Part shown: piece after piece, positions 1 through 64,000 of the stretch | Numbering within the stretch: the first letter of the stretch is position 1 | Layout of the letters: each line of letters opens with the position of its first letter | Position numbers and translations under genes: made by a program | Source: Acidimicrobiia bacterium | GTDB lineage: Bacteria > Actinomycetota > Acidimicrobiia > Acidimicrobiales > CADCSY01 | Assembly (NCBI GenBank): GCA_050249235.1 | Contig: JBFWQW010000002.1 | Location: forward strand, 7,936-71,935 | Length of the DNA: 64,000 bases | Direction: 5' to 3' | Notes under the pieces: model-generated | The model's input: the letters and a program-made list of their open reading frames with translations, nothing else | The model's database searches: none | Told to the model about the DNA's origin: nothing

Positions 1-1018
1 AGGTCCACCGCAGGACGCCCACGTTGAAGTCGAAGATGCCGCGCGGGTAGCGCCCGGTGAAGAGGATGGCCACGCCGGCGACGACCGTCAGGAAGACGAA
101 GGCGATCCACAGGAGCACCAGCACGACGAGGTGCGGGATCGCGAGGAACCACTTCACCAGCCACTTCCAACGGGAGAGGTCCGGATCGAGACGGGCCTCG
201 AGCGTCACCGGCTCCGCCGGTGGCGCCGTCTCCTCCGGTAGGGCGCCTGACCCAGCGGTCGCCATCCCGGCCGGACCTGGCAGCACCGTCCCCGCGGCCG
301 GCTGGACGCCGCCGCGCCCCAGTCCATCGGCTCCGAAGACGATCAGTGCGACGCCGGCGAGCAGGCCCACGGCGCCGGCGGCCAGCAGGATGAGGACGAG
401 CGGGAAGAGGAAGCCGGCCTTGGCCCCGACCTCCACGTCGACAGAGACTCCCGGCGACCCGTCGGCGTTCAGCACCGCGACCGCCCACTCGCCGCTCTCC
501 ACCTCCCACACGAGCTCCTGGGTGCCCGGGCCGGTCGCCTTCTCCACCCAGAACGTCTCCCGGTCTGGCGGGGATGCCATGTCCGCACCCGCCCGCGCCC
601 GGTACTCGGGATCCCCGTCGTCGACATCGGTCACCTCGTCGTGGGCGATGCCGTCGAGATACCGGTCGAGGTCGTCCTCACGCGCGACGCCGACGAAGAT
701 CTCGCCCTCGCTCCGCACGTCGGTGACCCGCAGCCGAACGTCAGCATCGAGGAGGCGGACGAGGCGCCGTGGGCGGCCAGGCTCGGCCGAGATGTCGACC
801 TCCTCGGCGGTGATGGCCGGGGTCGGGCTGGCGACCCGCTCGAGATCGGCGGTGAACCACCCGTCGTCGTCGCGACCGGCGACGTAGGCGATGCCCAGGG
901 CGGCACCACCAAGGAGAGCGCCGAGCGACGGAAGGGCGAGGATGACGCCGGCGACGAGCGCCACCACTCGACCCGCCGGCGCCGATGACTTCGTTTGCGT
1001 CGTGGCCATGCAGGACAT
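1..1018 (-). CDS. DUF4389-like membrane protein, 3' end cut by the window edge (absent from the supplied ORF track)
   Basis: Reverse-strand reading from ATG (complement of 1016-1018) gives MSCMATTQTKSSAPAGRVVALVAGVILALPSLG...LEARLDPDLSRWKWLVKWFLAIPHLVVLVLLWIAFVFLTVVAGVAILFTGRYPRGIFDFNVGVLRW. There is no stop down to position 1 and GC3 bias is strong. The terminal IPH...FTGRYPRGIFDF motif is what I recall for DUF4389. An alternative ATG lies at 1009. Confidence 0.7.
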   Translation of the reverse strand, partial: MSCMATTQTKSSAPAGRVVALVAGVILALPSLGALLGGAALGIAYVAGRDDDGWFTADLERVASPTPAITAEEVDISAEPGRPRRLVRLLDADVRLRVTDVRSEGEIFVGVAREDDLDRYLDGIAHDEVTDVDDGDPEYRARAGADMASPPDRETFWVEKATGPGTQELVWEVESGEWAVAVLNADGSPGVSVDVEVGAKAGFLFPLVLILLAAGAVGLLAGVALIVFGADGLGRGGVQPAAGTVLPGPAGMATAGSGALPEETAPPAEPVTLEARLDPDLSRWKWLVKWFLAIPHLVVLVLLWIAFVFLTVVAGVAILFTGRYPRGIFDFNVGVLRWT

Positions 1019-1381
1019 CCTGCTCGCATGGCACGGTCCCCTCCAGGGGCGAAGGGCCCACGTCCTCGAGTTGCGGAGGCAGGGCCCAGGAGCCGGCCCT
1101 TCAGATCGCGGTAGGCGAGGTCGTTGCGCTAACCCGAACCGGCCCGGCCGGCAATACACGCTGGTGACGGAAGGTACGGGGTGTTGCCCCCTCGTGCCCG
1201 CCCGGTCGAGCGGTCGAACGTGGCCCGCAGGTCGGCGACGACCGCCGGGTCGTCGACCCGGTCGGCGGGGGTCTGGGCCTCGGGCATCCCGACGTTGTAG
1301 CCGCGGGTGGCCCGTCCCGTTGTCCGGGGACCGGGCCGCGACCGGGGAAGCCCGACGGGCGGCGGGTACCGTCTCCGCTCG

Positions 1382-2002
1382 ATGGACGAGGCCCGGCGCC
1401 CGGGATCGAGGCGACGACACCTCATGATCGGGGTGCTCTCCTGCCTGGCCGGGCTGGTCGCCGCGGCCGGTGCCGCCACCGCCGTGGTCGCCCTCGGTGG
1501 CGACGACGACCCCGGGGTCGACATTCACTTCACCGCCGACGACGCCGACGGCGCTGGCACCGACGCAACCCCGCTCATCGGGCTCGACACGGACGGCGCG
1601 ACCGTGCCCGGCACCCGCTACGAGCTGCTCGCCGGCGGCCTCGGCTCGCTCCGCGACCACCGGGGCACGCCGATGGTCGTCAACTTCTTCGGCTCCTGGT
1701 GCGTCCCGTGCAGGGACGAGATGCCGGCCTTCGAAGCGGTCCACGACGACCTCGGCGACCGCGTCGCCTTCGTGGGCATCGCCTTCCGGGACGGCGCCGA
1801 CGCGGCCCGGGCCCTCGTCCGGCAGACGGGCGTGACCTACGAGACCGGGCGCGACCCGACGGGAAAGATCGCCGAGGCCCTCGACATCCTGAAGTTCCCC
1901 ACCACGCTGCTCGTCGACGCCGAGGGCCGGGTCGTCTCCACCCACCCCGGCGAGCTCACCGCCAGGCAGCTGCGGGCGCTGATCGACGACCACCTGCTGT
2001 GA
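1382..2002 (+). CDS. TlpA/ResA-family thiol-disulfide oxidoreductase (cytochrome c maturation)
   Basis: ORF 1307-2002. It has a signal-anchor (RRRHLMIGVLSCLAGLVAAAG) followed by a thioredoxin fold with a WCVPC active site (FFGSWCVPCRDEMPAF). The start is uncertain: GTG 1307, ATG 1382 or ATG 1424. Confidence 0.8.
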   Translation: MDEARRPGSRRRHLMIGVLSCLAGLVAAAGAATAVVALGGDDDPGVDIHFTADDADGAGTDATPLIGLDTDGATVPGTRYELLAGGLGSLRDHRGTPMVVNFFGSWCVPCRDEMPAFEAVHDDLGDRVAFVGIAFRDGADAARALVRQTGVTYETGRDPTGKIAEALDILKFPTTLLVDAEGRVVSTHPGELTARQLRALIDDHLL

Positions 2003-2021
2003 GGCGGGGAGCGCCGGCCGC

Positions 2022-2927
2022 GTGCCGGGGGAGCCGGCGACCGTGATCGAGGTCCCCTTCACCTATGCCTTCACCCTCGGGCTCGTCGCGGCCGTGAACC
2101 CGTGCGGGTTCCCGATGCTGCCCGCCTACCTCTCCTTCTTCGTCGGCGCCGACGACCCCGATCACGCCGATCACGCCGATCACGCCAGCGGCGCCGGCGG
2201 CGCCGGCGGCGGCACCGACACGCCGGTCCGCGTGCTGCGGGCCCTGGGCGCGGGGGCGTGCGTGTCGCTCGGCTTCTTCGTGGTGTTCCTGGGGTTCGGG
2301 CTGCCGATCGACGCCGGCCTCGACGTCATCCTCGACTGGGTGCCATGGCTGACGATGGTGATCGGCGCCGGCCTGGCCGGCCTCGGCGTCGCCACGCTGC
2401 TCGGCCATCCCCTCCGGCCCGGCCTGCCCCGTCTCGACCGGGGGGGCCGCACCCGGGGGGCCGGCTCGATGGTGCTCTTCGGCATCTCCTACGCCGTCGC
2501 CTCGCTCGGTTGCACCCTCCCGCTCTTCCTGGCGGTGGTCGCCGGCACGACCTCACGCGAGAACCTGGCGTCGGGCGTGGCCGCCTTCGGCGCCTACGCG
2601 GCCGGCATGAGCGTGGTGCTCCTCGCCCTCTCGCTGGCCCTCGCCTTCGCCCGGGAGGGGATGGTGCGCTGGCTCCGCTCCACGCTGCGCTACGTCGACC
2701 GGATCGCCGCCGTGCTGCTCGTCGCGGTCGGCACCTACCTCGTGTACTACGGCGTCGTCGCCGTCCGAGACGACGCCGTGGCCGACAGCCCCGTGACCTT
2801 CGTCGACGACCTCTCGAACGACCTCACCGTGTGGATCCAGGACCGGGCCACCGGCCTCGGCCTCGTCCTCGCCACGATGGTGGCCGCCGGGCTGGCCTGG
2901 TCGCTGCTCCTGCGCGAGCGGCGCTGA
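2022..2927 (+). CDS. ccdA: Cytochrome c biogenesis protein CcdA (DsbD-type transmembrane thiol transporter)
   Basis: A polytopic membrane ORF with the N-terminal LVAAVNPCGFPMLPAYLSFF cysteine motif and a second Cys helix (SYAVASLGCTLPLFLAV). It lies directly downstream of the TlpA-like gene. An alternative GTG at 2043 has a GGGGGAG RBS. Confidence 0.85.
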   Translation: MPGEPATVIEVPFTYAFTLGLVAAVNPCGFPMLPAYLSFFVGADDPDHADHADHASGAGGAGGGTDTPVRVLRALGAGACVSLGFFVVFLGFGLPIDAGLDVILDWVPWLTMVIGAGLAGLGVATLLGHPLRPGLPRLDRGGRTRGAGSMVLFGISYAVASLGCTLPLFLAVVAGTTSRENLASGVAAFGAYAAGMSVVLLALSLALAFAREGMVRWLRSTLRYVDRIAAVLLVAVGTYLVYYGVVAVRDDAVADSPVTFVDDLSNDLTVWIQDRATGLGLVLATMVAAGLAWSLLLRERR

Positions 2928-3000
2928 CCGGCCGGTCCCGGCGCCCGGCCCAGGGTCGGTAGCCGGCCGACCGGAACGCGGCGGACGGTACGGTCGTCGG

Positions 3001-3987
3001 ATGGCAGGGACCGCGATACGGCTCCAGTCCGTCAGCAAGCGGTTCCCCGGATCGGCGACGGATGCCGTGACCGACCTCGACCTCGACCTCGAGGAGGGGA
3101 CGGTCACCGCGCTCGTGGGCCCGTCCGGGTGCGGCAAGACCACGACCCTGCGGATGGTCAACCGCCTCATCGACCCGACGGCCGGCTCGATCGAGCTCTT
3201 CGGCACGGACGTCCGCTCCCTACCGGTGCACGAGCTCCGCCGCGGCATCGGCTACGTGATCCAGCAAGCCGGCCTGTTCCCCCACCGCACCGTCGCCGCG
3301 AACATCGCCACGGTCCCCCAGCTGCTGGGCTGGGACAGGGCCCGGGTCCGGGCCCGCGTCGACGAGCTCGTCGATCTGGTCGGCCTGCTCCCCGAGATCC
3401 TCGACCGCTACCCCGTCGAGCTCTCGGGCGGCCAGCAGCAGCGGGTGGGGGTGGCCCGGGCCCTCGCCGCCGATCCCCCGGTGCTCCTCATGGACGAGCC
3501 CTACTCGGCCGTCGACCCGATCGTGCGGGCCCGGTTGCAGGACGAGCTGGTCCTGCTGCAGCGCCGGGTCGGCAAGACGATCGTGCTCGTCACCCATGAC
3601 ATCGACGAGGCCATCAAGCTCGCCGACCGCATCGCCCTCCTCAACGTCGGCGGCGTCCTCGAGCAGTTCGGCACGCCGGACGACCTCCTGCGGGCGCCCG
3701 CCAACGGGTTCGTCGAGCAGTTCCTCGGCCGGGAGCGGTCGCTGCGACGGCTGGCGCTGGTGCCGGCCGGCTCGGTCGACCTCGACCCCGCGCCCGGCGA
3801 CGGTGCAGGTGCCGGGCTGCCCCGCATCCCGTCCGGGGCGCCCCTGCGGGAGGTGGTCGACGCGCTGGTCGCCGGCACCACCGACCGGGTGCTCGTCGTC
3901 GACGCCGACGGGCGGGGGCTCGGGACGCTCACCATCGAGGGCGTGCGCCGGGCCCTCGGCCCGGCGGCCGAGGTGGCGCCGAGGTGA
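3001..3987 (+). CDS. Osmoprotectant (glycine betaine/choline family) ABC transporter ATP-binding protein with a C-terminal CBS-like region
   Basis: Walker [10 protein letters not shown], signature [15 protein letters not shown], Walker B LLMDEP, H-loop VTHD. The tail is a regulatory CBS-like segment as in OpuCA/OpuBA. Confidence 0.9.
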
Positions 3988-4706
3988 ACAGCGACTCGTT
4001 CATCTGGTGGGACTGGGTCGGTCGCCACGGCGACGAGATCCAGACCGCCAGCTTCGAGCACCTCCGCCTCACGCTCATCGCCGTCGGCATCGGCTTCGCC
4101 CTCTCGCTCGCCCTGGCCGCCATCGCCATCCGGTGGCGGTCGACGTACTGGCTCATCGGCGGTGTCGCCGGCGTGATCTACACCATCCCGAGCCTGGCCC
4201 TCTTTGCCCTCCTCGTCACCTGGACCGGGTTCACCACCCTCACCGCCGAGATCGGGCTGGTCAGCTACACGCTGCTCATCCTCGTGCGGAACATCGTGGA
4301 GGGGATCGACGGGGTGCCGGCGTCGGCGAGGGAGGCCGCCGTGGCGATGGGCTACCGACCCGTCCGCCGCTTCCTCGAGGTCGACCTCCCGCTGGCGGCC
4401 CCGGCGATCGTGGCCGGCGTCCGCATCGCCATGGTGACGACGATCGGGCTCGTCACCGTCACGGGCCTGATCGGCCAGGGCGGCTACGGCTCGTTCATCA
4501 ACGCCGGCCTGAAGCGGTCGTTCTCGACCGAGGTGGTCGTGGGCGCCGGGCTCTCGGTGGTGATGGCCATGGTCCTCGATGCCCTGCTGGTCGCGGGCGG
4601 GTGGGCCCTCACGCCCTGGCGCCGCACCCGGCGCCGCTCCCGTCCGGTGCCGGCCCCGGCGGCCGGGGGTCTCGATGCTCCGGCCACCCGGGCGGGCGGC
4701 CGGTGA
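3984..4706 (+). CDS. Osmoprotectant ABC transporter permease
   Basis: GTG 3984 overlaps the upstream TGA (GTGA). It is a six-TM BPD-type permease (EAAVAMGYRPVRRFLEVDLPLAAP EAA loop). Confidence 0.9.
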   Translation: MNSDSFIWWDWVGRHGDEIQTASFEHLRLTLIAVGIGFALSLALAAIAIRWRSTYWLIGGVAGVIYTIPSLALFALLVTWTGFTTLTAEIGLVSYTLLILVRNIVEGIDGVPASAREAAVAMGYRPVRRFLEVDLPLAAPAIVAGVRIAMVTTIGLVTVTGLIGQGGYGSFINAGLKRSFSTEVVVGAGLSVVMAMVLDALLVAGGWALTPWRRTRRRSRPVPAPAAGGLDAPATRAGGR

Positions 4707-5419
4707 GCGCCTGGCGGGAGCTCGGCACCTTCCTCGGCGACGGGGACAACTGGGCCGGCACGAACGGCATCGTGCACCGCACCGTCGAGCACCTGCGCCT
4801 CTCGGCCACCGCCGTGGCGTTCGGCAGCGCCATGGCCGTGCCGCTCGGCGCCTGGCTCGGCCACGTCCGCCGGGGTGGCGTCGTGGTGCAGTGGGTCCTG
4901 AACATCGGCCGGGCGGTCCCCTCGCTCGCCATCCTCGCCATCGTCTTCCCGCTCGCCCTCCGCTACGGCTTCGGGCTCGGCTTCTGGCCCACCGTGCCCG
5001 CCCTCGTCGCCCTGGCCGTCCCGCCGCTGTTCGCCAACACCTACGCCGGCGTGGCCGGCGTCGACCCGGCCGTGGTCGAGGCGGCCCGGGGCATGGGCCT
5101 GCGCCCCGTGCAGGTGCTGACGCGCGTCGAGCTGCCCAACGCCCTGCCCCTCGTGCTGACCGGCCTGCGGGTGGCCACCCTGCAGGTCGTCGCCACCGCC
5201 ACCCTCGGCGCCTACGTGGCCTTCAACGGCCTCGGCTCGTTCATCAACGAGGGCTTCCGCCAGCAGGACGACGGCAAGCTGCTCACCGGAGCCCTGGCCG
5301 TGGCCGGCCTGGCGCTCGTGATCGACGGGCTCCTGGGCGTCGCCGCCCGGCGCTCGTCCCCCTGGCGGCGCCCGGTGCGCGCCGCCCCCGGCGGGACATC
5401 GGCGGCCAATTCACGGTAG
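4703..5419 (+). CDS. Osmoprotectant ABC transporter permease (second subunit)
   Basis: GTG 4703 overlaps the upstream TGA (GTGA) and lies in the frame of track ORF 3596-5419. The sequence runs VSAWRELGTFLGDGDNW... and carries the EAA loop EAARGMGLRPVQVLTRVELPNALP. Confidence 0.85.
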   Translation: MSAWRELGTFLGDGDNWAGTNGIVHRTVEHLRLSATAVAFGSAMAVPLGAWLGHVRRGGVVVQWVLNIGRAVPSLAILAIVFPLALRYGFGLGFWPTVPALVALAVPPLFANTYAGVAGVDPAVVEAARGMGLRPVQVLTRVELPNALPLVLTGLRVATLQVVATATLGAYVAFNGLGSFINEGFRQQDDGKLLTGALAVAGLALVIDGLLGVAARRSSPWRRPVRAAPGGTSAANSR

Positions 5420-5457
5420 AACCGTTGCGCTGCACTCTCGAGAGAAGGACACGCCAC

Positions 5458-6378
5458 GTGAGACGCTCCACCAAGACCCTGCTAGCCCTGCTCGCGGTGA
5501 CCGCCCTCGTCGCGGCCGCCTGCGGTGGCGACGACGACGACACGGGCGGTGCCCCGGCCGACGCCCCGGAGGTCGTCATCGGCGCCCAGGACTTCGGTGA
5601 GTCCGCCATCCTGGCCGAGATCTACAAGCAGGGGCTCGAGGCCAAGGGCTTCGAGGTGAGCATCCAGGCGCTCGGCGGCTTCCGGCCCCTCGAGATCCCG
5701 GCGTTCGACGACGGCACGATCAACTTCGCGCCCGAGTACGCGGCGTCGATGCTCGAGTACCTCAACAACCCCACCAACGGTGAGGCCTCCGGCGATGCCG
5801 CCGCCACGGTGGCGAAGCTCCAGACCTACCTCACGCCGAAGGGCCTGGTCGCCCTCGAGGTGAGCGACGCGGTCGACACCAACGCCTTCGTCGTGAAGAA
5901 GGCGACCGCCGACCGCCTGGGCCTCAAGTCGCTCTCCGACCTGGCGGCCAAGGGCAAGGACCTGGTCCTCGGTGCCCCGAGCGACTGCGCCACCAACCCC
6001 TTCTGCATGCCGGGGCTGAGGAGCACCTACGGGCTCGACCTCTCGGCCAAGTTCAAGGCGCTCGAGACCGGGCAGATCGTGCCCGCCCTCGACGCCGACC
6101 AGATCGACGTGGCCGTGCTCTTCTCCACCGACAGCCAGATCAAGACCAAGGGCTACGTCCTGCTCACCGACGACAAGTCGCTGCTCGCGGCCGACAACGT
6201 CGTGCCGGTGGTCAGCGACGAGCTGGCCGAGATCGACGAGCTGACCGAGGCGATCAACGCCATCAGCAAGGCGTTGACGACGGCGAAGCTCATCGACCTG
6301 AACGCCCGGTACGACGTCGACAAGGAGGATGCCGCCGACATCGCCGCCGACTTCCTCGAGGACGCCGGCCTCGACTGA
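5458..6378 (+). CDS. Osmoprotectant-binding lipoprotein (OpuBC/OpuCC-type substrate-binding protein)
   Basis: GTG 5458 in the frame of ORF 4579-6378. There is a lipobox LVAAAC, followed by VVIGAQDFGESAILAEIYKQGLEAKGFEV, typical of PF04069-like binding proteins. Confidence 0.85.
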   Translation: MRRSTKTLLALLAVTALVAAACGGDDDDTGGAPADAPEVVIGAQDFGESAILAEIYKQGLEAKGFEVSIQALGGFRPLEIPAFDDGTINFAPEYAASMLEYLNNPTNGEASGDAAATVAKLQTYLTPKGLVALEVSDAVDTNAFVVKKATADRLGLKSLSDLAAKGKDLVLGAPSDCATNPFCMPGLRSTYGLDLSAKFKALETGQIVPALDADQIDVAVLFSTDSQIKTKGYVLLTDDKSLLAADNVVPVVSDELAEIDELTEAINAISKALTTAKLIDLNARYDVDKEDAADIAADFLEDAGLD

Positions 6379-6385
6379 CCGATCA

Positions 6386-6425
6386 CCGGGGGCACCCGGC
6401 GCCACCGGCGTCGCGGTGCCCCCGG
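6386..6425. terminator. Stem-loop between convergent genes (possible bidirectional terminator)
   Basis: CCGGGGGCACC (6386-6396) pairs perfectly with GGTGCCCCCGG (6415-6425). It sits between the stop of the binding-protein gene (6378) and the stop of serS (6452). There is no clear U tract. Confidence 0.4.
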
Positions 6426-6451
6426 GCGGCTGGGCGGATGGCCGGCCGGGC

Positions 6452-7726
6452 TCAGAGCGTCTCGGCCCCGCCGAGGTAGGGGGCGAGGGCGGCCGGCACC
6501 GCCACCAGGCCGTCGGGCCGGCGGTGGGTCTCCACCAGGGCGGCCCACACCCGGGGCCAGGCCAGCGCCGAGCCGTTGAGCGTGTGGAGGATCTCCGTGC
6601 CCCTGGCGTCGTTCGAGCGGTACCGGGCGTTGCCCCGGCGGCCCTGGTAGTCGCCGCACCAGGACACCGACGACACCTCGAGCCACTGGTCGCAGCCCGG
6701 GGCGTACACCTCGAGGTCGAAGGTCCGCCTGGCCCAGAAGCCGAGGTCGCCGGTGCACAGGTCGAGCACGCGGTAGGTGAACCCGAGCGCCTGGAGGAGG
6801 GCCTCGGCCCGGCCCAGCATCTCGGCGTGGAGGTCGTCGGCCTGGGCCGGGGTGCACCATGCCATCAGCTCGACCTTGTCGAACTCGTGGGAACGCAGGA
6901 GCCCCCGCGTGTCGCGGCCGGCCGCGCCCGCCTCCCGGCGGAAGCAGGGGGTGTAGGCGGTGTAGCGCCGGGGCAGCTCGTCCTCGGTGAGCACCTCGTC
7001 GCGGTGCATGGAGGTGAGCGGCACCTCGGCGGTCGGGATGGCCCACAGGTCGTCGCGCTCGAGGTGGTAGGCGTCGTCGGCGAACTTCGGGAGGTGCCCC
7101 GTCGACGTGAGGGTCTCGGTGCGGACCATGGTCGGCGGCCGGATCTCCTCCCACGCGTCGGCGTGGGCGTCGAGGGCGAGCTGCGTGAGCGCCCGGAGGA
7201 GCCGGGCGCCCCCGCCCCGGTACATCACGAACATCGAGCCGGACATCCGGACGGCCCGCTCGGGATCGAGCCAGCCCCGGGCCGCTCCGACCTCCCAGTG
7301 CGGCACCCGCTGGTGGTCGGCCCAGGCCCGGTCGGCGCCGACCGTGCGGACCACCGGGTTGTCGTCGGGACCGGCCCCGTCGGGCGCGGCCGGGGAGGGG
7401 AGGTTGGGGATGCCGAGCAGCACCTGGCGGAGCTCGCCGGCCAGGCGGCCGGCCTCGCCGTCGGCCAGGGCCTGGCGGTCGCCGAGAGAGCGGCTCTCGG
7501 CGGCAAGGCGATCGGCGGCGTCGGTGTCCCCGTCCCGCCGGGCCCGGCCGACCTCGGCCGACAGCCGCTTCACCTCGGACCGGAGCCGCTCGGCCTCGGC
7601 CAACGCGGCCCGGTGGGCTCGGTCGATGCGGACCGCCTCGTCCACCTCGGCCAGGTCGATGCGGCGCCGGGCCAGGGCGGCCTTGACCGCGTCCGGATCG
7701 TCACGGAGCAGCTTGACGTCGAGCAC
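6452..7726 (-). CDS. serS: Seryl-tRNA synthetase
   Basis: This is the C-terminal 425 codons of track ORF 6452-8845, starting at GTG (VLDVKLLRDDPDAVKAAL). It has an N-terminal coiled-coil arm and class II motifs (FRREAGAAGRDTRGLLRSHEFDKVE, GSALAWPRVWAALVE). Confidence 0.9.
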   Translation of the reverse strand: MLDVKLLRDDPDAVKAALARRRIDLAEVDEAVRIDRAHRAALAEAERLRSEVKRLSAEVGRARRDGDTDAADRLAAESRSLGDRQALADGEAGRLAGELRQVLLGIPNLPSPAAPDGAGPDDNPVVRTVGADRAWADHQRVPHWEVGAARGWLDPERAVRMSGSMFVMYRGGGARLLRALTQLALDAHADAWEEIRPPTMVRTETLTSTGHLPKFADDAYHLERDDLWAIPTAEVPLTSMHRDEVLTEDELPRRYTAYTPCFRREAGAAGRDTRGLLRSHEFDKVELMAWCTPAQADDLHAEMLGRAEALLQALGFTYRVLDLCTGDLGFWARRTFDLEVYAPGCDQWLEVSSVSWCGDYQGRRGNARYRSNDARGTEILHTLNGSALAWPRVWAALVETHRRPDGLVAVPAALAPYLGGAETL

Positions 7727-7844
7727 CGGGCGACCGTAGCGGCCGGCCCTCCCCGAGCCGGACGACTTGGAGCTCGGAGGGCGTCGCGCCTTGCTCGGCG
7801 CAGGAGCCGATCGAGCGCGACGTGACCGTGCCGCGGGCCATCGG

Positions 7845-7967
7845 AGGGTGCGCCGACAGGCGCACCCTGTGGCCCGAGCGGCCCGGCGCCGGAGGCGCCG
7901 AGAGAGGAGAACGCAGCGCCTTCTCGGCGACGAAGGAGCCGAGAACCAGAACGGACGTGACCTGTCC
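7845..7967. repeat. Structured intergenic repeat element, locus A (hairpin plus about two 44-bp-type units)
   Basis: A perfect hairpin AGGGTGCGCC-GACA-GGCGCACCCT (7845-7868) comes first. The unit at 7871-7914 matches the 44-bp unit at 51060 in 40 of 44 positions. A degenerate second unit and a GGACGTGACC right end follow. The 18-mer AGGGTGCGCCGACAGGCG is identical to 51036-51053. Confidence 0.75.
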
Positions 7968-7977
7968 GCGCGGACTC

Positions 7978-8877
7978 TCAGGGCTCCATCGGCGCCGGTC
8001 CGGCTTCGGCGAGCTCGCGCTCGACCTGGGCCCAGGTGAGCTCCGGCGAGCGCCGGTCGAGCGCGATGCCCCGGTCGCGGTCGTCGGCCTGCGACTGGTT
8101 CGCGAAGCGGATGAACAGGGAGGCGATGATCACCCACAGGTAGGTGCCGGCCAGGAGCTTCATCATCGTGGCCGCCAGCTGCTGGTCCTCGAGCGCGGTG
8201 AGGCCCCAGATCCGCCCGACCCGGTCGTAGGACTCGTAGGCCACGTGCTCGGCGAACACGAGGATCCCGGCCGGCACGGTCGGCACGACCGACTGGAGGA
8301 AGAGGTGGGCGGCCTGCACGAGCAGGGAGAAGCGCAGCTCGGGCAGGGGCGAGCACACCCCCATCCACACGATCAGGCCGGTGGTGACGACGAGCAGGTG
8401 CACTCCGTAGTGGGCGAAGGGGTTCGTCACCGACGCCTCCACCACCAGGGGCCAGTGGCTGAACACCACGACGGCGTTGAAGAGGATCGTCGCCGGCACC
8501 AGCCGGGTGAGCCACCGCACGACCCGGTAGCCGCGCCCGTCCCCCACCACCATCCGGGCCAGCCAGGTCGGTGTGGCGAGCAGCGCCATCGGCGGCACGA
8601 CCAGCGAGAGCAGGAGGTGCTGGGCCATGTGGGCGCTGTAGAGGTGCTCCTCGGCGATGTCGTGCACGGGCCAGTCCGACGCCACCCACAAGGTGACGAT
8701 GGTGGCCACGAACCAGCGGAGCTGGGCCGGGGTGACCACCGGCTCGCCCTCGAGGGTCGCCGACGGCCCGATGCGGCGGACGGCGTAGGCGTAGAGGCCG
8801 ATCAGGCCGAGGAGGAGCGCCCAGACCTCGGGGTGCGGCTGCCACCGCCAGACGTCGACGGCGGCGACCACGGCCAC
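7978..8877 (-). CDS. ctaG: Cytochrome c oxidase assembly factor CtaG (caa3 type, membrane)
   Basis: A 299-aa polytopic protein with a HMAQHLLLSLVVPPMALLATP motif. It is the last gene of the cta operon. Confidence 0.8.
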   Translation of the reverse strand: MAVVAAVDVWRWQPHPEVWALLLGLIGLYAYAVRRIGPSATLEGEPVVTPAQLRWFVATIVTLWVASDWPVHDIAEEHLYSAHMAQHLLLSLVVPPMALLATPTWLARMVVGDGRGYRVVRWLTRLVPATILFNAVVVFSHWPLVVEASVTNPFAHYGVHLLVVTTGLIVWMGVCSPLPELRFSLLVQAAHLFLQSVVPTVPAGILVFAEHVAYESYDRVGRIWGLTALEDQQLAATMMKLLAGTYLWVIIASLFIRFANQSQADDRDRGIALDRRSPELTWAQVERELAEAGPAPMEP

Positions 8878-8881
8878 CGCC

Positions 8882-9244
8882 TCAGAACCTGATGCCCGCC
8901 GGCGGCGCCCGGTCCTCGAGCGGCTCGCTCGTGGTGTCGTCCCCGAAGAACTGCGTGGACACGAACACGATCATGTACACGAAGACGGCGAGCAGGAGCC
9001 CGGAGACGAAGGCCCACCGGAACAGCGCGCTGTCGAAGCGGAGGTGCATGAACCACATGGCGACGATGGCGAACTTCGTGACCATGAGGACGAGCATCAG
9101 GCCGAGGACGGGCCCCTCGATGTCGGTGATGTACGGCAGCGCCACCTCCGCGCCGGTGATGGCGGCGAGGATCAGGGCGATCTGCCAGTAGTTCCGATCG
9201 GTGGGGTGGGCGTGGCCGGTGTCGTGGGCGCTGACGGTCGTCAT
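8882..9244 (-). CDS. Cytochrome c oxidase subunit IV (prokaryotic COX4 family)
   Basis: A 120-aa protein with three TM helices. The N-terminal part HAHPTDRNYWQIALILAAITGAEVALPY is typical of bacterial caa3/aa3 subunit IV. It follows ctaE. Confidence 0.75.
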   Translation of the reverse strand: MTTVSAHDTGHAHPTDRNYWQIALILAAITGAEVALPYITDIEGPVLGLMLVLMVTKFAIVAMWFMHLRFDSALFRWAFVSGLLLAVFVYMIVFVSTQFFGDDTTSEPLEDRAPPAGIRF

Positions 9245-9254
9245 GCCGGGCTCC

Positions 9255-9905
9255 TCAGGGCTCGATCAGGTAGACGACGGTGAAGATCAGGATCCACACC
9301 ACGTCGACGAAGTGCCAGTAGAGGCCGACGATCTCGAGCGACTCCGACTTGGCCGTGGGCAGCTTCCCCCGCAGCGAGAGCACGTAGAGGCTCAGCAGCA
9401 TCACGATGCCGAGCGTGACGTGGACCCCGTGGAAGCCGGTGAGCGTGTAGAAGGACGAGCTCTGGAGGCTGGTCGTGAAGCCCATGCCCTCCTTGACGAA
9501 CGACGTGAACTCGTAGACCTGCCCGGCCACGAAGCTGGCGCCGAGGGTGGCGGTGGCGAGGATCCACGTCCGGGCCTGCCGGTGCTCGCCCCGCTTCAGC
9601 GCGGCCAGGGCCAGCACCATGGTGAGCGAGCTCATGAGGAGGACGAAGGAGCTGACCGACGTGAAGGGGATGTCGTAGAGCTCGTGGACCTCGGGCCCGC
9701 TGACGACGGGCTTGACCCGGTTGATCAGGAAGACCGAGATGAGGCCGCCGAAGAGGAGGCACTCCGAGCCCAGGAAGGCCCACATGGCGAGCTTCTCGTT
9801 CGAGAGCCCCGTGCTGGTGCGGTGGCCGCCACCGGCATGGCCGTCGTCGGTGTGACCGTCGGCGGCGTGGTCGGTGTCGGCGACGTGCAGGACCGTCTCG
9901 GTCAT
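9255..9905 (-). CDS. ctaE: Cytochrome c oxidase subunit III
   Basis: A 216-aa protein carrying FYTLTGFHGVHVTLGIVML and GLYWHFVDVVWILIFTVVYL motifs. Its start shares an ATGA overlap with the ctaD stop. Confidence 0.9.
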   Translation of the reverse strand: MTETVLHVADTDHAADGHTDDGHAGGGHRTSTGLSNEKLAMWAFLGSECLLFGGLISVFLINRVKPVVSGPEVHELYDIPFTSVSSFVLLMSSLTMVLALAALKRGEHRQARTWILATATLGASFVAGQVYEFTSFVKEGMGFTTSLQSSSFYTLTGFHGVHVTLGIVMLLSLYVLSLRGKLPTAKSESLEIVGLYWHFVDVVWILIFTVVYLIEP

Positions 9906-11902
9906 TCCCCATCCTCCGCGTCCGCGGTCCCGGCCCCGACGAGGACCGCTTCCTGTTCGGGCTCCGGATCGGGCTCGCCGCCGTGGTGCCCGTCACCGTG
10001 GCCGGCGTCCGGGTCGACCGACGGCTCGAGGGCCCACCCGTACACGGCACCGAAGACGAGCAGGCCGCCGAGGGCCGACAGCCAGTACGTGTACATGAGC
10101 CCGTAGGCGATGAGCGGCAGGCCGAGGGCGAGCACGAGCGGCCAGTACGAGGGCGACGGCAGGTGGATGCCCGTCGGCGGCGTGTCGGCGATGAACGTCT
10201 CCACCCGCTCCCGGCGCCGGACCTTGTGGTCGGAACCCACCTCGTACTTGCGATGCCAGAAGTCGTCGAGCTGGGTCACGGTCGGCTCGATGTCGAAGTT
10301 GTGGGCGGGCGGCGGCGAGGACGTCGCCCACTCGATGGTGCGGGCGTCCCAGGGATCGGGATCGTGGGTGACGTTCCGGCGGCTGTACACCACGTTGTAG
10401 ATGAACACCAGGAACCCGAGGGCGATCACGAACGAGCCGATGGTCGAGAGCAGGTTGGGGATGTCCCAGCCCATGCCCTCGGGGTAGGTGGCCGTGCGCC
10501 GGGGCTGGCCCTGCAGACCGGCGATGTGCATCGGCCCGAAGGTCAGGTTGAAGCCGATCAGCCAGGTCCAGAAGTGGAGCTTGCCGAGGCGCTCGTCGAG
10601 GAACCGGCCGAAGATCTTCGGCCACCAGAAGTAGAGCCCGGCGAAGATGCCGAACATCGAGCCGCCGAACAGCACGTAGTGGAAGTGGGCGACGATGTAG
10701 TAGGTGTCGGTCTGCTGCCAGTCGGACGGTGACACCGAGTGGGTCACGCCCGAGAGCCCGCCGATGGTGAACTGCGACACGAGGCCCACCGCGAAGCACA
10801 TGGCGGTGGTGAACCGCAACTTGCCGCCCCACAGCGTGCCGACCCAGTTGAAGATCTTCACGCCGGTGGGCACGGCGATGAACATCGTCGAGAGGGAGAA
10901 GGCCGCCACGGTGACCGGCCCCGCGCCCGAGGCGAACATGTGGTGGGCCCACACACCCCATCCCATGAAGCCGATGGCGATCCCGGAGAAGACCATGAAC
11001 GAATAGCCGAACAGGGGCTTGCGGGCGAAGACCGGGATGATCTCGGACACGATGCCGAATGCCGGCAGGACGAGGATGTACACCTCCGGGTGGCCGAAGA
11101 TCCAGAAGAGGTGCTGCCACATGAGCGGGTCGGCGCCGGCCTCGACCACGAAGAAGTTGCTCTCGAAGAGCCGGTCGAAGGAGAGCAGGAACAGCGCCAC
11201 CGTGATGACCGGGATGGCGAAGAGCAGCAGGAACTGGGCGACCAGCGACATCCAGACGAAGATCGGCATCCGCATGAGGGTCATGCCGGGGGCCCGCATG
11301 TTGACGACCGTGACGATCAGGTTGATGGCCCCGATGAGCGAGGCGATGCCCGCGATCTGCAGGCCGAGGGCCCAGAAGTCGACGCCGTGACCCGGGTTGT
11401 AGGCCAGGCCGGAGTTCGGGACGTACATGAACCAGCCGCCGTCGGCGATCTCGTCGAGGACCGCACCCGAGTACAGGAACACGCCACCGGCGAGGAAGAT
11501 CCAGAACGACAGCGCGTTGAGCCGCGGGAAGGCGACGTCGCGGGCGCCGATCATCAGCGGGATCAGGTAGTTCGAGAAGGCCGCCAGCATCGGCATGATC
11601 ACGAGGAAGACCATGGTCGTGCCGTGCATCGTGAAGGCCTGGTTGAAGCGCTCGGGCGAGAGCACCTGGCCGTCGGGCTGGGCCAGCTGGGCCCGGATCA
11701 GCAGGGCCTCGAGGCCGCCCAGGCCGAAGAACACGAGCGCGGCCGCGCCGTAAAGGATGCCGATGCGCTTGTGGTCGACGGTCGTGAGCCACGACCGCCA
11801 CCCCTTGGTGCTCGTCGGCCGGCGGAAGACGCCGAGCGGCTCGCTGACGACGAGGTCGCCGGCCACGAGCTCGGGCCGCGGCTTGTCCAGGTCGATCGCC
11901 AT
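9902..11902 (-). CDS. ctaD: Cytochrome c oxidase subunit I with a C-terminal two-helix extension
   Basis: ATG at 11902 (MAIDLDKPRPE...). All canonical ligands are present: TMHGTTMVFL, WIFGHPEVYILVLP, VWAHHMF, VAHFHYVLFGG. The product is 666 aa, and about 120 of those lie beyond the usual end. Confidence 0.95.
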   Translation of the reverse strand: MAIDLDKPRPELVAGDLVVSEPLGVFRRPTSTKGWRSWLTTVDHKRIGILYGAAALVFFGLGGLEALLIRAQLAQPDGQVLSPERFNQAFTMHGTTMVFLVIMPMLAAFSNYLIPLMIGARDVAFPRLNALSFWIFLAGGVFLYSGAVLDEIADGGWFMYVPNSGLAYNPGHGVDFWALGLQIAGIASLIGAINLIVTVVNMRAPGMTLMRMPIFVWMSLVAQFLLLFAIPVITVALFLLSFDRLFESNFFVVEAGADPLMWQHLFWIFGHPEVYILVLPAFGIVSEIIPVFARKPLFGYSFMVFSGIAIGFMGWGVWAHHMFASGAGPVTVAAFSLSTMFIAVPTGVKIFNWVGTLWGGKLRFTTAMCFAVGLVSQFTIGGLSGVTHSVSPSDWQQTDTYYIVAHFHYVLFGGSMFGIFAGLYFWWPKIFGRFLDERLGKLHFWTWLIGFNLTFGPMHIAGLQGQPRRTATYPEGMGWDIPNLLSTIGSFVIALGFLVFIYNVVYSRRNVTHDPDPWDARTIEWATSSPPPAHNFDIEPTVTQLDDFWHRKYEVGSDHKVRRRERVETFIADTPPTGIHLPSPSYWPLVLALGLPLIAYGLMYTYWLSALGGLLVFGAVYGWALEPSVDPDAGHGDGHHGGEPDPEPEQEAVLVGAGTADAEDGE

Positions 11903-11904
11903 CG

Positions 11905-12948
11905 CTACTCCAGCGTCTTCAGGTAGGCCACGAGCGTCTCGATCTCCGCTTCGGTGAGCGGGCCGATCTGCATGAGGGAGCCGGCCTTGCGCTGCGGGTT
12001 GCGCAACCAGGCCTTCAGCTCGTTGGTGTCGGTGAGGTCGTAGATGCAGCCGGCGAAGCAGTCCCGGCTGTACAGGTGGGTGAGGTCGGGGGCGGGGGGT
12101 GAGTCGTCGGCCACGACCTCGTACTGGCCTTCGACCCGGTGGCAGCCGGCGCAGCCCTTCTGCTCGAAGAGCGCGAAGCCCTCGGCCTCGTCGCCGGACG
12201 ACGGCGTCGACGGCGCGTCCTGCATGCGGCCCAGCCACTCCTCCCAGTCGTCCGGGCCGTGGGCGACGACCTTCAGCCGCATGTTGGCGTGGGAGGTGCC
12301 GCAGAACTCGGCGCACTGGCCCGAGTAGACGCCCGGGGCGTCGGCCTCGAGGTTCCAGTCGTGGACCCGGCCGGGCACGACGTCGCGCTTGCCGTTCAGC
12401 CGGGGGGCCCAGAAGGAGTGGATGACGTCCTTCGACCGCAGCGTGAGCTTCACCGGCTGGCCGGCCGGGATGTGCAGCTCGTTGGCCGTGACGATGGCCT
12501 GGTCGATCCCGAGCTCGGACTGCTCCGGATAGGTGTAGGCCCACCAGTACTTCTGGCCCGTCACCTCGACCTCGAGCGAGCCGGCCGGCGGGTTGTCGGA
12601 CACGTCGAAGATCACCGGCAGGGTCATCACGCCGACACCCACCAGCACCAGGGCGGGCAGGATCGTCCAGCCGATCTCGAGGCGGGTGTTGCCGTGGAGC
12701 TGCTCGGGGAACTCCTCGTCGCCGGGGCGGCGGCGGAACTTGACCACCGCCACCACGACGAGCACCTGCACCAGGAAGAAGACGAAGATCGCGAACCCGA
12801 AGATCGGGCGCTGGAGATCGTCGATCAGGCGGGCCGGCCGGCCGGCCGGCTCGAACACGTCCTGGGGGGCGTCGGACGCGCAGGCCGTGAGGAACAGCCC
12901 CAGCCCGAGGGCGGGGAGGGCGCGGCACCACCGGCGGAAGCGGGTCAT
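11905..12948 (-). CDS. ctaC: Cytochrome c oxidase subunit II with a fused cytochrome c domain (caa3 type), lipoprotein
   Basis: ATG at 12948. It has a lipobox LFLTAC, the CuA site HSFWAP...CAEFCGTSHANM, and a C-terminal heme c motif CAGCH. Confidence 0.9.
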   Translation of the reverse strand: MTRFRRWCRALPALGLGLFLTACASDAPQDVFEPAGRPARLIDDLQRPIFGFAIFVFFLVQVLVVVAVVKFRRRPGDEEFPEQLHGNTRLEIGWTILPALVLVGVGVMTLPVIFDVSDNPPAGSLEVEVTGQKYWWAYTYPEQSELGIDQAIVTANELHIPAGQPVKLTLRSKDVIHSFWAPRLNGKRDVVPGRVHDWNLEADAPGVYSGQCAEFCGTSHANMRLKVVAHGPDDWEEWLGRMQDAPSTPSSGDEAEGFALFEQKGCAGCHRVEGQYEVVADDSPPAPDLTHLYSRDCFAGCIYDLTDTNELKAWLRNPQRKAGSLMQIGPLTEAEIETLVAYLKTLE

Positions 12949-13682
12949 CGGTCGTTCGTCTCCTCGGCGGTGGCTTCGCCCTGGTCCTCGCTGTGGTGCT
13001 CCTCGAAGGTGCGGTGCCCGCTCACGGCGCCGATCACGCCGGTGATCAGGAAGACCAGGGCGCCCACGGCCACGACGGCGGTGACGAGCGACGAGCTGAG
13101 GCGGGGCCGGGCCGCCACCAGCGCCGCGATGCCGAGGATCACCGAGGCGACGACGATCGCCACCACGGTCGAGCCGGTCTTCGGCAGCGCCAGCAGGACA
13201 CGCGAGAAGGAGACGACGATCAGCCCGACGCCGAGGCCGGCGGTGAGCGGGACCTCGAGCGGGAACATCAGCCGGTTCCGCAGCTCCTGGTTGGCGGCGT
13301 CGTCGCCGGTGGCCCGCTCGGCCCAGCCCTGAACCAGCCACTCGCCGAAGACGAGGGTGAGGATGCCGAGCCCGGTCCAGAAGAGGAACGTGCCGCCGGC
13401 CAGGCCGATCAGCGTGGTGCCGGTGCCGAGCGCAGCGAGGGCGGGCCAGGCGGCGGGGAGCGCGCGGCGGGGCAGCACCGTGGGCAGGGTCTCCGCCGGC
13501 GAGGCCGGGTCGCCGTCGTTCGTCGCCGAGGACAGGCCAACCAGCACGCCGGCCGCCACGACCAGGGAGCCGAGCACGAAGGTGCCGAACCACTCGCCGT
13601 CGCTGGCGACGGCGTAGACGACGGTCGAGCCGAAGGCGAGGAAGGCGATGGCGAGCCAGAGCTTGCCGGCGGTGCCGTTCAC
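12945..13682 (-). CDS. Polytopic membrane protein of unknown family (about 245 aa)
   Basis: GTG 13682 overlaps the upstream TGA (GTGA), and its own stop overlaps the ctaC ATG (ATGA). GC3 bias is very strong and there are about 7-8 hydrophobic helices. I recognise no motif. Confidence 0.6.
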   Translation of the reverse strand: MNGTAGKLWLAIAFLAFGSTVVYAVASDGEWFGTFVLGSLVVAAGVLVGLSSATNDGDPASPAETLPTVLPRRALPAAWPALAALGTGTTLIGLAGGTFLFWTGLGILTLVFGEWLVQGWAERATGDDAANQELRNRLMFPLEVPLTAGLGVGLIVVSFSRVLLALPKTGSTVVAIVVASVILGIAALVAARPRLSSSLVTAVVAVGALVFLITGVIGAVSGHRTFEEHHSEDQGEATAEETNDR

Positions 13683-14290
13683 GAGGAGGGCCCTCCCGTC
13701 AGGAACCACAGGCACCAGTAGACGACGCCACCGGCGGCCACCACGAAGTGCCAGACGGAGACGGCGCTGGTGACGAACCCGGCGTTGCCCGGGCCGAACT
13801 GGCCGCCGAGCACCCGGAATCCCATGGTGAGGAAGAGGACCAGGGCGGCGACCACCAGGACCAGGTGCGTGCCGGAGGCGGCGTAGACCACGTTGGCGTA
13901 CGTGCTCTCCCCGGCCTCGAAGCCGAGCTGCGTGTAGCAGAAGGAGAGGCCGTTGACGAAGGCCAAGCCGAGGAGCATGGTGACGCCGACGGCCACATAG
14001 GTCTGCCGCCGCTCGCCGACCTTGATGGCCCAGACGGCCCACTGCGCGGTGAACGACGAGAGCAGCAGCGCCATGTAGGTGACGCCGAGGGCGCTGTTCG
14101 GCATGTCGCCGGCCTCGAGGCCCCACTCGCCGCCGCCGGCGAGCACCGCCTCGCGGGCCGCGAAGTAGGCCGCCAGGAGGCCGCCGACGAGCATCGTGCC
14201 GGCCGCGATGGCGAGGAAGGTGCCGGTGAGCAGCACCGAGCGCCGGGGCTCGGGCGCGGCGGGGAGCGGGCCCTGGACCGTGACCGCCAT
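13679..14290 (-). CDS. Heme-copper oxidase subunit III-like protein (paralogue)
   Basis: A 203-aa protein with five helices and a terminal SVWHFVVAAGGVVYWCLWFL resembling the YWHFVD..W signature of subunit III. It shares an ATGA overlap with the upstream subunit I-like gene. Confidence 0.7.
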   Translation of the reverse strand: MAVTVQGPLPAAPEPRRSVLLTGTFLAIAAGTMLVGGLLAAYFAAREAVLAGGGEWGLEAGDMPNSALGVTYMALLLSSFTAQWAVWAIKVGERRQTYVAVGVTMLLGLAFVNGLSFCYTQLGFEAGESTYANVVYAASGTHLVLVVAALVLFLTMGFRVLGGQFGPGNAGFVTSAVSVWHFVVAAGGVVYWCLWFLTGGPSS

Positions 14291-15873
14291 CAGGCCTCCC
14301 TCTCGTCGAGCAGCGGGGTGGCCGATCCGACGGCGAGGACCGCGGACGGGAAGTTCGTGGCGACGGGCGGCGAGGACGTGGCCCACTCGAGGGTGTGGCC
14401 GCCCCAGGGGTCGGCCGGACCCGTGCCGCCGGCGAGGGCGGCGCGTGCCGCCGTCGCCAGCGCGACGAGGAGGCCGACGACCAGCAGGGCGCTGCCGGCC
14501 ACGGCGACGACGTTCAGCGCCTGGATGCCGGCATCGGAGGACGCGCCGGGCGCCAGGACGACGTCTTCGGCGAGGCCGTTGACGAGCGTGGCGACGGCGA
14601 CGAGGAGGGTGCCGCCGAAGGTGGCGAGGAAGGCGAGCGCGCCGGCGCCGTCGGGGAGCGTGGTCCCGTAGAGCTTCGGCGCCCACCACCACAGCCCGCC
14701 CAGCCCGCCGAGCCCCGCCGCGCCGAACACCACCAGGTGGAAGAGGCCCGTCTCCCAGACGGTGCCCCGCAGGTCGAGCCCGTCGATGACCGAGAGCGCG
14801 CCGGCCCCGGCGCCGAGGAGGAGGAGCAGGGCGCTCCCGCCGGCGAAGAGGAGCGGCACCTTCAGCACCGGGTTGCCGTTGCGGGCGGTGTCGGCCAGGA
14901 GGCCGACGACGGCGAGGGCGGGCACGACGGCGGCGAGGCCGATGGCGACGTAGAGCAGCTCGTCGAAGGTGCCGGGCACCTGGGCCCAGGCGCCGATGCT
15001 CACGATGCCGAGGGCGCCGAGCACGACCAGGACGGCCTCGTGGTGGCGGACCCGGTTCCGGACCAGGACCGGGACGATCTCGAAGGCCACGCCGACGGCC
15101 GGGACCGCGACCAGGTAGAGCTGGGGGATCGAGTGGGCCCAGGCGATGTCGCCGTAGTCGGCGAGGCCGTAGTCGCCGCCGAAGTGGTGGGTGACGAAGA
15201 GGACGATGACCCGGGCCAGCAGCACCGGCGCGCCGAGGAGCGTCAGGCCGGCGGTGACGACGATCGACCACGTGAAGGCGGGCACCCGCAGCAGGGTCAT
15301 GCCCGGTGCCCGCATGCTGAGGGCGGTCGTCAGGACGCAGAGCATCCCGAGGCCGAGGGCGCCGGCGAGCATGCCGAGGGCCAGGAGGTGGAGGTCGACG
15401 GCGACACCGTCGGCGCCCGACGGTCCGCCGTCGGCGGCGTAGGCGCCGAGCAGCAGGCCGGCACCGACCAGGTAGGTCCAGTAGGCGGTGGCCGCGCCCC
15501 GGGGGAAGGCCATGTCCGGGGAGCCGACCTGGATCGGGACGACGAACGTGGCCAGCCCGAGGAGCAGGGGCACGACGAACAGCCAGATCGCAGCCTCGCG
15601 GTGCAGGGTCAGGAGCTGCAGGTAGACGTCGGCATCGACGACGTCGAAGCCCTCGTCGAGGCCCTCGAGGGCGACGACGGTGCCGATCACGGTCGCCACC
15701 ACGCCGAGCACGAGGGCGGTGAGCACGTACAGCCGACCGAGCTGCTTGTGGTCGGAGGTCGTGAACCACCCGGCCAGGCCGGGGCGCTCCGGCGGGGGGA
15801 CGAGCGCCGGCGCACCAGGCGTCGCCTCGGTGGGCGCGGCCTCGGGCGCGGGTCTGGTCTCGGTCATGGCCAT
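14290..15873 (-). CDS. Heme-copper oxidase subunit I-like protein (divergent paralogue; binuclear-centre ligands apparently missing)
   Basis: A 527-aa protein that aligns by eye with ctaD along its length (WFTTSDHKQLGRLYV, LTLHREAAIW, SMRAPGMTLLRVPAFTW, LEWATSSPP). However, WAHHMF is replaced by WAQVPG and AHFHYV by GLFHLV. Confidence 0.8.
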   Translation of the reverse strand: MAMTETRPAPEAAPTEATPGAPALVPPPERPGLAGWFTTSDHKQLGRLYVLTALVLGVVATVIGTVVALEGLDEGFDVVDADVYLQLLTLHREAAIWLFVVPLLLGLATFVVPIQVGSPDMAFPRGAATAYWTYLVGAGLLLGAYAADGGPSGADGVAVDLHLLALGMLAGALGLGMLCVLTTALSMRAPGMTLLRVPAFTWSIVVTAGLTLLGAPVLLARVIVLFVTHHFGGDYGLADYGDIAWAHSIPQLYLVAVPAVGVAFEIVPVLVRNRVRHHEAVLVVLGALGIVSIGAWAQVPGTFDELLYVAIGLAAVVPALAVVGLLADTARNGNPVLKVPLLFAGGSALLLLLGAGAGALSVIDGLDLRGTVWETGLFHLVVFGAAGLGGLGGLWWWAPKLYGTTLPDGAGALAFLATFGGTLLVAVATLVNGLAEDVVLAPGASSDAGIQALNVVAVAGSALLVVGLLVALATAARAALAGGTGPADPWGGHTLEWATSSPPVATNFPSAVLAVGSATPLLDEREA

Positions 15874-15986
15874 GTGCGTGCGGTGAACCTCGGGTCGACC
15901 GTCAGGAGCCGGCCGCGGACTCTACACAGGGCCACTTGGGCGGCACGAAACCACCGGTCCATGTGGCCCACCCGGGTCGCCACCCC

Positions 15987-16907
15987 TCAGATCCCGGATC
16001 GCAGCAGCTCGTCGAGCGCCATCGCGGCGAACAGGAGCGTGAGGTAGGTGATCGACCAGGTGAACATGCGCATCGCCACCTGGGGCGTCGGCTCCCGCAG
16101 CAGCCGCACCGCGAACCAGGTGAACGCCGCGCCGAGCCCGACGGCGGCCACGCCGTAGAGCGGCCCGAGGCCGGCCGCCCAGCCGAAGGCCAGCGTGAGG
16201 GCCCAGAGGATCAGTGTGTAGCGCAGGATGCGCAGCGCGGTCGTGTGCAGCGACGCCACGACAGGGAGCATCGGCACCGACGCGGCCTCGTAGTCGTCGC
16301 GGTAGCGGACCGCGAGGGCCCAGAAGTGCGGCGGCGTCCAGAAGAAGATCACCGCGAAGAGGTAGACGGGCGCCCAGTCGAGCGAGTCCCGCACCGCGGC
16401 CCAGCCCACGAGGACGGGAACGGCGCCGGCCGCCCCGCCGATGACGATGTTGCTGGTGGACGTCCGCTTCAGCCACAGCGTGTAGACGAAGACGTAGAAG
16501 AGCGTGGCGCTCACGGCCAGCAGGGCGCTGAGCAGGTTGACCGTCAGCCACAGCAGCCCGAAGGCGGCGACCTCGAGCCCGATCGCGAACACCAGGGCGT
16601 CCCGGGGCCGGATGGCGCCCGTGACGAGCGGCCGGTGCCGGGTGCGGCGCATGAGCTGGTCGATGTCGCGGTCGATGAACATGTTGATGGCGTTGGCACC
16701 GCCCGCGGCCAGGGTGCCCCCGACGACGGTGGCGAGGATGAGCCAGGGCGAGGGGAGCCCCCCCTCGGCGACCACCATGGTCGGGACCGTCGTCACGAGC
16801 AGCAGCTCGATGATCCGGGGCTTCGTGAGCGCCACGTAGGAGCCGACGGTCGACCAACCGCCAGCCCGGACCCGTCCCCGTTCGCTGGCGACGAGCTGCG
16901 GCTGCAC
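15987..16907 (-). CDS. ctaB: Protoheme IX farnesyltransferase (heme O synthase)
   Basis: A 306-aa UbiA-family protein: [44 protein letters not shown]. Confidence 0.9.
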
Positions 16908-16975
16908 GAGGGCCGAGCCTAGGAGACACAGCTCGCGACCCGGAACTCCGCGGGAGGGCTACATACCATCGGGCC

Positions 16976-18004
16976 GTGCCCTACGACCCGCCGGCTCCGG
17001 GCGCCCGGACGGGGCTGTCGCCCGTGGCCTACCGCCGCATCACCCTGGTCGCGCTGACGTCGCTGGCCGTGATCGTGGTGACCGGCGCGGCGGTTCGCCT
17101 CACGGGCTCGGGCCTGGGCTGCAGCGACTGGCCGACGTGCGAGCAGGGCCAGCTGGCCCCGGCCGACCTCCGGGACGCGCCCGCCATGGTCGAGTTCGTC
17201 AACCGCACGATCACCGGGGTGGTGTCGGTGGCCGTGATCCTCGCCGTGCTCGGGTCGCTGGTCCGCCGGCCCCGGCGCCGCGACCTCACCCGGCTCTCGG
17301 TCGGGCTGGTCGTGGGCGTGCTGGCCCAGATCGTGCTCGGCGGCCTCGTCGTCCTCCTCGACCTCTCGCCCCGCCTCGTCATGGCCCACTTCGCCCTCTC
17401 GATGGTGATCGTGTGGAACGCCGTCGTCCTGCACCACCGGGCCGGGCTGCCCGACCTCGACGACCCGGCGCCGATGGCACCCCTACCGAGCGGATCGCCA
17501 GCGGCCGCATGGCGCCCGGGCGCGGCGCGACGGCTGGACCGGCTCACGCGGGGCGTGGTGGCGGCCGCCGCGGTCGTGGTGCTCACCGGCACGGTCGTCA
17601 CCGCGGCCGGTCCCCACGCCGGCGACGAGCAGGCCTCCCGTCTCGACCTGCCGGTCGCCGACGTGGCGCGCGTCCACGGCATCGCCGTGCTGGTCCTGCT
17701 GGCGGTCGTGCTGGCGGCCGCCCACGTGGTCCGGGCACCCGGCGCCCCGGTGGAGCGGCGCGAGCAGGTCGCGCGGCTGCTCTGGGTGCTCGTGGCCCAG
17801 GCCGCCGTCGGCTACACGCAGTACTTCACGGACGTCCCGCCGCTCCTCGTCGGGATCCACATCTGCGGTGCCCTCGCGGTGTGGATCGGCGCCGTCCAGC
17901 TCCGGCTGGAGAGCGCCCTCCCCCGCGCCGCCGGGTCCCGGCGCCCGGACGCCCCCTACCGGGCGCCCGACGGCGCCGACCTGAGCGCCGTGGGACCGGC
18001 ATGA
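16976..18004 (+). CDS. ctaA: Heme A synthase (COX15/CtaA)
   Basis: A 342-aa protein with [17 protein letters not shown] and paired His-containing helices. It is divergent from ctaB. Confidence 0.9.
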
Positions 18005-18288
18005 GCACGGCGCCGGTCGAGGTCCACGACCCGACGGTCGACGACGTCGCCGACCTCGACACGCCCTGGATCGTCCTCGTGTGGAACGACCCCATCAACC
18101 TCATGTCCTACGTGACCCACGTGTTCCAGAAGCTGTTCGGCTACAGCCGGGAGAAGGCCACGGCCCTGATGCTCGACGTCCACGAGAAGGGCCGGGCGGT
18201 GGTGTCGAACGGGACGCGTGAGCGGTGCGAGCTCGACGTCTTCCGCCTCCACGAGCACGGCCTCTGGGCGACGATGCAGCAAGACTGA
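18001..18288 (+). CDS. clpS: ATP-dependent Clp protease adaptor ClpS
   Basis: ATG 18001 overlaps the ctaA TGA. The sequence [46 protein letters not shown] is classic ClpS. Confidence 0.9.
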
Positions 18289-18330
18289 GCTTCCCTGCGG
18301 GAGCGGGCTCGGGTCGAGCGGGAGGGAGCG

Positions 18331-18798
18331 TTGGTGCTGATCGGGCGGCGGGTGCGACGGACCCGCAAGGGTGACTTCGAGGTCCGCCTGCCCCCCGAGG
18401 AGCGCGAGCTGCTCCGGACGGTGGTCCCCCAGCTCGCCGACCTGCTCACCGGCGACCTCGACGACCCGGGGCTGCGCCGCCTCTTCCCGACCGCCTACGC
18501 CGACGACCCCGAGAGGGACGCCGCCTACCAGCGGCTCGTCCGGGACGAGCTGGCCGACCGGCGGCGGGCGGCCGCGGCCACGATGGTCGCCAGCGTCGAC
18601 GCGACCCGACTCGACGAGGCCCAGCTGCACGCCTGGATGGGCGCCGTCAACGACCTCCGGCTCGTGCTCGGGACCCGCCTCGACGTGAGCGAGGAGACCG
18701 ACCTGGTTCCCGACCCGGACGACCCCGACGCGCCCCTCCTCGCGCTGTACGGCTACCTCGGGCTCCTCCTCGAGACCCTGGTCGACGCCGTCTCTTGA
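18331..18798 (+). CDS. DUF2017-like protein (conserved ClpS neighbour in Actinomycetota)
   Basis: A 155-aa protein: FEVRLPPEERELLRTVVPQLADLL...RLFPTAYADDPERDAAYQRLVRDEL. The RBS is GGGAGGGAG. The start is TTG 18331 or GTG 18334. Confidence 0.7.
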   Translation: MVLIGRRVRRTRKGDFEVRLPPEERELLRTVVPQLADLLTGDLDDPGLRRLFPTAYADDPERDAAYQRLVRDELADRRRAAAATMVASVDATRLDEAQLHAWMGAVNDLRLVLGTRLDVSEETDLVPDPDDPDAPLLALYGYLGLLLETLVDAVS

Positions 18799-18848
18799 GC
18801 GTGGGCCGGCCGCCGCCCGCCTCGTAGAGTGCGGGCCGGTCCGCACCG

Positions 18849-18924
18849 GCCCCCATCGTCCAGCGGCCCAGGACGCCGCCCTTTCAAGGCGGTAACACGG
18901 GTTCGAATCCCGTTGGGGGTGCCA
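18849..18924 (+). tRNA. tRNA-Glu (anticodon UUC)
   Basis: Cloverleaf by hand: acceptor GCCCCCA/TGGGGGT, anticodon stem CCGCC/GGCGG with loop CTTTCAA, T arm CGGGTTCGAATCCCG, and an encoded CCA. Confidence 0.9.
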
Positions 18925-19182
18925 GACCGCTCGGCGGGCCGTCCCGGGTCGACGGGCTCGTCCGGGTTCGATGGGCTGCTCCGGGGTCACGACGGTTGCG
19001 GACGCCGTTCTGGATCCGACGGAGAGGTCCGACGGCGAGGATCCGGCGGGCCGCGGCTCCGTGCGCCCGGAGGCAGCGGGGAGGCTGCCGGAGCCGTCGT
19101 GACCAACCGCCCACGCGTCGAGCGGGCCGGTGGCGCGATCATGGCGGTGGACCCGGCGCCGAGCCGGTCCGGGAGGGGACGC

Positions 19183-20499
19183 ATGGCCGTCACGCAGCGC
19201 GACGAGGAGACCGAGAGCGTCGAGGCGTTCAGCGCCCGGGTGCGGGCGTGGGCGGCCGAGCACCTGACGCCGATCGGCGCCACCGGGGCCGACGACCGGG
19301 TGGGCCGGGCCATGGAGGCGGCGGGCGTCGACCCGACCGGCTTCGGCGCGCGGGGCCGCTTCCTCCTGCGGCTCATGGACGACGCCGGCTTCGGCGGCCT
19401 CGGCTTCCCGAAGGCCTACGGCGGTCAGGGGCTGACGCCCGCCCACCTCCGCGCCTTCAACGCCGCGGTGGCCGACTACGACATGGCCGCCCTCGGCGGG
19501 TTCACGCTCACGCTCGGCATGAACGCGCCCGCGATGCTCGAGTACGGGACGGAGGAGCAGAAGCGGCGCTACCTGCCCCGCATGTTCCGCGGCGAGGACG
19601 TGTGGATCCAGCTGCTGTCCGAGCCGACCGGCGGCTCCGACCTGGCCAGCGCCATCACCCGGGCCGACCGCGACGGCGACGAGTGGGTCATCAGCGGCTC
19701 GAAGATCTGGACCAGCGGCGCCGACCACTCCGACATGGGGATGATCGTCGCCCGCACCAACTGGGAGGCCCCCAAGCACCGCGGCCTCAGCGTGTTCATC
19801 GTGCCGATGGACGCGCCCGGCCTCACGATCGTCCCGCTGCGCCTCGTGAGCGGCCAGACCGGCTTCTGCCAGGAGTTCTTCGACGACGTCCGGGTCCCTG
19901 CCGACGCGCTGCTCGGCGACCTCAACGAGGGCTGGGGCATCGCCTCCCGGCTCCTCGTCCACGAGCGCAACGTCCTCAACGGCGGCTCGGAGTACTACCT
20001 CCCGCCCGGCGGCGGGTTCGCCGCCATGATGACGGGGGGCGCAACCCGACGGGACGACCTGGTCGAGCTGGCCCTCGCCACCGGGCAGGCCGGCGACCCC
20101 CACGTCCGCCAGCTCGTGGCCGAGGCCTACGTGAACGGCAAGGTCGGCGGCCAGTCCGGCCCGCGCGTCGTGGCGGCGATGAGCAAGGGCCTGATGCCGC
20201 CAGCGGCGAGCTCGATCCTCAAGCTCATCAACTCCAACCACGCGGTGCGCCGGTCGGACATCGCCATGGAGCTGGTCGGGTCGTCGGCGGTGGCGTGGAA
20301 GCCGGACGACCTGGCCTCCAAGGCGAGGGGCATCGGCTACCTGTCCCGGCAGACCGCGGCGCTCGTCAGCGGCACGAGCGAGATCCAGCGGAACATCATC
20401 AGCGAGCGGGTGCTCGACCTCCCCCGGGAGGCCGCGCCCGACCGGGAGATGCCGTTCAACCAGGTGCGTCACAACACCATGCCGTCCAACCGGAGCTGA
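19183..20499 (+). CDS. Acyl-CoA dehydrogenase family protein
   Basis: ATG 19183 follows a GGGAGGGG RBS. ACAD-like blocks are present: WIQLLSEPTGGSDLAS, WVISGSKIWTSGA, and the C-terminal GTSEIQRNIISERVL. Confidence 0.85.
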   Translation: MAVTQRDEETESVEAFSARVRAWAAEHLTPIGATGADDRVGRAMEAAGVDPTGFGARGRFLLRLMDDAGFGGLGFPKAYGGQGLTPAHLRAFNAAVADYDMAALGGFTLTLGMNAPAMLEYGTEEQKRRYLPRMFRGEDVWIQLLSEPTGGSDLASAITRADRDGDEWVISGSKIWTSGADHSDMGMIVARTNWEAPKHRGLSVFIVPMDAPGLTIVPLRLVSGQTGFCQEFFDDVRVPADALLGDLNEGWGIASRLLVHERNVLNGGSEYYLPPGGGFAAMMTGGATRRDDLVELALATGQAGDPHVRQLVAEAYVNGKVGGQSGPRVVAAMSKGLMPPAASSILKLINSNHAVRRSDIAMELVGSSAVAWKPDDLASKARGIGYLSRQTAALVSGTSEIQRNIISERVLDLPREAAPDREMPFNQVRHNTMPSNRS

Positions 20500-20562
20500 C
20501 CGCCGGACCACGGTCATGCCGATTTGTCCCCGGAAGGGGCCGGGTGGCTGTGCCGAGGAGGG

Positions 20563-21693
20563 CTACATGCCGAGGAGGGTGGCGACCCGCTCCCGGTGCT
20601 GGCGGGGCGAGCCGTAGAGCGCGGCGTTCTGGGTGATCCGGCGAAGGTAGACGTGCAGGTCGTGGTCCCAGGTGACCCCGATGCCGCCGTGGAGCTGCAC
20701 GCAGTCCTGGGCGATGGCCGGGCCGCGGTCGCCGATGTAGGCCTTGGCCACGCTCACGAGCTCGGCCGCGTCGTCGGCGCCCGACGCCACCGCCCTGGCG
20801 CTGGCCGTCGCCGTCGCGAAGCAGCCCTCGAGCGACGTCTTCATCTCGGCCAGCCGGTGCTTGAGGGCCTGGTACGACCCGATGGGCCGGCCGAAGGCGA
20901 CGCGATCGCGCGCGTACTCGAGCGTGAACTCGAAGACCCGCTGGGTGGCGCCAACCGTCTCCGCGTTCTGGATGACCAGGGCCACCTGGAGCTGGCGCTC
21001 GACGTCGGCACCGGCCCCGCCGGCGGTGCCGAGGAGCGCCGAGCCCGGGAGCCGGACCCCCTCGAAGGCGACCTCGCCGAACCGGCGCACGAGGTCGAGC
21101 GACTCCAGCGCTGACACCGTGACGCCGGCCGTGCCCCTCGGCACGACGAACTGCGACAGCCCCTCCCCCGTGCGGGCGGTGACGAGGAACCAGTCGGCCA
21201 CCGCGGCGTCCTGCACGAACGACTTGGCGCCGTCGAGCACCCAACCGCCGTCGGCGGGCTCGGCCCGCAGCCGCACCCCCGTCGCGTCCCAACGGCCGTC
21301 GCCCTCGTCGAACGCCCAGGTGGCGATGGCCTCGCCCGCGGCCAGCGGGGGCAGGAGCTCGTCGCGCTGCTCGGCCGTCCCGGCCCGGGCCACGGCGTCG
21401 GCGACCACGTTGACCGGCAGCAGCGGGCCCGGGGCGATCAGGCGGCCGACCTCCTCGGCGACGAGGGCCAGGTCGAGCAGGCCGTTCCCACCCACCGAGC
21501 CGCCACCCTGCTCCTCGGGCACGAGCATCGCCGTCCACCCCAGCGCCGCGCCCTGCCGCCACTTCTCGCGGTCGAAGCCGTCGGCGCTCTCGTGGAGCTC
21601 GCGCACGCTCGTGAGCGGGCTCTCCGCCTCGAGGAAGCGCCTCGTGGTCTCCACGAACAGCTGCTGGTCGTCGTTCAGCTCGAGATCCACCAC
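20563..21693 (-). CDS. Acyl-CoA dehydrogenase family protein
   Basis: The start is GTG at about 21693 (VVDLELNDDQQLF). ACAD blocks: GWTAMLVPEEQGG, WVLDGAKSFV, QLHGGIGVTWDHDLHVYLRR. Confidence 0.85.
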   Translation of the reverse strand: MVDLELNDDQQLFVETTRRFLEAESPLTSVRELHESADGFDREKWRQGAALGWTAMLVPEEQGGGSVGGNGLLDLALVAEEVGRLIAPGPLLPVNVVADAVARAGTAEQRDELLPPLAAGEAIATWAFDEGDGRWDATGVRLRAEPADGGWVLDGAKSFVQDAAVADWFLVTARTGEGLSQFVVPRGTAGVTVSALESLDLVRRFGEVAFEGVRLPGSALLGTAGGAGADVERQLQVALVIQNAETVGATQRVFEFTLEYARDRVAFGRPIGSYQALKHRLAEMKTSLEGCFATATASARAVASGADDAAELVSVAKAYIGDRGPAIAQDCVQLHGGIGVTWDHDLHVYLRRITQNAALYGSPRQHRERVATLLGM

Positions 21694-21926
21694 CCCACCC
21701 TTCGGTCGTCGCTCACCGTAGCGATCCGGACCGGTGCGACGACCTGCCAAGTGACTGGTCACCGCAGCCGGGGCGACCGGGCAGTCCCCGAACTCGGTGC
21801 GCCGGTCACCGCTCAGCGGCGATGACCGCACCGAGTTCGAGGGAGGTGGCGGTCGACGCCTTCGTCCCGGCCGGGTGTCACCGGTCGGGGCGCACCTGCG
21901 GGGCCGCTCGGCGTGGGCCGAGAGGG

Positions 21927-22544
21927 TCAGCGGCTAGGCCCACCCGGTCGGGCGCCCGTCCTCGACGGCGGATGGCGGGCCAGGCCGGCGAGGAGCGACC
22001 GAACCGGGGCGGCGAGGGCGGCGGCCGACGTGGGGCACGTCACCACCCCCTCGATGGCCCGCTCCCGCCACTGCCGGCGGCGGCCGTGGCGGAGCTGGTC
22101 GGCGTAGCCGGCCACGGTCACGAGCGCGGCCAGGCGGCTCGGGCCCGGTTCGTAGGGGTTCACCGGGCCGCCTGAGCTCATCGACCGCTCGTCGAACGGC
22201 CCGTCGAGCAGGCCCTCGTCGTCGAGGCCGCGCCCGAGCTCGAGCACGACCCAGCGGGCCTCGGGGTGGCGCTCGACGACGATGAACGACCGCCAGACGA
22301 GCCCGAGCCGGGCGACCGGCGGGCCCAGCCGGCGACGGGGCCCGGCGTCGGCCCGGCTGGCGCTCCACCACTCGGCCGCGAGGCTCGCCGGCCCCGGCGT
22401 CGGGACGCGGTGGTGATGGGCGTCGAGCCAGGCCGTGATCCCGACGCCGGGCGGCGGCGGATCGGCGTGGAGCTCGCCCAGGACCTGGTCGAAGGTGGTG
22501 CGGAAGGCCGCCGATCGACGCAACCTCCCTCGCAACGACGCCAC
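21927..22544 (-). CDS. Hypothetical protein (205 aa), downstream partner of the XRE regulator
   Basis: GTG 22544 is preceded by a strong RBS (GGGAGGGAGAG) 5 nt upstream. GC3 bias is good through the central part (GLVWRSFIVVERHPEARWVVLELGRGLDDEGLLDGPFDE). I recognise no family. Confidence 0.55.
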   Translation of the reverse strand: MASLRGRLRRSAAFRTTFDQVLGELHADPPPPGVGITAWLDAHHHRVPTPGPASLAAEWWSASRADAGPRRRLGPPVARLGLVWRSFIVVERHPEARWVVLELGRGLDDEGLLDGPFDERSMSSGGPVNPYEPGPSRLAALVTVAGYADQLRHGRRRQWRERAIEGVVTCPTSAAALAAPVRSLLAGLARHPPSRTGARPGGPSR

Positions 22545-22571
22545 GACGACTCTCCCTCCCGCCGATCCGGG

Positions 22572-22595
22572 GTGCGCTATCTATAGATAGCACAC
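22572..22595. promoter_or_regulatory. AT-rich perfect palindrome (candidate operator overlapping a -10-like TATAGA)
   Basis: GCTATCTATAGATAGC (22576-22591) is a perfect 16-bp palindrome, extendable to 24 bp with one mismatch. It is the only AT-rich patch in this region and lies 28-50 nt upstream of the 205-aa gene start. Confidence 0.5.
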
Positions 22596-22628
22596 TCCTG
22601 CACGGGGTTGGCGGCCGGCCGGTCGAGA

Positions 22629-22898
22629 TCAGGGGGCGAGCAGCTCCCGAGGGTCGATGCCCAGATGGTCGGCCACCCGCTCCAGGGAGCGCAGGGTGAG
22701 GTTCCGCTCGCCCCGCTCGACCCCGCCCATGTAGGTGCGGTGGACGCCGAGCACGTCGGCGAAGGCCTCCTGGGAGAGACCACGGGCCAGGCGGAGGCGC
22801 CGGAGGTTCTGGCCGACCGTTCGCTGCAGGTCACCTTCCACCTCCCAACCGTCCGACGGTGCTACTCCCCGATCTACAGACTGATCGGTAGCAGCCAT
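22629..22898 (-). CDS. XRE-family helix-turn-helix transcriptional regulator
   Basis: The HTH_3 core is VGQNLRRLRLARGLSQEAFADVLGVHRTYMGGVERGERNLTLRSLERVADHLGI. I prefer ATG 22898, which has a GAGG RBS, over the TTG at 22940 used by the track. Confidence 0.8.
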   Translation of the reverse strand: MAATDQSVDRGVAPSDGWEVEGDLQRTVGQNLRRLRLARGLSQEAFADVLGVHRTYMGGVERGERNLTLRSLERVADHLGIDPRELLAP

Positions 22899-22912
22899 CC
22901 CGGCGCAGCCTC

Positions 22913-23089
22913 TCACGACCCGTCGAGGGCGACCGTGCAACCTGGGAAGGACGGCGCCAGGCGGCCGGTCTCGTCGGCCAACCAGGCCTCGAGGCGGGCC
23001 CGGACGGCCTCGGCCAGCGCCCGGGCCTCGGCGTCACCGAGGCCGGCCGGCACCGAAAGCAGGACCTGCCACTCTTCCAGGACGACCAT
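22913..23089 (-). CDS. Small hypothetical protein (58 aa), not in the ORF track
   Basis: ATG 23089 has a GAGGTGGG RBS 5 nt upstream, and GC3 bias is high throughout. The product is MVVLEEWQVLLSVPAGLGDAEARALAEAVRARLEAWLADETGRLAPSFPGCTVALDGS. The stop lies 14 nt before the XRE start. Confidence 0.4.
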   Translation of the reverse strand: MVVLEEWQVLLSVPAGLGDAEARALAEAVRARLEAWLADETGRLAPSFPGCTVALDGS

Positions 23090-23273
23090 GCGGACCCACC
23101 TCGAGTCTCGGGGACGAGCGGAGACCAGGGGCGATCGACGGATTGCCCGAACGGACGGAGGCGTCGGCCGCGACCCTACGGAACGGGTGTGACACCCCCC
23201 GAGGTCGGGGACCCGGGATGCGTCCGGGTTCGACGGGCACGCTACGCTTCCGCAGCCCGTTGGGCGCCACTGT

Positions 23274-23351
23274 GGTCCCGTGGTGCAGTTTGGAGTGCAC
23301 GCCGGCCTGTCAAGCCGGAGGTCGCGGGTTCAAATCCCGTCGGGACCGCCA
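23274..23351 (+). tRNA. tRNA-Asp (anticodon GUC)
   Basis: Acceptor GGTCCCG/CGGGACC, anticodon stem CCGGC/GCCGG with loop CTGTCAA, T arm GCGGGTTCAAATCCCGT, and an encoded CCA. Confidence 0.9.
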
Positions 23352-23417
23352 CATGCGAAGTCTGTCGAGTTGCGCACCTCGAAGGTGTGCAGCTCGGCCG
23401 ACTTCGGATGGAAGCAC

Positions 23418-23493
23418 GGTCGAGTAGCTCAGTTGGCAGAGCGCGCGCCTGAAAAGCGCGAGGTCACCGGATCGACGCCGGTCTCGACCACCA
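23418..23493 (+). tRNA. tRNA-Phe (anticodon GAA)
   Basis: Acceptor GGTCGAG/CTCGACC, D arm GCTCAGTTGGCAGAGC, anticodon stem CGCGC/GCGCG with loop CTGAAAA, and an encoded CCA. Confidence 0.9.
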
Positions 23494-23576
23494 CCAGATC
23501 CGTCCTTTGTCGACTCCTTGTCGACTCGGGCGGAACATCCCCGGCTCCGTCGACAGAGAGCGAGACGTGACGCCGG

Positions 23577-23840
23577 TCAGGACCGCTCGACCGACACCTG
23601 GTCGAGGCAGCGCTGGATCTCCGAGGCGCGGAAGCGGCGGTGGCCGCCGAGGGTCCGGATGGCGGTGAGCTTGCCGGCCCGGGCCCAGCGGGTGACTGTC
23701 TTGGGGTTCACCCGGAACAGACGGGCCACCTCGGCCGGGGTGAGGAGCGCGTCGGGGAGCTCCTGGCGCTCGGCCGCGGTCAGGTCGATGCGGGTGGACG
23801 GGTCGCCGGTCGTCTTCGACGAGGTCTCAATCGACGCCAT
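23577..23840 (-). CDS. bldC: BldC-like MerR/excisionase-family small DNA-binding protein
   Basis: LLTPAEVARLFRVNPKTVTRWARAGKLTAIRTLGGHRRFRASEI matches the BldC core as I remember it. I prefer ATG 23840 (GGGAGA RBS) over ATG 23855. Confidence 0.75.
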   Translation of the reverse strand: MASIETSSKTTGDPSTRIDLTAAERQELPDALLTPAEVARLFRVNPKTVTRWARAGKLTAIRTLGGHRRFRASEIQRCLDQVSVERS

Positions 23841-24043
23841 TGTCGGGTCTCCCATGACTCTGGTGGTGGGACGGGCGGGGCCGGGCTGTGCAGCCGATGT
23901 CCGTTTGCTGGGGAAACAGTGGCAGACGGCGCCTTTGAGTTGATGGACCCACCTTGCCCGGACCGCCTGGGAACGATCCGGCCTGCAGGCACGACGGGAA
24001 CGGCCGGCACGACGTGGCCGGCCGGCCGCGGCAGGATGGGGCC

Positions 24044-24568
24044 ATGTCCGCCGAGCTCGCCGCCCGCGTCCACCGGGCCGCCCACCTCACCGGCACGTTC
24101 CGGCTCCGCTCCGGCCAGACGAGCACCGAGTACTTCGACAAGTACCTCTTCGAGAGCGACCCCCGGCTCCTGCGGGACGTGGCCGAGGGACTGGCCGGGC
24201 TGGTCCCCGACGGCGTCGACGCCCTGGCCGGGCTCGAGCTCGGCGGCGTGCCGGTGGCCACCGTGCTCTCCCAGGTCACCGGCCTTCCGGCCCTGTTCGT
24301 CCGCAAGCGGGCCAAGGACTACGGCACCTGCCGGCTGGCCGAGGGGGGCGACGTCGAAGGTCGGCACCTCCTCGTGGTCGAGGACGTCGTCACCACCGGC
24401 GGGCAGGTCCTCGAGTCGTGCGCCGAGCTGCGGGCGCTGGGCGCCACCGTCGAGGTGGTGCTGTGCGTGATCGACCGGGAGGCGGGCGGGGCCGCCGCCT
24501 TCGCCGAGCAGGGCCTGGCCCTCCGGGCGTTGTTCACGATGTCCGAGCTGAACGCGGCCGGCGCCTGA
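24044..24568 (+). CDS. pyrE: Orotate phosphoribosyltransferase
   Basis: ATG 24044. The sequence includes FRLRSGQTSTEYFDKY and the PRPP loop LLVVEDVVTTGGQV. Confidence 0.9.
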   Translation: MSAELAARVHRAAHLTGTFRLRSGQTSTEYFDKYLFESDPRLLRDVAEGLAGLVPDGVDALAGLELGGVPVATVLSQVTGLPALFVRKRAKDYGTCRLAEGGDVEGRHLLVVEDVVTTGGQVLESCAELRALGATVEVVLCVIDREAGGAAAFAEQGLALRALFTMSELNAAGA

Positions 24569-24589
24569 AGGACGGCGCGGCCGAGCCGA

Positions 24590-25639
24590 TCAGATCGGGA
24601 CGTCCTCCACCAGCTGGACCACCCCGGTGCCGGCGACCACCTCGCCCACCTGGGCCGCGCCCTGGTGGCCGGCCAGGCGGAGGATGTCGAGCGCCTGGTA
24701 GAGGTCCTCGGGGGGCACGGCCACGACCATCCCGATCCCGAGGTTGAAGACCCGGGCCATCTCCTCGTCGCTCACCCCGCCCAGGCGCTGGATCTCACCG
24801 AAGATCCGCGGCGTCTCCCAGGTGCGCCGCCACACGACGGCGTCGTGGCCGTCGGGAAGGACCCGGCTCACGTTCCCGACGATGCCCCCGCCGGTGATGT
24901 GGGCGACGGCCCGCACGTCGACGGAGCGCAGGAGACGGGCGACCGCCGGGGCGTAGATCTTCGAGGGCGCGAGGAGCTCGTCGGCCAGCGTGCCGGCCGC
25001 GCCCTCGTAGGCGGGCCCGTCGAGGGCGAGCCCGGCCACCTCCAGCAGCACCCGGCGGGCCAGGCTGTAGCCGTTCGAGCGCAGGTTGGTGGACGGGATG
25101 CCGATGAGGACGTCGCCGGGGGCCAGCCGCCCGCCGGTGACGAGCCGGTCGCGCTCGGCCACGCCGACCGCGAAGCCGACGAGGTCGAACTCGCCCGGCT
25201 CCATCGCACCCGGGTGCTCGGCCATCTCCCCGCCCAGCAGGGCGCAGCCCGCCTCCCGGCAGCCGGTGACCACGCCGCGGACCAGCTGCTCCACGTGACC
25301 GGGATCGAGGGTGCCGACGGCGATGTAGTCGAGGAAGAAGAGCGGCTCGGCCCCCTGGCAGACGAGGTCGTCGACGCACATGGCGACGAGGTCGATGCCG
25401 ACCGTGTCGAACCGACCGGCCGCCTGGGCGACCATCGCCTTGGTGCCCACGCCGTCCGTGCTGGCCACCAGGACCGGGTCCTTCCACCGGTCGCGGCTGA
25501 AGGCGAACAGGCCCCCGAAGCCGCCGATGTCGCCGATCACCTCGGGCCGGTACGTCGACCGCACCTGGTCCTTGATGCGCCGCACGGCCTCTTCGCCGGC
25601 GTCGATCGACACGCCGGCGGCCTCGTAGGACTCGCCCAT
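24590..25639 (-). CDS. purM: Phosphoribosylformylglycinamidine cyclo-ligase (AIR synthetase)
   Basis: A 349-aa protein with DAGEEAV, GGFGGLF, STDGVGTK and HITGGG motifs. Confidence 0.95.
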   Translation of the reverse strand: MGESYEAAGVSIDAGEEAVRRIKDQVRSTYRPEVIGDIGGFGGLFAFSRDRWKDPVLVASTDGVGTKAMVAQAAGRFDTVGIDLVAMCVDDLVCQGAEPLFFLDYIAVGTLDPGHVEQLVRGVVTGCREAGCALLGGEMAEHPGAMEPGEFDLVGFAVGVAERDRLVTGGRLAPGDVLIGIPSTNLRSNGYSLARRVLLEVAGLALDGPAYEGAAGTLADELLAPSKIYAPAVARLLRSVDVRAVAHITGGGIVGNVSRVLPDGHDAVVWRRTWETPRIFGEIQRLGGVSDEEMARVFNLGIGMVVAVPPEDLYQALDILRLAGHQGAAQVGEVVAGTGVVQLVEDVPI

Positions 25640-25685
25640 CAGCCCCGCCCGCGGCGCGGGGTCACCCGCGCGGTCTCGCCCACCG

Positions 25686-27179
25686 TCAACCCGGCTCGTG
25701 GAGGAGGACGTCGAGCCCGGAGGGCGGCATGTCGTTGCCCTCGAGGACGTCCTTGCGCAGCGACACCGGGACCGGCACCGGGTACTCGCCCGTGAGGCAG
25801 GCCGAGCAGAACCCGGCCCCGACCGCGCCGGTCGCCACCGTCAGCCGGTCGAGCGCCAGGTAGACGAGCGAGTCGGCACCGAGGTACTCGCGGATGGCGT
25901 CGATCTCGAGGTTGGCGGCCAGCAGCTCGGACCGGTCACCAGTGTCCATCCCGTAGAAGCAGGGCCACTTGTAGGGCGGCGACATGATCCGCAGGTGCAC
26001 CTCGGCGGCGCCCGCCTCGCGGAGCATGCGCACCACCGCCTTCTGGGTGGTGCCCCGGACGATCGAGTCGTCGACCACCACCAGCCGCTTGCCCGCGATG
26101 TTCTCGCGGAGCGGGTTGAGCTTCATCCGCACCGCGTTGGCCCGCAGCTCCTGGCTCGGCGCGATGAACGTGCGACCGATGTAGCGGTTCTTCACGAACC
26201 CGTCGCCGTAGGGGATGCCCGACGCCCGGGCGAAGCCCTGGGCCGCCGGTACGCCGGACTCGGGGACGGGGATGACGAGGTCGGCCGCCACCGGCGCCTG
26301 CTCGGCGAGCTGCTCCCCCATGCGCTGGCGGGCGAGGTGCACGTTCTGGCCGTAGAGCCGGCTGTCGGGCCGGGCGAAGTAGACGAACTCGAAGATGCAG
26401 AGGTGGGGATCGATCGCCGACTCGTCGAAGGGCCGGACGGACCGGACGCCGTCGCCGTCGATGATCACCATCTCCCCCGGCTCGATCTCCCGGACCATGT
26501 GGGCGCCGACCACGTCGAGCGCCGGGGTCTCCGAGGCGAGCACCCAACCCGAGTCGAGCTTGCCGAGGCACAGAGGGCGGAAGCCGTTCGGGTCGCGGAG
26601 GCCGACGAGCCGGTCGTCGTCGAGCAGGACGAGCGAGAACGCCCCCTCGAGGCGGGGCAGCACCCGCACCAGTGCCTCCTCGAGCCCGGCCGCCCCGGCC
26701 TGGAGCTCGTGGGCCAGGAGCTCGGCCACGAGGTCGCTGTCGCTGGCGACCGTGCCGGGCAGCATGCCGGCCTCCTCGGCGAGCGCCTCCGTGTTGACGA
26801 GGTTGCCGTTGTGGCCGAGGGCCAGCTCGTGCTCGCCCACCGACCGGTAGACGGGCTGGGCGTTGCGCCACGTGCTCGAGCCGGTGGTCGAGTAGCGGGT
26901 GTGGCCGATGGCCAGGTCGCCGGGGAGCGCGGCCAGGCGGCGGTCGTTGAAGACGTTGGGCACGAGGCCCATGTCCTTGTCGATGAAGATGGTGGCCCCG
27001 TCGCTCACCGCCATGCCCGCCGACTCCTGGCCGCGGTGCTGCAGCGCGTAGAGCCCGAGGTAGGTCAGGTGGGCGACCGGCTGGCCGGGTGCGTAGACGC
27101 CGAAGACGCCGCACGCTTCCTTGGGGCTGTCGTCGTCACCCGGGGGGCTGCCGGCCGCGGCGGCCGGGTCGGGGAGCAC
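25686..27179 (-). CDS. purF: Amidophosphoribosyltransferase
   Basis: GTG 27179. A short propeptide precedes the catalytic CGVFGVYAPG, followed by LQHRGQESAGMAV and the PRTase loop LVVVDDSIVRGTT. The longer track ORF 25686-28574 is run-on. Confidence 0.9.
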   Translation of the reverse strand: MLPDPAAAAGSPPGDDDSPKEACGVFGVYAPGQPVAHLTYLGLYALQHRGQESAGMAVSDGATIFIDKDMGLVPNVFNDRRLAALPGDLAIGHTRYSTTGSSTWRNAQPVYRSVGEHELALGHNGNLVNTEALAEEAGMLPGTVASDSDLVAELLAHELQAGAAGLEEALVRVLPRLEGAFSLVLLDDDRLVGLRDPNGFRPLCLGKLDSGWVLASETPALDVVGAHMVREIEPGEMVIIDGDGVRSVRPFDESAIDPHLCIFEFVYFARPDSRLYGQNVHLARQRMGEQLAEQAPVAADLVIPVPESGVPAAQGFARASGIPYGDGFVKNRYIGRTFIAPSQELRANAVRMKLNPLRENIAGKRLVVVDDSIVRGTTQKAVVRMLREAGAAEVHLRIMSPPYKWPCFYGMDTGDRSELLAANLEIDAIREYLGADSLVYLALDRLTVATGAVGAGFCSACLTGEYPVPVPVSLRKDVLEGNDMPPSGLDVLLHEPG

Positions 27180-27328
27180 GTCCCCATGCTGCCACGGCCG
27201 GCAGCGATTCCCTCGCTTCGCTCGCCCCCTCCGATCGCGGACCAGGCACCCCACCGCCGTTCCGGGCGCTCCACGAGGCGTGCCCCCCAGCGGCTCCCCG
27301 TCCCGATCACGCAGGCGGGTGCCGCGGG

Positions 27329-29473
27329 TCAGTGGGTGGCGCCGGCCGCCATGGCGGCGGGCAGGGCGTCGCGGTAGGTGCGCTGCACGGCCTCGACGGC
27401 GAGGTCGACCAGGCCCGGCACGACCAGGCGGTCGCCCCGGGCGGTGCCGAGCTCGAGCACCGGGACACCGGCGCCGGACGCTCGCCGGCGCAGCTCGTCG
27501 AGCGAGCCGGCGGCCACGCAGGCGACGACCCGGCCGGGCCACTCGGAGAAGAGGCCGACGGCGCCGTCGATCCCCTCGGCCCGAAGTCCCACCCCCGAGC
27601 GGGCAACCAGCTCGCCGAGGGCGAGGGCCAGGCCACCGTCGCCGACGTCGTGAACGCCGGCCAGCAGCCCGTCGAGCACCGCCGAGCGCACCACCCCGGC
27701 CACGGCCGAGACGGCTCCCAGGTCGACCTCGAGGGGCAGGCCGGCGCCCGGTTCGGGATCGCCGAGCACCACCACGGCAGCCCCGTCGACCAGGGTCACC
27801 CCCGGCGGGCGGGCATCGAGGCGGTCGACCATCCCGAGCAGCCCCACCACCGGCGTCGGGTCGATGTCGGTGCCCCGACTCTCGTTGTAGAGGCTGACGT
27901 TCCCGCCCACGACCGGCACGCCGAAGGCCAGGCAGGCCTCGGCCAGCCCGTCGATGGCGTCCGAGAGCTGGCGCATGACCTCGGGGTGCTCGGGGTTGCC
28001 GAAGTTCAGGCAGTTGACCATCGCCAGCGGCCAGGCCCCCACGCAGGCCAGGTTGAGGACCGACTCGCAGATCGTCATGACCGCCCCGATCCGGGGGTCG
28101 ACCGCGCACCACCGGTGGTTGCCGTCGGTGGTGAGCGCCAGCCCCCGTCCGGTGTCGGCCCCGGTCGTGGGGTGCTTCAGGCGCAGGACGGCGGCGTCGC
28201 CGCCCGGCCCCTCCACGGTCGAGAGGAAGAGCTGTGAGTCGTACTGGCTCGACACCCACGAGGTGTCCACCAACCCGGCGAGGAGGGCGGCCTCGGCGTC
28301 GGCCGGCGGGGCCGGCGGCGCCGGCCTCGGGAGGCGGGGCCCGACGGGGCGCTCGTAGCGGGGGGCGTCGTCGCTCAGCGAGGCGGCCGGGAGGTCGGCC
28401 AGGACCTCGCCGCCCGGGGCGTCGAGCACCCGGTAGCGGCCGGACCCCGTGACCTGGCCGATCACGGCGGCCCGCACCTCCCACCGTTCGCAGACGGCGA
28501 GCACGGCGTCGAGATCCTCGGGACGGACGATCGCCAGCATCCGCTCCTGGCTCTCGCTCGTCATCACCTCCCACGGCTCCATGCCCGGCTCGCGGCGGGG
28601 CACGCCCGAGAGGTGGACGTCCATCCCGCTGCCGCCCTTGCCGGCGGTCTCGCTGGTGGCACCGGTGATGCCTGCCGCGCCGAGGTCCTGGACGCCGACG
28701 GCGAGGCCGGCGTCGAGCAGCGTGAGGCAGGCCTCGATCAGGCGCTTCTCCTCGAAGGGGTCGCCCACCTGCACGGCCGGGCGCTTCGCCTGGTCGGCTT
28801 CGTCGTCGCCGAAGCCCTCGCTCGCCATGCTGGCCCCGCCGATGCCGTCCCGCCCCGTCGACGAGCCGAGGAGGACCACGAGGTTGCCCACGCCGGTGGC
28901 CTGGGCCAGCACCAACCGCTCGACCGGCAGCAGGCCGAGGCAGAGGACGTTGACGAGCGGGTTGTCGGCGTAGGTCTCGTCGAAGACCACCTCACCGCCG
29001 ACCGTCGGGACGCCGACCGAGTTCCCGTAGCCGGAGACGCCGCTCACGATCCCGTCGAGGAGCCAGCGGTTCCGGGGGTCGTCGAGGGGCCCGACCCGTA
29101 GCGGGTCCATGAGCGCGATGGGGCGGGCGCCGACGCTGAAGATGTCCCGGAGGATGCCGCCCGCCCCCGTCGCCGCGCCCTGGTAGGGCTCGATGGCGGA
29201 CGGGTGGTTGTGGCTCTCGATGCGGATCGCCGCGGCGATGCCGTCGCCGACGTCGAGCACCCCGGCCCCCTCCCCCGGGCCGACCAGGACGCGCTCGCCC
29301 GCGCTCGGGAACCGGCCGAGGTGGACGCGCGACGACTTGTAGGAGCAGTGCTCCGACCACATGACGCCGTACATGGCGAGCTCGAGGTGGTTGGGCGCTC
29401 GGCCGAGGATCCGGGCGATGTCGTCCGCCTCCGCATCGCTCAGGCCGAGGGAACGATGCAGCGGTTCGGCCAC
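27329..29473 (-). CDS. purL: Phosphoribosylformylglycinamidine synthase subunit PurL
   Basis: A 714-aa protein with WSEHCSYKSS, ESHNHPSAIEPYQGAATG and duplicated AIR-synthase-like domains. Confidence 0.95.
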   Translation of the reverse strand: MAEPLHRSLGLSDAEADDIARILGRAPNHLELAMYGVMWSEHCSYKSSRVHLGRFPSAGERVLVGPGEGAGVLDVGDGIAAAIRIESHNHPSAIEPYQGAATGAGGILRDIFSVGARPIALMDPLRVGPLDDPRNRWLLDGIVSGVSGYGNSVGVPTVGGEVVFDETYADNPLVNVLCLGLLPVERLVLAQATGVGNLVVLLGSSTGRDGIGGASMASEGFGDDEADQAKRPAVQVGDPFEEKRLIEACLTLLDAGLAVGVQDLGAAGITGATSETAGKGGSGMDVHLSGVPRREPGMEPWEVMTSESQERMLAIVRPEDLDAVLAVCERWEVRAAVIGQVTGSGRYRVLDAPGGEVLADLPAASLSDDAPRYERPVGPRLPRPAPPAPPADAEAALLAGLVDTSWVSSQYDSQLFLSTVEGPGGDAAVLRLKHPTTGADTGRGLALTTDGNHRWCAVDPRIGAVMTICESVLNLACVGAWPLAMVNCLNFGNPEHPEVMRQLSDAIDGLAEACLAFGVPVVGGNVSLYNESRGTDIDPTPVVGLLGMVDRLDARPPGVTLVDGAAVVVLGDPEPGAGLPLEVDLGAVSAVAGVVRSAVLDGLLAGVHDVGDGGLALALGELVARSGVGLRAEGIDGAVGLFSEWPGRVVACVAAGSLDELRRRASGAGVPVLELGTARGDRLVVPGLVDLAVEAVQRTYRDALPAAMAAGATH

Positions 29474-29578
29474 CTCGGCAGGCTAGCCGAGCCGGGATTC
29501 CCGGCTCTGCACGTCATGCACGGCCAAGAAGGAGTCGGCCATCCTTCAAATAGCTGTGCCCGGGTGTGTGCTTGCATC

Positions 29579-29588
29579 TCGATATCGA
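29579..29588. promoter_or_regulatory. 10-bp palindrome TCGATATCGA in the purL / orphan-gene divergent spacer
   Basis: A perfect palindrome in a locally AT-richer 134-bp spacer, 20 nt upstream of ATG 29608. Any function is unknown. Confidence 0.25.
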
Positions 29589-29607
29589 TCGTGGCAGATT
29601 CTCGACT

Positions 29608-30018
29608 ATGGCACCTCGGAAGAAGCGCATCGTCACCGACGAGCACAAGGCGGCAATGGCGGAGGGACGCACCCAATCGCGGGCGGTTTCGTCCTATCTC
29701 GAGGCCCTCGAGCTGCACCGTCCGAAGCGGGGCCGGAAGCGCACGACCGACTCCATCGACAAGCGCCTCAGCGCCATCGACGCCGAGCTCCCGACGGCCA
29801 ACCCGATCAAGCGGCTTTCGTTGATCCAGGAGCGGCTCGACCTCGTCAACGAGCGCGAGACCCTCGGCACGAGCGTCGACATCAGCTCGTTCGAGGACGA
29901 GTTCGTCGCCGCCGCCGGTCCCTACAGCCAGCGAAAGGGCATCAGCTACGCCGCCTGGCGTGAGCTCGGCGTGCCCCCGGCCACCCTCAAGCGGGCCGGC
30001 ATCACCCGCGCCATGTAA
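29608..30018 (+). CDS. Hypothetical basic protein (136 aa) inserted in the pur cluster
   Basis: ATG 29608. The product is MAPRKKRIVTDEHKAAMAEGRTQSRAVSSYLEAL...GISYAAWRELGVPPATLKRAGITRAM. It has a Lys/Arg-rich N-terminal half and ends with TAA. It is the only plus-strand gene between purL and purQ. Confidence 0.6.
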   Translation: MAPRKKRIVTDEHKAAMAEGRTQSRAVSSYLEALELHRPKRGRKRTTDSIDKRLSAIDAELPTANPIKRLSLIQERLDLVNERETLGTSVDISSFEDEFVAAAGPYSQRKGISYAAWRELGVPPATLKRAGITRAM

Positions 30019-30019
30019 C

Positions 30020-30255
30020 TGCGCAGCTCCGCTTCGCTTCGCAGCTGGGCGTGCGACGCAGCCGAACCCTTCTGAGCAGCTGCTCCGGCTGGCGCCTGCG
30101 CAGCCTCGGCAGCGCTTCGCTTCGCAGCTGGGCGTGCGACGCAGCCGAACCCTTCTGAGCAGCTGCTCCGGCTGGCTGTGCTGATGCGCAGCTCCGCTTC
30201 GCTTCGCAGCTGGGCGTGCGACGCAGCCGAACCCTTCTGAGCAGCTGCTGCTCCG
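30020..30255. repeat. Tandem repeat, three copies of a 77-88 bp unit
   Basis: An identical 63-nt core GCTTCGCTTCGCAGCTGGGCGTGCGACGCAGCCGAACCCTTCTGAGCAGCTGCTCCGGCTGGC occurs at 30031-30093 and 30114-30176. The third copy, from 30196, is identical for 54 nt. The array fills the convergent spacer before the purQ stop. Confidence 0.9.
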
Positions 30256-30266
30256 CGGGTCGGGGT

Positions 30267-30932
30267 TCAGCTGGCGGCTTCGAGGAGGCTGCGGAGGAGG
30301 GGGATGCCGTCCTCCGAGCCGAGGAGCGGGTGGCTGGCCCGCTCCGGGTGGGGCATGAGGCCCACGACGTTCCGACCTTCGTTGCAGATGCCGGCGATGT
30401 CGTCGATCGAGCCGTTGGGGTTGTCCACGTAGCGGAAGATCACCCGATCGTCGGCTCGGAGCTCGGCCAACGTCTCGGGTCCGCACGTGTAGTTGCCCTC
30501 GAAGTGGTTGATCGGGATCCGGAGGAGCGATCCCTTCCCGGCCTTCGAGCTCAGCACGCTGTCGGTCGACTCGACCCGGAGCGTGGTGGTGGTGCACAGG
30601 AACTTCAGGCCCCGGTTCTTCTGCAGCGCCCCGGGCAGCAGACCGGCCTCGGTGAGCACCTGGAACCCGTTGCAGATGCCGACCACAGGCCCGCCCGAGG
30701 CCGCGAAGTCGGCCACCGCCGTCATCACCGGTGAGAAGCGGGCGATGGCGCCGGGCCGGAGGTAGTCGCCGTGGGCGAAGCCGCCGGGCACGATCACCGC
30801 GTCGTTGGGGCCGACGGTCCCGTCGCCGTGCCAGAGCAGCTCGGCCGTGCCCCCGAGCGACTCGACCGCCTCGATGGCGTCGCGCTCGCAGTTCGACCCG
30901 GGGAAGAGCACCACCCCCACGCGGGCCGTCAC
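30267..30932 (-). CDS. purQ: Phosphoribosylformylglycinamidine synthase glutaminase subunit PurQ
   Basis: GTG 30932 (VTARVGVVLFPGSNCERD). It has the nucleophile GICNGFQ and GLMPHPER. There is a GTGA overlap with purS. Confidence 0.9.
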   Translation of the reverse strand: MTARVGVVLFPGSNCERDAIEAVESLGGTAELLWHGDGTVGPNDAVIVPGGFAHGDYLRPGAIARFSPVMTAVADFAASGGPVVGICNGFQVLTEAGLLPGALQKNRGLKFLCTTTTLRVESTDSVLSSKAGKGSLLRIPINHFEGNYTCGPETLAELRADDRVIFRYVDNPNGSIDDIAGICNEGRNVVGLMPHPERASHPLLGSEDGIPLLRSLLEAAS

Positions 30933-31201
30933 CGGGCCGGCGCCACCGCGCCGATGGTGACGACGGCGTCCTCGATCACGGGGTTGGTGAGGAAGCGGTC
31001 GCACATCTCCGTCACCCGGGCCAGGGCCGACGCCTCGTCGGCGGCCTCGCAGGTGAAGCGGATGGCCTTGCCGACGGAGACCCCGCTCACACCGTCGAAG
31101 CCGAGCGTCGGCAGCGACCGCTCGATCGTCGCACCTTGCGGGTCGGCGATCCCGGCCCGGTGCCGCACCTCCACGAGGACGTCGAAGCGCACCGTCGTCA
31201 C
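30929..31201 (-). CDS. purS: Phosphoribosylformylglycinamidine synthase subunit PurS
   Basis: GTG 31201, 90 aa, with VRHRAGIADPQGATIERSL...NPVIED. Both ends share GTGA overlaps with neighbouring genes. Confidence 0.85.
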   Translation of the reverse strand: MTTVRFDVLVEVRHRAGIADPQGATIERSLPTLGFDGVSGVSVGKAIRFTCEAADEASALARVTEMCDRFLTNPVIEDAVVTIGAVAPAR

Positions 31202-32058
31202 CGTCCCACGCCGGGCCACGAGGCGAACGACGCGCCGGTGATCCGCTCGTAGGCCTCGACGTAGCGGCTCCTCGTCGCGTCGACCACGTCGGGCGGGAGA
31301 TGGGGCGGTGGTGGCTGCTTGTCCCAACCCTGGGCCTCGAGCCAGTCCCGCAGGGGCTGCTTGTCGAAGGCCGGCGGCGTGGCACCGGGCACGACCGCGT
31401 CGGCCGGCCAGAACCGCGACGAGTCCGGGGTGAGGATCTCGTCGGCGACGACGAGCTCACCGTCGACGAGGCCGAGCTCGAACTTGGTGTCGGCGATCAC
31501 GATGCCCCGGTCCAGGGCCCGCGCCGCGCCCCGCCGGTACAGCTCGAGCGAGACGGCCCGGGCCCGCTCGGCGAGCTCGGCGCCGAGCAGGTCGACGGCG
31601 GCGTCGAACGAGATGTTCTCGTCGTGGTCGCCCACGGCGGCCTTGGTCGAGGGCGTGAAGACCGGCTCGGGCAGCTGCTCGCTCTCCCGGAGGCCCTCGG
31701 GCAGGCGCTGGCCGTGCATCGTGCCGGTGGTCCGGTACTCCTTCCAGGCCGAGCCGCTGAGGTAGCCCCGGACGATGCACTCCACCGGCAGCATCTCGGC
31801 CCGGCGTACGAGCATGATCCGCCCCACCCACTCCGGCGGGCAGTCCGGCACCTCCGTGGCGACCACGTGGCTCGGCACGACGTCGGCCAGCTCGTCGAAC
31901 CAGAAGCTCGACATCGCCGTGAGCACCCGACCCTTGTCCGGGACGGTCTCGGCCATGACGACGTCGAACGCGCTCATCCGGTCGGACGCGACGAAGAGCA
32001 GGAGCCCGTCGCCGGCGTCGTAGATGTCGCGGACCTTGCCGGAGTAGACGTGCTTCAC
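31198..32058 (-). CDS. purC: SAICAR synthase
   Basis: A 286-aa protein: YSGKVRDIYD...LFVASDRMSAFD, IADTKFELG. Confidence 0.95.
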   Translation of the reverse strand: MKHVYSGKVRDIYDAGDGLLLFVASDRMSAFDVVMAETVPDKGRVLTAMSSFWFDELADVVPSHVVATEVPDCPPEWVGRIMLVRRAEMLPVECIVRGYLSGSAWKEYRTTGTMHGQRLPEGLRESEQLPEPVFTPSTKAAVGDHDENISFDAAVDLLGAELAERARAVSLELYRRGAARALDRGIVIADTKFELGLVDGELVVADEILTPDSSRFWPADAVVPGATPPAFDKQPLRDWLEAQGWDKQPPPPHLPPDVVDATRSRYVEAYERITGASFASWPGVGR

Positions 32059-32121
32059 GGTTCGAGTCGCTCCTCGTTGTCGGGGTGGGCGGGGAAGGGT
32101 GCGCCTCGGGCGGCGCCGGGG

Positions 32122-33564
32122 TCAGAGGATCGGGGGGGCCTCGAAGGCGGCGGCATCGGGATGGCGGGCGACCACCTCGCCCACCCGGCGGACCACCTCG
32201 GCCACCTGGCGGGGGGCGTCGCCGGCGAAGGCCAGCGGGTCGGCGAGCAGGTCGCGGAGCTGGCCGGCGCGGAGAGGGAACCGCCCGTCGGCGTCGAGGC
32301 GGCCCACCAGGTCGGCAGCCGTCGAGGGCTGGCGGCGTCGTTCGAGACCGGCGGCCACGGCGTGCTCCTTGATGAGCTCGTGGGCCTCTTCGCGGCCCAT
32401 CCCGGCCTTCACCGCGGCCACGAGGAACCGGGTGGTGGCGAGGAAGGGGAGCTCCCGCTCGAGCTCGGCCGCGATCACGGCCGGGAACGGACCGAAGCCA
32501 TCGAGCACGGCGAGGGTCGTGAGCAGGGCGCCCTCGGTGGCGAGGAAGGCGTCGGGCAGCACCACCCGCCGCACGACCGAGCAGCTCACGTCGCCCTCGT
32601 TCCACTGGTCGCCGGCCAGCCCGGCCGCCATGGTGAGGTGACCCCGCACCACCTGCATGAAGCCGTTGATCCGCTCGCACGACCGGCTGTTCATCTTGTG
32701 CGGCATGGCCGACGAGCCGACCTGCCCGGGCAGGAACCCCTCGCCGGCCAGCTCTACCCCCGCCATGAGGCGGATCGTGACGGCCAGGCTCGACGGGGCC
32801 GCCACCACCTGGACCAGTGCCGCCACCACGTCGAGGTCGAGGGAGCGGGGGTACACCTGGCCGACGCTCGTGAGCGTCCGGGCGAAGCCGAGCTCGGCCG
32901 CCACCCGCCGCTCGAGCTCGTCGAGCTTGGCCGGGTCGCCGTCGAACAGGTCGAGCTGGTCCTGGGCGGTGCCGACCGGGCCCTTGATGCCGCGGAGCGG
33001 GTAGCGGGCCAGCAGCTCCTCGACCCGCTCGAGGGCGAGCAGCAGCTCCTCGGCCGCCGACGCGAAGCGCTTGCCCAACGTGGTCGCCTGGGCCGGCACG
33101 TTGTGGCTCCGGCCGGTGACGGCCAGGCCCTCGAACGCCGTGGCCCGGCGGGCCAGCCCGGCGAGGACGGCCACGACCCGGTCGCGGACGAGGACGAGGG
33201 CGGTGCGGATCTGGAGCTGCTCGACGTTCTCGGTGAGGTCGCGTGACGTCATGCCCTTGTGGGCGTGCTGCTGGCCGGCCAGGGCCGCGAACTCGTCGAT
33301 GCGGGCCTTGACGTCGTGCTTCACGATCCGGTCGCGGGCCTCGATCGAGGCCAGGTCGACCTTGTCGACCACCGCCTCGTAGTCCTCGATGACGCCGCCG
33401 GGCACGTCCACGCCCAGGTCGCGCTGGGCCCGCAGCACCGCGATCCACAGGCGGCGCTCGAGCACCACCTTGTGCTCCGGCGACCACACCGTGGCCATCT
33501 CGGGGCTCGCGTACCGGCCGGCGAGCACGTTCGGCACGGTCGAGTCGGCGGCCATGTCAGCCAT
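32122..33564 (-). CDS. purB: Adenylosuccinate lyase
   Basis: A 480-aa fumarase/lyase-family protein with [15 protein letters not shown]. An alternative ATG lies at 33555. Confidence 0.95.
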
Positions 33565-33580
33565 TCTCCCCGTTCGTGCC

Positions 33581-33633
33581 CCGTTCCCTGTCGACCGAGG
33601 GGGAGTTGTTCCCCCGCGGTCGACAGGGAACGG
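33581..33633 (-). promoter_or_regulatory. Very stable intercistronic stem-loop between purE and purB
   Basis: CCGTTCCCTGTCGACCG-A-GGGGGA / loop GTTGT / TCCCCC-G-CGGTCGACAGGGAACGG gives 23 paired positions with one mismatch. It abuts the purE stop (33634) and is not followed by a U tract. Confidence 0.6.
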
Positions 33634-34092
33634 TCAGAGGCGGGTGGGTTGCCACGCGCGGCGGGCGTCGGCGAGCTTGGCAGCGAGGGCGTCGTCGGTG
33701 ACGGCGAGGATCTCGACGGCAAGGAGGGCGGCGTTGCGGGCGCCGTCGATGGCCACGGTCGCCACCGGCATGCCGGGCGGCATCTGCACGATCGAGTGCA
33801 GGGCGTCGACCCCCTGGAGGGCGCTCCCGGACAGGGGCACACCCACGACGGGCAGGGTCGTGAAGGCCGCGCACACGCCGGGGAGCGCGGCCGCCATGCC
33901 GGCCGCGGCGATGATCACGCCGAAGCCGGCGTCCCGGGCACCCGTCACGAAGTCGCGGACGACGTCGGCGTTGCGGTGGGCGCTCATGGCCCAGACCTCG
34001 TGCTCGACTCCGTACTCGGTGAGCACCTCGCGGGCCCCGGCCAGCTTGTCGGCGTCGTTGGCGGAACCCATGAGCACGGCGACCTTCTTCAC
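33634..34092 (-). CDS. purE: N5-carboxyaminoimidazole ribonucleotide mutase / AIR carboxylase catalytic subunit
   Basis: GTG 34092 ([17 protein letters not shown]...), with [14 protein letters not shown] and VGVP. There is a GTGA overlap with purD. Confidence 0.9.
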
Positions 34093-35309
34093 GCGACCTC
34101 CCCGGTGGCGACAGAGCGAAAGGCTTGGGCGGCGATGTCCCGCCGGTAGTGGACGCCAGGCCAGGAGACGAGGCCGGCGGCCTGGTAGGCCCGGGCGTGG
34201 GCCTCGGGCAGGGTGGCGCCGGTGGCGCTGACGTGGACCGGGCGGCCGGCACCCGACGTCCGGCCCTCGGCGTCGATCCCCCCGACGAACAGCTCGACGC
34301 CCGGCACGGCCGCGGCCGCGTCCAGCCCCTCGACGCGGTCGCCCCCGCGGGTCGAGACCGGGTAGCCCCCGGCCGCCAGCGACACGACCACGCACGACTC
34401 CTGGCTGACGACCGGGTCGACCGTGAGCCGCCCGGCGGCCGCGCCGGCGAGCAGCTCGAACGGGTCCGACTCGACCAGCCGCACCAGGACCTGGCACTCC
34501 GGGTCGCCGAAGCGGACGTTGTGCTCGATCACCCGGGGCCCGTCGGGGGTGAACATGACGCTGGTGTAGAGCACGCCCCGGTAGTCGATGCCCCGCCCCC
34601 GCAGGCCGTCGAGGGTCCGCCCCACGCACTCGTCGAAGGCCCGGTCGACGTCGGCCGGCGCGAGGAACGGCACCGGGCCGTAGGCGCCCATGCCGCCGGT
34701 GTTCGGGCCCACGTCGCCGTCGCCCACCCGCTTGTGGTCCTGGCACACGGGGAGCCGGGCGTAGCGCTCGCCGTCGCAGATCGCGAACAGCGAGACCTCG
34801 GGACCGGTCATGGCCTCCTCGACCACGACGGCGCCCCCCGCCAGCTTCTCGCGGACGTCGGCGACGGCCTCGTCGAGGTCGGACGTCACCAGCACGCCCT
34901 TGCCGGCCGCGAGGTAGTCGGTCTTCACCACGTAGGGCCCCGGCAGGCGCCCCAGGAGCTCGACCGCGGGGGCCTCCGCCGTGAACGACCCGTACCGGGC
35001 GGTCGGCACGGAGGCCTCGGCGAGGAGGTCCTTCATCCACGCCTTCGAGCCCTCGAGGCGGGCGCCGTCGGCGCCGGGACCGAAGACGAGCCGGCCGGCG
35101 GCCCGCAGCCGGTCGCCGAGGCCGGCCACGATGTCGGCCTCGTCGCCGAGCACGTAGAGGTCGGCCTCGATCTCCAGCGGGTCGCGGCTCGTCGCCCAGG
35201 GGATCCCCGGGTTTCCCGGCGCCACCGTGACCTCGTGGCCGAACCGGTCGAACAGCCACCCCAGGGCGTGACCCCGGCCCCCGCTGGCGCCGGCGATGCA
35301 CACCCTCAT
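34089..35309 (-). CDS. purD: Phosphoribosylamine-glycine ligase
   Basis: ATG 35309 (MRVCIAGASGGRGHAL...VAPGNPGI). It has an ATP-grasp core: YVVKTDYLAAGKGVLV, NVRFGDPE. Confidence 0.9.
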   Translation of the reverse strand: MRVCIAGASGGRGHALGWLFDRFGHEVTVAPGNPGIPWATSRDPLEIEADLYVLGDEADIVAGLGDRLRAAGRLVFGPGADGARLEGSKAWMKDLLAEASVPTARYGSFTAEAPAVELLGRLPGPYVVKTDYLAAGKGVLVTSDLDEAVADVREKLAGGAVVVEEAMTGPEVSLFAICDGERYARLPVCQDHKRVGDGDVGPNTGGMGAYGPVPFLAPADVDRAFDECVGRTLDGLRGRGIDYRGVLYTSVMFTPDGPRVIEHNVRFGDPECQVLVRLVESDPFELLAGAAAGRLTVDPVVSQESCVVVSLAAGGYPVSTRGGDRVEGLDAAAAVPGVELFVGGIDAEGRTSGAGRPVHVSATGATLPEAHARAYQAAGLVSWPGVHYRRDIAAQAFRSVATGEVA

Positions 35310-35406
35310 CGGTCCGCCATCTCGGCTCCGGGGGCACCGCTCCGGCACCCGCGCGCGACCTGGCAGCGGCGCGGAGCCCTGCGCCCGGAACGGATCGGGG
35401 CGGTCG

Positions 35407-36684
35407 TCATCCGACGGTGATCGTCTGCTTGCGCTCGGGGCCGACGCCCACGTAGCTGACGGGCACCCGGCCCTCGTCGGCCACGAACAGGACGTAGTCG
35501 CGGGCCGCCGGAGGCAGCTCCTCCATGGTCGTGCAGCCCGAGACGTCGGTCTGCCAGCCGGGCAGCTCCTCGAAGACCGGGACCGCCTTGTGCAGGTCGG
35601 ACTGGTGGTAAGGCATGTGGGTCACCCGCTTGCCGTCGATCTCGTAGGCCACGCACACCTTCACCACCGGCTCGGCGTCGAGCACGTCGAGCTTGGTGAG
35701 GAAGATGTCGCTGAGGCTGTTGAGCCGCACCGCCTGGCGCAGCATCACCGCGTCGAACCAGCCCGGGCGGCGGCGGCGGCCGGTGTTCGTGCCGTACTCC
35801 TTGCCCCGCTCGATGAGCCCGTCGCCGGTCTCGTCGAAGAGCTCCGTCGGGAAGGGACCGGACCCGACCCGGGTCATGTACGCCTTGGTGATCCCGATGA
35901 TCCGGTCGATGTGCCGGGGACCGACGCCCGCGCCGGCGCAGGCGCCCCCCGCCACCGGGTTCGACGAGGTCACGAAGGGATACGTGCCGTGGTCGAGGTC
36001 GAGGAACGTGGCCTGGGCCCCCTCGAACATCACCTGCTGGCCGGCCTCGAGGGCGGTGTGGATCAGGTCGACCGAATCGACGATGCGGGGTGCCAGCCGG
36101 GGGGCGAGCACGTCGAGGTACTCGTCGCAGATGGACTCGAAGCTCGGGCCGAGGCGGTTGTACACCTTGGCCATGACGGCCAGCTTCTCCTTGAGCACGA
36201 CGTCGAGCTTCTGGCGGAAGATCTTGGGGTCGAGCAGGTCCTGCACCCGCAGGCCCACCCGCAGGGCCTTGTCGGCGTAGGCCGGGCCGATGCCCCCCTT
36301 GGTCGTGCCCAGCTTGTTGTCGCCGAGGTGGCGCTCGAAGAGGACGTCGAGCTCCTGGTGGTAGGGCATGACCAAGTGGGCGTTGCCGCTCACCACCAGC
36401 TTCGTGGTGTCGACGCCGCGCGACTCGAGGGCGTCGATCTCGGACACCAGGATCCGGGGGTCGACCACCACCCCGTTGCCGATGACGTTGGTGACGTGGG
36501 GGTGCAGGACCCCGCTCGGGACCAGGCGGAACGCGAACTTCTGCTCGCCGACGACGATCGTGTGACCGGCGTTGTGACCGCCCTGGTAGCGGACCACGAG
36601 GTCCATCTCCTCGGCGAGGACATCGGTCAGCTTGCCCTTGCTCTCGTCACCCCATTGGGTCCCGACGACCACCGTGCCTGGCAC
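35407..36684 (-). CDS. purA: Adenylosuccinate synthetase
   Basis: GTG 36684 ([21 protein letters not shown]), with GGHNAGHT and [10 protein letters not shown]. Confidence 0.95.
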
Positions 36685-36717
36685 GTGGCGGCAGGCTATC
36701 GCGCTACCGTCGCCCCC

Positions 36718-37155
36718 ATGTCCGAGGTACCGGAGCACGACCACAAGATCGACACAGGCAAGAGCGTCCTCTCCCTGGAGGAGCTCGGCGCCGTCCAGCC
36801 GGGCATGGCTCGGGTCATGCCCGAGATCGGCGCCCGGATCTGGAAGGCGTATTACGCCGGCAAGGCCAAGAACAAGGCCCTGGCCAAGTTCCAGGTGAAG
36901 GAGGCCGTCAACCTCATGGAGATGGGCGTCCTCCTGCGGCCGAAGTACGAAGAGAACATGTACAAGTTCATCGAGGAGGAGGTCGCCAAGCTGCAGGCGG
37001 CCATCGAGGCCGAGGACTGGGACGGCTTCGAGGCGGCCTTCGAGGCGATGGTCGACTCGGCGAACGCGTACCACGAGCTCTACGACAAGGGCTTCCTCCG
37101 CTGGAAGATCCCGTCGGAGCCGCCGCCCGACCTGGACATGACGCCCCGGGGCTGA
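36718..37155 (+). CDS. Hypothetical Lys/Glu-rich protein (145 aa)
   Basis: ATG 36718. The product is [79 protein letters not shown].... Codon bias is good, but I cannot assign a family. Confidence 0.6.
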
Positions 37156-37176
37156 ACCCCGGGGCGGGAGGGGCGG

Positions 37177-39657
<2,481 letters not shown>

Positions 39658-39705
39658 GGTGCTCTCCTTGCCGACGAGGTCGGTCGGATCACGGGGTCGG
39701 TGGGC

Positions 39706-39771
39706 TCAGGGGATCGGGCGGGGTCAGGGATCGGGCGGCGTCAGGGAATCGGGCGGGGTCAGGGCCGCCGG
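39706..39771. repeat. 17/18-bp tandem repeat (3.5 units) in the hspR-clpB spacer
   Basis: The units are TCAGGGGATCGGGCGGGG, TCAGGGATCGGGCGGCG and TCAGGGAATCGGGCGGGG, followed by TCAGGGCCGCCGG. The last TCA is the hspR stop codon on the minus strand. Confidence 0.8.
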
Positions 39772-40172
39772 TCGGCGGCGGCGAAGGGCTCGACGACCTG
39801 GGAGAGCGGCACCAGGTCGCGCCGGTACTGGCGCCGGGTGCGGTCGACGGCCCGCCGGGACTCCTCGACCGTCGCGGCCAGCTCGCCCCGCAGCCGCTCG
39901 AGCTCGGCTTCGAGCGTGAGGACCCGCTTGACGCCGGCCAGGTTCAGTCCCTCGTTGGTGAGGTCGAGGATGCGCCGGAGCTGCATGATGTCGGCCTCGC
40001 TGTAGCGGCGGGAGCCGCCACCGGTCCGGGCCGGATCGACGAGCCCCTTGCGCTCGTAGATGCGGAGGGTCTGCGGGTGCACGCCGGCCAGCTCGGCCGC
40101 GACCGAGATGACGAACACGGCCTGGCGGGGATCACGCCCGGCGGGCTCGTTGGGTTCGCGTTCAGCTGCCAT
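39759..40172 (-). CDS. hspR: Heat-shock repressor HspR (MerR family)
   Basis: FVISVAAELAGVHPQTLRIYERKGLVDPARTGGGSRRYSEADI. It lies downstream of dnaJ, as in the actinobacterial dnaK operon. Confidence 0.9.
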   Translation of the reverse strand: MAAEREPNEPAGRDPRQAVFVISVAAELAGVHPQTLRIYERKGLVDPARTGGGSRRYSEADIMQLRRILDLTNEGLNLAGVKRVLTLEAELERLRGELAATVEESRRAVDRTRRQYRRDLVPLSQVVEPFAAADRRP

Positions 40173-40173
40173 G

Positions 40174-41301
40174 TCACACCCCCAGGTGCGTGCGCGGAGA
40201 GGTCGTCGACGCCGATCGGAGCGCCTCGACGGCCTGGCGCTCGTCGTCGGAGAGCGAGCCGGGCACGACCACCTCGACGGTGACGAGGAGGTCGCCGGTG
40301 CGCTTCGAGCGGGCCACGCCCCGGCCCTTCACCCGGAAGGTGCGGCCGGAGCGAGTGCCCGGCGGGACCCGGATCGTGACGGGGTCGCCGTCGAGGGTGG
40401 GCACGCTGATGTCGGCGCCCAGGGTGGCCTCCGGGAACGTGACCGGCACGTCGATGGTGAGGTCGTCGCCCCGCCGGCCGAAGAGGGGGTGGGGCGCCAC
40501 CTCGACCACGACGTAGAGGTCGCCGGGCGGGCCTCCGTTGCGGCCGGGCGAGCCCCGCTCCTTCATGCGGATGCGCTGGCCGTCCTCCACGCCGGCGGGG
40601 ATGCGCACCTTCACCGTCCGGGGCCGGCGCTCGACGCCTCGCCCGGCGCAGGTGGGGCACGGGTGCTCGACGACCACGCCCCGCCCGCCGCAGGACGGGC
40701 ACGGGCTCGAGAAGCTGAACGGGCCCTGGTTGTCGGCCACCACGCCCTGGCCCCGGCAGGTCGGGCAGGTGGTCGGCGCCGTCCCCGGCGCCGCGCCCGA
40801 GCCGTGGCAGGTGGCGCAGGGGGCGTCACCGACGAGGTTCACCGAGGTCGTGACGCCCCGGACGGCTTCGTCGAACGAGAGGTGCAGCGACGTCTCGAGA
40901 TCGCCGCCCCGCTGCGGGCCGCTGCCCCTCGACGGCCGGCCGCCCCGGCCGAACATGCCGCCGAACAGGTCGCCGAGGTCGCCGAGGTCCTCGGCCCGGA
41001 ACGTGGCGCCGCCCCGGCCGAAGCCGCCGAAGCCACCGGGACCGAAGCCTCCGCCCTGGCCGTTCCCGACCGGACCGAGGCGGCGGGCCTCGTCGTACTC
41101 GGCCCGCTTGTCGGCGTCGCCGAGGACGTCGTAGGCGGCCGCGATCTCCTTGAACCGGTCCTCGCGGCCGGGGTTGGCGTCGGGATGGTTCTCCTTCGCC
41201 AGCTTCCGGTAGGCGCGCGTGATCTCCTTCTGGGTCGCACCCGACGGCACGCCGAGCACGGCGTAGTAGTCCTTCTCGAACCACTCCCGCTGCGGCGCCA
41301 T
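40174..41301 (-). CDS. dnaJ: Molecular chaperone DnaJ
   Basis: It has a J domain (DYYAVLGV...HPD), a G/F region and four CxxCxG zinc motifs. Confidence 0.95.
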   Translation of the reverse strand: MAPQREWFEKDYYAVLGVPSGATQKEITRAYRKLAKENHPDANPGREDRFKEIAAAYDVLGDADKRAEYDEARRLGPVGNGQGGGFGPGGFGGFGRGGATFRAEDLGDLGDLFGGMFGRGGRPSRGSGPQRGGDLETSLHLSFDEAVRGVTTSVNLVGDAPCATCHGSGAAPGTAPTTCPTCRGQGVVADNQGPFSFSSPCPSCGGRGVVVEHPCPTCAGRGVERRPRTVKVRIPAGVEDGQRIRMKERGSPGRNGGPPGDLYVVVEVAPHPLFGRRGDDLTIDVPVTFPEATLGADISVPTLDGDPVTIRVPPGTRSGRTFRVKGRGVARSKRTGDLLVTVEVVVPGSLSDDERQAVEALRSASTTSPRTHLGV

Positions 41302-41309
41302 GGGCCCGC

Positions 41310-41900
41310 CTAGTCCCTGACCCGCACCATGACGGGCCGAAGGAGCCGGCTGCGCCAGCGGTAGCCGGCCCGGAGCGTCTCGGCGACGAGGGGCTCGCCC
41401 CCGTCGCCCGGTTCGTGGGCGACGGCCTCGTGCTCGGTGGGGTCGAAGGGGCCGCCCAGCGGGTCGAGGCGCTCGAGGCCCTCCTTGGCCAGCTGGCCGA
41501 GCAGCTGGTCACGGAGCGCGGCCACGGCGTCGGCGTCCGGCCCGGGCTCCCCACCGCCGTCCGCGCCCGCGGCCCGGTGGGCCGCGGCGTAGTCGAAGGC
41601 GTCGAGCACGGGCAGGACCGATTCGACGAGGCGACCGGACTCACGGGCCACGTCGTCGGCGAGCTGGCGGGCGGCCCGCTTGCGGAAGTTCTCGAACTCG
41701 GCCTGGGTGCGCTGGGCCACGCCGAGGAGCTCGTCGCGCTCAGCGGTGACCCGCTCGAGGTCGGCCAGCAGCTCCTCGAGCGTGAGGCCGGGCTCGGCCG
41801 GGAGGTCGCCGGACGGCGCGGCGAAGCCGTCGTCGCGCTCGCCGTCGGCCGGCACCGTCGCCGGCCCGTCGCCGGCCGGATCGAACGCATCCGTCGTCAC
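41310..41900 (-). CDS. grpE: Nucleotide exchange factor GrpE
   Basis: GTG 41900 lies just after the dnaK stop. The sequence includes RTQAEFENFRKRAARQ and VLPVLDAFD. Confidence 0.9.
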   Translation of the reverse strand: MTTDAFDPAGDGPATVPADGERDDGFAAPSGDLPAEPGLTLEELLADLERVTAERDELLGVAQRTQAEFENFRKRAARQLADDVARESGRLVESVLPVLDAFDYAAAHRAAGADGGGEPGPDADAVAALRDQLLGQLAKEGLERLDPLGGPFDPTEHEAVAHEPGDGGEPLVAETLRAGYRWRSRLLRPVMVRVRD

Positions 41901-41901
41901 G

Positions 41902-43740
<1,839 letters not shown>

Positions 43741-43786
43741 GTTCGCTGCCTCCTGCGACTCGCGGGTTGGAGGCAGGGTAGCGGTC

Positions 43787-46447
43787 CTACAGCGATGTTG
43801 ACACCCAACTTGAGTCTTTCTCCATCAAGTTTTCGTCCAACCAGGCCATCACTTCGCTGGCCGGCCCCGGCCTGGCGAAGTGGAAGCCCTGGGCGTAGCG
43901 GCAGCCCAGGCCCCGGAGCCGCTCGGCCTGGCCCGGTGTCTCGATGCCCTCCGCCACGACCGTCAGGCCGAGGCGCTCGCCGAGGGCGAGCACCGCCTCC
44001 ACCACCGCGTCGTCGGGGTCGGTGCGCTGGGGGTCGACGAAGCTCCGGTCGATCTTCAGCTCGTCGACCGGCAGCGACCGCAGGCGCCCGAGCGACGAGT
44101 AGCCGGCGCCGAAGTCGTCGACCGACAGGCGCACGCCGATGGACCGGAGCCGGTGCAGCGTCGTCTCCGTGTCCGCGTCGTCGGCCAGCGCGCCCTCGGT
44201 GATCTCCAACGTGAGCAGGCCGGGGGCCAGACCGCAGCGGAGCGCGGCCTCGACCGTTGCGCACAGCGCCGAGTCCTGGAGCTGGCGGGTGGAGAGGTTC
44301 ACCGACACCCCGACCGGGGGGCCGTCCGGCCGGTGGGCCTGCCAGGCCAGGGCGGCCGCGCAGGCCTCGGTCAGGACGCGGGCCCCGAGGGGCACGATCA
44401 GGCTCGAGTCCTCGGCCACGCCGATGAACTCGCCCGGGGCGATGAGACCGCCGAAGCCGTCCGGCAGGCGGGCCAGGGCCTCGAAGCCGACGGCCCGGCC
44501 GGTGCCCAGCTCGACGATGGGCTGGTAATGCACGACGACGCTCCCGTCGAGCACGCAGGCCTGGAGCCGCTCCTCGACCGCCCGGCGCCGCATGACGGCG
44601 TCGTGCATGTCGGAGGTGAAGCGCTCGACCCGGCCCCGACCCCGCTTCTTCGCCACGTACATGGCCACGTCGGCATCGCGGATCAGGTCCTCGGCGGCGC
44701 CACCCTCGTGGAGCGAGGCCACCCCGATCGACCCGCCGCAGTGGACCGCCCGGCCGCGGACGGGAAGCGCCGTCTCGAGGCCGGCGAGGACCCGCTCGGC
44801 GAGCGTGGCCGCGGCCTCGCCGCCCGGATCGTGGGGCAGCAGCACGGCGAACTCGTCCCCGCCGAGCCGGGCGACCAGGTCGTGGGGCCTCGTGCAGGCC
44901 CGCAACCGACCGGCCACGGCGACGAGCACCTCGTCGCCGAGCTGGTGCCCGGCGGTGTCGTTGATCGCCTTGAACTCGTCGAGGTCGAGCAGGAGCAGCG
45001 AGGGCCGGGCACCCCGGCGCAGCGTAGCGTCGAGCTCCTCGGCCAGCCGGGCCCGGTTGGCGAGCCCGGTGAGGCTGTCGTGGTAGGCCTGCTGGAGGAG
45101 CCGGGCCTCGAAGGCCCGACGCTCCGTGACGTCGCGGAAGGTGGCGAGCAGGGAGCCCTCGCCCGTCCCCACCTTCACCGGCGTGAGCTTGGCCTCGATG
45201 GGGCACCAGGTCCCGTCGGCCCGGCGGAGGCGGAGGTCGCAGCCGCCGGCACGGGTCGCGTCCGGCCCGGGGTCCAGCGCGGCGGCCACCCGCTCGCGGT
45301 CGGCGGGGTGCACCTCGTCGATGAGCAGGGCGCCCACCAGCGACTCGGGGTCGCGGCCCAGCACCTCCTCGACCGAGGAGCTGACGTAGCCGAGCCGCCC
45401 GCCGGCGTCGACGATGGCGATCACGTCGGAGATGCGCTGGAGGATCGTGCGCAGGTCGCTCTCCCGGCGGCGCAGCTCGTCGGTGCGCTCGGCCACCCGG
45501 GCCTCGAGGGTCTGGGTGAGCCGGCCGTTCTCGTGGACGCTCAGCAGCTGGCGGGCGACGAGCACGAGCGAGATGGCGGTCACCGCCAGGACCTCCCACC
45601 GCCGCAGGTCGCCGATGTTGGCGACCGCGAGGAACAGGGCCACGACCACGGGCGGGTAGGGGACGGTGAGCTCCCAGCCGGGCGGTGCGGCCAGGACCGC
45701 GTCCTCGGTGGTCGAGCTGGTGGCGAGCGCGCCCAGCCCCACGAGCAGGTACCCGGTCACCCACAGCAGGTCGACGAGCTGGCCCCCGGCGAAGCCGCCG
45801 GTGGCCTCGTGGTAGGCCCAGACGGAGTCGGCCACGGCGACCGTGAACAGGCCGGCCGCCCGGTAGGTCCACGGTCCCCGCGCCGACGGGGGGAGCCGCA
45901 CCATGACCACCAGGCAGAGGGACGCGGCGAGCGACCCCAGCACCGGATAGACCCAGACGATCGACGTCCGGTCGGCGTGGGACAGCAGGAGCACCCAGAG
46001 GACCCAGGAGACGGAACCGCCGAGCAGGACGCAGTCGAGGGCGGTGCGCAGGGCGGTGGCCCCGTTGACGAGGGCCCGCATCCGGGTGCCGGCCCCGACG
46101 ACGGCCGCCACCAGGGCCAACGTGTAGAAGGGATCGGCGGGCGAGGGGGTGGGGACCCGGTCGCCGAGCACCAGCTCGTAGGAGGCCCAGATGAGGTTGG
46201 CGCCGAGCCACGCCGCCGGCACGAGGACGAAGACCGAGCTGGCCAGCCGGGCGCTGCGCTCGCCCCGGGTGTCGCGTCTGGCGAGGCTCCACACCAGCGC
46301 CACGGCCGGCGCCAGCACCCAGGCGACGTCGCTCACGTCCCGCTGCGCCCGCCCGGAGGACTGCGGCAGGAGGTACCAGACCGCCAGCACCACGAGGAGC
46401 GCGAGCACCGTCCGCCTGGCGCGGACGAGCGACGGGCGCAGGAGCAT
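43787..46447 (-). CDS. Membrane-anchored PAS-GGDEF-EAL c-di-GMP signalling protein
   Basis: ATG 46447 (MLLRPSLV...). The protein has about 9 N-terminal TM helices, a PAS-like segment, a GGDEF domain ([11 protein letters not shown]) and an EAL domain ([18 protein letters not shown]). Confidence 0.85.
43809..43829. promoter_or_regulatory. HspR-associated inverted repeat (HAIR) upstream of dnaK
   Basis: CTTGAGT-N7-CATCAAG compared with the consensus CTTGAGT-N7-ACTCAAG: one half-site is perfect and the other has 2 mismatches. It lies 69-89 nt upstream of the dnaK ATG. Confidence 0.6.
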
Positions 46448-46559
46448 GCTCCACCATCGGCACCTCGGCACCGGCCCTGAATCACCCGGCGCCGAACCAG
46501 GGCGGTGTCCGCGGCCGCCACACCAGGTGCGGCTGGCGGCCCGGTACGGTGCCGGACCG

Positions 46560-47315
46560 ATGGCAGCCAACCTCGTGCTCGTCCGCCACGGCCAGAGCCT
46601 CTGGAACGAGCTGAACCTCTTCACCGGTTGGCACGACGTCGATCTCACCCGGAAGGGCGAGGACGAGGCCCGCCACGCCGGCCGGCTGCTGGCCGACGCC
46701 GGCCTCGAGGTCGACGTCGTCCACACCTCGCTCCAGCTCCGCGCCATCCGCACCGCCGACCTGGCCCTCGAGGCCTGCGGGCGGCTGTGGATCCCGGTGC
46801 GGCGGTCGTGGCGGCTGAACGAGCGCCACTACGGCGACCTGCAGGGGAAGGACAAGGCCGAGACCACGCGCCAGTACGGAGAGGACCAGGTGAAGGTGTG
46901 GCGGCGCTCGTACGACGTCCCGCCGCCCCCGGTCGGGCCCGACGACGAGCGCCACCCCCGCTTCGACCCCCGCTACGCCGACCTGGCCCCCGACCTGCTG
47001 CCCGCCACGGAGTGCCTGGCCGACGTCGTCGACCGGATGCTCCCCTACTGGTACGACGCCATCTGCCCCGACCTCCGAGCCGGCCGGCGGGTGATGGTGG
47101 CCGCCCACGGCAACAGCCTGCGGGCCCTGGTGAAGCACCTCGACCGCATCGCCGACGACGACATCGCCGAGCTCAACATCCCGACCGGGATCCCCCTCGC
47201 CTACGACCTCGACGAGGCCTTCCGGCCCCGCTCGAGCAGGTACCTCGATCCCGAGGCGGCCGCCGCCGGCGCGGCCGCCGTGGCTGCCCAGGCCACCGCC
47301 GCCCCGCCGGCCTGA
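46560..47315 (+). CDS. gpmA: 2,3-bisphosphoglycerate-dependent phosphoglycerate mutase
   Basis: ATG 46560. The sequence includes [32 protein letters not shown] and [10 protein letters not shown]. Confidence 0.9.
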
Positions 47316-47351
47316 CACCGCTCCCGGGCGGGCGCCGGTGGCCGGCGTGGC

Positions 47352-49157
47352 TCAGCGCCGGCGGTTGGTGGCGTCGAGGACGGCCCGGGCCACAGCGTCG
47401 AGCCGGTTGCCCCCGCGGACCGGCGCCGAGCCGGTGACCATGTCGTCGACCGAACCCGCCGCGACGACGACCCCGACCACGGCCACCTCGCCCCCGGCCG
47501 ACGACAGCACGTCGGCGAACTCGACCCCGAGGCCGGGCCCGCCGCCATCCCCGAGGGCGTCGAGGCCCCGGGCGGTGGCCTCGGCGACCAGGCGCTGGGT
47601 GCCCGCCCGCGACGCCATCCCCTCCGCCCGACCGGTGACGATCCGGTGCCCGTGGCGCAGCTCGACCTCGACGGAGAAGGTCGACCCCTCCTGGGCGGCC
47701 GTGACCCTGGCGAGCACCGGCCGGAGCCCGGCGGTGGGCGGCGCCGAGGCGACCGGCGGGGCCGGCTCCGGCTGGGCTGGTGGCGCCGAGGCGACCGGCT
47801 GGGCTGGTGGCGCCGAGGCGGCCGGCGGGGCTGACGGCGCCGAGGCGGCCGGCGGGGCCGGTGGCTCGGGCGGGAGGGTCCGGGCCGCCTCGGCCGGGGC
47901 CCCCGGGCGCAGGACGCGGGTCTCGGCCGTCGAGCCGAGCGGCATGACCCGGAGGTCGACCACCTCGGGCACGGCCCCGGCCACCGCCTGGATCCGGTCG
48001 AGGATGGCCTCGGGCAGCTGCTCGGTGTCCGTGGCCGGGCGGACCAGCACGCCGACGTGCAGGCGGCCGGTCTCGTCGCTCACCCGGGCCGCCAGCACGT
48101 CGGGGAGCTCGTACAGACGCTCCTCGATCTCGCGCTCGGGCCAGGCCATCGAGGCGATCCTACGAACGGGCCCGGTCGGCGCCGGGGAGCCCCCGGCCGT
48201 CGGCTCGGAGCCCTCGCCGTCCGGTCCACCGTCCATCGCCGCCACGTCGGTCGCACCGGTTCGAGGCCGCACCGAGCGTCCGGGGTCGCCGCCCCGGGTG
48301 CGGCGGCGCTGGTCGAGGAGCTGCTGGTCGGCGGCGTCGACGAGCTGCTCGAGCCCGAGGCCGTCGTCCGGGAAGCCGGCCACGCCGTAGCTGAAGGACG
48401 GGGCCTGGCCGATGGTCCGGTCGAGCAGCGGCCCCACGTCGGCGGGCCGTGTCTCGGGGAGCACGAGCACGAACTCGTCGCCGCCGACGCGGTACACGGC
48501 GTCACCGGACCGGAGGTGGCGGCTGACGGCGGTCGCCAGGCGGCGGATGGCGTCGTCGCCGGCGGCGTGGCCCTCGGAGTCGTTCACCCGCTTGAGGCCG
48601 TCCATGTCGATCACGATCACGCTGAGCGGGCGGCCGTGGCGCTGGGCCGTGGCCAGCAGCGGCGAGGTGTCGCGGTCGAGCGCCCGCCGGTTGCCGACGC
48701 CGGTCAGCGGGTCGAGGAAGGCCGCCGCCTCGAGCCGGCGGAAGGCCCGCTCGCTGACGGCGACGAGCAGGACGTCGACCAGCCGCCCGAGCACCTCGAG
48801 GGCCGGCATGGCGTCGGCGGGGTCGAGCTCGGCCAGGAGGTGGCGGTGCAGGATCTCCCGGAAGGCCGCCATCTGCTCGACCGACACGGCCGCCTCGTGG
48901 TCGAAGTCGAGTGGCGAGCGAAGGACCGCCACCGCCTCGGCCGACCCGGGGTCGGCCAGCCGGAGCGCGTCGGCGACCGCGGCCACGAACGAGCGGGCCA
49001 CCGAGGGCGCCGGGGGCGAGCCGGGGCAGGTCTCGGCGCAGCGCTCCCGCCACGCCGCGGCGAGGGTGGGCGTGTCCCGGCTCAGCACCTCGGCGGCCCG
49101 GTCCGGACCGGTCACGGCCGGCGCCGGGCGGGGAGGCGGGTCGAGGGTCCCGTGCAC
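47352..49157 (-). CDS. GGDEF-domain protein with a Pro/Ala repeat linker and an unassigned C-terminal region
   Basis: The GGDEF core is DPLTGVGNRRAL...RVGGDEFVL. It is followed by about 330 aa with no motif I recognise and a PA-rich repeat. The GTG 49157 start is uncertain. Confidence 0.75.
   Translation of the reverse strand: MHGTLDPPPRPAPAVTGPDRAAEVLSRDTPTLAAAWRERCAETCPGSPPAPSVARSFVAAVADALRLADPGSAEAVAVLRSPLDFDHEAAVSVEQMAAFREILHRHLLAELDPADAMPALEVLGRLVDVLLVAVSERAFRRLEAAAFLDPLTGVGNRRALDRDTSPLLATAQRHGRPLSVIVIDMDGLKRVNDSEGHAAGDDAIRRLATAVSRHLRSGDAVYRVGGDEFVLVLPETRPADVGPLLDRTIGQAPSFSYGVAGFPDDGLGLEQLVDAADQQLLDQRRRTRGGDPGRSVRPRTGATDVAAMDGGPDGEGSEPTAGGSPAPTGPVRRIASMAWPEREIEERLYELPDVLAARVSDETGRLHVGVLVRPATDTEQLPEAILDRIQAVAGAVPEVVDLRVMPLGSTAETRVLRPGAPAEAARTLPPEPPAPPAASAPSAPPAASAPPAQPVASAPPAQPEPAPPVASAPPTAGLRPVLARVTAAQEGSTFSVEVELRHGHRIVTGRAEGMASRAGTQRLVAEATARGLDALGDGGGPGLGVEFADVLSSAGGEVAVVGVVVAAGSVDDMVTGSAPVRGGNRLDAVARAVLDATNRRR
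47740..47862. repeat. In-frame 27-bp tandem repeat (about 4 units) inside the GGDEF gene
   Basis: The unit GGCGCCGAGGCG(A/G)CCGGC(G/T)GGGC... recurs four times, and the first unit carries a 15-nt insertion. It encodes SAPPAQPVA / SAPPAASAP-type units on the minus strand. Confidence 0.8.
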
Positions 49158-49315
49158 CCACCGGCGGGGGGACCGAGGTCGCCGCGCCGGCCGGGGATCA
49201 CGGGTGGTACCTTCGCCACCGCTGGTGGTGGTCCTGCTTTCGGCGGGCGGGAACGTGACGCCGGTGCGCTCGGGCCGGGGGGAACCCCCTGTCCTGCCGC
49301 CGAACTTGGACGGAG

Positions 49316-49717
49316 ATGGCCCTCACACCGGACGAGATCCGATCTCGGGAGTTCCACCTCGCCGACCGGGGCTACGACCGCGCCGAGGTGCAGGCCTTCC
49401 TCGCCCGGCTCGCCGACGAGGTCGGCGACGGTGCGGCCCTGCCGTGGGCGGAGGCGGAGGAGCGGCTGCTCCTCGTCCTCGACGCGGCCCGGCGGGCCGT
49501 CGAGACCGTCCGCGAGGAGGCGTCCCGCGCCCTGCGGGCGGTGGGCGACCGGGCCGCCGAGGTCGCGGTCGCGCCCGAGCCGACCCCTCCCGCGGGCGCC
49601 GACCTCGACGACCTCCGCCACCGGCTGGCGGCGGCGCTCGAGGACGTCGAGTCCGCGCTCGGTGCCATCGACCCGGGCGATCAGCGGACGGAGCCCTCGA
49701 CCAGGCCCAGCTCGTAG
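49316..49717 (+). CDS. DivIVA-domain protein
   Basis: The N-terminus LTPDEIRSREFHLADRGYDRAEVQAFLARLADEV is the DivIVA signature, and the RBS is GGACGGAG. The 3' end overlaps the convergent LuxR gene by 37 nt. Confidence 0.7.
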   Translation: MALTPDEIRSREFHLADRGYDRAEVQAFLARLADEVGDGAALPWAEAEERLLLVLDAARRAVETVREEASRALRAVGDRAAEVAVAPEPTPPAGADLDDLRHRLAAALEDVESALGAIDPGDQRTEPSTRPSS

Positions 49718-50349
49718 GCACGGGCGATGGCTTGGGGCCGGTTCCTGGCCCCGAGCTTGCGGAAGAGGCGGCTCTGGAGGTTCTGCACCGTCTTCGGGGT
49801 GATCCCGAGCCCGACCGCCGTCTCCCGAGCCGTCTCGCCCTGCTCGATCGAGCGGAGGATCTCGGTCTCCCGGCGAGTGAGGGTCGGCGCTGCGTCGGCG
49901 GCCACCTTCCCGGCTCGGAGCCGGTCGACCACGAGGCGGGCCTGGCCGGCCACGAGGAAGGGGTTGCCGATGCCGACGACGCGGACGGCGGCGAGGAGCC
50001 GCTCGACCTCGACGCCGGCGTGGAGCACGGCGTCGGCCCCCCCCACCAGCAGCTGCATCGTCCGGTCGTCGGAGGGCGGGCCGTCGAGCATCACCACGAT
50101 CCGGGCGTCGAGGGACTGCGCGCCGCGCCAGTCCTCGGGGGTGGGCTCGACGAGGACGGCGACGACGATGGGCGGGCCGGCGTCGTCGGGCAGCGCCTCG
50201 AGGCGGACGAGGTCGACGACGTCGAGGCCTCCGGTTCGCAGCAGGATCTCGACCGCCTCCCGCTCCACTCCGGCCCGGCCGAGCACGACGACCGCGGCCG
50301 GCACGGCCGGCGCCCCGGCCGGGCTCCCTCCCGTCGAGACGTCGGTCAT
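49681..50349 (-). CDS. LuxR-family regulator with a degenerate receiver-like domain
   Basis: The C-terminal HTH is LTRRETEILRSIEQGETARETAVGLGITPKTVQNLQSRLFRKLGA. The N-terminal domain is receiver-like but lacks the DD pair, the phospho-Asp and the Lys. Confidence 0.75.
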   Translation of the reverse strand: MTDVSTGGSPAGAPAVPAAVVVLGRAGVEREAVEILLRTGGLDVVDLVRLEALPDDAGPPIVVAVLVEPTPEDWRGAQSLDARIVVMLDGPPSDDRTMQLLVGGADAVLHAGVEVERLLAAVRVVGIGNPFLVAGQARLVVDRLRAGKVAADAAPTLTRRETEILRSIEQGETARETAVGLGITPKTVQNLQSRLFRKLGARNRPQAIARAYELGLVEGSVR

Positions 50350-50951
50350 GCGGCTCCGAGCACCCCGATCCGGTGGGCCACGGCGACGGCGTGGGCCCGG
50401 CCCCGGGCCCCGAGCTTGTCGAGGATGCGGCGCTGGACGAGCTCGACGGTCCGCAGGCTGACGCCGAGCTCGGCGGCGGTCTGCTCCGACGTCTCCCCCG
50501 CGGCCATGCGCCGCAGCACGTCGCGCTCGCGCTCGCCGAGGAGGGCGCGGGTGGGCAGCTTGCGGCGCTCGGGCTCGGCCGCGGGAGGCAGCGGGAGGAG
50601 CCGACCGCGCATGGCCGCCCGCAGGCCGACGCCGCCGGCGCCGTAGGACACCAGGACGACGCCGAGCTCCTCGGCCGTCGCCTCGTGGTCGGCCCGGCGA
50701 CCGCGGTGCAGGGCGAGGACCCGGCAGCGGGGATGGGCCTCGGCCAGCCGGGCCACCAGGCCGGCCAGCTCCCAGCCCTGGGGCTCGAGCTCGACGAGCA
50801 GGAGCTCGCCCCGGTGGAGGCCCACCAGCGCGAGGGCCTCCTCGCCGTCGGCGGCTACCCCGACCACCTCGATGCCCCGGCGCTCCTCGGCGAGGAGCCG
50901 GGCGATCCCCACCCGGACCAGCCGGCGGCCTTCCTGCACGATCACCCGCAC
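50346..50951 (-). CDS. LuxR-family regulator with a degenerate receiver-like domain
   Basis: GTG 50951 with a GAGGTGA RBS. MRVIVQEGRRLVR replaces the canonical DD pair with QE, and LLLVELE places Glu where the phospho-Asp should be. The HTH is LGERERDVLRRMAAGETSEQTAAELGVSLRTVELVQRRILDKLGA. There is an ATGA overlap with the downstream paralogue. Confidence 0.8.
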   Translation of the reverse strand: MRVIVQEGRRLVRVGIARLLAEERRGIEVVGVAADGEEALALVGLHRGELLLVELEPQGWELAGLVARLAEAHPRCRVLALHRGRRADHEATAEELGVVLVSYGAGGVGLRAAMRGRLLPLPPAAEPERRKLPTRALLGERERDVLRRMAAGETSEQTAAELGVSLRTVELVQRRILDKLGARGRAHAVAVAHRIGVLGAA

Positions 50952-51059
50952 GAGGTCACCTCACTGGAGGCAGTCGCAGGTCGCGGTGCGCGGTCGGCGG
51001 GGCACCCCGCCATCATGACCCAGAGGCGGGCCGAGAGGGTGCGCCGACAGGCGGTCCGG

Positions 51060-51229
51060 GGCCCGAGCGGCCCGGCGCCGAAGGCGCCCAGAGCGGAGAA
51101 CACGGCCCGAGCGGCCCGGCGCCGAAGGCGCCCAGAGCGGAGAACACGGCCCGAGCGGCCCGGCGCCGAAGGCGCCCAGAGCGGAGAACACGGCCCGAGC
51201 GGCCCGGCGCCGAAGGCGCCCAGAGCGGA
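51060..51229. repeat. Perfect 44-bp tandem array, 3.9 copies (structured intergenic repeat element, locus B)
   Basis: The unit GGCCCGAGCGGCCCGGCGCCGAAGGCGCCCAGAGCGGAGAACAC occurs at 51060, 51104 and 51148 in full and at 51192 for 38 nt, with no mismatches. Each unit contains GGCGCC-GAA-GGCGCC. The period is not a multiple of 3. Confidence 0.95.
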
Positions 51230-51249
51230 TGTGACCGATCCTGGCGCCT

Positions 51250-52407
51250 CTACGAGTCGGGCGTCGAGGGACCGGGCTCGGGCGTCCACGCCGCCGTGGA
51301 CGGGGTCCACGCCGGGGGCGCGCCTTGCGCAGCCGAGCCCTCGTCGGCGGGCGCCGGGGGAGCCGGCGCTTCAGCGGCGCCGAGCGAGTCGAGGCTGCGC
51401 CGGAGCTCCTGGGACGCCTCGACCAGCTGGACCCGCAGCGACTCCTGGAGCTGGAGCAGCGACGAGAGCTGGGTCTCGGCCTCCGAGCGGATGGTGCTGG
51501 CGTGCTGCTCGGCCTCCTCGCGGGCGCCGGCGACCTTGGCCGCGGCCTCCTCGTCGGCGAGGCGGAGGCGCTCGGCGGCCCGGCGCTCGAGCTCGTCGAC
51601 CTCCTCGCGGCGCCGCGTCAGGTCGGCCAGGGCCTCGGACTGCGTGAGCTCGACCTCTTCACGCGCCTTGCGGCGCTCCTCCTCGGCGGCGTCGTGGCTG
51701 GCCCGCAGCACCCAGGCCACGTGCTCACCCAGCTCGGCGAACCGGTCGGCGGCCGGGGCACCCCCGCCGCCGCCGGCCTGGGCCGCCCCCCGCGCCGCCT
51801 CGAGCTCCTCGAGGGTCGCCCGGTAGCTCGTCGCCGCGGCGTGCAGGACGGCGGCGAGGCGTTCCCGGGTCTGGCCCTCGAGGCCCTCCAGGAGGTCGTC
51901 CCGCTCCAGCGCCTCGGGTGCGATCCGGAACTGGTGCTCGTACATCGACACGGTCGATCCTTCCGTCTCACGTTCGGGGGGCGTCTCGGGTTCGGGGTCT
52001 TCGGTGCTCGGTCGCTGGTCCCGGTCGTCGACGGCGGGGGGCGCCACGGGATCGCTTGATCCGGGGGGCGGTCCCGTCGCCACGGCGAACGGTTCGAGTA
52101 CTCCGTATCGACGCCGACCGGCGGCCGAGTTGAGGCCGAATCCGACCACGAGGGCGCCGGCCCCGGCGATCGCCAGGCCGGCGACGTCGCCCCCCGTGAC
52201 GGGAAGGCCCGTGCCGACCGGTCCGGTGCGGTCGGGGACGAGGCCCGGCCCGGGCGGGGATGGCGTCGACGTCGGGGGGGTCTGGGGACCGGGCTCGGTG
52301 GGCGGTGATCCCGGCGGATAGCTCTCGGCCGCGCCTGCCGATGCGGCCCCCTCGAGCAGCAGCGGAATCGTCAACGACAGCGCCAGGGCCGTCTTCTTGC
52401 GCTTCAC
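51250..52407 (-). CDS. Secreted/membrane protein with an internal LPXTG-like sorting signal and a C-terminal coiled-coil domain
   Basis: GTG 52407 with a GAGGAGG RBS. The order is a signal peptide (MKRKKTALALSLTIPLLLEGAASAGA), a Pro-rich stretch, LPVTGG plus a hydrophobic helix plus RRR at aa 68-100, and then about 285 further residues rich in E/A/R heptad-like sequence. Confidence 0.6.
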   Translation of the reverse strand: MKRKKTALALSLTIPLLLEGAASAGAAESYPPGSPPTEPGPQTPPTSTPSPPGPGLVPDRTGPVGTGLPVTGGDVAGLAIAGAGALVVGFGLNSAAGRRRYGVLEPFAVATGPPPGSSDPVAPPAVDDRDQRPSTEDPEPETPPERETEGSTVSMYEHQFRIAPEALERDDLLEGLEGQTRERLAAVLHAAATSYRATLEELEAARGAAQAGGGGGAPAADRFAELGEHVAWVLRASHDAAEEERRKAREEVELTQSEALADLTRRREEVDELERRAAERLRLADEEAAAKVAGAREEAEQHASTIRSEAETQLSSLLQLQESLRVQLVEASQELRRSLDSLGAAEAPAPPAPADEGSAAQGAPPAWTPSTAAWTPEPGPSTPDS

Positions 52408-52511
52408 GTCCGCCTCCTCGGGTCCCCGGCATCACTAGCACGGGGAGGCGGACGACAACAGGGCAGATCGATGAACGCTGGCCGGCGACGCGGCATCGGT
52501 AGCGTCGGACC

Positions 52512-53087
52512 GTGGCTGACGCGGGGACGGCAGCGGCGATGTCGGCCTCGGCGACCGCCATCGACGGGCTCTGGACGATCCGGCTGAAGGCCGTCGACGA
52601 CGAGCGGGGCACCGTCCGCGAGCTGTTCCGGGCCAGCGCCCTCGCCGCCGCTACCGGCACCGAGCTGGGGCCGTGGCAGCAGGTGAACGTCACCGAGACC
52701 CGCCGGGGCGCCGTCCGCGGCCTCCACGGCGAGTCGATGCACAAGCTGGTGGCGGTGGCATCGGGGGAGGCGTTCGGCGCCTACGTCGACGCCCGGCCGG
52801 GCTCGCCCAGCTTCGGCACCGTGGTCACCGCCGTGCTCGTGCCCGGCGTCCAGGTGCTGGTGCCGCCAGGTGTGTGCAACGGGTTCCAGTCGGTGGGCCC
52901 GGGCGTGAGCCAGTACGTCTACTGCTTCGACCGCGAGTGGGAGCCGGCCATGGCCGGCGTGGCCGTGCACGCCCTCGACCCCGCCCTCGGCATCCCCTGG
53001 CCCCTGCCGGTCGACCCCGACGACCGGTCGATGCTCTCGGCCAAGGACGCCGCCCTCCCGCCGTTCGCCACCCTCGCCCTGGGCTGA
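52512..53087 (+). CDS. dTDP-4-dehydrorhamnose 3,5-epimerase-like cupin
   Basis: RGTVRELFR, RRGAVRGLHGE and GVCNGFQSV blocks are typical of the RmlC family. No other rml genes lie nearby. Confidence 0.75.
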   Translation: MADAGTAAAMSASATAIDGLWTIRLKAVDDERGTVRELFRASALAAATGTELGPWQQVNVTETRRGAVRGLHGESMHKLVAVASGEAFGAYVDARPGSPSFGTVVTAVLVPGVQVLVPPGVCNGFQSVGPGVSQYVYCFDREWEPAMAGVAVHALDPALGIPWPLPVDPDDRSMLSAKDAALPPFATLALG

Positions 53088-53128
53088 CGGACGAGGGCCG
53101 GGGCCGGTCGGCGGTCGGCCGTCGGCGG

Positions 53129-53467
53129 TCAGATCGCGTCGGTGCCCTCCTCCCGGGTGCGGATGCGCACCACGCGAGTGACCGGCGTGAGCCAGATCTT
53201 GCCGTCGCCGATCTTGCCGGTCTGGGCCGCCACCGCCAGCCGCTCGACGACCTCGTCGACCATGGTGTCCTCGGCGACCACCTCGACCTTGATCTTCGGC
53301 ACGAAGTCGATCAGGTACTCAGCGCCCCGGTAGGTCTCGGTCTGGCCACCCTGACGGCCGAAGCCCTTCACCTCGCTGACCGTCATGCCGCGCACACCGA
53401 CCGCCTTGAGCGCGTCCTTCACCGCGTCGAGCAGGTGGGGCTTGATGACCGCGGTGACGAGCTGCAT
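53129..53467 (-). CDS. glnB: Nitrogen regulatory protein P-II
   Basis: A 112-aa protein: MQLVTAVIKPHLLDAVKDAL..., T-loop GFGRQGGQTETYRGAEY, and GDGKIWL. Confidence 0.95.
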   Translation of the reverse strand: MQLVTAVIKPHLLDAVKDALKAVGVRGMTVSEVKGFGRQGGQTETYRGAEYLIDFVPKIKVEVVAEDTMVDEVVERLAVAAQTGKIGDGKIWLTPVTRVVRIRTREEGTDAI

Positions 53468-53533
53468 CGGTCCTCCGATCGGCGGACGGGGACCGGCGGG
53501 GTCGGGCCGGTGACGGCGTGCACCTGCGGCAGC

Positions 53534-54043
53534 TCACCGTTCCGACGCGACCTGGTGCCGGCCTTCCGTCTCCAGAAGGTAGCCCCGCGACCGGACGGTC
53601 CGGATGGCGAGGCCGGTGCCCTCGATGCGCCGCCGCAGCCGCAGCACGTGGACGTCGAGGGCGTTGCGGCCCGGCGCCCCGGCCGGCCAACCCGAGCGGG
53701 CCAGCACTTCGCGGCTCACCACCGCGCCCTGCCGGTCGAGCAACGCCGACATGAGCCGGGCCTCGACCGGGGGGAGCGACACCCACCGGTCGCCGAAGCG
53801 CAGCACCCCGTTCTCGTCCAGGTCGGCCGGCTCGCTGGCGTGCAGCCCCATCCGGGCCTTCAGCCCGTCCACGCGGGCGGCCAGGTCGATGTCGGGCGCA
53901 GGGACCCGCACCCAGTCCTCGAGGCAGTCGTCGGGTGACGGGGGCTGGCCCTCCTCGACGAGGAGGAGGCGCGGGGTGCCTTCGAGCACCAGCATCTCCC
54001 GTCGGGAGCGCTCTGCGGGCCAGCGAACCAGGGCCACGTCCAT
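53534..54043 (-). CDS. OmpR/PhoB-type winged-helix regulator with a truncated receiver-like N-terminus
   Basis: The C-terminal part LPPVEARLMSALLDRQGAVVSREVLA...NALDVHVLRLRRRIEGTGLAIRTVRSRGYLL is a Trans_reg_C domain. The N-terminal 85 aa resemble only the last third of a receiver. Confidence 0.75.
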   Translation of the reverse strand: MDVALVRWPAERSRREMLVLEGTPRLLLVEEGQPPSPDDCLEDWVRVPAPDIDLAARVDGLKARMGLHASEPADLDENGVLRFGDRWVSLPPVEARLMSALLDRQGAVVSREVLARSGWPAGAPGRNALDVHVLRLRRRIEGTGLAIRTVRSRGYLLETEGRHQVASER

Positions 54044-54209
54044 CGCCGGCGGAACCTACGAACGATGTGTTGCCTACCGGTTTCGCCGACGTGAACCCGC
54101 CGTGAGCGAGCAGGCGGCTCGAGCCGGTCCCGCCGACCGCCCCGCGGACGCCCAGGTCAGGACGCCGGTGCTCCTTCCTGATGCGGCCCCCGACAACTAG
54201 CGTGCCGCC

Positions 54210-54629
54210 ATGGCCGCCGCCTCCACCAAGATCGCCCACCTCGCCGCCGTGCCGCTGTTCTCGTCCTGCTCGCGCCGCGACCTCCAGAAGATCGCCGCCG
54301 CGTCCGACGAGGTCACCTTCAAGGCCGGTCGCGTGCTCGTCGAGCAGGGCAAGATCGGTCACGAGTTCTTCCTCATCGTCGAGGGCCAGGCCGTGGTGCG
54401 GCGCAACGGCCGCAAGGTGGCCACCCTCAGCGCCGGCCAGTACTTCGGCGAGCTGGCCCTCCTCACGAAGGCGCCCCGCGACGCCACCGTCACCGCCGAC
54501 ACGAACATGGTGATGCTCGTCCTCGGCCAGCGCGAGTTCCTCGGCGTCCTCGACGACGTGCCGGGCCTGGCCCTGCGGCTGCTGCGCTACCTGGCCGAGC
54601 GGCTGCGGGCGGTCGAGTCCTCTATCTGA
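54210..54629 (+). CDS. Stand-alone cyclic-nucleotide-binding domain protein
   Basis: LFSSCSRRDLQKIAAASDEVTFKAGRVLVEQGKIGHEFFLIVEGQAVV...FGELALLTKAPRDATV is a cNMP-binding signature. Confidence 0.85.
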   Translation: MAAASTKIAHLAAVPLFSSCSRRDLQKIAAASDEVTFKAGRVLVEQGKIGHEFFLIVEGQAVVRRNGRKVATLSAGQYFGELALLTKAPRDATVTADTNMVMLVLGQREFLGVLDDVPGLALRLLRYLAERLRAVESSI

Positions 54630-54724
54630 GCGGCCGGCATCCGCGAGGCAGGCAGCCGACCCGCCCGCCGGCGGGTTCACGAACAGCCCGTCCACGGTGA
54701 CCTCCCGGTAACGTCGCCGGCCGC

Positions 54725-56986
54725 ATGGCCACGACGACCGACCACGCCGAAACCGGGGGGGACACGCCCCCCGCCCGCCGCCGGGTCTCGCCGCAGGCGG
54801 TCGCCATCGGCATCGGCGTCGCCTTCGCCGTCATCACCGTCACGTCCGGCATCACGGGCGCGGTGTTCGACTTCCACGAGGAGTCGCCCGTCCACCGGGA
54901 GGTCTTCGGGAACATCCCCGACGCCTGGATCGTGGCCTTCTACACGGTCACCCCCATCCTGCTCGTCTACGGCGCCTACGCCTTCTCGCTGCGGGTGCGG
55001 AACTGGCAGCGGGGCGCCCCCGACCGCCGGTCGACCACCCGGGCCAACCTCGGTCGCCGCCTCAAGGACTTCCGGGCCGGCGTGTACATGCGGACCCTCC
55101 TGCGCGACAGCGCGGCCGGCCTCATGCACTCCTGCATCTACTTCGGCTTCCTCGTCCTGCTCGGCGTCACCACCGTGCTCGAGGTCGACCACCAGCTGCC
55201 GGAGGACCTGAAGTTCCTCCACGGCGATGTCTACCGGGCCTACTCGCTCGTGGGCGACGTCGCCGGCCTGGTGTTCACCTTCGGCGTGGTCTGGGCCATC
55301 TGGCGCCGGTACGTGCAGCGGGTCTACCGGATCCGCATCAAGACCAAGCCCGAGCACGCCATGATCCTCGGGACCTTCCTCGCCATCGGCCTGTCCGGCT
55401 TCGGTGCGGAGGCCTTCCGCATCGCATTGGCCGGACGCCCAGACCACGAGTCGTGGAGCATCGTGGGCTGGCCGCTCTCGGCACTGGTCGACGGGCTGGC
55501 CGTCTCGACGCTGCAGGACTGGCACCGGGTCTTCTGGGTGGCCCACGTCCTGGCCTTCTTCACGTTCCTCGTCATCCTCCCGATCACGATGCTCCGCCAC
55601 ATGTTCACCAGCCCCCTCAACATGTACCTGCGCGACCGCGACCGGCCGAAGGGCGCCATGCGGCCCATGCCGAACCTCATGGAGACCGAGCTCGAGACCT
55701 TCGGCGCCTCCGTGGTGGAGGAGCTCACCTGGAAGCAGCTGCTCGACACCGACGCCTGCACCATGTGCGGCCGGTGCACCAGCCGCTGCCCCGCCCACGC
55801 CACCGGCAAGCCGCTCGACCCCCGCGAGATCGTGCTGAAGGTGGGCGAGGTGATGGCCGCCTCCGGCACCCCGGCGGTGTCGCCGCCCCTCGGCACCGTC
55901 CCCGAGATCACCATCTCGTCGGCGTCGCTGTTCGAGCGGATCACGCCCGACGAGATCTGGGCCTGCACCTCCTGCAAGGCCTGCGACGAGGTCTGCCCCG
56001 TCAACATCGAGATCCTCGACAAGATCCTCGACATGCGTCGCTACCTGACGCTGATGGAGTCGAACTTCCCCACCGAGCTGGGCAACGCCTACCGGTCGAT
56101 GGAGAACGCCTCCAACCCGTGGGGCATGAACCAGGGCGACCGCGGCGCCTGGACCGAGAAGCTCGACGACGTCGCCATCGTCGACCCCGGCGACGACTTC
56201 GACCACGAGTACCTCTACTGGGTGGGCTGCGCCGGCTCGTTCGACGACAAGAACCAGAAGGTCACCCAGGCCACCGCCCGGCTCATGCAGAAGGCCGGGC
56301 TCGACTTCGCCATCCTCGGCCCGTCGGAGATGTGCACGGGCGACCCGGCCCGGCGCTCGGGCAACGAGTACCTGTTCCAGATGCTCGCCACCCAGAACGT
56401 CGAGATGCTCAACGGGATGAAGGTGACGAAGATCGTCACCCAGTGCCCCCACTGCTTCAACACGCTGCTCAACGAGTACCCGCAGCTCGGCGGCAACTAC
56501 GAGGTGATCCACCACGCCCAGCTGCTCGAGTGGCTGATCGACACGGGCAAGCTCGACCTGCGCGACGCCCGCCTCGACGAGCGCATCACCTACCACGACT
56601 CCTGCTACCTCGGCCGCCACAACGACGTGTACCTCGCCCCCCGCAAGGTGGTGGGGTCGATCGCCGGGCTCGAGATCGTCGAGATGCCCAGGAGCGGCAC
56701 GGCCGGCATGTGTTGCGGCGCCGGCGGCGCCCGCATGTGGATGGAGGAGACGATCGGCACCAAGGTGAACGACGCCCGGGCCCGGGAGGCGATCGCCACC
56801 GGCGCAACACGCGTCGCCACCGCCTGCCCCTTCTGCTACATCATGCTGGACGACGGGGTGAAGGGCGCCGGCAAGGACGAGTCCGAGGTTCGCGTCGCCG
56901 ACATCGCCATCCACCTGGTGGAGGCCCTCGACAACGGCCAGGCCCTCGCCGCCGCGGCCCGGGCCAACGCCCTCCCCGCCGACTGA
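54725..56986 (+). CDS. Membrane-anchored (Fe-S)-binding reductase (NarI-like TM domain + 2x[4Fe-4S] + two CCG domains)
   Basis: CTMCGRCTSRCP and CTSCKACDEVCP ferredoxin motifs are present, along with CCG-type cysteine blocks (YWVGCAGSFDD, HDSCYLGRHN, CCGAGG, CPFC). The architecture resembles the mycobacterial Rv0338c type, from memory. Confidence 0.85.
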   Translation: MATTTDHAETGGDTPPARRRVSPQAVAIGIGVAFAVITVTSGITGAVFDFHEESPVHREVFGNIPDAWIVAFYTVTPILLVYGAYAFSLRVRNWQRGAPDRRSTTRANLGRRLKDFRAGVYMRTLLRDSAAGLMHSCIYFGFLVLLGVTTVLEVDHQLPEDLKFLHGDVYRAYSLVGDVAGLVFTFGVVWAIWRRYVQRVYRIRIKTKPEHAMILGTFLAIGLSGFGAEAFRIALAGRPDHESWSIVGWPLSALVDGLAVSTLQDWHRVFWVAHVLAFFTFLVILPITMLRHMFTSPLNMYLRDRDRPKGAMRPMPNLMETELETFGASVVEELTWKQLLDTDACTMCGRCTSRCPAHATGKPLDPREIVLKVGEVMAASGTPAVSPPLGTVPEITISSASLFERITPDEIWACTSCKACDEVCPVNIEILDKILDMRRYLTLMESNFPTELGNAYRSMENASNPWGMNQGDRGAWTEKLDDVAIVDPGDDFDHEYLYWVGCAGSFDDKNQKVTQATARLMQKAGLDFAILGPSEMCTGDPARRSGNEYLFQMLATQNVEMLNGMKVTKIVTQCPHCFNTLLNEYPQLGGNYEVIHHAQLLEWLIDTGKLDLRDARLDERITYHDSCYLGRHNDVYLAPRKVVGSIAGLEIVEMPRSGTAGMCCGAGGARMWMEETIGTKVNDARAREAIATGATRVATACPFCYIMLDDGVKGAGKDESEVRVADIAIHLVEALDNGQALAAAARANALPAD

Positions 56987-57005
56987 GCGGTCGGCTCCCC
57001 CAAAG

Positions 57006-57024
57006 CTCCCACCCTGAGTGGGAG
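57006..57024 (+). terminator. Short hairpin after the Fe-S reductase gene
   Basis: CTCCCAC-CCTGA-GTGGGAG followed by TT. It begins 20 nt after the stop. The stem is weak. Confidence 0.3.
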
Positions 57025-57065
57025 TTCGCCACGTAAAGTGACAGCCGGTTCCGGCCGACAACCGG

Positions 57066-57707
57066 GTGATGCGAGGTCGCCTGGTCGCCGTGGCCGCCGT
57101 TCCCTTCGCCGGTGCCCTGCTGCTGGCCTGGCCGTCCGACCCGGACTGCGGCGCGTCCTGCGACACCACCGCGGCCGCCGCCGACACGACCGTCACCACC
57201 GCCTCCACCGTGGCGCCGGTCGTCACCGTGCCCGAGCCGACCACCACGACCACCGAGGCCCCGCCGCCGCCGCCCCCGCCGGCACCTGCGCCCCCGAAGC
57301 TGCCGGCGTTCGAAGCACCGCCCGAGCCGACACCCGAGCCGCCGCCCCCGCCCCCGAGCGGCGGCCACGACGGCGAGGACCAGGTGAACGGCTTCCGGGC
57401 CGCCAACGGGCTGCACGCCCTCGGCTGGGACGACGACATCGCCGCCACCGCCCACGCCTGGTCGCAGCACATGGCCGGCCAGGGCGACATCTCCCATCGG
57501 GCCGACCTCGCCGACGGCATGCCCGGCGGCTGGCACCACCTGGGCGAGAACGTGGCCGTGAGCTGGTCGCTCGAGTCGGCGCTGACCGCCCTCGAGAACA
57601 GCCCCGGGCACCGCACGAACCTCCTCGGCGCCCAGTTCACCCGCTTCGCCGTCGGCGTCGTCGTGGCCGGCGACCGCTACTACGTCACCCAGATCTTCTG
57701 GGGGTGA
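57066..57707 (+). CDS. Secreted CAP/SCP (PR-1-like) domain protein
   Basis: It has a signal peptide, a Pro-rich linker, then NGFRAANGLHALGWDDDIAATAHAWSQHM...GENV...SPGHRTNLL. Confidence 0.8.
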   Translation: MMRGRLVAVAAVPFAGALLLAWPSDPDCGASCDTTAAAADTTVTTASTVAPVVTVPEPTTTTTEAPPPPPPPAPAPPKLPAFEAPPEPTPEPPPPPPSGGHDGEDQVNGFRAANGLHALGWDDDIAATAHAWSQHMAGQGDISHRADLADGMPGGWHHLGENVAVSWSLESALTALENSPGHRTNLLGAQFTRFAVGVVVAGDRYYVTQIFWG

Positions 57708-57733
57708 GGCCGGCCGGCTGACCCCGGCCGGTC

Positions 57734-58876
57734 GTGGCGAGCCCGTGCTCCGAGCGCGCCACCCCGGTGGGGCGTGCGACCGCCGGGCCCCGGTCCACGA
57801 CCCGGCGCCTGCCTCCAGGCACAAGGGGCCCGCCCGCCGGGCCGGCGTGGTTCGCTGGCGTCGTGCATGCCGGGACGCCGGTCGTCGACCTCCACCTCCA
57901 CGGGCCGGCCTTCGTGCCCCGGCCGGCCCGGTGGCTCTGGCGCCTCGGCAACCCCCGCCGGCCCCGGGAGGTCGACTTCGACGCCCTCGCCGCCGGCGGC
58001 GTCGACCTGGCCGTGGCCACCGCCGTCGGCGACCCCATCGTCACCCGGCTCCACCCCCGCTCCTCGCCGTGGGGGGCGGTCGAGGCCCAGCTCGCCGCCA
58101 TCGAGCGCCGGGCCGCGGCCGCCGAGGTCGCCGTGGTCGGCTCGGTCGACGGCGCGCTCGAGCAGATCCGGCTCGGGCGCCGTGCCCTCCTCCTCGGCGT
58201 CGAGGGCCTCGACGCCCTGGCCGGCGACCCCGACGGCATCGACCGCTGGCACGCCCGTGGCATCCGGGTCGGCGTGCTCGTCCACCTGCGCGACAACGAC
58301 CTCGGCACCATCTCGCTGCCCTGGCAGCAGTACCGCCTCCCCATCCCCACCCGCCGGCGGCAGGCCCCCGGCCTCACCGACCTCGGGGCCCGGGTCGTCG
58401 GACGGATGAACGACCTCGGGATGCTGGTCGACGTCGCCCACGCGGACGTCGACACCGTCCTCGCCGTCGTCGACGCGGCCCGGGCCCCGGTGGCATCGAC
58501 CCACACGGGGGCCCGGGCGGTGTCCGACTTCCCCCGCTATCTCACCGACGACGAGCTCCGGGCCATCGCCGGCACCGGTGGCGTCATCGGCCTGTGGCCC
58601 TACAGGGGGCGGCGCTGGGGCGTCGGCACCATCGACGAGCTGGTCGCCCACGCCCGCCACGTGGCCGACCTCGTCGGCGTCGACCACCTCGCCGTCGGCA
58701 CCGACACCAACGGCGTCCCCGGCCTCATGGCCGGCTACCGCGGCCTCGGCGACCTCCCCCTCGTCCTCGGCGCCCTGGCCGATGCCGGCTTCACCGCGGC
58801 CGAGCTGGCCGCCGTGGCGGGAGGCAACGCGCTGCGGGTCTTCCGAGCGGTGGAGGCCGCCGCGTCCGGTCCGTGA
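57734..58876 (+). CDS. Membrane dipeptidase (peptidase M19 family)
   Basis: MNDLGMLVDVAHA, STHTGARAV, VGVDHLAVGTDTNG and GGNALRVF blocks are present. The true start may lie downstream of GTG 57734. Confidence 0.8.
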   Translation: MASPCSERATPVGRATAGPRSTTRRLPPGTRGPPAGPAWFAGVVHAGTPVVDLHLHGPAFVPRPARWLWRLGNPRRPREVDFDALAAGGVDLAVATAVGDPIVTRLHPRSSPWGAVEAQLAAIERRAAAAEVAVVGSVDGALEQIRLGRRALLLGVEGLDALAGDPDGIDRWHARGIRVGVLVHLRDNDLGTISLPWQQYRLPIPTRRRQAPGLTDLGARVVGRMNDLGMLVDVAHADVDTVLAVVDAARAPVASTHTGARAVSDFPRYLTDDELRAIAGTGGVIGLWPYRGRRWGVGTIDELVAHARHVADLVGVDHLAVGTDTNGVPGLMAGYRGLGDLPLVLGALADAGFTAAELAAVAGGNALRVFRAVEAAASGP

Positions 58877-58940
58877 CGCCAGGCCCGATCCGGCCGCCTG
58901 GCTAAGGTTGCCAGCCTGCGGGTGGCCCCGGCCGCCCCGC

Positions 58941-59011
58941 GCGGGTGTAGTTCAGCGGCAGAACATCAGCTTCCCAAGCTGAGAACGCGGGTTCGATTCC
59001 CGTCACCCGCT
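58941..59011 (+). tRNA. tRNA-Gly (anticodon CCC)
   Basis: Acceptor GCGGGTG/CACCCGC, D arm GTTCAGCGGCAGAAC, anticodon stem TCAGC/GCTGA with loop TTCCCAA, T arm GCGGGTTCGATTCCCGT. CCA is not encoded. Confidence 0.85.
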
Positions 59012-59067
59012 CTCTCATGTCCGGCATGTCTCGCGACAGGCGTCCGGGATCTCATGAAACCGGACAC

Positions 59068-59081
59068 CGTCACCCGCTCTC
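59068..59081 (+). repeat. 14-bp direct repeat of the tRNA-Gly 3' end (att-like scar)
   Basis: CGTCACCCGCTCTC at 59001-59014 (the tRNA 3' acceptor half plus 4 nt) recurs exactly at 59068-59081. Confidence 0.6.
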
Positions 59082-59089
59082 GCGGCTCC

Positions 59090-59530
59090 TCGCCGGTCCG
59101 GACGTGCCCGACCCGCTGGCGATCGTCGTCATCACGACCTTCGACCTCGACGAGTACGTGCACGGGGCCCCGCGCGCCGGGGCTCGTGGCTTCCTGCTCA
59201 AGACGCCGGCCCTGATCTGATCGTGCAGGCGATCAAGGCAGCTGCCAGCGGAGACGCTCTCATCGCGCCGAGCGTCACGGCCCGGCTCCTTGCCACCTTC
59301 TCGGGACCGTCCAGAGTCTCGGCCCGCCCAGCCGATCGACTCCCTGACCGATCGCGAGGAAGAGGTCCTCCTGGCCGTCGCGAAGGGGTGGACGAACACC
59401 GAGATCGCGACGGAGCTGTTCATCAGTCTCAGCACCGTCAAGACCCTCCTGGCGAGCCTCATGAGCAAGCTCAGCGCCCGGAACCGGGTGGAGATCGCGA
59501 TGTGGCCCACGAGACGGGCCGAGTTCGGGG
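59090..59530 (+). pseudogene. NarL/LuxR-type response regulator remnant (5' truncated, at least 2 frameshifts)
   Basis: Three frames together read ...PLAIVVITTFDLDEYVHGAPRAGARGFLLK / QAIKAAASGDALIAPSVTARLLATF / LTDREEEVLLAVAKGWTNTEIATELFISLSTVKTLLASLMSKLSARNRVE. The first ~70 receiver residues, including the phospho-Asp, are absent. Confidence 0.75.
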
Positions 59531-59753
59531 CTGAGCTCGCGCCGAGGACGCAGCAGGTCAACTCCTCGACAACGAGCGACTTCGGCTCGCCACCGCCGTG
59601 GGGGCGCGCTTCATCCAACATCCATCCAACACGCCCGGCCGTTCAGGGGTCTGCTGCACGTTCGGTTGACGGTGGTCGTGACTGATCATGCTGCCTGCTG
59701 GGTCGACCTCGTGACGAGTGTGAGAAGCAGCCGCGCCGGTAGCTCGACCGGCG

Positions 59754-60203
59754 TCAGCCCTCGCCTTCGAGGGAGACCACCTTCCACGGCAGACCTTCGG
59801 CATCGAGCACGCCAGCGAGCACTCCACTCGCCGCAGGGGCTGACAACCAGACCGTGGCTCGCACCAGTCGCGCGACGGCGACAGCTTCGAGGTTCAGCAG
59901 GTTCAGTTGCGCGTGACGCCGTGAGATGTCTGCCATTGCCGGCACCGTGGCCCGCGGATCGGGAAGTCCGATGTCCTCGCGCAGTTCGAGCAGGCTCAGG
60001 ATCGCCGTCTCCTGCTCGGCCACGGCGAGCTGTTCGAACGGGCCGGACAAGTGACCCCCGGCGCCGGCTACGGCCGCGCGGCAGGCTCGGTAGTACCAGT
60101 ACGAGGTCGTGAAGAGGTTCGGGCGACGTCGCCCTCGAGGGATACCGACCAACAGCTCCTCGATGAGCAGGCGGTCGTCCAAGAGAACGACCTCGGTCGC
60201 CAC
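59754..60203 (-). CDS. Putative toxin of a type II TA pair (possibly PIN/VapC-like)
   Basis: A 149-aa ORF starting 7 nt after the AbrB-type antitoxin stop. Its N-terminus VVLLDDRLLIEELL resembles the first acidic strand of PIN domains. The family assignment is tentative. Confidence 0.5.
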   Translation of the reverse strand: MATEVVLLDDRLLIEELLVGIPRGRRRPNLFTTSYWYYRACRAAVAGAGGHLSGPFEQLAVAEQETAILSLLELREDIGLPDPRATVPAMADISRRHAQLNLLNLEAVAVARLVRATVWLSAPAASGVLAGVLDAEGLPWKVVSLEGEG

Positions 60204-60210
60204 CGGATCG

Positions 60211-60450
60211 CTACTGGTCTACGAGGTCCGGATCGACAACGGCTGCGAGACCCTGTTCGTAGCGGTCCGCCAGCACCCGCCGCAGTTCACGCCGAGCCGC
60301 ATTCACGCCGCCCGGAATGACGAGCGCTGCATCGCCGAGGTCGATGAAGCCCACTTCGCCGCCCTCATCGATGCCCCACCGATGACGAAGCTCGGCGGGC
60401 AGGCTTGTCTGACCTCGGTGGGACACTCTTGCGGTGCTCGTCGCGCTCAC
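60211..60450 (-). CDS. AbrB/SpoVT-type antitoxin
   Basis: VSHRGQTSLPAELRHRWGIDEGGEVGFIDLGDAALVIP is the swapped-hairpin AbrB/MazE motif. The start is GTG at 60450. Confidence 0.75.
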   Translation of the reverse strand: MSATSTARVSHRGQTSLPAELRHRWGIDEGGEVGFIDLGDAALVIPGGVNAARRELRRVLADRYEQGLAAVVDPDLVDQ

Positions 60451-60457
60451 AGACGCA

Positions 60458-60479
60458 TTGTACGCTGAGCGACTTACAA
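60458..60479. promoter_or_regulatory. Imperfect palindrome containing a TACAAT -10-like hexamer just upstream of the antitoxin
   Basis: The minus strand reads TTGTAAGTCGCTCAGCGTACAAT-GCGTCT-GTG, with nested inverted repeats TTGTA/TACAA and CGCT/AGCG. TACAAT ends 6 nt before the start codon, which would suit a leaderless transcript. Confidence 0.35.
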
Positions 60480-60599
60480 GGCAACGGGCTGGTCGGACGG
60501 CTCATGGAAGAAGACCAGATCCTCAACGCGGTCAGGCGGTGTTCCGAGGAGAACGGCGGGAGGGCCGTCGGCAACGGGGCTCTTCGGATCTCAGCGGGG

Positions 60600-61021
60600 A
60601 GTGATGGTGGCGAGTAGGGCCCTCGACCAGGGCATCGGTGATCCCCTGGAGCCCGCTCGCACGAGGGCGTCCGACCCGTGACTGGGACGGCGTCACCGAT
60701 CGCTCCCGGATCGACCCCTTCGCCGGTCGCCTGTACGACGAGGCGTCCGACTGAGAGATCGTCGAGGCGGTCACCGCCGTCGCCAGCGAGCGGGGACTTC
60801 CCCGCGCCCAGGTCGCGACCGCCTGGATGCTGTCGAAGCCCGGTGTCGTGGCGCCGATCATCGGTGCCACCAAGCCCCACCACCTCGACGATGCGATCGC
60901 GGCCGTCGACGTCGAGCTGTCCGCGGACGAGATCGCTCGTCTGGAAGCGCCCTACCTCCCCCACGCTGTGGCCGGGTTCGCACGACGACCCGGCACCGAC
61001 CCCGAAAAGGAACCCCGATGA
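60600..61021 (+). pseudogene. Aldo/keto reductase remnant (5' truncated, frameshift, in-frame TGA at 60752)
   Basis: It reads ...QGIG / VIPWSPLARGRPTRDWDG...LYDEASD*EIVEAVTAVASERGLPRAQVATAWMLSKPGVVAPIIGATKPHHLDDAIAAVDVELSADEIARLE. Its stop still overlaps the next AKR gene's start as ATGA. Confidence 0.7.
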
Positions 61022-62043
61022 CCTCTCTGCCGACCAACCCGCTCGGACGCACGGGCATGAACCTCACCCGCGTCGGCTTCGGCGCGTGGGCCATCGGCGG
61101 TGAGTGGCTCGCCGGCTGGGGCCCCCAGGACGACGCCGAGTCGATCGCCGCCATCCGCCACGCCATCGACGCTGGGATCAACTGGATCGACACCGCGCCG
61201 GCCTATGGCCTCGGGCACTCGGAAGAGGTCGCCGCGGCGCTGCGCGGGGTACCGCAGGCCGACCGGCCCTACGTGTTCACGAAGGCAGGCCTCATCTGGG
61301 ACGAGGCGCTCGCCGCCGGCAGCCGGATGGAGGCGGCGCCGTCGCGGTCGGGCACCGTCGCGAGCATCCGTCGAGAGGTCGAGGCGTCCCTCCGTCGACT
61401 GCAAGTCGAGCAGATCGACCTCTACCAGATGCACTGGCCGGCCCAGGACGCATCCCTCGAGGAGTACTGGGGCGCCTTCGCCGACCTCCAGCAGGAGGGC
61501 AAGGTGCGCGCCATCGGTCTCTCCAACCACGACGTCGCCCAGCTCGAGGCGGCCGAGGCCATTGCCCATGTCGACTCGTTGCAGCCACCCCTCAGTCCTG
61601 TGAACCGCGCCGCGGGTGGCGACGTCGTTCCCTGGTGCGCCGAGCACGGGACCGGCGTGATCGTCTACAGCCCGATGGCGTCCGGCCTCCTGAGCGGTTC
61701 GTGGTCCCGGGAGCGAACGGCGTCGCTCGATGCCGGCGACTGGCGCCGGAACAACCCCCTCTTCAGTGGTGACGGCCTCGAGGCTGCTCTGGATCTCGTG
61801 GATCGGCTCCGGCCCGTGGCCGAGGAGCACAAGAGCTCCGTCGGTTCGATCGCCATTGCGTGGACACTCGCGTTTGCTGGCGTCACGGGTGCCATCGTCG
61901 GGGCCCGGACCCCCGCGCAGATCGACGGATGGATCGATGCCGCCACCCTCGAGCTCGGCGCCGGCGCGCTCGATGCCGTGGCCGCGGCAATCGAGACGTC
62001 GGGCGTCGGCGCTGGGCCCGCCCGGCCAGGTGCCACGTCGTGA
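61018..62043 (+). CDS. Aldo/keto reductase
   Basis: A 341-aa protein: GFGAWAIGG, IDTAPAYGLGHSEE, DLYQMHWP, GLSNH. Confidence 0.9.
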   Translation: MTSLPTNPLGRTGMNLTRVGFGAWAIGGEWLAGWGPQDDAESIAAIRHAIDAGINWIDTAPAYGLGHSEEVAAALRGVPQADRPYVFTKAGLIWDEALAAGSRMEAAPSRSGTVASIRREVEASLRRLQVEQIDLYQMHWPAQDASLEEYWGAFADLQQEGKVRAIGLSNHDVAQLEAAEAIAHVDSLQPPLSPVNRAAGGDVVPWCAEHGTGVIVYSPMASGLLSGSWSRERTASLDAGDWRRNNPLFSGDGLEAALDLVDRLRPVAEEHKSSVGSIAIAWTLAFAGVTGAIVGARTPAQIDGWIDAATLELGAGALDAVAAAIETSGVGAGPARPGATS

Positions 62044-63002
62044 GCAGCGCGGCGATGGTGGGGATCGGAAGCACGGGTGCGACGGTGTCTCGGCACAGCC
62101 TGGGTTGTGGGCCGTTCGGTGATATGTGGGCGCCGGTGCCCGACGAGCAGGCGGTCGCCACGGTGCGAGGTGCTTTCGAGGTCGGTGTCCGCTACTTCGA
62201 CACCGCCCCGCTGTACGGCGTCGGGAAGTCGGAACGCAGGCTCGGGCTCGGCCTGCGTGACCTGCCCCGCGATCAGCTCACGGTGTCGAGCAAGGTCGGC
62301 CGGGTGCTCCAGGACGACGACGGCACGATCCCACCGACCTTCGAGTACACGCCCGATGCCGTCCGGTCATCCCTCGAGGGCAGCCGGGCCCGTACCGGTC
62401 TGGATCGGTTCGACATCGTGCACGTCCACGATCCCGAGCGCCACGTCGAAGCGGCGCTCGAGGGAGCGTTTCCGACGCTGCGAACCATGCAGGCAGCGGG
62501 GGAGATCGGTGCGGTCAGCTGCGGCACCAACGTCAGCGAGCCGCTGGTGCGGTTCATTCGCGAGGGTGTCGTCGACTGCGTGCTGATCTCCGGCCAGTGG
62601 ACCCTGCTCGATCAGACGGCGCTCGACGAGCTCCTCCCGCTCGCCCTGGAACGCGGGGTCGCCGTGATCGCGGCGAGCGTGTTCAACAGCGGGATCCTTG
62701 CCGACCCGGAAGCCGATCCGGCGTTCGTGAACTACAAGTACCGGCCACCTGAGCCGGACACCCTGGACCGGACGCGCCGGATCCGTGACGTGTGCGCCCG
62801 CCATGGCATCCCGCTGAAGGCGGCCGCCATCCAGTTCCCGCTGACCCATCCGGCCGTCGCCACCGTGCTGCTCGGCTGCCGCAGCCCAGAAGAGGTGGCC
62901 TCCAACGCGGCCGACCTCGCTGTCGACATCCCCGCCGATCTCTGGCGCGAGCTCGCGGCCGAGAGCCTCATCCGACCCGACGCCGCACCGACCGCCCGCT
63001 GA
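62040..63002 (+). CDS. Aldo/keto reductase (second, divergent copy)
   Basis: GTG 62040 overlaps the upstream TGA, with an alternative ATG at 62055. The sequence includes FDTAPLYGVGKSERRLG, DIVHVHDP and GCRSPEEV. Confidence 0.8.
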   Translation: MSSAAMVGIGSTGATVSRHSLGCGPFGDMWAPVPDEQAVATVRGAFEVGVRYFDTAPLYGVGKSERRLGLGLRDLPRDQLTVSSKVGRVLQDDDGTIPPTFEYTPDAVRSSLEGSRARTGLDRFDIVHVHDPERHVEAALEGAFPTLRTMQAAGEIGAVSCGTNVSEPLVRFIREGVVDCVLISGQWTLLDQTALDELLPLALERGVAVIAASVFNSGILADPEADPAFVNYKYRPPEPDTLDRTRRIRDVCARHGIPLKAAAIQFPLTHPAVATVLLGCRSPEEVASNAADLAVDIPADLWRELAAESLIRPDAAPTAR

Positions 63003-63133
63003 AGGCCCCGGGAGACGACGATGCCGAGCACCACGATCGAGCTGGCCACACCCGGCGGGCGGATGCCGTCTACGAAGACGATCCCCGGGGGTGCGCTACC
63101 GATCCGGCACCCCCCGCGCAGCCGCTCCGGTGG

Positions 63134-64000
63134 TCAGGTGCCGCCGGCGATCGTGATGCCGGCTGCAGCGGCGTGCTCCCAGTCATCGTCGATGTGCACG
63201 ACGTCGCGGCCGGCACAGTCCATGAGGGACGCACCGATGGACGCGCGGTAGCCGGACTTGCAGTGGACCCACACCTCGCCGTCGGGGACCTCGTGCTGGT
63301 GGCCTCGAAGCTCGTAGAAGGGGATGTGGACGGCACCGTCGACGTGGGCCTCGCGCCACTCGTCGGGGCGGCGGACGTCGAGCACGACGATCTCGTCCCC
63401 GCGTACGGCTCGCTCGGCGGCGAGGTCGGCGAAGGTGGCTCGCCGGTAGCTGGAGATCTCGCCGGAGGGCGTGAGGGATGACGGTTCGCCGATGGCGGCG
63501 CCGGCGAGTCGGTCGATGCCGATGCGCACGAGCTGGCGGCGTGCCTCGAGGACCTGGCCGGGATCGTCGCCGATGAGGGTGATGGGCACGTCCCAGGGGA
63601 CGGTCCAGCCGAGGTAGGTGGCGAAGGGGTCGGCGAGCTCGATGGCGACGGTGCCGGGGACGTGGCCGGCGGCGTAGGCCTGGCGGGCACGGAGGTCCAC
63701 GACCCATTCGCCGTGCTCGAGCCGATGCTGCAACACGGCCGGGTTGACCGGCTGGGGCATCGAGAGGTCGGGTTCGCCGGGGCCGGCGAGGTTCAGCGGT
63801 GCCATCTGCGCGTAGTAGCGCGGGTAGGCGGTGAGGCCCGCCATGAGCTCGGCGACGAAGGCGTCCTCGGACTTGGTGAGGGCGTTGTTCTGCAGCTTCT
63901 CCTTGCCGATCGTCGACTCGTCGCCCTTGGTCTCCGTCGCCGAGCAGAATGACCCGAAGCCGTGAGTCGGGTACACGACCGTCTCATCCGGGAGCTCAGC
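63134..64000 (-). CDS. MBL-fold hydrolase fused to two rhodanese domains (5' end beyond the window)
   Basis: The reading frame is open to the window edge. YPTHGFGSFC is the end of the beta-lactamase fold. Two rhodanese-like repeats follow, the last with the active-site loop VHCKSGYRAS. Confidence 0.8.
   Translation of the reverse strand, partial: AELPDETVVYPTHGFGSFCSATETKGDESTIGKEKLQNNALTKSEDAFVAELMAGLTAYPRYYAQMAPLNLAGPGEPDLSMPQPVNPAVLQHRLEHGEWVVDLRARQAYAAGHVPGTVAIELADPFATYLGWTVPWDVPITLIGDDPGQVLEARRQLVRIGIDRLAGAAIGEPSSLTPSGEISSYRRATFADLAAERAVRGDEIVVLDVRRPDEWREAHVDGAVHIPFYELRGHQHEVPDGEVWVHCKSGYRASIGASLMDCAGRDVVHIDDDWEHAAAAGITIAGGT

Follow-up and report, generated by a model that had tools for sequence, protein, structure and literature searches.

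The spacer between ctaG and serS and a second site near 51 kb in the analyzed window (the whole 64-kb stretch of Acidimicrobiia DNA studied here) carry related structured repeats, which are probably two copies of a non-autonomous mobile repeat family, with their hairpins at the stop codons of the upstream genes and passive in this window. The repeats are apparently an undescribed family of small, non-coding, non-autonomous interspersed elements of the class Acidimicrobiia, and are best read as nearest to the MIRU, REP/REPIN, BOX and RPE elements. A first-pass annotation had proposed a dispersed, structured, REP/MIRU-like element from the two loci alone and had named a lack of further copies as evidence to the contrary; the opposite was found, with more than 100 copies outside the window, in at least 116 stretches from at least 61 species-level Acidimicrobiia MAGs that contain an exact 24-mer of the core, and with significant covariation in the hairpins. 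Tandem copy numbers that differ among loci and MIRU-style mini-ORFs that overlap both neighboring genes also favor that proposal.

Acidimicrobiia are abundant, mostly uncultured actinobacteria of soil, freshwater and sea. The element, which the first-pass annotation did not recognize, is absent from Rfam, and no description of it or of any other repeat family of this class was found in the literature searched (core sequence strings, Acidimicrobiia repeats, RAYT/REPIN in Actinobacteria, and intercistronic repeats). The family unites features that usually belong to different classic elements: coupled mini-ORFs as in MIRU, hairpins and doublets as in REP/REPIN, modules as in BOX, and in-frame insertions as in RPE. 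To these it adds two oddities, a core conserved throughout the class and target duplications of variable length. The element fragments short-read assemblies (Logan contig L119 ends within the array at 51 kb), yields VNTR markers, puts extra peptide segments into essential enzymes, and will mislead gene callers around starts and stops. A protein partner of the core, if one exists, would offer a handle on a mobilization or RNA-processing system.

Two copies in the window

The copy in the ctaG-serS spacer spans approximately positions 7776-7980, or 80% of the 251-nt spacer, and is larger than previously annotated. It comprises about 1.4 units in the order C'-A-B-C (Table 1) and has the form of an imperfect inverted doublet whose terminal inverted repeats are about 20 nt long: module A pairs as an inverted repeat with 7961-7984, the termini 7837-7860 and 7961-7984 match at 71% over 24 nt, and the comparison of the left arm with the reverse complement of the right arm gives z = 4.8. 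The arms of the 10-bp module A hairpin (7845-7854/7859-7868) are 100% complementary, as had been noted. Module B contains hairpin 1, GGCC[CGAGC]GGCC, at 7871-7883 and hairpin 2, GGCGCC-GGA-GGCGCC, at 7885-7899, followed by the tail GAGAGAGGAG. In module C, hairpin 3 (7921-7945) has a GAA loop, and the distal part GGACGTGACCTGTCCGCGCGGACTCTCA contains the inverted repeat of the right end (7961-7980); in gene-strand orientation, the sequence is TGA (the ctaG stop) and then GAGTCCGCGCGGACAGG. The additional module C' aligns locally with module C (7776-7835 against 7906-7970) with a score of 55, compared with 22.5 +/- 4.4 and a maximum of 41 in shuffled sequences, and the direct repeats 7776-7792/7906-7922 (76%) and 7819-7848/7954-7983 (70%) connect the two regions. 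Both strands of this copy fold with z of about -3.7.

Table 1. Modules of the two repeat copies and their neighboring genes, in coordinates of the window
Feature	Position	Strand	Remarks
serS	6452..7726	-	start 49 nt past the repeat-derived DNA
Module C'	7776..7835	+	additional right-hand module, degenerate
Module A (also left terminal inverted repeat)	7843..7868	+	GGAGGG, then perfect hairpin AGGGTGCGCC-GACA-GGCGCACCCT
Module B (conserved 43-nt core)	7868..7910	+	44-bp unit of the first-pass annotation, 7871-7914
Module C	7915..7980	+	inverted and diverged version of A, with a hairpin
ctaG (Caa3_CtaG)	7978..8877	-	its stop codon forms the element's outermost triplet
GerE/LuxR-type regulator	50346..50951	-	downstream of the 51-kb copy
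Module A, 51-kb locus	51034..51059	+	identical 18-mer; 3' arm of the hairpin degraded
Tandem array, 3.9 perfect 44-bp core units	51060..51229	+	100% matches, score 340
Module C, distal part only (GCGGATGTGACCGATCCTGGCGCCT)	51226..51252	+	followed by CTA (TAG stop of the upstream 385-aa ORF)
385-aa ORF, without Pfam domain	51250..52407	-	stop codon abuts the 51-kb copy

The copy at 51 kb (51034-51252 as a whole) has an architecture of A, B and distal C that recurs in locus L027. Its four cores are also present in an independent assembly (L120), and the 44-bp array appears to be a VNTR-like expansion. A 29-mer with a single R position is common to all five cores and was never obtained in shuffled sequences. 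Within the 64-kb window, no third copy was found beyond these two loci.

The letter-level likenesses on which the first-pass annotation had based the kinship of the loci were all reproduced: the 18-mer AGGGTGCGCCGACAGGCG occurs without mismatch at 7845-7862 and 51036-51053, positions 7871-7914 match the 44-bp unit in 40 of 44 positions and include an identical 21-mer, the degenerate second unit can be placed at 7925-7944 (85% identity to 7884-7903), and the similar right ends ACGGACGTGACCTGTCC and GCGGATGTGACCGATCC are both found. Both copies were correctly described as lying between minus-strand genes, and their common orientation follows from a family-wide rule, namely that a unit starts right at the upstream gene's stop codon.

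Core, forms and gene context of the family

All loci of the family were found through the exact 24-mer of the core, so conservation within that 24-mer is a matter of ascertainment; the 43-nt core consensus, CG[G/T]GGCCCGAGCGGCCCGGCGCCGNAGGCGCCRRGAGCGGRaa, was set by the flanks that the search did not force, and these unforced positions are 91-99% conserved with sharp edges (130 copies). The likeness of the cores points to homology rather than convergence. The genomes were MAGs throughout, inspected as 8-kb pieces, and the counts refer to loci per assembly and not per complete genome; the richest assembly among the matches listed has at least 10 loci. All listed matches of the 24-mer are in Acidimicrobiia, and none is listed from Mycobacterium. 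The near-invariance of the 43-nt block across the class suggests a constraint imposed by the host or a trans-acting factor, not purely selfish drift.

Three hairpins of the family covary and have loops of the G..A type. The core itself contains two adjacent hairpins and follows a variable, covarying hairpin module. Hairpin 1 of the core is invariant in sequence, while hairpin 2 varies in its stem and keeps a GNA triloop. A check for conserved secondary structure, suggested by the first-pass annotation, gave a positive result for both module A, where seven of nine pairs are changed on both sides among 39 family members, and the hairpin 2 stem, where three of six pairs covary in variant cores (0 of 500 shuffles in each case). 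A long-range CCCG/CGGG pairing around hairpin 2 was rejected, as it does not covary: the base at position +32 varies between G and A, and the proposed partner is constantly C. Comparison of RNAfold energies between the plus and minus strands did not tell which strand is functional. At the gathering threshold, Rfam 15 detected only tRNAs in the 64-kb window and 18 element-bearing loci, an E-value search of 7700-8000 returned only noise, and neither a scan of a viral contig collection nor a plasmid BLAST produced a match.

Family members occur as singlets, imperfect inverted doublets (the form found in the window) and tandem arrays. Among 119 loci, there are approximately 21 inverted doublets and 98 singlets, the latter being best conserved. 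Terminal inverted repeats are present in the long forms (z up to 4.8) and missing from the short ones, and module C was also observed in L003, L013, L014, L035, L075, L085, L090 and L112. The periods of the tandem arrays are 44, 56, 59, 74, 87, 90 and 91/92 nt. At least 12 loci contain copies of 1.x units with one fixed end (TGAG) and one variable end. The similarity of module A is slightly higher within genomes than between them (0.73 versus 0.68, p = 0.017), a difference small enough that there is no clear evidence of recent bursts. Conservation of the element is highest at its center and not at its termini, an unusual pattern for a MITE driven by a transposase.

The sites occupied by the family include gene ends, spacers between genes, and in-frame positions inside genes. 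The family is thus not purely intergenic, which refines the earlier description: eight different genes hold in-frame copies, namely those for CtaG, ArgD-like, acyl-CoA synthetase, PGM/PMM, FrhB-like, NIR_SIR, AlkZ-like and shikimate kinase proteins. These copies are read in frames 0, 1 and 2, and all eight are in the sense orientation, though neither strand of the core has a stop codon. A conserved core-encoded peptide was ruled out, since the copies use all three frames and a period of 44 nt is not divisible by 3.

Tabulation of position and orientation relative to genes, also proposed in the first-pass annotation, revealed strong regularities. Units open with TGAG at a gene's stop codon, the stop codon lies at a fixed distance from the unit in 36 of 59 loci, and short forms are located downstream of a co-directional gene in 52 loci versus 13 (p = 1e-6). 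Many units close with ..GCA directly followed by TG, recreating ATGA, and in about 20 loci a start codon lies 1-4 nt past the core, behind a ribosome-binding-like tail, AGGAG/GAGCGGGAA. Mini-ORFs coupled to both neighboring genes were identified in 8 of 11 testable loci and in the L131 array (5 x 59 nt); both window copies are without one. Between convergent genes, long forms often fill the whole gap between the two stops (L001, L021, L090, L112). Clustering of 797 called genes provided no gene-specific association, the neighbors being ordinary abundant paralogues. A mobilizing gene among the neighbors was likewise rejected: the clusters contained common metabolic paralogues only and no recurrent transposase-like neighbor.

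Evidence for insertion and likeness to known repeats

In relatives that keep the ctaG-serS gene order, the spacer lacks the element and measures 28-105 nt; in the window it is 251 nt long. This comparison is one of presence or absence and spacer length, and the closest metagenomic CtaG relative is only 68% identical. Other pairs of filled and empty sites are L032 versus L010 and the ctaG insertion of L010 versus the ctaG of the window, along with the more diverged L051 versus L012 and L064 versus L047, which align poorly at the base level; the L032/L010, L051/L012 and L064/L047 alignments are too diverged for exact junctions. Duplications of host-derived flanking sequence measure 42 nt (L050, between adk and map), 27 nt (L102), 15 nt (L059) and 8 nt (L010), the L050 junction contains a CGCA microhomology, and the two flanks of a long form resemble each other more than permuted pairs do (p = 0.0024). 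From these comparisons, we infer that the ctaG-serS element is an insertion rather than ancestral sequence. A fixed 3-bp TNA duplication, a trait of IS5/IS1031-like elements, was ruled out by the range of 8-42 nt.

Among the known systems, MIRU (mycobacterial interspersed repetitive units) are intercistronic, actinobacterial repeats with small ORFs that overlap the flanking stop and start codons (Supply et al. 1997, as summarised in PMC3184786). The likeness includes an actinobacterial host, units of 40-100 bp that are often tandem with variable copy number (PMC3184786), intercistronic spacers of operons with small ORFs overlapping flanking stops and starts (here in 8 of 11 loci and the L131 array), the existence of filled and empty sites, and short direct repeats beside the filled ones. 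The Acidimicrobiia family differs in its class of host, in its inverted doublets and in-frame coding insertions, in flanking duplications of 8-42 nt where MIRU has tetranucleotides, and in covarying hairpins and a near-invariant 43-nt core, which are not defining for MIRU; both window copies also lack the mini-ORF, and the comparison is one of descriptions, with no evidence of sequence relatedness. With the proteobacterial REP/BIME/REPIN-RAYT systems, the family shares GC-rich hairpins at gene ends in many copies, singlets and inverted doublets, mosaic modules, long persistence in a lineage, and a plausible role as mRNA 3'-end stabilizers. Unlike them, it has target duplications, common direct tandem arrays, an orientation that follows the sense strand of genes, and a core conserved class-wide instead of species-specifically, and no RAYT was found in the 8-kb MAG pieces; unlike REP, it is not purely extragenic, with eight copies inside genes.

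The BOX elements of Streptococcus pneumoniae (boxA-boxB(n)-boxC) have a comparable A-B(n)-C organization with a tandem middle module of about 45 bp and partly complementary outer modules, and are transcribed with neighboring genes, some of them with ORFs (PMC3184786). However, sequence and host are unrelated, most Acidimicrobiia copies lack module C, and the conserved part of the Acidimicrobiia element is the middle module. Rickettsia palindromic elements (RPE) and the Betaproteobacterial repeat element (BRE) are similar as in-frame palindromic inserts that leave many unrelated genes intact (PMC3184786), whereas the Acidimicrobiia copies use three frames, have no single conserved peptide, and are mostly intergenic. 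Finally, the long forms resemble SPRITE and other terminator-like repeats in filling gaps between convergent stops; the family differs in having no U-tract and in occupying 5' and intercistronic positions as well.

Possible mode of spread, proposed role in the window and rival explanations

If the repeats are mobile, copies would spread, or would formerly have spread, within genomes through copy-and-paste, and the surviving insertions would be those harmless to genes, starting with TGAG at a stop codon or lying in frame within genes. A unit ending in ..GCA could give back a start codon by joining its A to TG behind the AGGAG/GAGCGGGAA tail. The window copies would begin at the upstream stop codon and be read opposite to the reference strand of the core. 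Their predicted RNA hairpins are very stable and, in both spacers (ctaG-serS and 385-aa ORF-regulator), may act as a barrier at the 3' end or as a terminator that lacks a U-tract; no consensus intrinsic terminator (hairpin plus U-tract) was detected in 7600-8100 on either strand. As judged from sequence features, the window copies most likely act only passively, as clusters of predicted RNA hairpins after the upstream genes. No transposase, RAYT, reverse transcriptase or autonomous relative was seen in the 8-kb MAG pieces around the loci. A further proposal, offered tentatively and held to be improbable on balance, is that the core is the recognition site of a conserved trans-acting factor within a portable cassette of stop codon, hairpins, ribosome-binding site and start codon, inserted in the sense direction, at or within genes, through a non-canonical process that has a fixed end and 8-42-nt duplications of variable length, possibly via single-stranded DNA or RNA; it would represent a class-wide, vertically persistent host-element partnership in Actinomycetota that rewires the translational coupling of operons.

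The rival that deserves most weight, doubtful as it is, regards the repeat as a host-functional cis-element and not selfish DNA, the core being an RNA or DNA signal for a conserved Acidimicrobiia protein or the ribosome; possible variants are an intercistronic stop-hairpins-Shine-Dalgarno-start cassette (for mRNA processing, stability or translational coupling) and a site to which a nucleoid or replication protein binds. Such a role would account for unpaired core bases conserved at 91-99% in 61 species beside a hairpin 2 stem free to covary, for the sense bias (52 versus 13 loci, and all eight in-ORF copies despite the absence of stops on either core strand), and for start codons fixed 1-4 nt past the core behind AGGAG/GAGCGGGAA. 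Between orthologous copies (L012/L052, and those of argD), the core is retained and the adjoining spacer diverges, but this comparison is biased, as the exact 24-mer served to find both copies in every pair. Moreover, the neighboring genes have nothing in common, copies occur in every context, even within eight unrelated proteins in three frames, and close relatives are without the element at corresponding sites. The differing array periods and 1.x-unit remnants resemble repeat dynamics and not a tuned signal, and both window copies are antisense to the proposed cassette.

The remaining rivals concern the machinery. In a REP/REPIN-type system, which we consider unlikely, single-stranded DNA hairpins would be copied by a single-copy Y1 transposase (RAYT, IS200/IS605-like), with the long form as the mobile inverted doublet and the short forms as singlets. 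The GC-rich hairpins have G..A-closed GNA/GNNA loops, which are especially stable in DNA, as the d(GCGAAGC) mini-hairpin illustrates; the family has both singlets and imperfect inverted doublets, and the lack of a recurrent neighboring transposase is expected if each genome has one RAYT. Nevertheless, target duplications of 8-42 nt exist, and IS200/IS605-type transposition leaves none; direct tandem arrays are common, singlets outnumber doublets (98 versus 21) and are the best conserved, CGTGG or CGGGG stands in place of a GTAG-type 5' tetranucleotide, and the 8-kb MAG pieces contained no RAYT. The lineage-wide persistence of the family fits REPIN-RAYT systems, which are described as persisting in the same way (bioRxiv 10.1101/2021.07.10.451892).

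Similarly unlikely is a MITE moved in trans by a DDE transposase that makes target duplications of variable length, such as an IS1634/IS1549-like enzyme. To our knowledge, these two elements are the sole precedent for such duplications. Direct repeats of 8-514 bp have been described for IS1549 of Mycobacterium smegmatis and IS1634, although an AT-rich tract of 5-6 bp is the typical duplication of the IS1634 family (PMC2266710). The long forms end in inverted repeats of about 20-24 nt starting with GAG (ends GAGG..GCCGATAGG), and flanking host duplications in the family measure 8-42 nt. Set against this are the short forms, the majority, which have no inverted termini, a center better conserved than the ends, a target duplication not of fixed length, and the finding of no related insertion sequence in the 8-kb MAG pieces and of no match in plasmid or viral collections. 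Spread with no dedicated enzyme, by template switching in replication or microhomology-mediated repair where hairpins stall the fork, or by an RNA intermediate and reverse transcription, seems improbable: a fixed TGAG end with a variable other end (1.x units in at least 12 loci), duplication lengths that differ from copy to copy, junction microhomology such as the CGCA of L050, and sense-strand-specific orientation all agree with it, but this purely inferential route seldom yields dozens of copies per genome with a class-wide invariant core, and no reverse transcriptase was found in the 8-kb MAG pieces. It is hardly credible that the resemblance comes from chance, from one local duplication or from a CRISPR-like array. 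The presence of just two loci within the 64-kb window would suit such a reading, but more than 100 loci in 61 species refute it, shuffled sequences give no matches, and the 44-bp units, unlike those of a CRISPR array, are contiguous, identical and without spacers.

Layout of the two window copies

The first-pass annotation had placed two copies of one repeat family in the ctaG-serS spacer (7-kb copy) and at a 51-kb locus. On reading, all details of that description held, but the 7-kb copy proved larger than stated. The gene context given for both copies was correct, and the assignments agree with public gene calls on identical contigs of two NCBI assemblies. The 18-mer AGGGTGCGCCGACAGGCG is identical at both loci, the 44-bp unit of the 7-kb copy matches at 40 of 44 positions, its left-end 10-bp hairpin is perfect, and its proposed degenerate second unit is real, with 85% identity to the core hairpin at 7884-7903. 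Five copies of a 29-mer, GGCCCGAGCGGCCCGGCGCCGRAGGCGCC, lie in the window, one at 7871 and the other four in the 51-kb array; shuffled sequence contains none.

Features of the window, in window positions
Feature	Position	Strand	Remark
serS	6452-7726	-	Pfam Seryl_tRNA_N match from residue 1
7-kb copy	7776-7980		80% of the 251-nt ctaG-serS spacer
Module C'	7776-7835		Degenerate second copy of 7906-7970
18-mer, 7-kb copy	7845-7862		Exact
Left-end hairpin	7845-7854/7859-7868		
44-bp unit, 7-kb copy	7871-7914		
Degenerate second unit	7925-7944		
ctaG	7978-8877	-	Assignment checked
83-bp tandem repeat	30022-30249		2.8 copies, 89% matches
17/18-bp tandem repeat	39674-39764		3.2-3.6 copies
27-bp tandem repeat	47768-47865		3.6 copies, 90% matches
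GerE/LuxR-type regulator	50346-50951	-	Assignment checked
18-mer, 51-kb copy	51036-51053		Exact
44-bp tandem array	51060-51229		3.9 copies, perfect
385-aa ORF	51250-52407	-	Upstream of the 51-kb copy

In its long form the element is composed of a left hairpin module (A), a 43-nt core (B) and a right-hand module (C). At the 7-kb locus, an extra, degenerate C copy (C') aligns locally with a score of 55 (shuffles 22.5 +/- 4.4, maximum 41), and the likeness is also recovered as two direct repeats in a repeat listing of the locus. The two ends of the copy form an inverted repeat (7837-7860 versus 7961-7984, 71% complementary), and when the left arm, comprising module A and the core, is compared with the reverse-complemented right arm, the alignment reaches z = 4.8. 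The locus thus has the order C'-A-B-C and amounts to some 1.4 units of an imperfect inverted doublet. Read on the gene strand, its first triplet is the ctaG stop codon (TGA-GAG-TCCGCGCGGACAGG). The 51-kb copy, which consists of a degraded A, 3.9 copies of B and only the distal part of C, likewise starts at the upstream ORF's stop (TAG).

That upstream 385-aa ORF carries an apparent signal peptide, a Pro-rich stretch, LPVTGG, a hydrophobic segment and RRR in this order; its N-terminal part is reminiscent of a small sortase substrate, and the same ORF continues into a coiled-coil-like C-terminal part. Its true start is uncertain, since a GC3-based caller favours 51951. A Logan short-read contig (L119) ends, at its position 1, inside the 44-bp array, so this repeat breaks assemblies. 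Among the other tandem repeats of the window, the 83-bp repeat is unrelated to the element in sequence and occupies the space between two convergent candidate ORFs, whose ends are TAA at 30018 and TCA at 30267.

Family, core and conserved secondary structure

The dispersal proposed for the element was borne out by a scan with the 24-mer GAGCGGCCCGGCGCCGNAGGCGCC (one genome per species), which found at least 116 stretches. These come from at least 61 assemblies, and as many as 10 loci fall in a single assembly among the matches listed. All loci were gathered by this exact match and are MAG-derived, and the copy numbers given are minimum values. A profile search of the collected loci yielded 37 more, non-exact cores. 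The MAG labels among the matches listed are Acidimicrobiia, Acidimicrobiales, Microthrixaceae, Iamia, unclassified Actinomycetota and "uncultured bacterium". Seven contigs with the type II element (L017, L026, L043, L052, L066, L077, L095) belong to MAGs whose labels read Bifidobacterium (breve) or Bifidobacteriaceae; their G+C of 68-72%, far above Bifidobacterium, indicates that they are probably misbinned or mislabelled Acidimicrobiia. Neither viral contigs nor PLSDB plasmids matched the element. Positions not forced by the search, 91-99% conserved, delimit a sharply bounded 43-nt core, CG[G/T]GGCCC-GAGCGGCCCGGCGCCGNAGGCGCC-RRGAGCGG[G/A]aa, in which the loop position N takes all four bases.

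Conserved secondary structure, which the first-pass annotation had suggested looking for, was found in two parts of the element. Hairpin 2 of the core (GGCGCC-GNA-GGCGCC) shows both-sided changes in three of six pairs (13 cells; shuffles 0/500), its variant stems being GGCGGC/GCCGCC, GGCCC/GGGCC, GGTGC/GCACC, GGCGC/GCGCC and GGCC/GGCC, all with the G.A-closed loop retained. In the "type I" module A, seven of nine pairs changed on both sides (37 cells; shuffles 0/500), among stems such as GGCC-GA-GCC/GGC-GA-GGCC, GGGTGCGCC/GGCGCACCC, GGCTGCGCC/GGCGCAGCC and GCCTGCGCC/GGCGCAGGC, and the pairing collapses once the partners are slid. Hairpin 1 (GGCC[CGAGC]GGCC) hardly varies: one compensatory A-U pair occurs, and two G.U pairs. 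Module A is replaced at about 30 loci by a "type II" left module, (A)TGAGCGAGCG followed by a hairpin with a UAYC loop and GCAGCGAGCGG, and a short core variant, GGCCCGAGCGGCC-GTGG-GAGCGGGAA, is devoid of hairpin 2. Folding is alike on both strands of the window copy (z = -3.7 and -3.8), and family-wide energies single out neither strand as functional. No Rfam 15 family matched the element in the window or in 18 element-bearing loci. Just 3' of the core, the orthologous spacers L012 and L052 contain a second hairpin (gagaggggtcgcac..gtgcgatccctctc versus gggagcgagcgcac..gctcgctctc) that appears to differ by compensatory changes.

Position relative to genes and traces of insertion

Genes outside the window were called with a simple GC3-based caller, which reproduces the public calls inside it. 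Short forms (the majority) lie downstream of a co-directional gene at 52 loci versus 13 (p = 1e-6). The upstream stop falls into two narrow distance classes before the core, 19-25 or 36-44 nt, at 36 of 59 loci, so that it coincides with the T[GA]A-G at the unit's end; it is TGA in 45/59. At about 20 loci the start of the next gene lies 1-4 nt 3' of the core behind AGGAG/GAGCGGGAA, nearly always with the junction [A/G]TGA. A start codon overlaps the left stop at 11 loci, and the resulting mini-ORFs end exactly in the downstream start's ATGA or GTGA (eight) or run in frame into the downstream gene (three), the third frame being used by none. Locus L131 (120-400), found independently via CtaG homology, has a gene preceded by five tandem 59-nt units. 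Every unit encodes a 20-codon mini-ORF (MSERSERGPSGPAVGQERLT), its TGA overlapping the ATG that follows, and hairpin 2 is reduced there to GGCC-GTA-GGCC. Long forms, which include C, often lie between two stop codons, and their C end abuts the stop of an opposite-strand gene, as in the window copies.

In at least eight unrelated proteins the reading frame runs uninterrupted through the element: CtaG (a 90-nt in-frame insertion in L010), a class-III aminotransferase (same site in four MAGs), an AMP-binding acyl-CoA synthetase, PGM/PMM, an FrhB-like protein whose 4Fe-4S domain is split, an NIR_SIR reductase, an AlkZ-like glycosylase and shikimate kinase. Pfam matches flank the insertion on both sides or span it. 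The insertions are spread over all three frames, so selection does not act on one particular peptide. The eight copies all lie in sense orientation, although the core is stop-free on both strands.

The window ctaG is the empty allele of the L010 insertion, and protein lengths there are equal once the insertion is removed. The ctaG-serS order is kept in four of 80 metagenomic loci encoding CtaG relatives (45-68% identity), and the spacers of these four (97, 48, 28 and 105 nt) contain no element. In the closest of them (L121, 1115-1213), the spacer has in its place a perfect long inverted repeat of unrelated sequence, CCGTTCTTTGGCGACTTGCCC...GGGCAAGTCGCCAAAGAACG, so that a hairpin after ctaG seems a general feature. 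Filled L032 and empty L010 share flanks of about 80% nucleotide identity, judged by eye; presence versus absence is also seen for L051 versus L012 and L064 versus L047, at a divergence too high for base-level junctions.

Direct repeats of at least 14 nt flank 16 of 113 loci; most consist of part of a next unit, which yields 1.x units with TGAG as the constant start. Clear duplications of host DNA are seen at four loci (42 nt in L050, 27 nt in L102, 15 nt in L059, 8 nt in L010). In L050 (adk-map; reverse strand, core near reverse-strand index 4836), the element follows codon 14 of the old map, whose 5' end (42 nt) is duplicated downstream, the duplication beginning at the second base of the old GTG; the element's final A and the duplicated TG form a new ATG, followed by an intact 248-aa Map ORF. 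The variable duplication lengths rule out a simple fixed-stagger transposase; they have a precedent in IS1549/IS1634, with 8-514 bp (PMC2266710). The likeness of long-form flanks exceeds that of permuted pairs (p = 0.0024). No recurrent transposase-like neighbour was seen among 797 called genes.

Relation to known repeats and likely role

The REP/MIRU-like nature proposed earlier is upheld in that the closest likeness in working is to MIRU, which is likewise actinobacterial, tandem, intercistronic and equipped with coupled mini-ORFs (PMC3184786), and hairpins, with imperfect inverted doublets at a minority of loci, recall REP/REPIN. The A-B(n)-C layout resembles BOX, and the in-frame insertions resemble RPE and BRE; homology to MIRU or BOX sequences is neither expected nor shown. 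However, the element differs from REP in its target duplications, from MITE in their variable length, and from RPE in using more than one reading frame. It is rated among the small bacterial interspersed repeats and cannot be filed as a member of MIRU, REP/REPIN, BOX, MITE or RPE. No earlier small interspersed repeat of Acidimicrobiia is described in the literature searched.

As judged from comparative patterns, the data fit a non-autonomous repeat, mobile now or formerly. Pure selfishness does not explain the conserved unpaired core bases and the sense-strand bias. Both features leave room for a function of the element at the RNA level or through a host factor, which we regard as possible though rather unlikely, and for a long-term association of the REPIN-RAYT-like type, which we consider improbable. 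With a non-autonomous repeat, the surviving copies would be those tolerated in compact, operon-rich genomes, where the unit may supply or keep a stop codon and provide a stable hairpin block, and a sense-oriented unit may also bring a start codon behind a ribosome-binding-like tail.

The window copies fall into the module-C-bearing subfamily and are read from the C end. No consensus terminator was found at the 7-kb copy (7600-8100, both strands). The GC-rich hairpins added to the mRNA directly after the stop, three at the 7-kb locus and about nine at the 51-kb locus, suggest a passive role, probably that of a 3' exonuclease barrier or of a terminator without U-tract.

Follow-up and report, generated by a model that had tools for sequence, protein, structure and literature searches.

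Three intact genes, here called X1, X2 and X3, lie between ctaB and ctaC-D-E-IV-G in the caa3-type oxidase operon of an Acidimicrobiia bacterium (contig JBFWQW010000002.1), and they raise the question of what a set of oxidase-like membrane proteins does there when its subunit I paralogue has lost the ligands of the oxygen-reducing site. The window is the whole 64,000-nucleotide stretch of this contig that was analyzed, and the coordinates, lengths and position of the three genes given in the first-pass annotation were borne out by the open reading frames (Table 1).

Table 1. Genes of the caa3 operon and of the inserted module in the window
Gene	Position	Strand	Product	Profile match
ctaG	7978-8877	-	Caa3_CtaG copper-insertion factor, closes operon	PF09678 (E 1.5e-36)
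ctaF	8882-9244	-	Bacillus-type subunit IV (COX4_pro)	PF03626
ctaE	9255-9905	-	Canonical subunit III	PF00510 (E 1.3e-20)
ctaD	9902-11905	-	Canonical caa3 subunit I	TIGR02891 (711.7 bits, above cut-off); PF00115 (E 9e-148)
ctaC	11905-12948	-	caa3-type subunit II, CuA and fused cytochrome c domain	PF00116, PF02790, PF00034
X3	12945-13682	-	245 aa, seven transmembrane helices, CtaF-like N-terminal part	
X2	13679-14290	-	203 aa, five-helix CtaE-like subunit III paralogue	PF00510 (E 3.8e-9)
X1	14290-15873	-	527 aa, CtaD-like heme-copper oxidase subunit I paralogue	PF00115 (E 3e-49)
ctaB	15987-16907	-	Heme O synthase	PF01040 (E 2.3e-64)
ctaA	16976-18004	+	Heme A synthase, divergent from ctaB	PF02628

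The surrounding operon matches the canonical caa3 arrangement, ctaA / ctaB-ctaC-D-E-F-G (Bacillus type; Thermus caa3, 2YEV), exactly in order and content, but with X1-X2-X3 inserted between ctaB and ctaC. The window CtaD has all six histidines, the Tyr and the D132, E286 and K362 equivalents (residue columns), and carries a C-terminal subunit-IV-like extension, matched there by PF12270. Directly upstream of X1 is ctaB, at a gap of 113 nt, and stop/start overlaps of 1 to 4 nt chain X1, X2, X3 and ctaC, with GGAGG-like Shine-Dalgarno motifs 5' of X2, X3 and ctaC. Read from the sequence, the X2/X3 junction is a GTGA overlap and the X3/ctaC junction an ATGA overlap (ctaC start on X3 stop), as first described, but the X1/X2 junction is TGATG, a 1-nt overlap.

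A synteny survey of relatives, which the first-pass annotation had proposed, found the order ctaB-X1-X2-X3-ctaC-D-E-F-G in all 47 Acidimicrobiia genome loci with X1, and ctaB-X1-X2-X3-ctaC in 57 of 65 informative metagenome loci (located through CtaC), the remaining 8 being X-less; ctaA is a conserved neighbor, and the X1/X2 overlap measures 1 to 4 nt in nearly all loci. Neither frameshifts nor stops were found in X1-X3 across the 47 genome and 57 metagenome loci. Across 12 pairs of closely related loci, clades without heme ligands included, dN/dS (NG86) for X1, X2 and X3 ranged from 0.02 to 0.40, with CtaC similar; the module is under purifying selection. It is kept in marine Acidimicrobiaceae MAGs and one single-cell genome (loci L012, L019, L045, L064, L065).

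Ligand positions in X1 were aligned with BLASTP (window CtaD, 27% identical), HMMER (mycobacterial CtaD structures) and MAFFT (35 CtaD sequences), all of which reproduced an earlier by-eye alignment. The low-spin heme histidines are present on helix II (TLHREA, H91) and helix X (second His, GLFHLV, H378). The heme a3 His position is Leu, the CuB His-His pair has become Gln-Val, and Ile occupies the CuB His column of helix VI, with a His two residues upstream (AHSIPQLY) and the Tyr retained. X1 is therefore without all three CuB histidines and the heme a3 His, in agreement with the original view of a subunit I/III paralogue pair lacking a binuclear centre (PF00115 and PF00510 matches); X1 likewise has neither the residues of the D and K channels nor the Arg pair that binds the heme propionates, and the accompanying claim that one heme site is kept holds for the two axial ligands but not for this pair. 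The module has thereby lost both proton pathways and the heme a3-CuB centre. X1 scored 235 bits against TIGR02891 (cut-off, 670.75), and the supposed retention of the subunit I fold was upheld by an AF2 model (pLDDT, 87.4; pTM, 0.88; 12 helices) with a Foldseek TM of ~0.8 to solved A-family subunit I, the best fold matches being proteobacterial oxidases. An identical sequence is deposited at NCBI (MGD9796708.1), labelled as a "cbb3-type" subunit I. A full CuB His set occurs in none of the 120 X1 homologues listed; in 48 species-level X1 sequences, CuB histidines occur in 0 to 3 and the heme a3 His in 2, and the N121, N139, E286, K362, R481 and R482 equivalents are substituted in most or all.

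The best NCBIfam match of X2 was NF050119 (aa3_CtaE_Actin; 57.8 bits, under its cut-off), and its best solved structure was Mycobacterium smegmatis CtaE (6adq_G; E 1.7e-13), to which it aligns colinearly from end to end; identity to the window CtaE was 30%. X3 had no significant Pfam family, and the first-pass annotation recognized no motif in it, a verdict that did not survive: the AF2 model (seven helices; pLDDT, 77) best matched 6hwh_S (CtaF) in Foldseek (probability, 0.91; E 0.076), the family profile matches mycobacterial CtaF (E 1e-4), and hhalign paired it with Acidimicrobiales ctaF (probability, 88.6; E 2.7e-6). Helices 1 to 4 are homologous to actinobacterial subunit IV (CtaF), followed in the window X3 by three more helices and then by a short acidic tail that contains His. 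About half of the relatives of the window X3 have, in the same synteny, a C-terminal cupredoxin that it lacks. Profile searches assign this domain to the auracyanin/amicyanin type (E 1e-12 to 1e-8), its His, Cys, His and Met residues are invariant, and SoxE is matched in 2 of 60 cases; alternative C termini are His/Asp/Glu-rich repeats (e.g., HGEEHSEE). Auracyanin, sulfocyanin SoxE (SoxM supercomplex) and amicyanin are type-1 copper carriers that serve respiratory chains from a membrane anchor, and the cupredoxin that ends many X3 orthologues resembles them, but the Cys-His-Met ligand motif is found in only 9 of 67 extended X3 representatives (9 of 136 top representatives), and the anchor is a CtaF-like seven-helix protein, not a single helix or lipid. 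CyoA, subunit II of the cytochrome bo3 quinol oxidase, has retained a cupredoxin fold although the copper site was lost, and offers a precedent for a cofactor-less cupredoxin in a heme-copper oxidase subunit, but CyoA is part of an active oxidase, whereas in the module the catalytic subunit X1 is also dead.

The aa3-type CtaD HMM scored higher for X1 in 48/48 sequences, and in neighbor-joining trees X1 was monophyletic and grouped with aa3-type CtaD apart from caa3 CtaD (each in 50/50 bootstraps). These comparisons place the origin of X1 in the aa3-type CtaD of the bcc-aa3 supercomplex, not in the adjacent caa3 CtaD; with the X2 and X3 matches, they identify the module as a duplicated membrane core (CtaD, CtaE, CtaF) of the actinobacterial aa3 oxidase. 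That core (M. smegmatis 6HWH/6ADQ, M. tuberculosis 8HCR and C. glutamicum 7Q21) is nearest to X1 and X2 by sequence and to X3 by sequence and fold, and X1 retains the C-terminal DPWGGHTLEW motif of the aa3-type CtaD of Acidimicrobiales, with which it groups. The module differs from the core in the lost X1 residues, in X1 scores far under NCBIfam equivalog cut-offs, in having no CuA subunit II partner, in the three additional helices of X3 (with or without cupredoxin) and in lying inside the caa3 operon, not beside qcr genes. MAGs with the module have ctaC-ctaD-ctaF and ctaE-qcrCAB at a locus of their own and encode the bcc complex too.

The reading that we favor, tentatively and at somewhat less than an even chance, is that X1-X2-X3 is an Acidimicrobiia-specific, non-catalytic "pseudo-oxidase" that serves the respiratory chain as a scaffold or docking element. 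Gene order, coupled translation and homology to co-assembling subunits suggest that X1, X2 and X3 would come together in the membrane as a catalytically inactive subcomplex resembling subunits I/III/IV. For the caa3 oxidase expressed along with it, this subcomplex would be a structural partner or adaptor. The CtaE/CtaF-like surfaces of X2 and X3 would be the most plausible contact route, and such contacts would tie caa3 into a supercomplex with the bcc complex; in M. smegmatis, CIII-CIV contacts are chiefly those of CtaE and CtaF with QcrB (PMC8361435). In relatives with an intact type-1 copper X3, the cupredoxin would provide a further, tethered relay for electrons at the outer face. A module standing between bcc and caa3 would imply electron transfer across an oxidase-sized distance. 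Because of this gap, and because most family members, the window's included, are without type-1 copper and many without heme, an adaptor role alone leaves electron delivery unexplained.

Non-catalytic structural or scaffold paralogues include the bc1 core proteins (from MPP peptidases), the non-catalytic F1 alpha subunit and NifEN. The module shares with these a history of enzyme-subunit duplication in which the fold was kept, catalytic residues were lost and selection continued in the same pathway, but here an entire three-subunit set was duplicated and degenerated jointly. The literature searched yielded no published description or function of an X1-X2-X3 module, as the first reading had also held, and no described case of a degenerate, non-catalytic paralogue within the heme-copper oxidase superfamily.

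A biogenesis scaffold or chaperone, in which X1-X3 would transiently bind heme O/A, copper or CtaC/CtaE/CtaF not yet assembled while caa3 matures, is the strongest of the alternatives, if on balance unlikely; NifEN, a scaffold paralogue of NifDK, is the analogue. The position right after ctaB and opposite ctaA, ahead of the structural genes and with ctaG at the operon end, fits an assembly function. The most conserved motifs, DPWGGHTLEW in X1 and EW.VQ.WAER..DP..N..LRNR in X3, are in cytoplasmic loops, where cofactors and nascent chains arrive, and would suit this role equally; X1 of the window subclade, with its bis-His site, could bind heme, and X3 C termini (cupredoxin or repeats) could bind copper. 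However, selection is strong although most lineages lost the heme ligands, the copper ligands are as rare among X3 representatives as noted above, and a chaperone made of three large membrane proteins whose translation is coupled to that of the structural genes would be atypical. Furthermore, the 8 X-less metagenome loci make the same enzyme type without the module, as do Bacillus caa3 operons.

An electron relay, in which X1 would bind one low-spin heme and, with a copper or cytochrome partner, exchange electrons with caa3 or the quinone pool without O2 reduction, seems improbable. The window X1 and 63 of the 120 homologues listed have both axial histidines, the X3 cupredoxin is of an electron-carrier type, and in 3/3 loci examined an intact type-1 copper X3 is paired with a His/His X1. 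Yet the window X3 has no cupredoxin, the propionate Arg pair is missing even within the His/His subclade, no terminal acceptor site is evident, one His is already gone in relatives 55 to 68% identical to the window X1, and the family overall works without heme ligands.

Still less probable, and a long shot, is new chemistry or transport, in which the former binuclear cavity, lined by conserved Gln and Tyr, would bind another ligand, metal or ion. Gln occupies the helix VI CuB His column in 35, the first helix VII His column in 38 and the E286 column in 24 of the 48 X1 sequences, the Y288 column stays Tyr or Phe, and the family motifs are W...QPQ.Y (helix VI) and AWAQ (helix VII); but the window X1 has Ile in the helix VI column, Gln/Tyr hydrogen bonds may merely fill an empty cavity, entry and exit pathway residues are not conserved, and the loci hold no linked partner enzyme genes. 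A decaying duplicate (pseudogenes or neutral passengers after operon duplication) is hardly credible: X1 evolves ~3.5 times faster than the neighboring CtaD (mean distance, 1.11 versus 0.32) and cofactor ligands are disappearing, but intact reading frames, dN/dS far under 1 in all pairs, retention in the marine MAGs and single-cell genome, and conserved stop/start coupling and motifs contradict it; the first-pass annotation had taken strong GC3 bias and translational coupling as arguments for expression.

Since the axial histidines were lost repeatedly, among close and distant relatives alike, the conserved function needs no heme, and the bis-His site of the window X1 is probably vestigial or serves an optional cofactor. 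The X1-X2-X3 set is probably a previously undescribed non-catalytic structural or assembly module.

The cta genes of the window lie in DNA of about 73% G+C, and three extra genes, X1 to X3, stand between ctaB and ctaC. Open reading frames were read again from the window, and the coordinates and gene sizes of the first-pass annotation were right; its overlap type for X1/X2 was wrong, since the stop of X1 and the start of X2 have a single base in common (TGATG), with GTGA at X2/X3 and ATGA at X3/ctaC. Each of X2, X3, and ctaC has a GGAGG-like ribosome-binding motif ahead of it, and a promoter and terminator scan of the run gave no internal signal above shuffled expectation.

Genes of the cta region, in window positions
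Gene	Position	Strand	Product or remark
ctaB	15987-16907	-	Heme O synthase
X1	14290-15873	-	Subunit I paralogue
X2	13679-14290	-	Subunit III paralogue
X3	12945-13682	-	CtaF-like seven-helix protein
ctaC	11905-12948	-	CuA with fused cytochrome c, therefore a caa3-type enzyme
ctaD	9902-11905	-	Canonical subunit I
ctaE	9255-9905	-	Canonical subunit III
ctaF	8882-9244	-	COX4_pro subunit IV
ctaG	7978-8877	-	Caa3_CtaG copper-insertion factor
ctaA	16976-18004	+	Heme A synthase, divergent from the minus-strand ctaB-to-ctaG run

X1 was aligned with the window's own CtaD (BLASTP; 27% identity, E value 6e-50), with mycobacterial CtaD structures (HMMER; E value 2.7e-53), and with 35 operon CtaD sequences (MAFFT). 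All three agreed and reproduced the earlier alignment made by eye. X1 passes the superfamily threshold (PF00115; 168.5 bits; cut-off, 34.8), and an AlphaFold2 model built from 64 homologues was confident (pLDDT, 87.4; pTM, 0.88) and matched solved A-family subunit I chains over its full length (Foldseek; TM score, ∼0.8), so that the 12-helix subunit I fold is kept. The helix II histidine (TLHREA; H91) and the second helix X histidine (GLFHLV; H378) are present, the proximal histidine of heme a3 (first of the helix X HxH) is Leu, and the CuB columns hold Ile in helix VI and Gln-Val at the helix VII pair; the cross-link Tyr is retained. The profile-HMM comparison thus bears out the substitutions, the six canonical histidines not all being conserved, and the first-pass claim that no O2-reducing site is left stands: judged from these columns, such a site cannot form. 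Of the further claim that one heme site is kept, the two axial histidines hold and the surroundings do not, as the heme-propionate Arg pair is missing, even in the subclade with both axial histidines. The D pathway (Rhodobacter sphaeroides numbering) reads T, A, and Q at N121, N139, and E286, with D132 the sole residue kept, and K362 of the K pathway is replaced by a hydrophobic residue.

Two assignments to known enzyme classes were rejected. X1 as a catalytic A-family CtaD lacks the CuB and heme a3 ligands and the D- and K-pathway residues and misses the equivalog cut-offs (TIGR02891, 235 bits against 670.75, with 711.7 for the window's real CtaD; NF050116, 210 against 880). Nitric oxide reductases and other heme-copper oxidase families are defined by a high-spin heme histidine and three histidines, with or without Glu/Asp, that ligate FeB or CuB (PMC11214002). 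X1 as cNOR, qNOR, eNOR, or another heme-copper oxidase was discarded, the FeB/CuB ligand columns being empty and the protein branching with A-family aa3-type CtaD.

X2 matches PF00510 (37.2 bits; cut-off, 23.8) and is colinear with Mycobacterium smegmatis CtaE over a five-helix core (E value, 1.7e-13). Its best NCBIfam model is actinobacterial aa3 CtaE (NF050119), where it misses the cut-off (57.8 against 190) and is therefore a divergent CtaE paralogue rather than an orthologue. Taken alone, the window's X3 matched no Pfam family, PF12270 included. The first-pass annotation had called it a 245-amino-acid protein without a recognizable motif, a description revised by family profile, hhalign, and Foldseek, which all point to CtaF. 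The AlphaFold2 model has seven helices, and its best structural match, although weak (probability, 0.91; E value, 0.076), was CtaF of the M. smegmatis supercomplex (6hwh_S). A profile of 60 X3 orthologues matched mycobacterial “cytochrome c oxidase polypeptide 4” (CtaF) over residues 5 to 113, helices 1 to 4 (E value, 1e-4); hhalign of the family against ctaF of an Acidimicrobiales aa3 operon gave a probability of 88.6 (E value, 2.7e-6); and PF12270 was matched by 25 of 60 long orthologues at an E value of ≤0.01 (best, 7e-8). Homology of X3 to CtaF is likely on these profiles; that X3 is a true CtaF is not likely, given its three additional helices. Matches of X3 to MarC, Mrp subunit B, and MAG0110 fell below cut-offs and were judged compositional noise. 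With X1 CtaD-like, X2 CtaE-like, and X3 CtaF-like, the module reads as a CtaD′-CtaE′-CtaF′ set.

A protein search returned 193 X1 homologues at an E value of ≤1e-10, and the 120 listed span 37 to 99% identity; those with a named source are mostly Acidimicrobiales, Acidimicrobiia, or Actinobacteria. X1 was found in 47 of 80 genome loci (the remaining 33 belong to the ordinary second oxidase), and the synteny survey gave one order in 47/47 of these, as far as contigs reach: ctaA in reverse orientation, then ctaB-X1-X2-X3-ctaC-D-E-F-G. In an independent metagenome scan, seeded with CtaC rather than X1, the module lay 5′ of ctaC in 57 of the 65 loci whose upstream DNA was long enough. The eight module-less loci carry the most divergent CtaD (58 to 69% identity), with ctaB elsewhere where visible, and may represent a sister lineage older than the insertion. 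Module-less caa3 operons were seen at L092, L105, L120, L126, L132, L133, L134, and L149 (also L102 and L113), and ctaB, where visible, lies downstream on the opposite strand (L120, also L102 and L113). The X1/X2 overlap is 1 or 4 nucleotides in nearly every locus. For 12 close pairs, Nei-Gojobori dN/dS was 0.04 to 0.40 (X1), 0.02 to 0.34 (X2), and 0.04 to 0.39 (X3), comparable to CtaC and usually above CtaD, often about twofold. The earlier view that the genes are not decaying is upheld by this range and by open reading frames intact in the window and in more than 100 loci. The X3 profile drew 1,313 clusters at 50% identity from 1.84 billion representatives, and carriers include Acidimicrobiia metagenome-assembled genomes (MAGs) labelled marine, freshwater lake, sponge, and activated sludge (Microthrix), together with numerous metagenome contigs whose source is not given. 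The module is thus genuine, found widely, and maintained and, given these broad habitats and cluster numbers, is common in environmental respiratory chains. The closest genome locus (L001, JAEKLB010000030.1; X1 59% and CtaD 83% identical) is labelled “Acidobacteria bacterium” though its operon is of the full Acidimicrobiia type, and the label or binning is probably wrong.

Among the 120 X1 homologues listed, none has a full CuB ligand set; a single histidine occurs at CuB columns in 0 to 3 of 48 locus sequences and the heme a3 histidine in 2 of 48. Both low-spin heme histidines are present in 9 of 48 species-level sequences and in 63 of the 120 homologues listed. Their losses are scattered, even among relatives 55 to 68% identical to the window protein (helix II His to Ser, Ala, or Gln; helix X His to Glu, Asn, or Tyr), and purifying selection in clades without heme ligands is the same or stronger (e.g., dN/dS of 0.04 to 0.11 in a marine clade). 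The conserved function therefore needs no heme, and heme as a conserved cofactor was rejected family-wide because the axial histidines are lost repeatedly; the pair in the window would be a vestige or lineage-specific extra. In most X1 proteins Gln occupies the H284, E286, and H333 columns (W...QPQ.Y, AWAQ), i.e., two former CuB columns and Glu286, with the window protein an exception at H284 (Ile).

X1 does not descend from its neighbor. The aa3-type CtaD model outscored the operon caa3 CtaD model in 48/48 X1 sequences, and a neighbor-joining tree placed X1 as monophyletic on a long stem (50/50 bootstraps) and grouped it with aa3-type CtaD to the exclusion of caa3 CtaD (50/50 bootstraps); an origin as a copy of the adjacent caa3 CtaD was rejected on both grounds. 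Mean within-family distance was 1.11 for X1 against 0.32 for co-resident CtaD, and X1 retains the aa3-type C-terminal motif DPWGGHTLEW. The Acidimicrobiales aa3 type has the classic actinobacterial ctaC-ctaD-ctaF order with ctaE-qcrC-qcrA-qcrB nearby, and single MAGs hold both kinds of locus (L003/L039 and L004/L054).

An extra C-terminal domain of 110 to 165 amino acids occurs in 32 of 120 X3 orthologues among the matches listed and in 67 of 136 full-length representatives, and PF13473 (Cupredoxin_1) matched 29 of 60 long representatives scanned. The Cys-x2-His-x2-4-Met motif was present in 19 of 120 orthologues among the matches listed and 9 of 136 representatives, with His, Cys, His, and Met invariant in 13 aligned cupredoxin sequences; two loci bearing the domain were fetched and share the window's synteny. 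By profile, the domain is nearest to the C-terminal cupredoxin of copper nitrite reductase, auracyanin, and amicyanin (E values, 1e-12 to 1e-8) and weakly related to CuA domains. Descent from the CuA domain of CtaC, with X3 as a CtaF-CtaC fusion, is not supported: hhalign put the ligands in register (probability, 42; E value, 2.6e-4) with transmembrane parts unaligned, and NirK-type, auracyanin, and amicyanin domains ranked far above CuA. The window's X3 (245 amino acids) has no cupredoxin domain; its C terminus is a short, acidic tail that includes two histidines side by side. X3 is predicted to have its N terminus inside and C terminus outside, which places the tails outside and its best-conserved loop (EW.VQ.WAER..DP..N..LRNR.M.P.E.P) in the cytoplasm; the best-conserved X1 motifs are also cytoplasmic. 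Many cupredoxin-less X3 proteins end in periplasm-facing His/Asp/Glu-rich repeats, e.g., HGEEHSEEHGEE and HSDDHGGE, that look like metal-binding tails (L009, L012, L019, L020, L045, L064, and L065; representatives P0269, P0294, and P0315).

Several other features of the window were recorded. The C-terminal extension of ctaD (9902-10400) matches PF12270, actinobacterial subunit IV, at profile positions 80 to 125, and in a relative (L081) the PF12270-like piece is a separate 89-amino-acid gene (9267-9538) after a 598-amino-acid ctaD, so that genes of the active oxidase have undergone a fusion or a fission. A ClpS-like open reading frame and a DUF2017 gene (17950-18798, plus strand) come after ctaA and also adjoin the cta cluster in relatives (L081, 1-726; L083, 3149-3622). 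About 5 kb from the operon (1307-2927, plus strand), a membrane-anchored thioredoxin-like protein (AhpC/TSA, Redoxin) is followed by a weakly DsbD_TM/CcdA-like membrane protein, likely a thiol-reduction pair for cytochrome c maturation. In a 753-amino-acid fusion (54725-56986, plus strand), a heme b membrane domain like that of nitrate reductase gamma is joined to 4Fe-4S ferredoxin domains and to two CCG (HdrD/DsrK-like) domains; the protein is possibly a quinone-linked heterodisulfide-reductase-like enzyme. Elsewhere the window carries genes for purine biosynthesis, chaperone, acyl-CoA dehydrogenase, and c-di-GMP signalling proteins, the last including an adjacent pair (PAS-GGDEF-EAL, 43787-46753, and GGDEF, 47352-49157, both minus strand), none linked to the module.

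The module is a set of paralogues of the aa3 membrane core that has lost catalysis, is kept by selection, and has a fixed place in the operon; it can be called a pseudoenzyme derived from the heme-copper oxidase core. We infer that X1, X2, and X3 assemble like CtaD, CtaE, and CtaF and carry out no redox chemistry. The reading we favor, tentatively, is a role in the respiratory chain as a structural partner or adaptor, because the module genes are translationally chained to structural genes, because the retained subunits are those in contact with QcrB in mycobacterial supercomplexes (CtaE/CtaF; PMC8361435), and because X3 bears a blue-copper carrier in some lineages. Actinobacteria are reported to be without soluble cytochrome c (PMC4505504); the caa3 enzyme would therefore probably need physical coupling to its donor, which also favors this role. 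One specific form of it, which we consider unlikely, is that of a first heme-copper oxidase-derived pseudoenzyme complex. Here the cofactor-stripped aa3 core would retain the surface by which CtaE/CtaF dock onto the actinobacterial bcc complex and, as an adaptor, would connect a caa3 oxidase of the Bacillus type to the supercomplex; in blue-copper lineages the X3 domain would take the usual place of CuA, wiring QcrC to the caa3 cytochrome c domain.

The main rival, a possibility of some substance though not a probable one, is that the module is a scaffold for oxidase biogenesis; the ctaB/ctaA neighborhood, the cytoplasmic face of the conserved X1 and X3 motifs, and the apparent metal-binding tails of X3 all argue for it. 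A heme-based electron relay could operate in the His/His subclade only and has no acceptor there, and we regard it as quite improbable. New chemistry at the Gln-lined pocket is very unlikely, and a pseudogene or decaying duplicate, ruled out by the intact frames and low dN/dS, is scarcely credible.

A literature search, most subscription-journal papers lying outside its scope, found no description of a ligand-less subunit I paralogue or of such an operon variant, and the literature covered, including reviews of oxidase assembly and heme-copper oxidase diversity, contained nothing relevant on Acidimicrobiia cta operons or cupredoxin fusions. In NCBI, where X1 is MGD9796708.1 of an Acidimicrobiia MAG and X3 is MGD9796706.1, the two are named “cbb3-type cytochrome c oxidase subunit I” and “hypothetical protein,” respectively, and homologues at JGI bear names such as “cytochrome c oxidase subunit I+III” and “plastocyanin.” Public labels for X1 (“cytochrome c oxidase subunit I,” “cbb3-type”) make metabolic reconstructions count too many oxidases.

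Heme-copper oxidases rank with the most thoroughly studied enzymes of membranes, and their classification schemes presuppose that the heme-metal centre is intact. A three-subunit set that is conserved and under selection without that centre amounts to a second, non-catalytic life of the oxidase scaffold. It would be a new class of oxidase assembly factor if the scaffold idea is true and, if the adaptor idea is true, a new way of building respiratory supercomplexes.

Follow-up and report, generated by a model that had tools for sequence, protein, structure and literature searches.

The perfect tandem array at positions 51060–51229 of the window, that is, of the whole 64,000-nt stretch of Acidimicrobiia DNA analyzed here, is likely a core module that was amplified inside a MITE-like repeat, a small, non-autonomous, interspersed element widespread in uncultured soil Acidimicrobiia. 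The repeat is real, belongs to a dispersed family, is modular in its anatomy, is lineage-specific at this locus, and carries hairpins that covary. Its unit is not the locus-specific minisatellite that the sequence-only reading had taken it for, as a second copy of the core occurs at 7871–7912 and further copies are present in at least 120 metagenome contigs.

Tandem array and its gene context

The array (+ strand) is composed of three complete 44-bp core modules (51060–51103, 51104–51147, and 51148–51191) and a final partial copy of 38 nt (51192–51229). The perfect 3.9-copy array described in the sequence-only reading is borne out by the sequence itself, by Tandem Repeats Finder (period 44, 3.9 copies, 100% matches, score 340), and by a pattern search, which recovered the three full units with 0 mismatches where none is expected in 100 shuffles. 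Folding divides each unit into hairpin P2 (GGCC-CGAGC-GGCC), hairpin P3 (GGCGCC-GAA-GGCGCC, noticed already in the sequence-only reading), and a tail, CAGAGCGGAGAACAC; P3, written as GGCGCC-N3-GGCGCC, forms a 15-bp palindrome in every unit. The units being identical, the recent expansion proposed earlier is plausible. A CRISPR reading was rejected, because the units follow one another head-to-tail without spacers.

As had been described, the array lies in the spacer upstream of a pair of LuxR-type genes, between the TAG stop (51250–51252) of a 385-aa ORF (51250–52407, − strand) and the GTG start (50951, with GAGGTG just before it) of the first GerE/LuxR-type regulator (201 aa, 50346–50951, − strand), which, read along the minus strand, follows the insertion; 109 nt separate the array from this start. 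The upstream 385-aa ORF, identified by ORF calling and named as a hypothetical protein in an Acidimicrobiia bacterium MAG, has no Pfam match and displays a signal peptide, an LPVTGG motif, a transmembrane segment, and a coiled-coil tail. GC3 periodicity, with values of 0.9–1.0 in the flanking genes, collapses over 50950–51340, indicating that this stretch of the spacer is non-coding. The same conclusion had been drawn earlier from a period of 44 not being divisible by 3; the conclusion holds, whereas the period alone does not prove it. The array unit contains no T on the plus strand and no A on the minus strand, and because T is absent from the plus strand all six reading frames remain open, which explains the spurious ORFs running through the array.

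Neither strand of the 50300–51800 region contains a terminator-like site (hairpin plus U-tract); next to the hairpins, in their downstream direction, the minus strand reads GUGUUCUCC, where 4 of 8 nt are U. A scan of the same region, the array included, likewise gave no sigma-70-like promoter.

Terminal modules and a second copy in the window

Because the array sits between a 5′ terminal inverted repeat (TIR) module and a degenerate 3′ module, the element as a whole has an A-B(n)-C architecture. Module A (51035–51059, + strand), consisting of the inverted repeat GAGGGTGCGCCGACAGG and a degenerate 3′ half of hairpin P1, was located by a match to the TIR pattern at 51035 and by alignment with the copy at 7844 and 32 other short-hairpin (S-type) elements. 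The 44-bp unit, present in 3.9 copies, constitutes B, and C is the degenerate 3′ terminal module TGTGACCGATCCTGGCGCCTCTA (51230–51252, + strand), aligned by eye with the S-type 3′ ends at about 70% identity, the 3′ end of the family being GACGTGACCTATCCGCGCAACCCTCTA. In its last 3 nt, C is complementary to the TAG with which the 385-aa gene terminates (51250–51252, − strand), and this stop codon hence overlaps the 3′ end of the element. The element measures 218 nt and would measure 86 nt with one unit.

Pattern search, TIR search, and folding revealed a second element in the window (7844–7977, + strand), which is full-length (134 nt) and single-copy. It is composed, in order, of a 5′ TIR with the P1 hairpin, a core (7871–7912) identical to the array unit at 39 of 42 positions, a degenerate second core-like module, and a 3′ TIR that matches its own 5′ TIR at 13 of 17 positions. 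This element folds with z = −3.95 (+ strand) and −3.63 (− strand), none of 200 shuffles being equally stable. It lies between two genes on the minus strand, next to the stop codon of one (a 299-aa ORF) and the start codon of the other, whose N-terminus resembles seryl-tRNA synthetase when judged by eye. Both copies in the window are antisense to the flanking genes, the minority orientation for the family.

Dispersed repeat family

The array unit matches the most conserved 44-nt core of the family, which reads GGCCCGAGCGGCCC, a GGCGCC-GNA-GGCGCC hairpin, and then RAGAGCGGGRA. In one metagenome scan, the 29-nt core pattern was present in at least 120 further contigs with differing flanks, and the proteins named beside the copies are those of Acidimicrobiia or Acidimicrobiales (MAGs). 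In the genome collection, a 23-mer of the unit occurred once in an Iamia sp. MAG and once in another Acidimicrobiia MAG, at unrelated loci, the query having included the rare CAGAGCGG tail and only these 2 genomes having matched. Diverged further copies appear at about 1 per 35–40 kb of flanking DNA. Strong conservation is confined to family columns −3 to +40, which correspond to the array unit, and extends to positions outside the query pattern, namely GAGCGG at +31 to +36 and the two bases, G and A, that frame the GNA loop (93–98% in both cases). Across the family the core is conserved more strongly than the TIRs and is common to several distinct terminal architectures, a pattern unusual for a purely selfish MITE and thus hinting at a function at the host or RNA level.

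The TIR pattern GAG-NNN-GCGC-S-GAYAGG forms inverted pairs 112–135 nt apart at nine loci, including 7844/7977 in the window. The ends of the family elements are GAGGGTGCGCCGATAGG and resemble T(N)AGAGG. The 3-bp flanks are identical in some elements (TCA/TCA in L090 and L096, CGA/CGA in the L033 group) and one base off in others (TAA/TGA, TGA/TAG, and TCG/TCA), with the remaining elements mismatching wholly; as candidate target-site duplications, the TNA-like flanks are not clean and agree in some members only. In about 730 kb examined, no TIR pair had an IS-like spacing, and neither a partner transposase nor an autonomous element sharing the ends was found. The ends (GAG and a 3-bp TNA) may resemble those of the IS1031 group of the IS5 family, to which we do not assign the element.

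Two-copy arrays occur elsewhere in the family, with periods of 89, 87, and 76 nt where whole elements are repeated and of 52 and 42 nt where the core only is repeated; their copies are 100% identical at L052 and 99% identical at L102, and the array in the window is the largest seen in the family. The left neighbor gene is co-directional with the element in 59 of 72 cases (p = 4e-8), the distance from its stop to the core being 41–49 nt in 24 of these 59, and the stop is often located inside the first bases of the element. A long-hairpin (Lg) variant, with a period of 89 nt (3 × 31 − 4), contains a 30-codon ORF with (A/G)TGA overlaps at both ends (L103, L048, and L050).

The family is apparently undescribed so far. 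The core pattern had 0 matches in viral contigs, and in BLAST searches, for which the 134-nt element was compared with plasmids and the array element with phages, all matches were at chance level and inside coding genes. Rfam 15 at the gathering score detected only 4 tRNAs in the window, and at E ≤ 1 it gave, for 15 family loci, only one chance-level chrB-b match elsewhere. The core string was not found in PMC or bioRxiv, nor did the literature search find a paper tying Acidimicrobiia to REP or MITE elements.

Hairpin structure and covariation

Four pairs of P1 show compensatory changes in 28 cells, a count that none of 500 shuffles attained and that slid controls fell far below. The P1 loop is GAYA, with 16 GATA and 7 GACA, and these counts led us to reject a GNRA reading. 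In diverged copies P3 is replaced while its flanks are kept, the stems being GCAGC/GCTGC, GCCGCC/GGCGGC, GGCCC/GGGCC, GCTGC/GCAGC, and GGCGC/GCGCC; from the matches of a permissive flank-only regular expression, which were mostly noise, these hairpin variants alone were taken. The whole element folds better than shuffled sequences (z about −3.6 to −4), and a single unit is no more stable than shuffled sequence. Judging from the P1 covariation, the P3 swaps, and the whole-element fold, the structure of the element is under selection. Wobble pairs (13 GU/UG versus 13 AC/CA) give no strand signal. Folding of the intergenic array region is no better than that of shuffles on either strand.

LuxR locus in relatives and copy number

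The motif TGGGTCATGATGGCGG (51007–51022, − strand), detected as invariant columns at seven loci with 59–100% LuxR identity, is located upstream of all the LuxR orthologues and, in the window, lies between the element and the LuxR gene, 12 nt from the end of the element. The TGGGTCATGATGGCGG region presumably represents the native LuxR leader or promoter. The orthologues with 74, 67, and 59% identity have spacers of 109–166 nt that keep TGGGTCATGATGGCGG and lack the element, and a 97%-identical strain carries the repeat, its contig breaking inside the array. The absence of the element from the relatives with 59–74% LuxR identity identifies it as a lineage-specific insertion, a filled-versus-empty comparison that concerns one locus and relatives too diverged for the exact junctions to be read. 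Since TGGGTCATGATGGCGG separates the element from LuxR, a change of copy number alters only the distance to the end of the upstream gene. The suggestion in the sequence-only reading that the array could change promoter spacing is therefore unlikely, also in view of the element-free spacers of the relatives, and its alternative of stacked terminators finds no support in a region lacking a hairpin with a U-tract and folding no better than shuffles.

An NCBI MAG contig (L002, GCA_050177425.1) has an identical spacer, 298 nt long and likewise containing 3.9 copies, so that the figure of 3.9 comes from two assemblies, which are possibly not independent. In the runs SRR27751816, SRR27751815, and SRR26136625, the Logan contigs (k = 31) end 30–33 nt inside the first or last unit; because they break inside the array, a tandem repeat longer than k is real.

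Discussion

The results described above are best accounted for by a modular element, in which A and C are terminal inverted-repeat modules of about 17–25 nt, A also forming the local hairpin P1, and B is the 44-nt core with two hairpins, to which a purine-rich GAGCGG tail is joined. In this lineage only, the element has presumably been inserted where the 385-aa gene ends, right behind its stop codon and shortly before the LuxR leader, and the B module would then have been multiplied to 3.9 copies by slipped-strand mispairing or unequal recombination, an amplification of the kind documented for the boxB modules of pneumococcal BOX elements (PMC3049150). Like MITEs, which are under about 300 bp, the family members are small (112–135 nt, with 218 nt for the array element) and lack coding capacity of their own, no GC3 signal being present at the array; they possess TIRs at nine loci, with a degenerate 3′ end at the array, and are dispersed over at least 120 contigs and two loci of the 64-kb window, with filled and empty sites. 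That the element is mobile is suggested by its copy number, its TIRs, and the one filled-versus-empty comparison. Against this explanation stand the unclean 3-bp flanks, the lack of a partner transposase or autonomous element in the roughly 730 kb, the stronger conservation of the core than of the TIRs, the polarity of the family, with both copies of the window in the minority orientation, and the stability of the single unit and the array region, which does not exceed that of shuffled sequence. Any effect on expression would most likely be passive, the array giving the upstream mRNA a stack of GC-rich hairpins in its 3′ UTR that may slow 3′-to-5′ decay or keep the two transcription units partly apart; that the array serves as a tuned promoter element for LuxR is improbable.

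Several other explanations were weighed against an amplified mobile core. It is improbable, in our estimation, that the repeat exists but its 3.9 perfect copies are a product of the assembler rather than the true allele. The 170-bp array does exceed a typical short read (assumed to be about 150 nt), falls, by our own reasoning, within the sole range (up to k + 43) that de Bruijn graphs with k = 127 or 141 cross free of loops, and breaks every k = 31 assembly; however, the window and the L002 contig agree on the 298-nt spacer, a longer, loop-forming array would normally break the contig instead of yielding one of at least 64 kb, and perfect or nearly perfect two-copy arrays are present at other loci, L052 (100%) and L102 (99%). 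A locus-specific regulatory VNTR, with changes in copy number tuning LuxR through promoter spacing or leader structure, is quite doubtful. In keeping with it, the array precedes the LuxR start by 109 nt, its perfectly identical units permit slippage, and in BOX elements strains differ in their number of boxB modules, which can influence neighboring genes (PMC3049150), but the unit is the generic core of a family found at 120 or more unrelated loci, the conserved motif TGGGTCATGATGGCGG stands between the element and the gene, and there is no sigma-70-like promoter in or around the array. We give very little credence to a protein-coding repeat or upstream ORF, despite the facts that three units amount to 132 bp or 44 codons, that a 76-codon ORF, opened by GTG at 51191, stops 9 nt short of the LuxR start, that all six frames are open, and that family members elsewhere form a 30-codon ORF with ATGA overlaps or an in-frame N-terminal region (L103, L048, L050, and L115); GC3 periodicity is absent from the spacer, unlike the flanking genes, the 44-nt period changes the frame at each unit, and the junctions (AACAC/GGCCC) contain no start or stop codon and hence no start/stop overlap in the sense orientation. 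Equally hard to credit is an iteron-like array of double-stranded DNA sites to which the adjacent LuxR-type regulators would bind, as the 15-bp palindrome in each unit and the proximity of two HTH regulator genes might suggest: the same core occurs beside unrelated genes in many genomes, the LuxR orthologues of relatives have no palindrome array, and the palindrome changes its sequence in diverged copies yet keeps pairing, so that the constraint is on structure and not on sequence.

A functional role of the 44-nt core as an RNA- or protein-recognition signal at gene ends, such as a factor-dependent terminator, a processing site, or a site for an RNA-binding protein, is possible, if unlikely; the four-copy array would then be a multimer controlling how far transcription of the envelope gene runs on into the LuxR pair. 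Consistent with such a role are the conservation of the core sequence above that of the TIRs, the 93–98% conservation, outside the query positions, of the GAGCGG tail and of both specified bases (G and A) in the GNA loop, the covarying stems between fixed flanks, and the 5′ end of the element abutting a co-directional stop codon (59 of 72, with 24 of 59 at 41–49 nt). The mycobacterial TRIT (Tuberculosis Rho-independent terminator) motif of the RNIE study is likewise narrowly tied to stop codons; a factor binding to it was put forward in that study (PMC3152330). On the other hand, both copies in the window are antisense to their flanking genes, making the polarity of the family inapplicable here, the array has no U-tract, which mycobacterial RNA polymerase reportedly needs at intrinsic terminators (PMC3993855), Rfam gives no match, and the wobble pairs (13 versus 13) carry no strand signal. 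More speculatively still, and with low confidence, the core may be a class-wide Acidimicrobiia recognition module that acts where genes end, perhaps as a signal for factor-dependent termination, for processing, or for stabilization, and that hitch-hikes on several mobile scaffolds. If so, the four-copy array would be a natural multimer setting transcription or mRNA survival between the envelope gene and the LuxR pair, and the core a new class-wide cis element with a yet unnamed trans factor.

The amplified mobile core is worth comparing with known systems of small bacterial repeats. The BOX elements of Streptococcus pneumoniae and Streptococcus suis, whose boxB module is about 45 nt, are also small, non-coding, composite interspersed repeats, mostly intergenic, with terminal inverted repeats, a tandem internal module, ORFs open on both strands, and predicted stem-loops. 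For BOX, the A-B(n)-C build, the open frames on both strands, and a length-dependent variation in copy number, with more copies leading to more variation between strains, are documented (PMC3049150). In the present family, terminal modules likewise surround a tandem internal module, the other members having n = 1 or n = 2. In contrast to BOX, however, the internal module is here the most conserved part and is joined to several terminal architectures, and ISSpn2 or ISStso1 has been proposed as the BOX mobilizer, whereas no candidate IS was found for the present family in the approximately 730 kb. General scans (Rfam, plasmid, and phage) showed no sequence relationship, and because the phylum (Bacillota versus Actinomycetota) and the base composition (GC about 73% here) differ, homology is unlikely and the family is an analogue of BOX, not a member. 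The MIRU-VNTRs share an actinobacterial host, units of 40–100 bp, tens of intergenic sites, and frequent tandem arrangement, and MIRU elements contain short ORFs with ends overlapping the neighboring genes (PMC3184786), as does the Lg variant with its 30-codon ORF and (A/G)TGA overlaps. Unlike MIRU, the array in the window is antisense to both genes and without start/stop overlaps, its unit is the core alone instead of the whole element, and there is no sequence similarity. TRIT resembles the family as a sequence-plus-structure motif with about 100 or more copies per actinobacterial genome, placement at stop codons, and no canonical U-tract (PMC3152330), but is a single long palindrome, confined to Mycobacterium and mostly bidirectional, whereas the present family strings several short hairpins together, has a clear polarity and TIR modules, and is amplified in tandem; for both, a terminator role is putative here. 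The REP/BIME elements of Enterobacteria, associated with RAYT, are also GC-rich extragenic hairpins near gene 3′ ends, arranged in mosaics and sometimes in tandem, for which a role as mRNA 3′-end stabilizers has been proposed (see PMC3184786); the family consensus, however, has neither the GTAG of the REP head nor REP pairs in alternating orientation, and its conservation spans genera, not one species. An intrinsic terminator, as a GC-rich hairpin with a U-tract, is not found in 50300–51800.

By itself, the array is a minor curiosity, but it marks an abundant small-repeat family of uncultured soil Acidimicrobiia, present at about one copy per 30–40 kb, which unites a BOX-like modular build, MIRU-like ORF-overlap variants, and a link to stop codons like that of TRIT. 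Elements of this kind fragment short-read assemblies, three of which break here, and produce spurious ORFs and N-terminal extensions in annotation. The family could provide typing markers or handles on mRNA 3′-end biology in a poorly studied class, and if the core is a recognition signal and not a passenger, it would point to a new gene-end mechanism in high-GC bacteria without canonical terminators.

Structure and reality of the array

The array between the 385-aa ORF and the first LuxR gene had been described in the sequence-only reading as a perfect 44-bp repeat in 3.9 copies, and this is borne out by the sequence at 51060–51229, which contains three full units of GGCCCGAGCGGCCCGGCGCCGAAGGCGCCCAGAGCGGAGAACAC and one 38-nt copy with zero mismatches, by tandem repeat detection (period 44, 3.9 copies, 100% matches, score 340), and by a pattern search for the units, for which the chance expectation is 0. 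On the minus strand, the 385-aa ORF without a Pfam match (stop TAG, 51250–51252) is followed across the array by genes for two GerE/LuxR-type regulators (50346–50951 and 49681–50349) and then by that for a GGDEF protein. The array had also been called non-coding on the ground that 44 is not divisible by 3. This argument is insufficient alone, since the + strand of the unit has no T, so that stop codons are absent from all six frames and long spurious ORFs cross the array; the non-coding assignment itself holds because the GC3 periodicity, 0.9–1.0 in the genes, is lost at ~50950–51340 (G+C of the window, 72.8%).

A contig of GCA_050177425.1, a MAG at NCBI, encodes the same proteins and has an identical 298-nt spacer with 3.9 copies; the locus protein is present in three NCBI MAGs (longest contig, 82,839 bp), the spacer being compared in one. 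Logan k=31 contigs of SRR27751816 and SRR27751815 stop 30 and 33 nt into the outermost units, and a contig of SRR26136625, from a strain with a 97%-identical LuxR, breaks at the same place. That contigs of three independent runs break inside the array indicates a genuine tandem repeat longer than k. The exact copy number is less secure than the existence of the repeat: the 170-bp array exceeds a typical short read of ~150 nt, and graphs with k=127 or 141 should be able to cross repeats of up to k+43 without a loop, a limit within which the array just falls.

Behind its signal peptide, the 385-aa ORF (51250–52407, minus) carries LPVTGG, a hydrophobic segment and RRR in the region of residues 67–100, an arrangement that looks like a sortase sorting signal. 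The ~285 residues that follow include a coiled-coil-like region and a tail rich in Pro and Ala. The ORF may encode a membrane protein of an unusual type, or may be a fusion of two reading frames. The second LuxR gene is overlapped at its 3′ end by a 133-aa ORF on the opposite strand (49316–49717, +), which public assemblies annotate as a gene, with a weak match to DivIVA (PF05103), and which keeps its position in all orthologous loci.

A dispersed family with a conserved core

When the unit was compared with the window by BLAST at low stringency, a second, single copy appeared at 7871–7912 (39/42 identical), which brings the family loci in these 64 kb to two; the left flank GAGGGTGCGCCGACAGG is common to both of them. 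A 23-mer of the unit was detected in one copy in each of two MAGs, one from an Iamia sp. and the other from a further member of the Acidimicrobiia, where the loci are unrelated and 37 nt are identical, and the pattern GGCCCGAGCGGCCCGGCGCCNNNGGCGCC matches at least 120 metagenome contigs and 0 viral contigs. All named neighbour proteins of the family loci belong to Acidimicrobiia or Acidimicrobiales MAGs. Column statistics over 109 instances, among the matches listed, show sharp conservation in a single block spanning −3 to +40, CG(T/G) GGCCCGAGCGGCCC GGCGCC-GNA-GGCGCC RAGAGCGGGRA, on both sides of which it falls to background, and in which GAGCGG is kept in 93–98% of instances though it lay outside the query. 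The 44-bp unit of the array is the conserved family block. A core HMM found 17 more diverged copies in ~730 kb of flanking DNA, about one per 35–40 kb.

Across the family, the same core is joined to different outer modules. In the short-hairpin form (S-type; 46 instances, both window copies among them), the 5′ end GAGGsyGCGCC-GAYA-GGCGCrsCC makes a 9-bp hairpin, P1, and the 3′ end reads ...GACGTGACCTATCCGCGCAACCCTCT(A); each end is an imperfect inverted repeat of the other, with pairs spaced 112–135 nt apart in nine loci (134 nt with a 13/17 match for the window pair 7844/7977), and the stretch from core to 3′ end holds a second, degenerate core, which has a GNA-loop hairpin of its own. The long-hairpin form (Lg-type; 38 instances) starts with (A/G/C)TGAGCGAGCG, is ~89 nt long and in operons can be read as a 30-codon ORF that overlaps both neighbours, with its ATG/GTG on the TGA of the gene before it and its TGA on the ATG of the gene after it (comparison loci L103, L048 and L050). 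At these loci and at L104 and L123, the ORF (e.g., MSERPRGGYPAEQRAWPERPGAEGARSGER) has an (A/G)TGA start overlapping the upstream stop, and tandem copies of period 89 (3 × 31 − 4) preserve the chain of overlaps, a layout that, from its sequence, appears to be one of MIRU-like translational coupling.

The array element consists, in order, of a 5′ terminal inverted repeat (TIR) with degenerate P1 (51035–51059), four cores (51060–51229) and, directly after them, a degenerate 3′ end TGTGACCGATCCTGGCGCCTCTA (51230–51252), hence the architecture A-B(3.9)-C, with TIR modules A and C around the internal core B. The last three bases of TGTGACCGATCCTGGCGCCTCTA complement the TAG with which the 385-aa gene ends.

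Covariation and folding of the hairpins

In the alignment of 34 S-type elements, four pairs of P1 carry compensatory changes in 28 cells, a covariation reached by 0/500 column shuffles and far lower when the partners are slid. For the two core hairpins, P2 and P3, the invariance in this alignment merely reflects the search pattern, in which both were fixed. In diverged copies, the P3 stem becomes GCAGC/GCTGC, GCCGCC/GGCGGC, GGCCC/GGGCC, GCTGC/GCAGC, GGCGC/GCGCC or GGCC/GGCC with flanks unchanged, and P2 is swapped for GGCGC-GAA-GCGCC in one copy; the P3 loop is GNA (GAA 59, GCA 18, GTA 15, GGA 14). Such change of stem sequence with retention of pairing argues against a double-stranded DNA binding site and favours a hairpin in single-stranded RNA or DNA. 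Wobble pairs, used as a test of the functional strand, gave no strand signal (GU/UG 13 vs AC/CA 13). Folds of whole S-type elements beat dinucleotide shuffles (z −3.6 to −4.0, 0/200); the single 44-nt unit (z −0.9 and 0.0) and the whole array spacer folded no better than shuffles.

Placement and tandem duplication

Neighbour orientations were taken from a rough ORF + GC3 gene caller, left and right referring to the element in + sense. Among the matches listed, the left gene is co-directional with the element in 59 of 72 cases (p = 4e-8), and in 24 of these 59 its stop lies 41–49 nt ahead of the core, where the outer module begins. The right gene shows no strand bias (34 vs 31); when co-directional, it often starts 13–30 nt past the core, after a AGGAGCGG or AAGAGCGG tail. 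Both window copies have the minority orientation, and the S-type 3′ TIR end can just as well adjoin a stop codon, as at 7978 and 51250.

Tandem duplication is common within the family. Whole-element arrays have periods of 89 (L052, L086, L102), 87 (L076, in two instances) and 76 (L071); the period is 52 in two elements with two cores (L051, L077), each with different covarying P3 stems; and at L115 (3421–3501, minus) a core-only array of 42 nt (14 codons) × 1.9 occupies the 5′ part of an ORF and is in frame with it. The 3.9 copies in the window make the largest array among the matches listed. The two-core elements (L051, 1180–1265; L077, 7290–7385; both minus) have the common spacer (T/A)GCAGCGTCG(A/C)A, their differing P3 stems are still complementary, and they look like old duplications retained as hairpins. 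The L115 array falls in what is predicted as an N-terminal extension of its ORF, P450-like by eye (...ARAASSEAARAENM SRAARSEAARAENR...), and represents either a coding extension derived from the repeat or an over-called start.

Three other tandem repeats were seen in the window. An unrelated intergenic 83-bp repeat (30022–30249, 2.8 copies, 89% identity) sits between convergent ORFs, one with its TAA at 30016–18 and a minus-strand one ending at 30267, and may represent another interspersed-repeat family; a 27-bp × 3.6 repeat (47768–47865, 90% identity) in the C-terminal part of the 601-aa GGDEF ORF is probably an in-frame 9-residue protein repeat; and a G-rich 17–18-bp repeat, GGGGTCAGGGGATCGGGC, lies at 39674–39764 (3.2–3.6 copies, 86–92% identity).

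Probable insertion upstream of the LuxR pair

LuxR orthologues with the same gene order are 74% (L127, L128), 67% (L129) and 59% (L130, L131) identical, and their spacers (109–166 nt) contain no trace of the element. All the orthologues compared have, as does the window (51007–51022, minus), TGGGTCATGATGGCGG ~55–70 nt upstream of the start. Since the orthologous spacers lack the element and keep TGGGTCATGATGGCGG, the insertion took place in this lineage, at a site flanked by the stop of the upstream gene and the native LuxR leader, and the element ends 12 nt from the motif. The 16-nt TGGGTCATGATGGCGG, invariant at 59–100% LuxR protein identity and containing the palindrome TCATGA, may be the promoter or operator from which the LuxR pair is controlled. 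The proposal that the array could change promoter spacing is unlikely, as a change in copy number would displace nothing but the upstream gene's end with respect to the leader and would leave the promoter geometry as it is; if TGGGTCATGATGGCGG contains a −10 element, the terminal module, and not the array, would fill the −35 position.

Discussion

The sequence-only interpretation of the array is upheld in part. It is likely that the array originated from a MITE-like modular element that inserted in the LuxR spacer. Slipped-strand mispairing or unequal exchange would then have multiplied its internal module, with copies that are perfectly identical through either recency or homogenisation. The family has the size, TIRs and dispersed copies of MITEs; 3-bp flanks of the kind left by target-site duplication match in only some elements, and no mobilising IS was identified for it in the ~730 kb of flanking DNA. 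The core is more strongly conserved than the TIRs and shows polarity toward stop codons, which leaves room for a functional reading in which it is a true signal at gene ends, recognised by an unknown partner, a situation like that of mycobacterial TRIT, of which 147 copies are narrowly placed at stop codons and for which a binding factor has been proposed (PMC3152330); we regard this explanation as rather unlikely. The element fails the tests for an intrinsic terminator and a CRISPR array, and lacks the GTAG head of REP elements.

With the array, the minus-strand transcript would gain eight GC-rich hairpins from 21 nt past the stop codon. Stacking of terminators, as suggested earlier, is not favoured, since no U-tract follows these hairpins and mycobacterial RNA polymerase is reported to need one (PMC3993855). 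Our best guess is that the array may serve in mRNA 3′-end protection or partial insulation.

Multiplication of an internal module, as proposed here, is documented for BOX of pneumococcus, in which terminal boxA and boxC modules enclose a variable tandem number of boxB, with open frames on both strands; BOX arrays with more copies vary more, and their 3′ stem-loops were suggested to stabilise transcripts (PMC3049150). The present element works alike, but is not a member; it comes from another phylum, and general scans of Rfam and of plasmid and phage collections showed no relationship. As an actinobacterial intergenic tandem unit, the array also resembles MIRU-VNTR, although the defining ORF overlap is absent from its locus; the Lg-type start/stop overlaps are the arrangement described for MIRUs (PMC3184786). 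Rfam families gave no match, and no description of the family was found in Rfam, plasmid and phage collections or the searchable literature. We therefore place the family among the small modular interspersed repeats; it is probably unreported and belongs to a poorly known bacterial class. Unusually, its core is conserved in many lineages of Acidimicrobiia and is common to several scaffolds. Once set in this family, the array is ordinary; the family itself is a useful feature of Acidimicrobiia.
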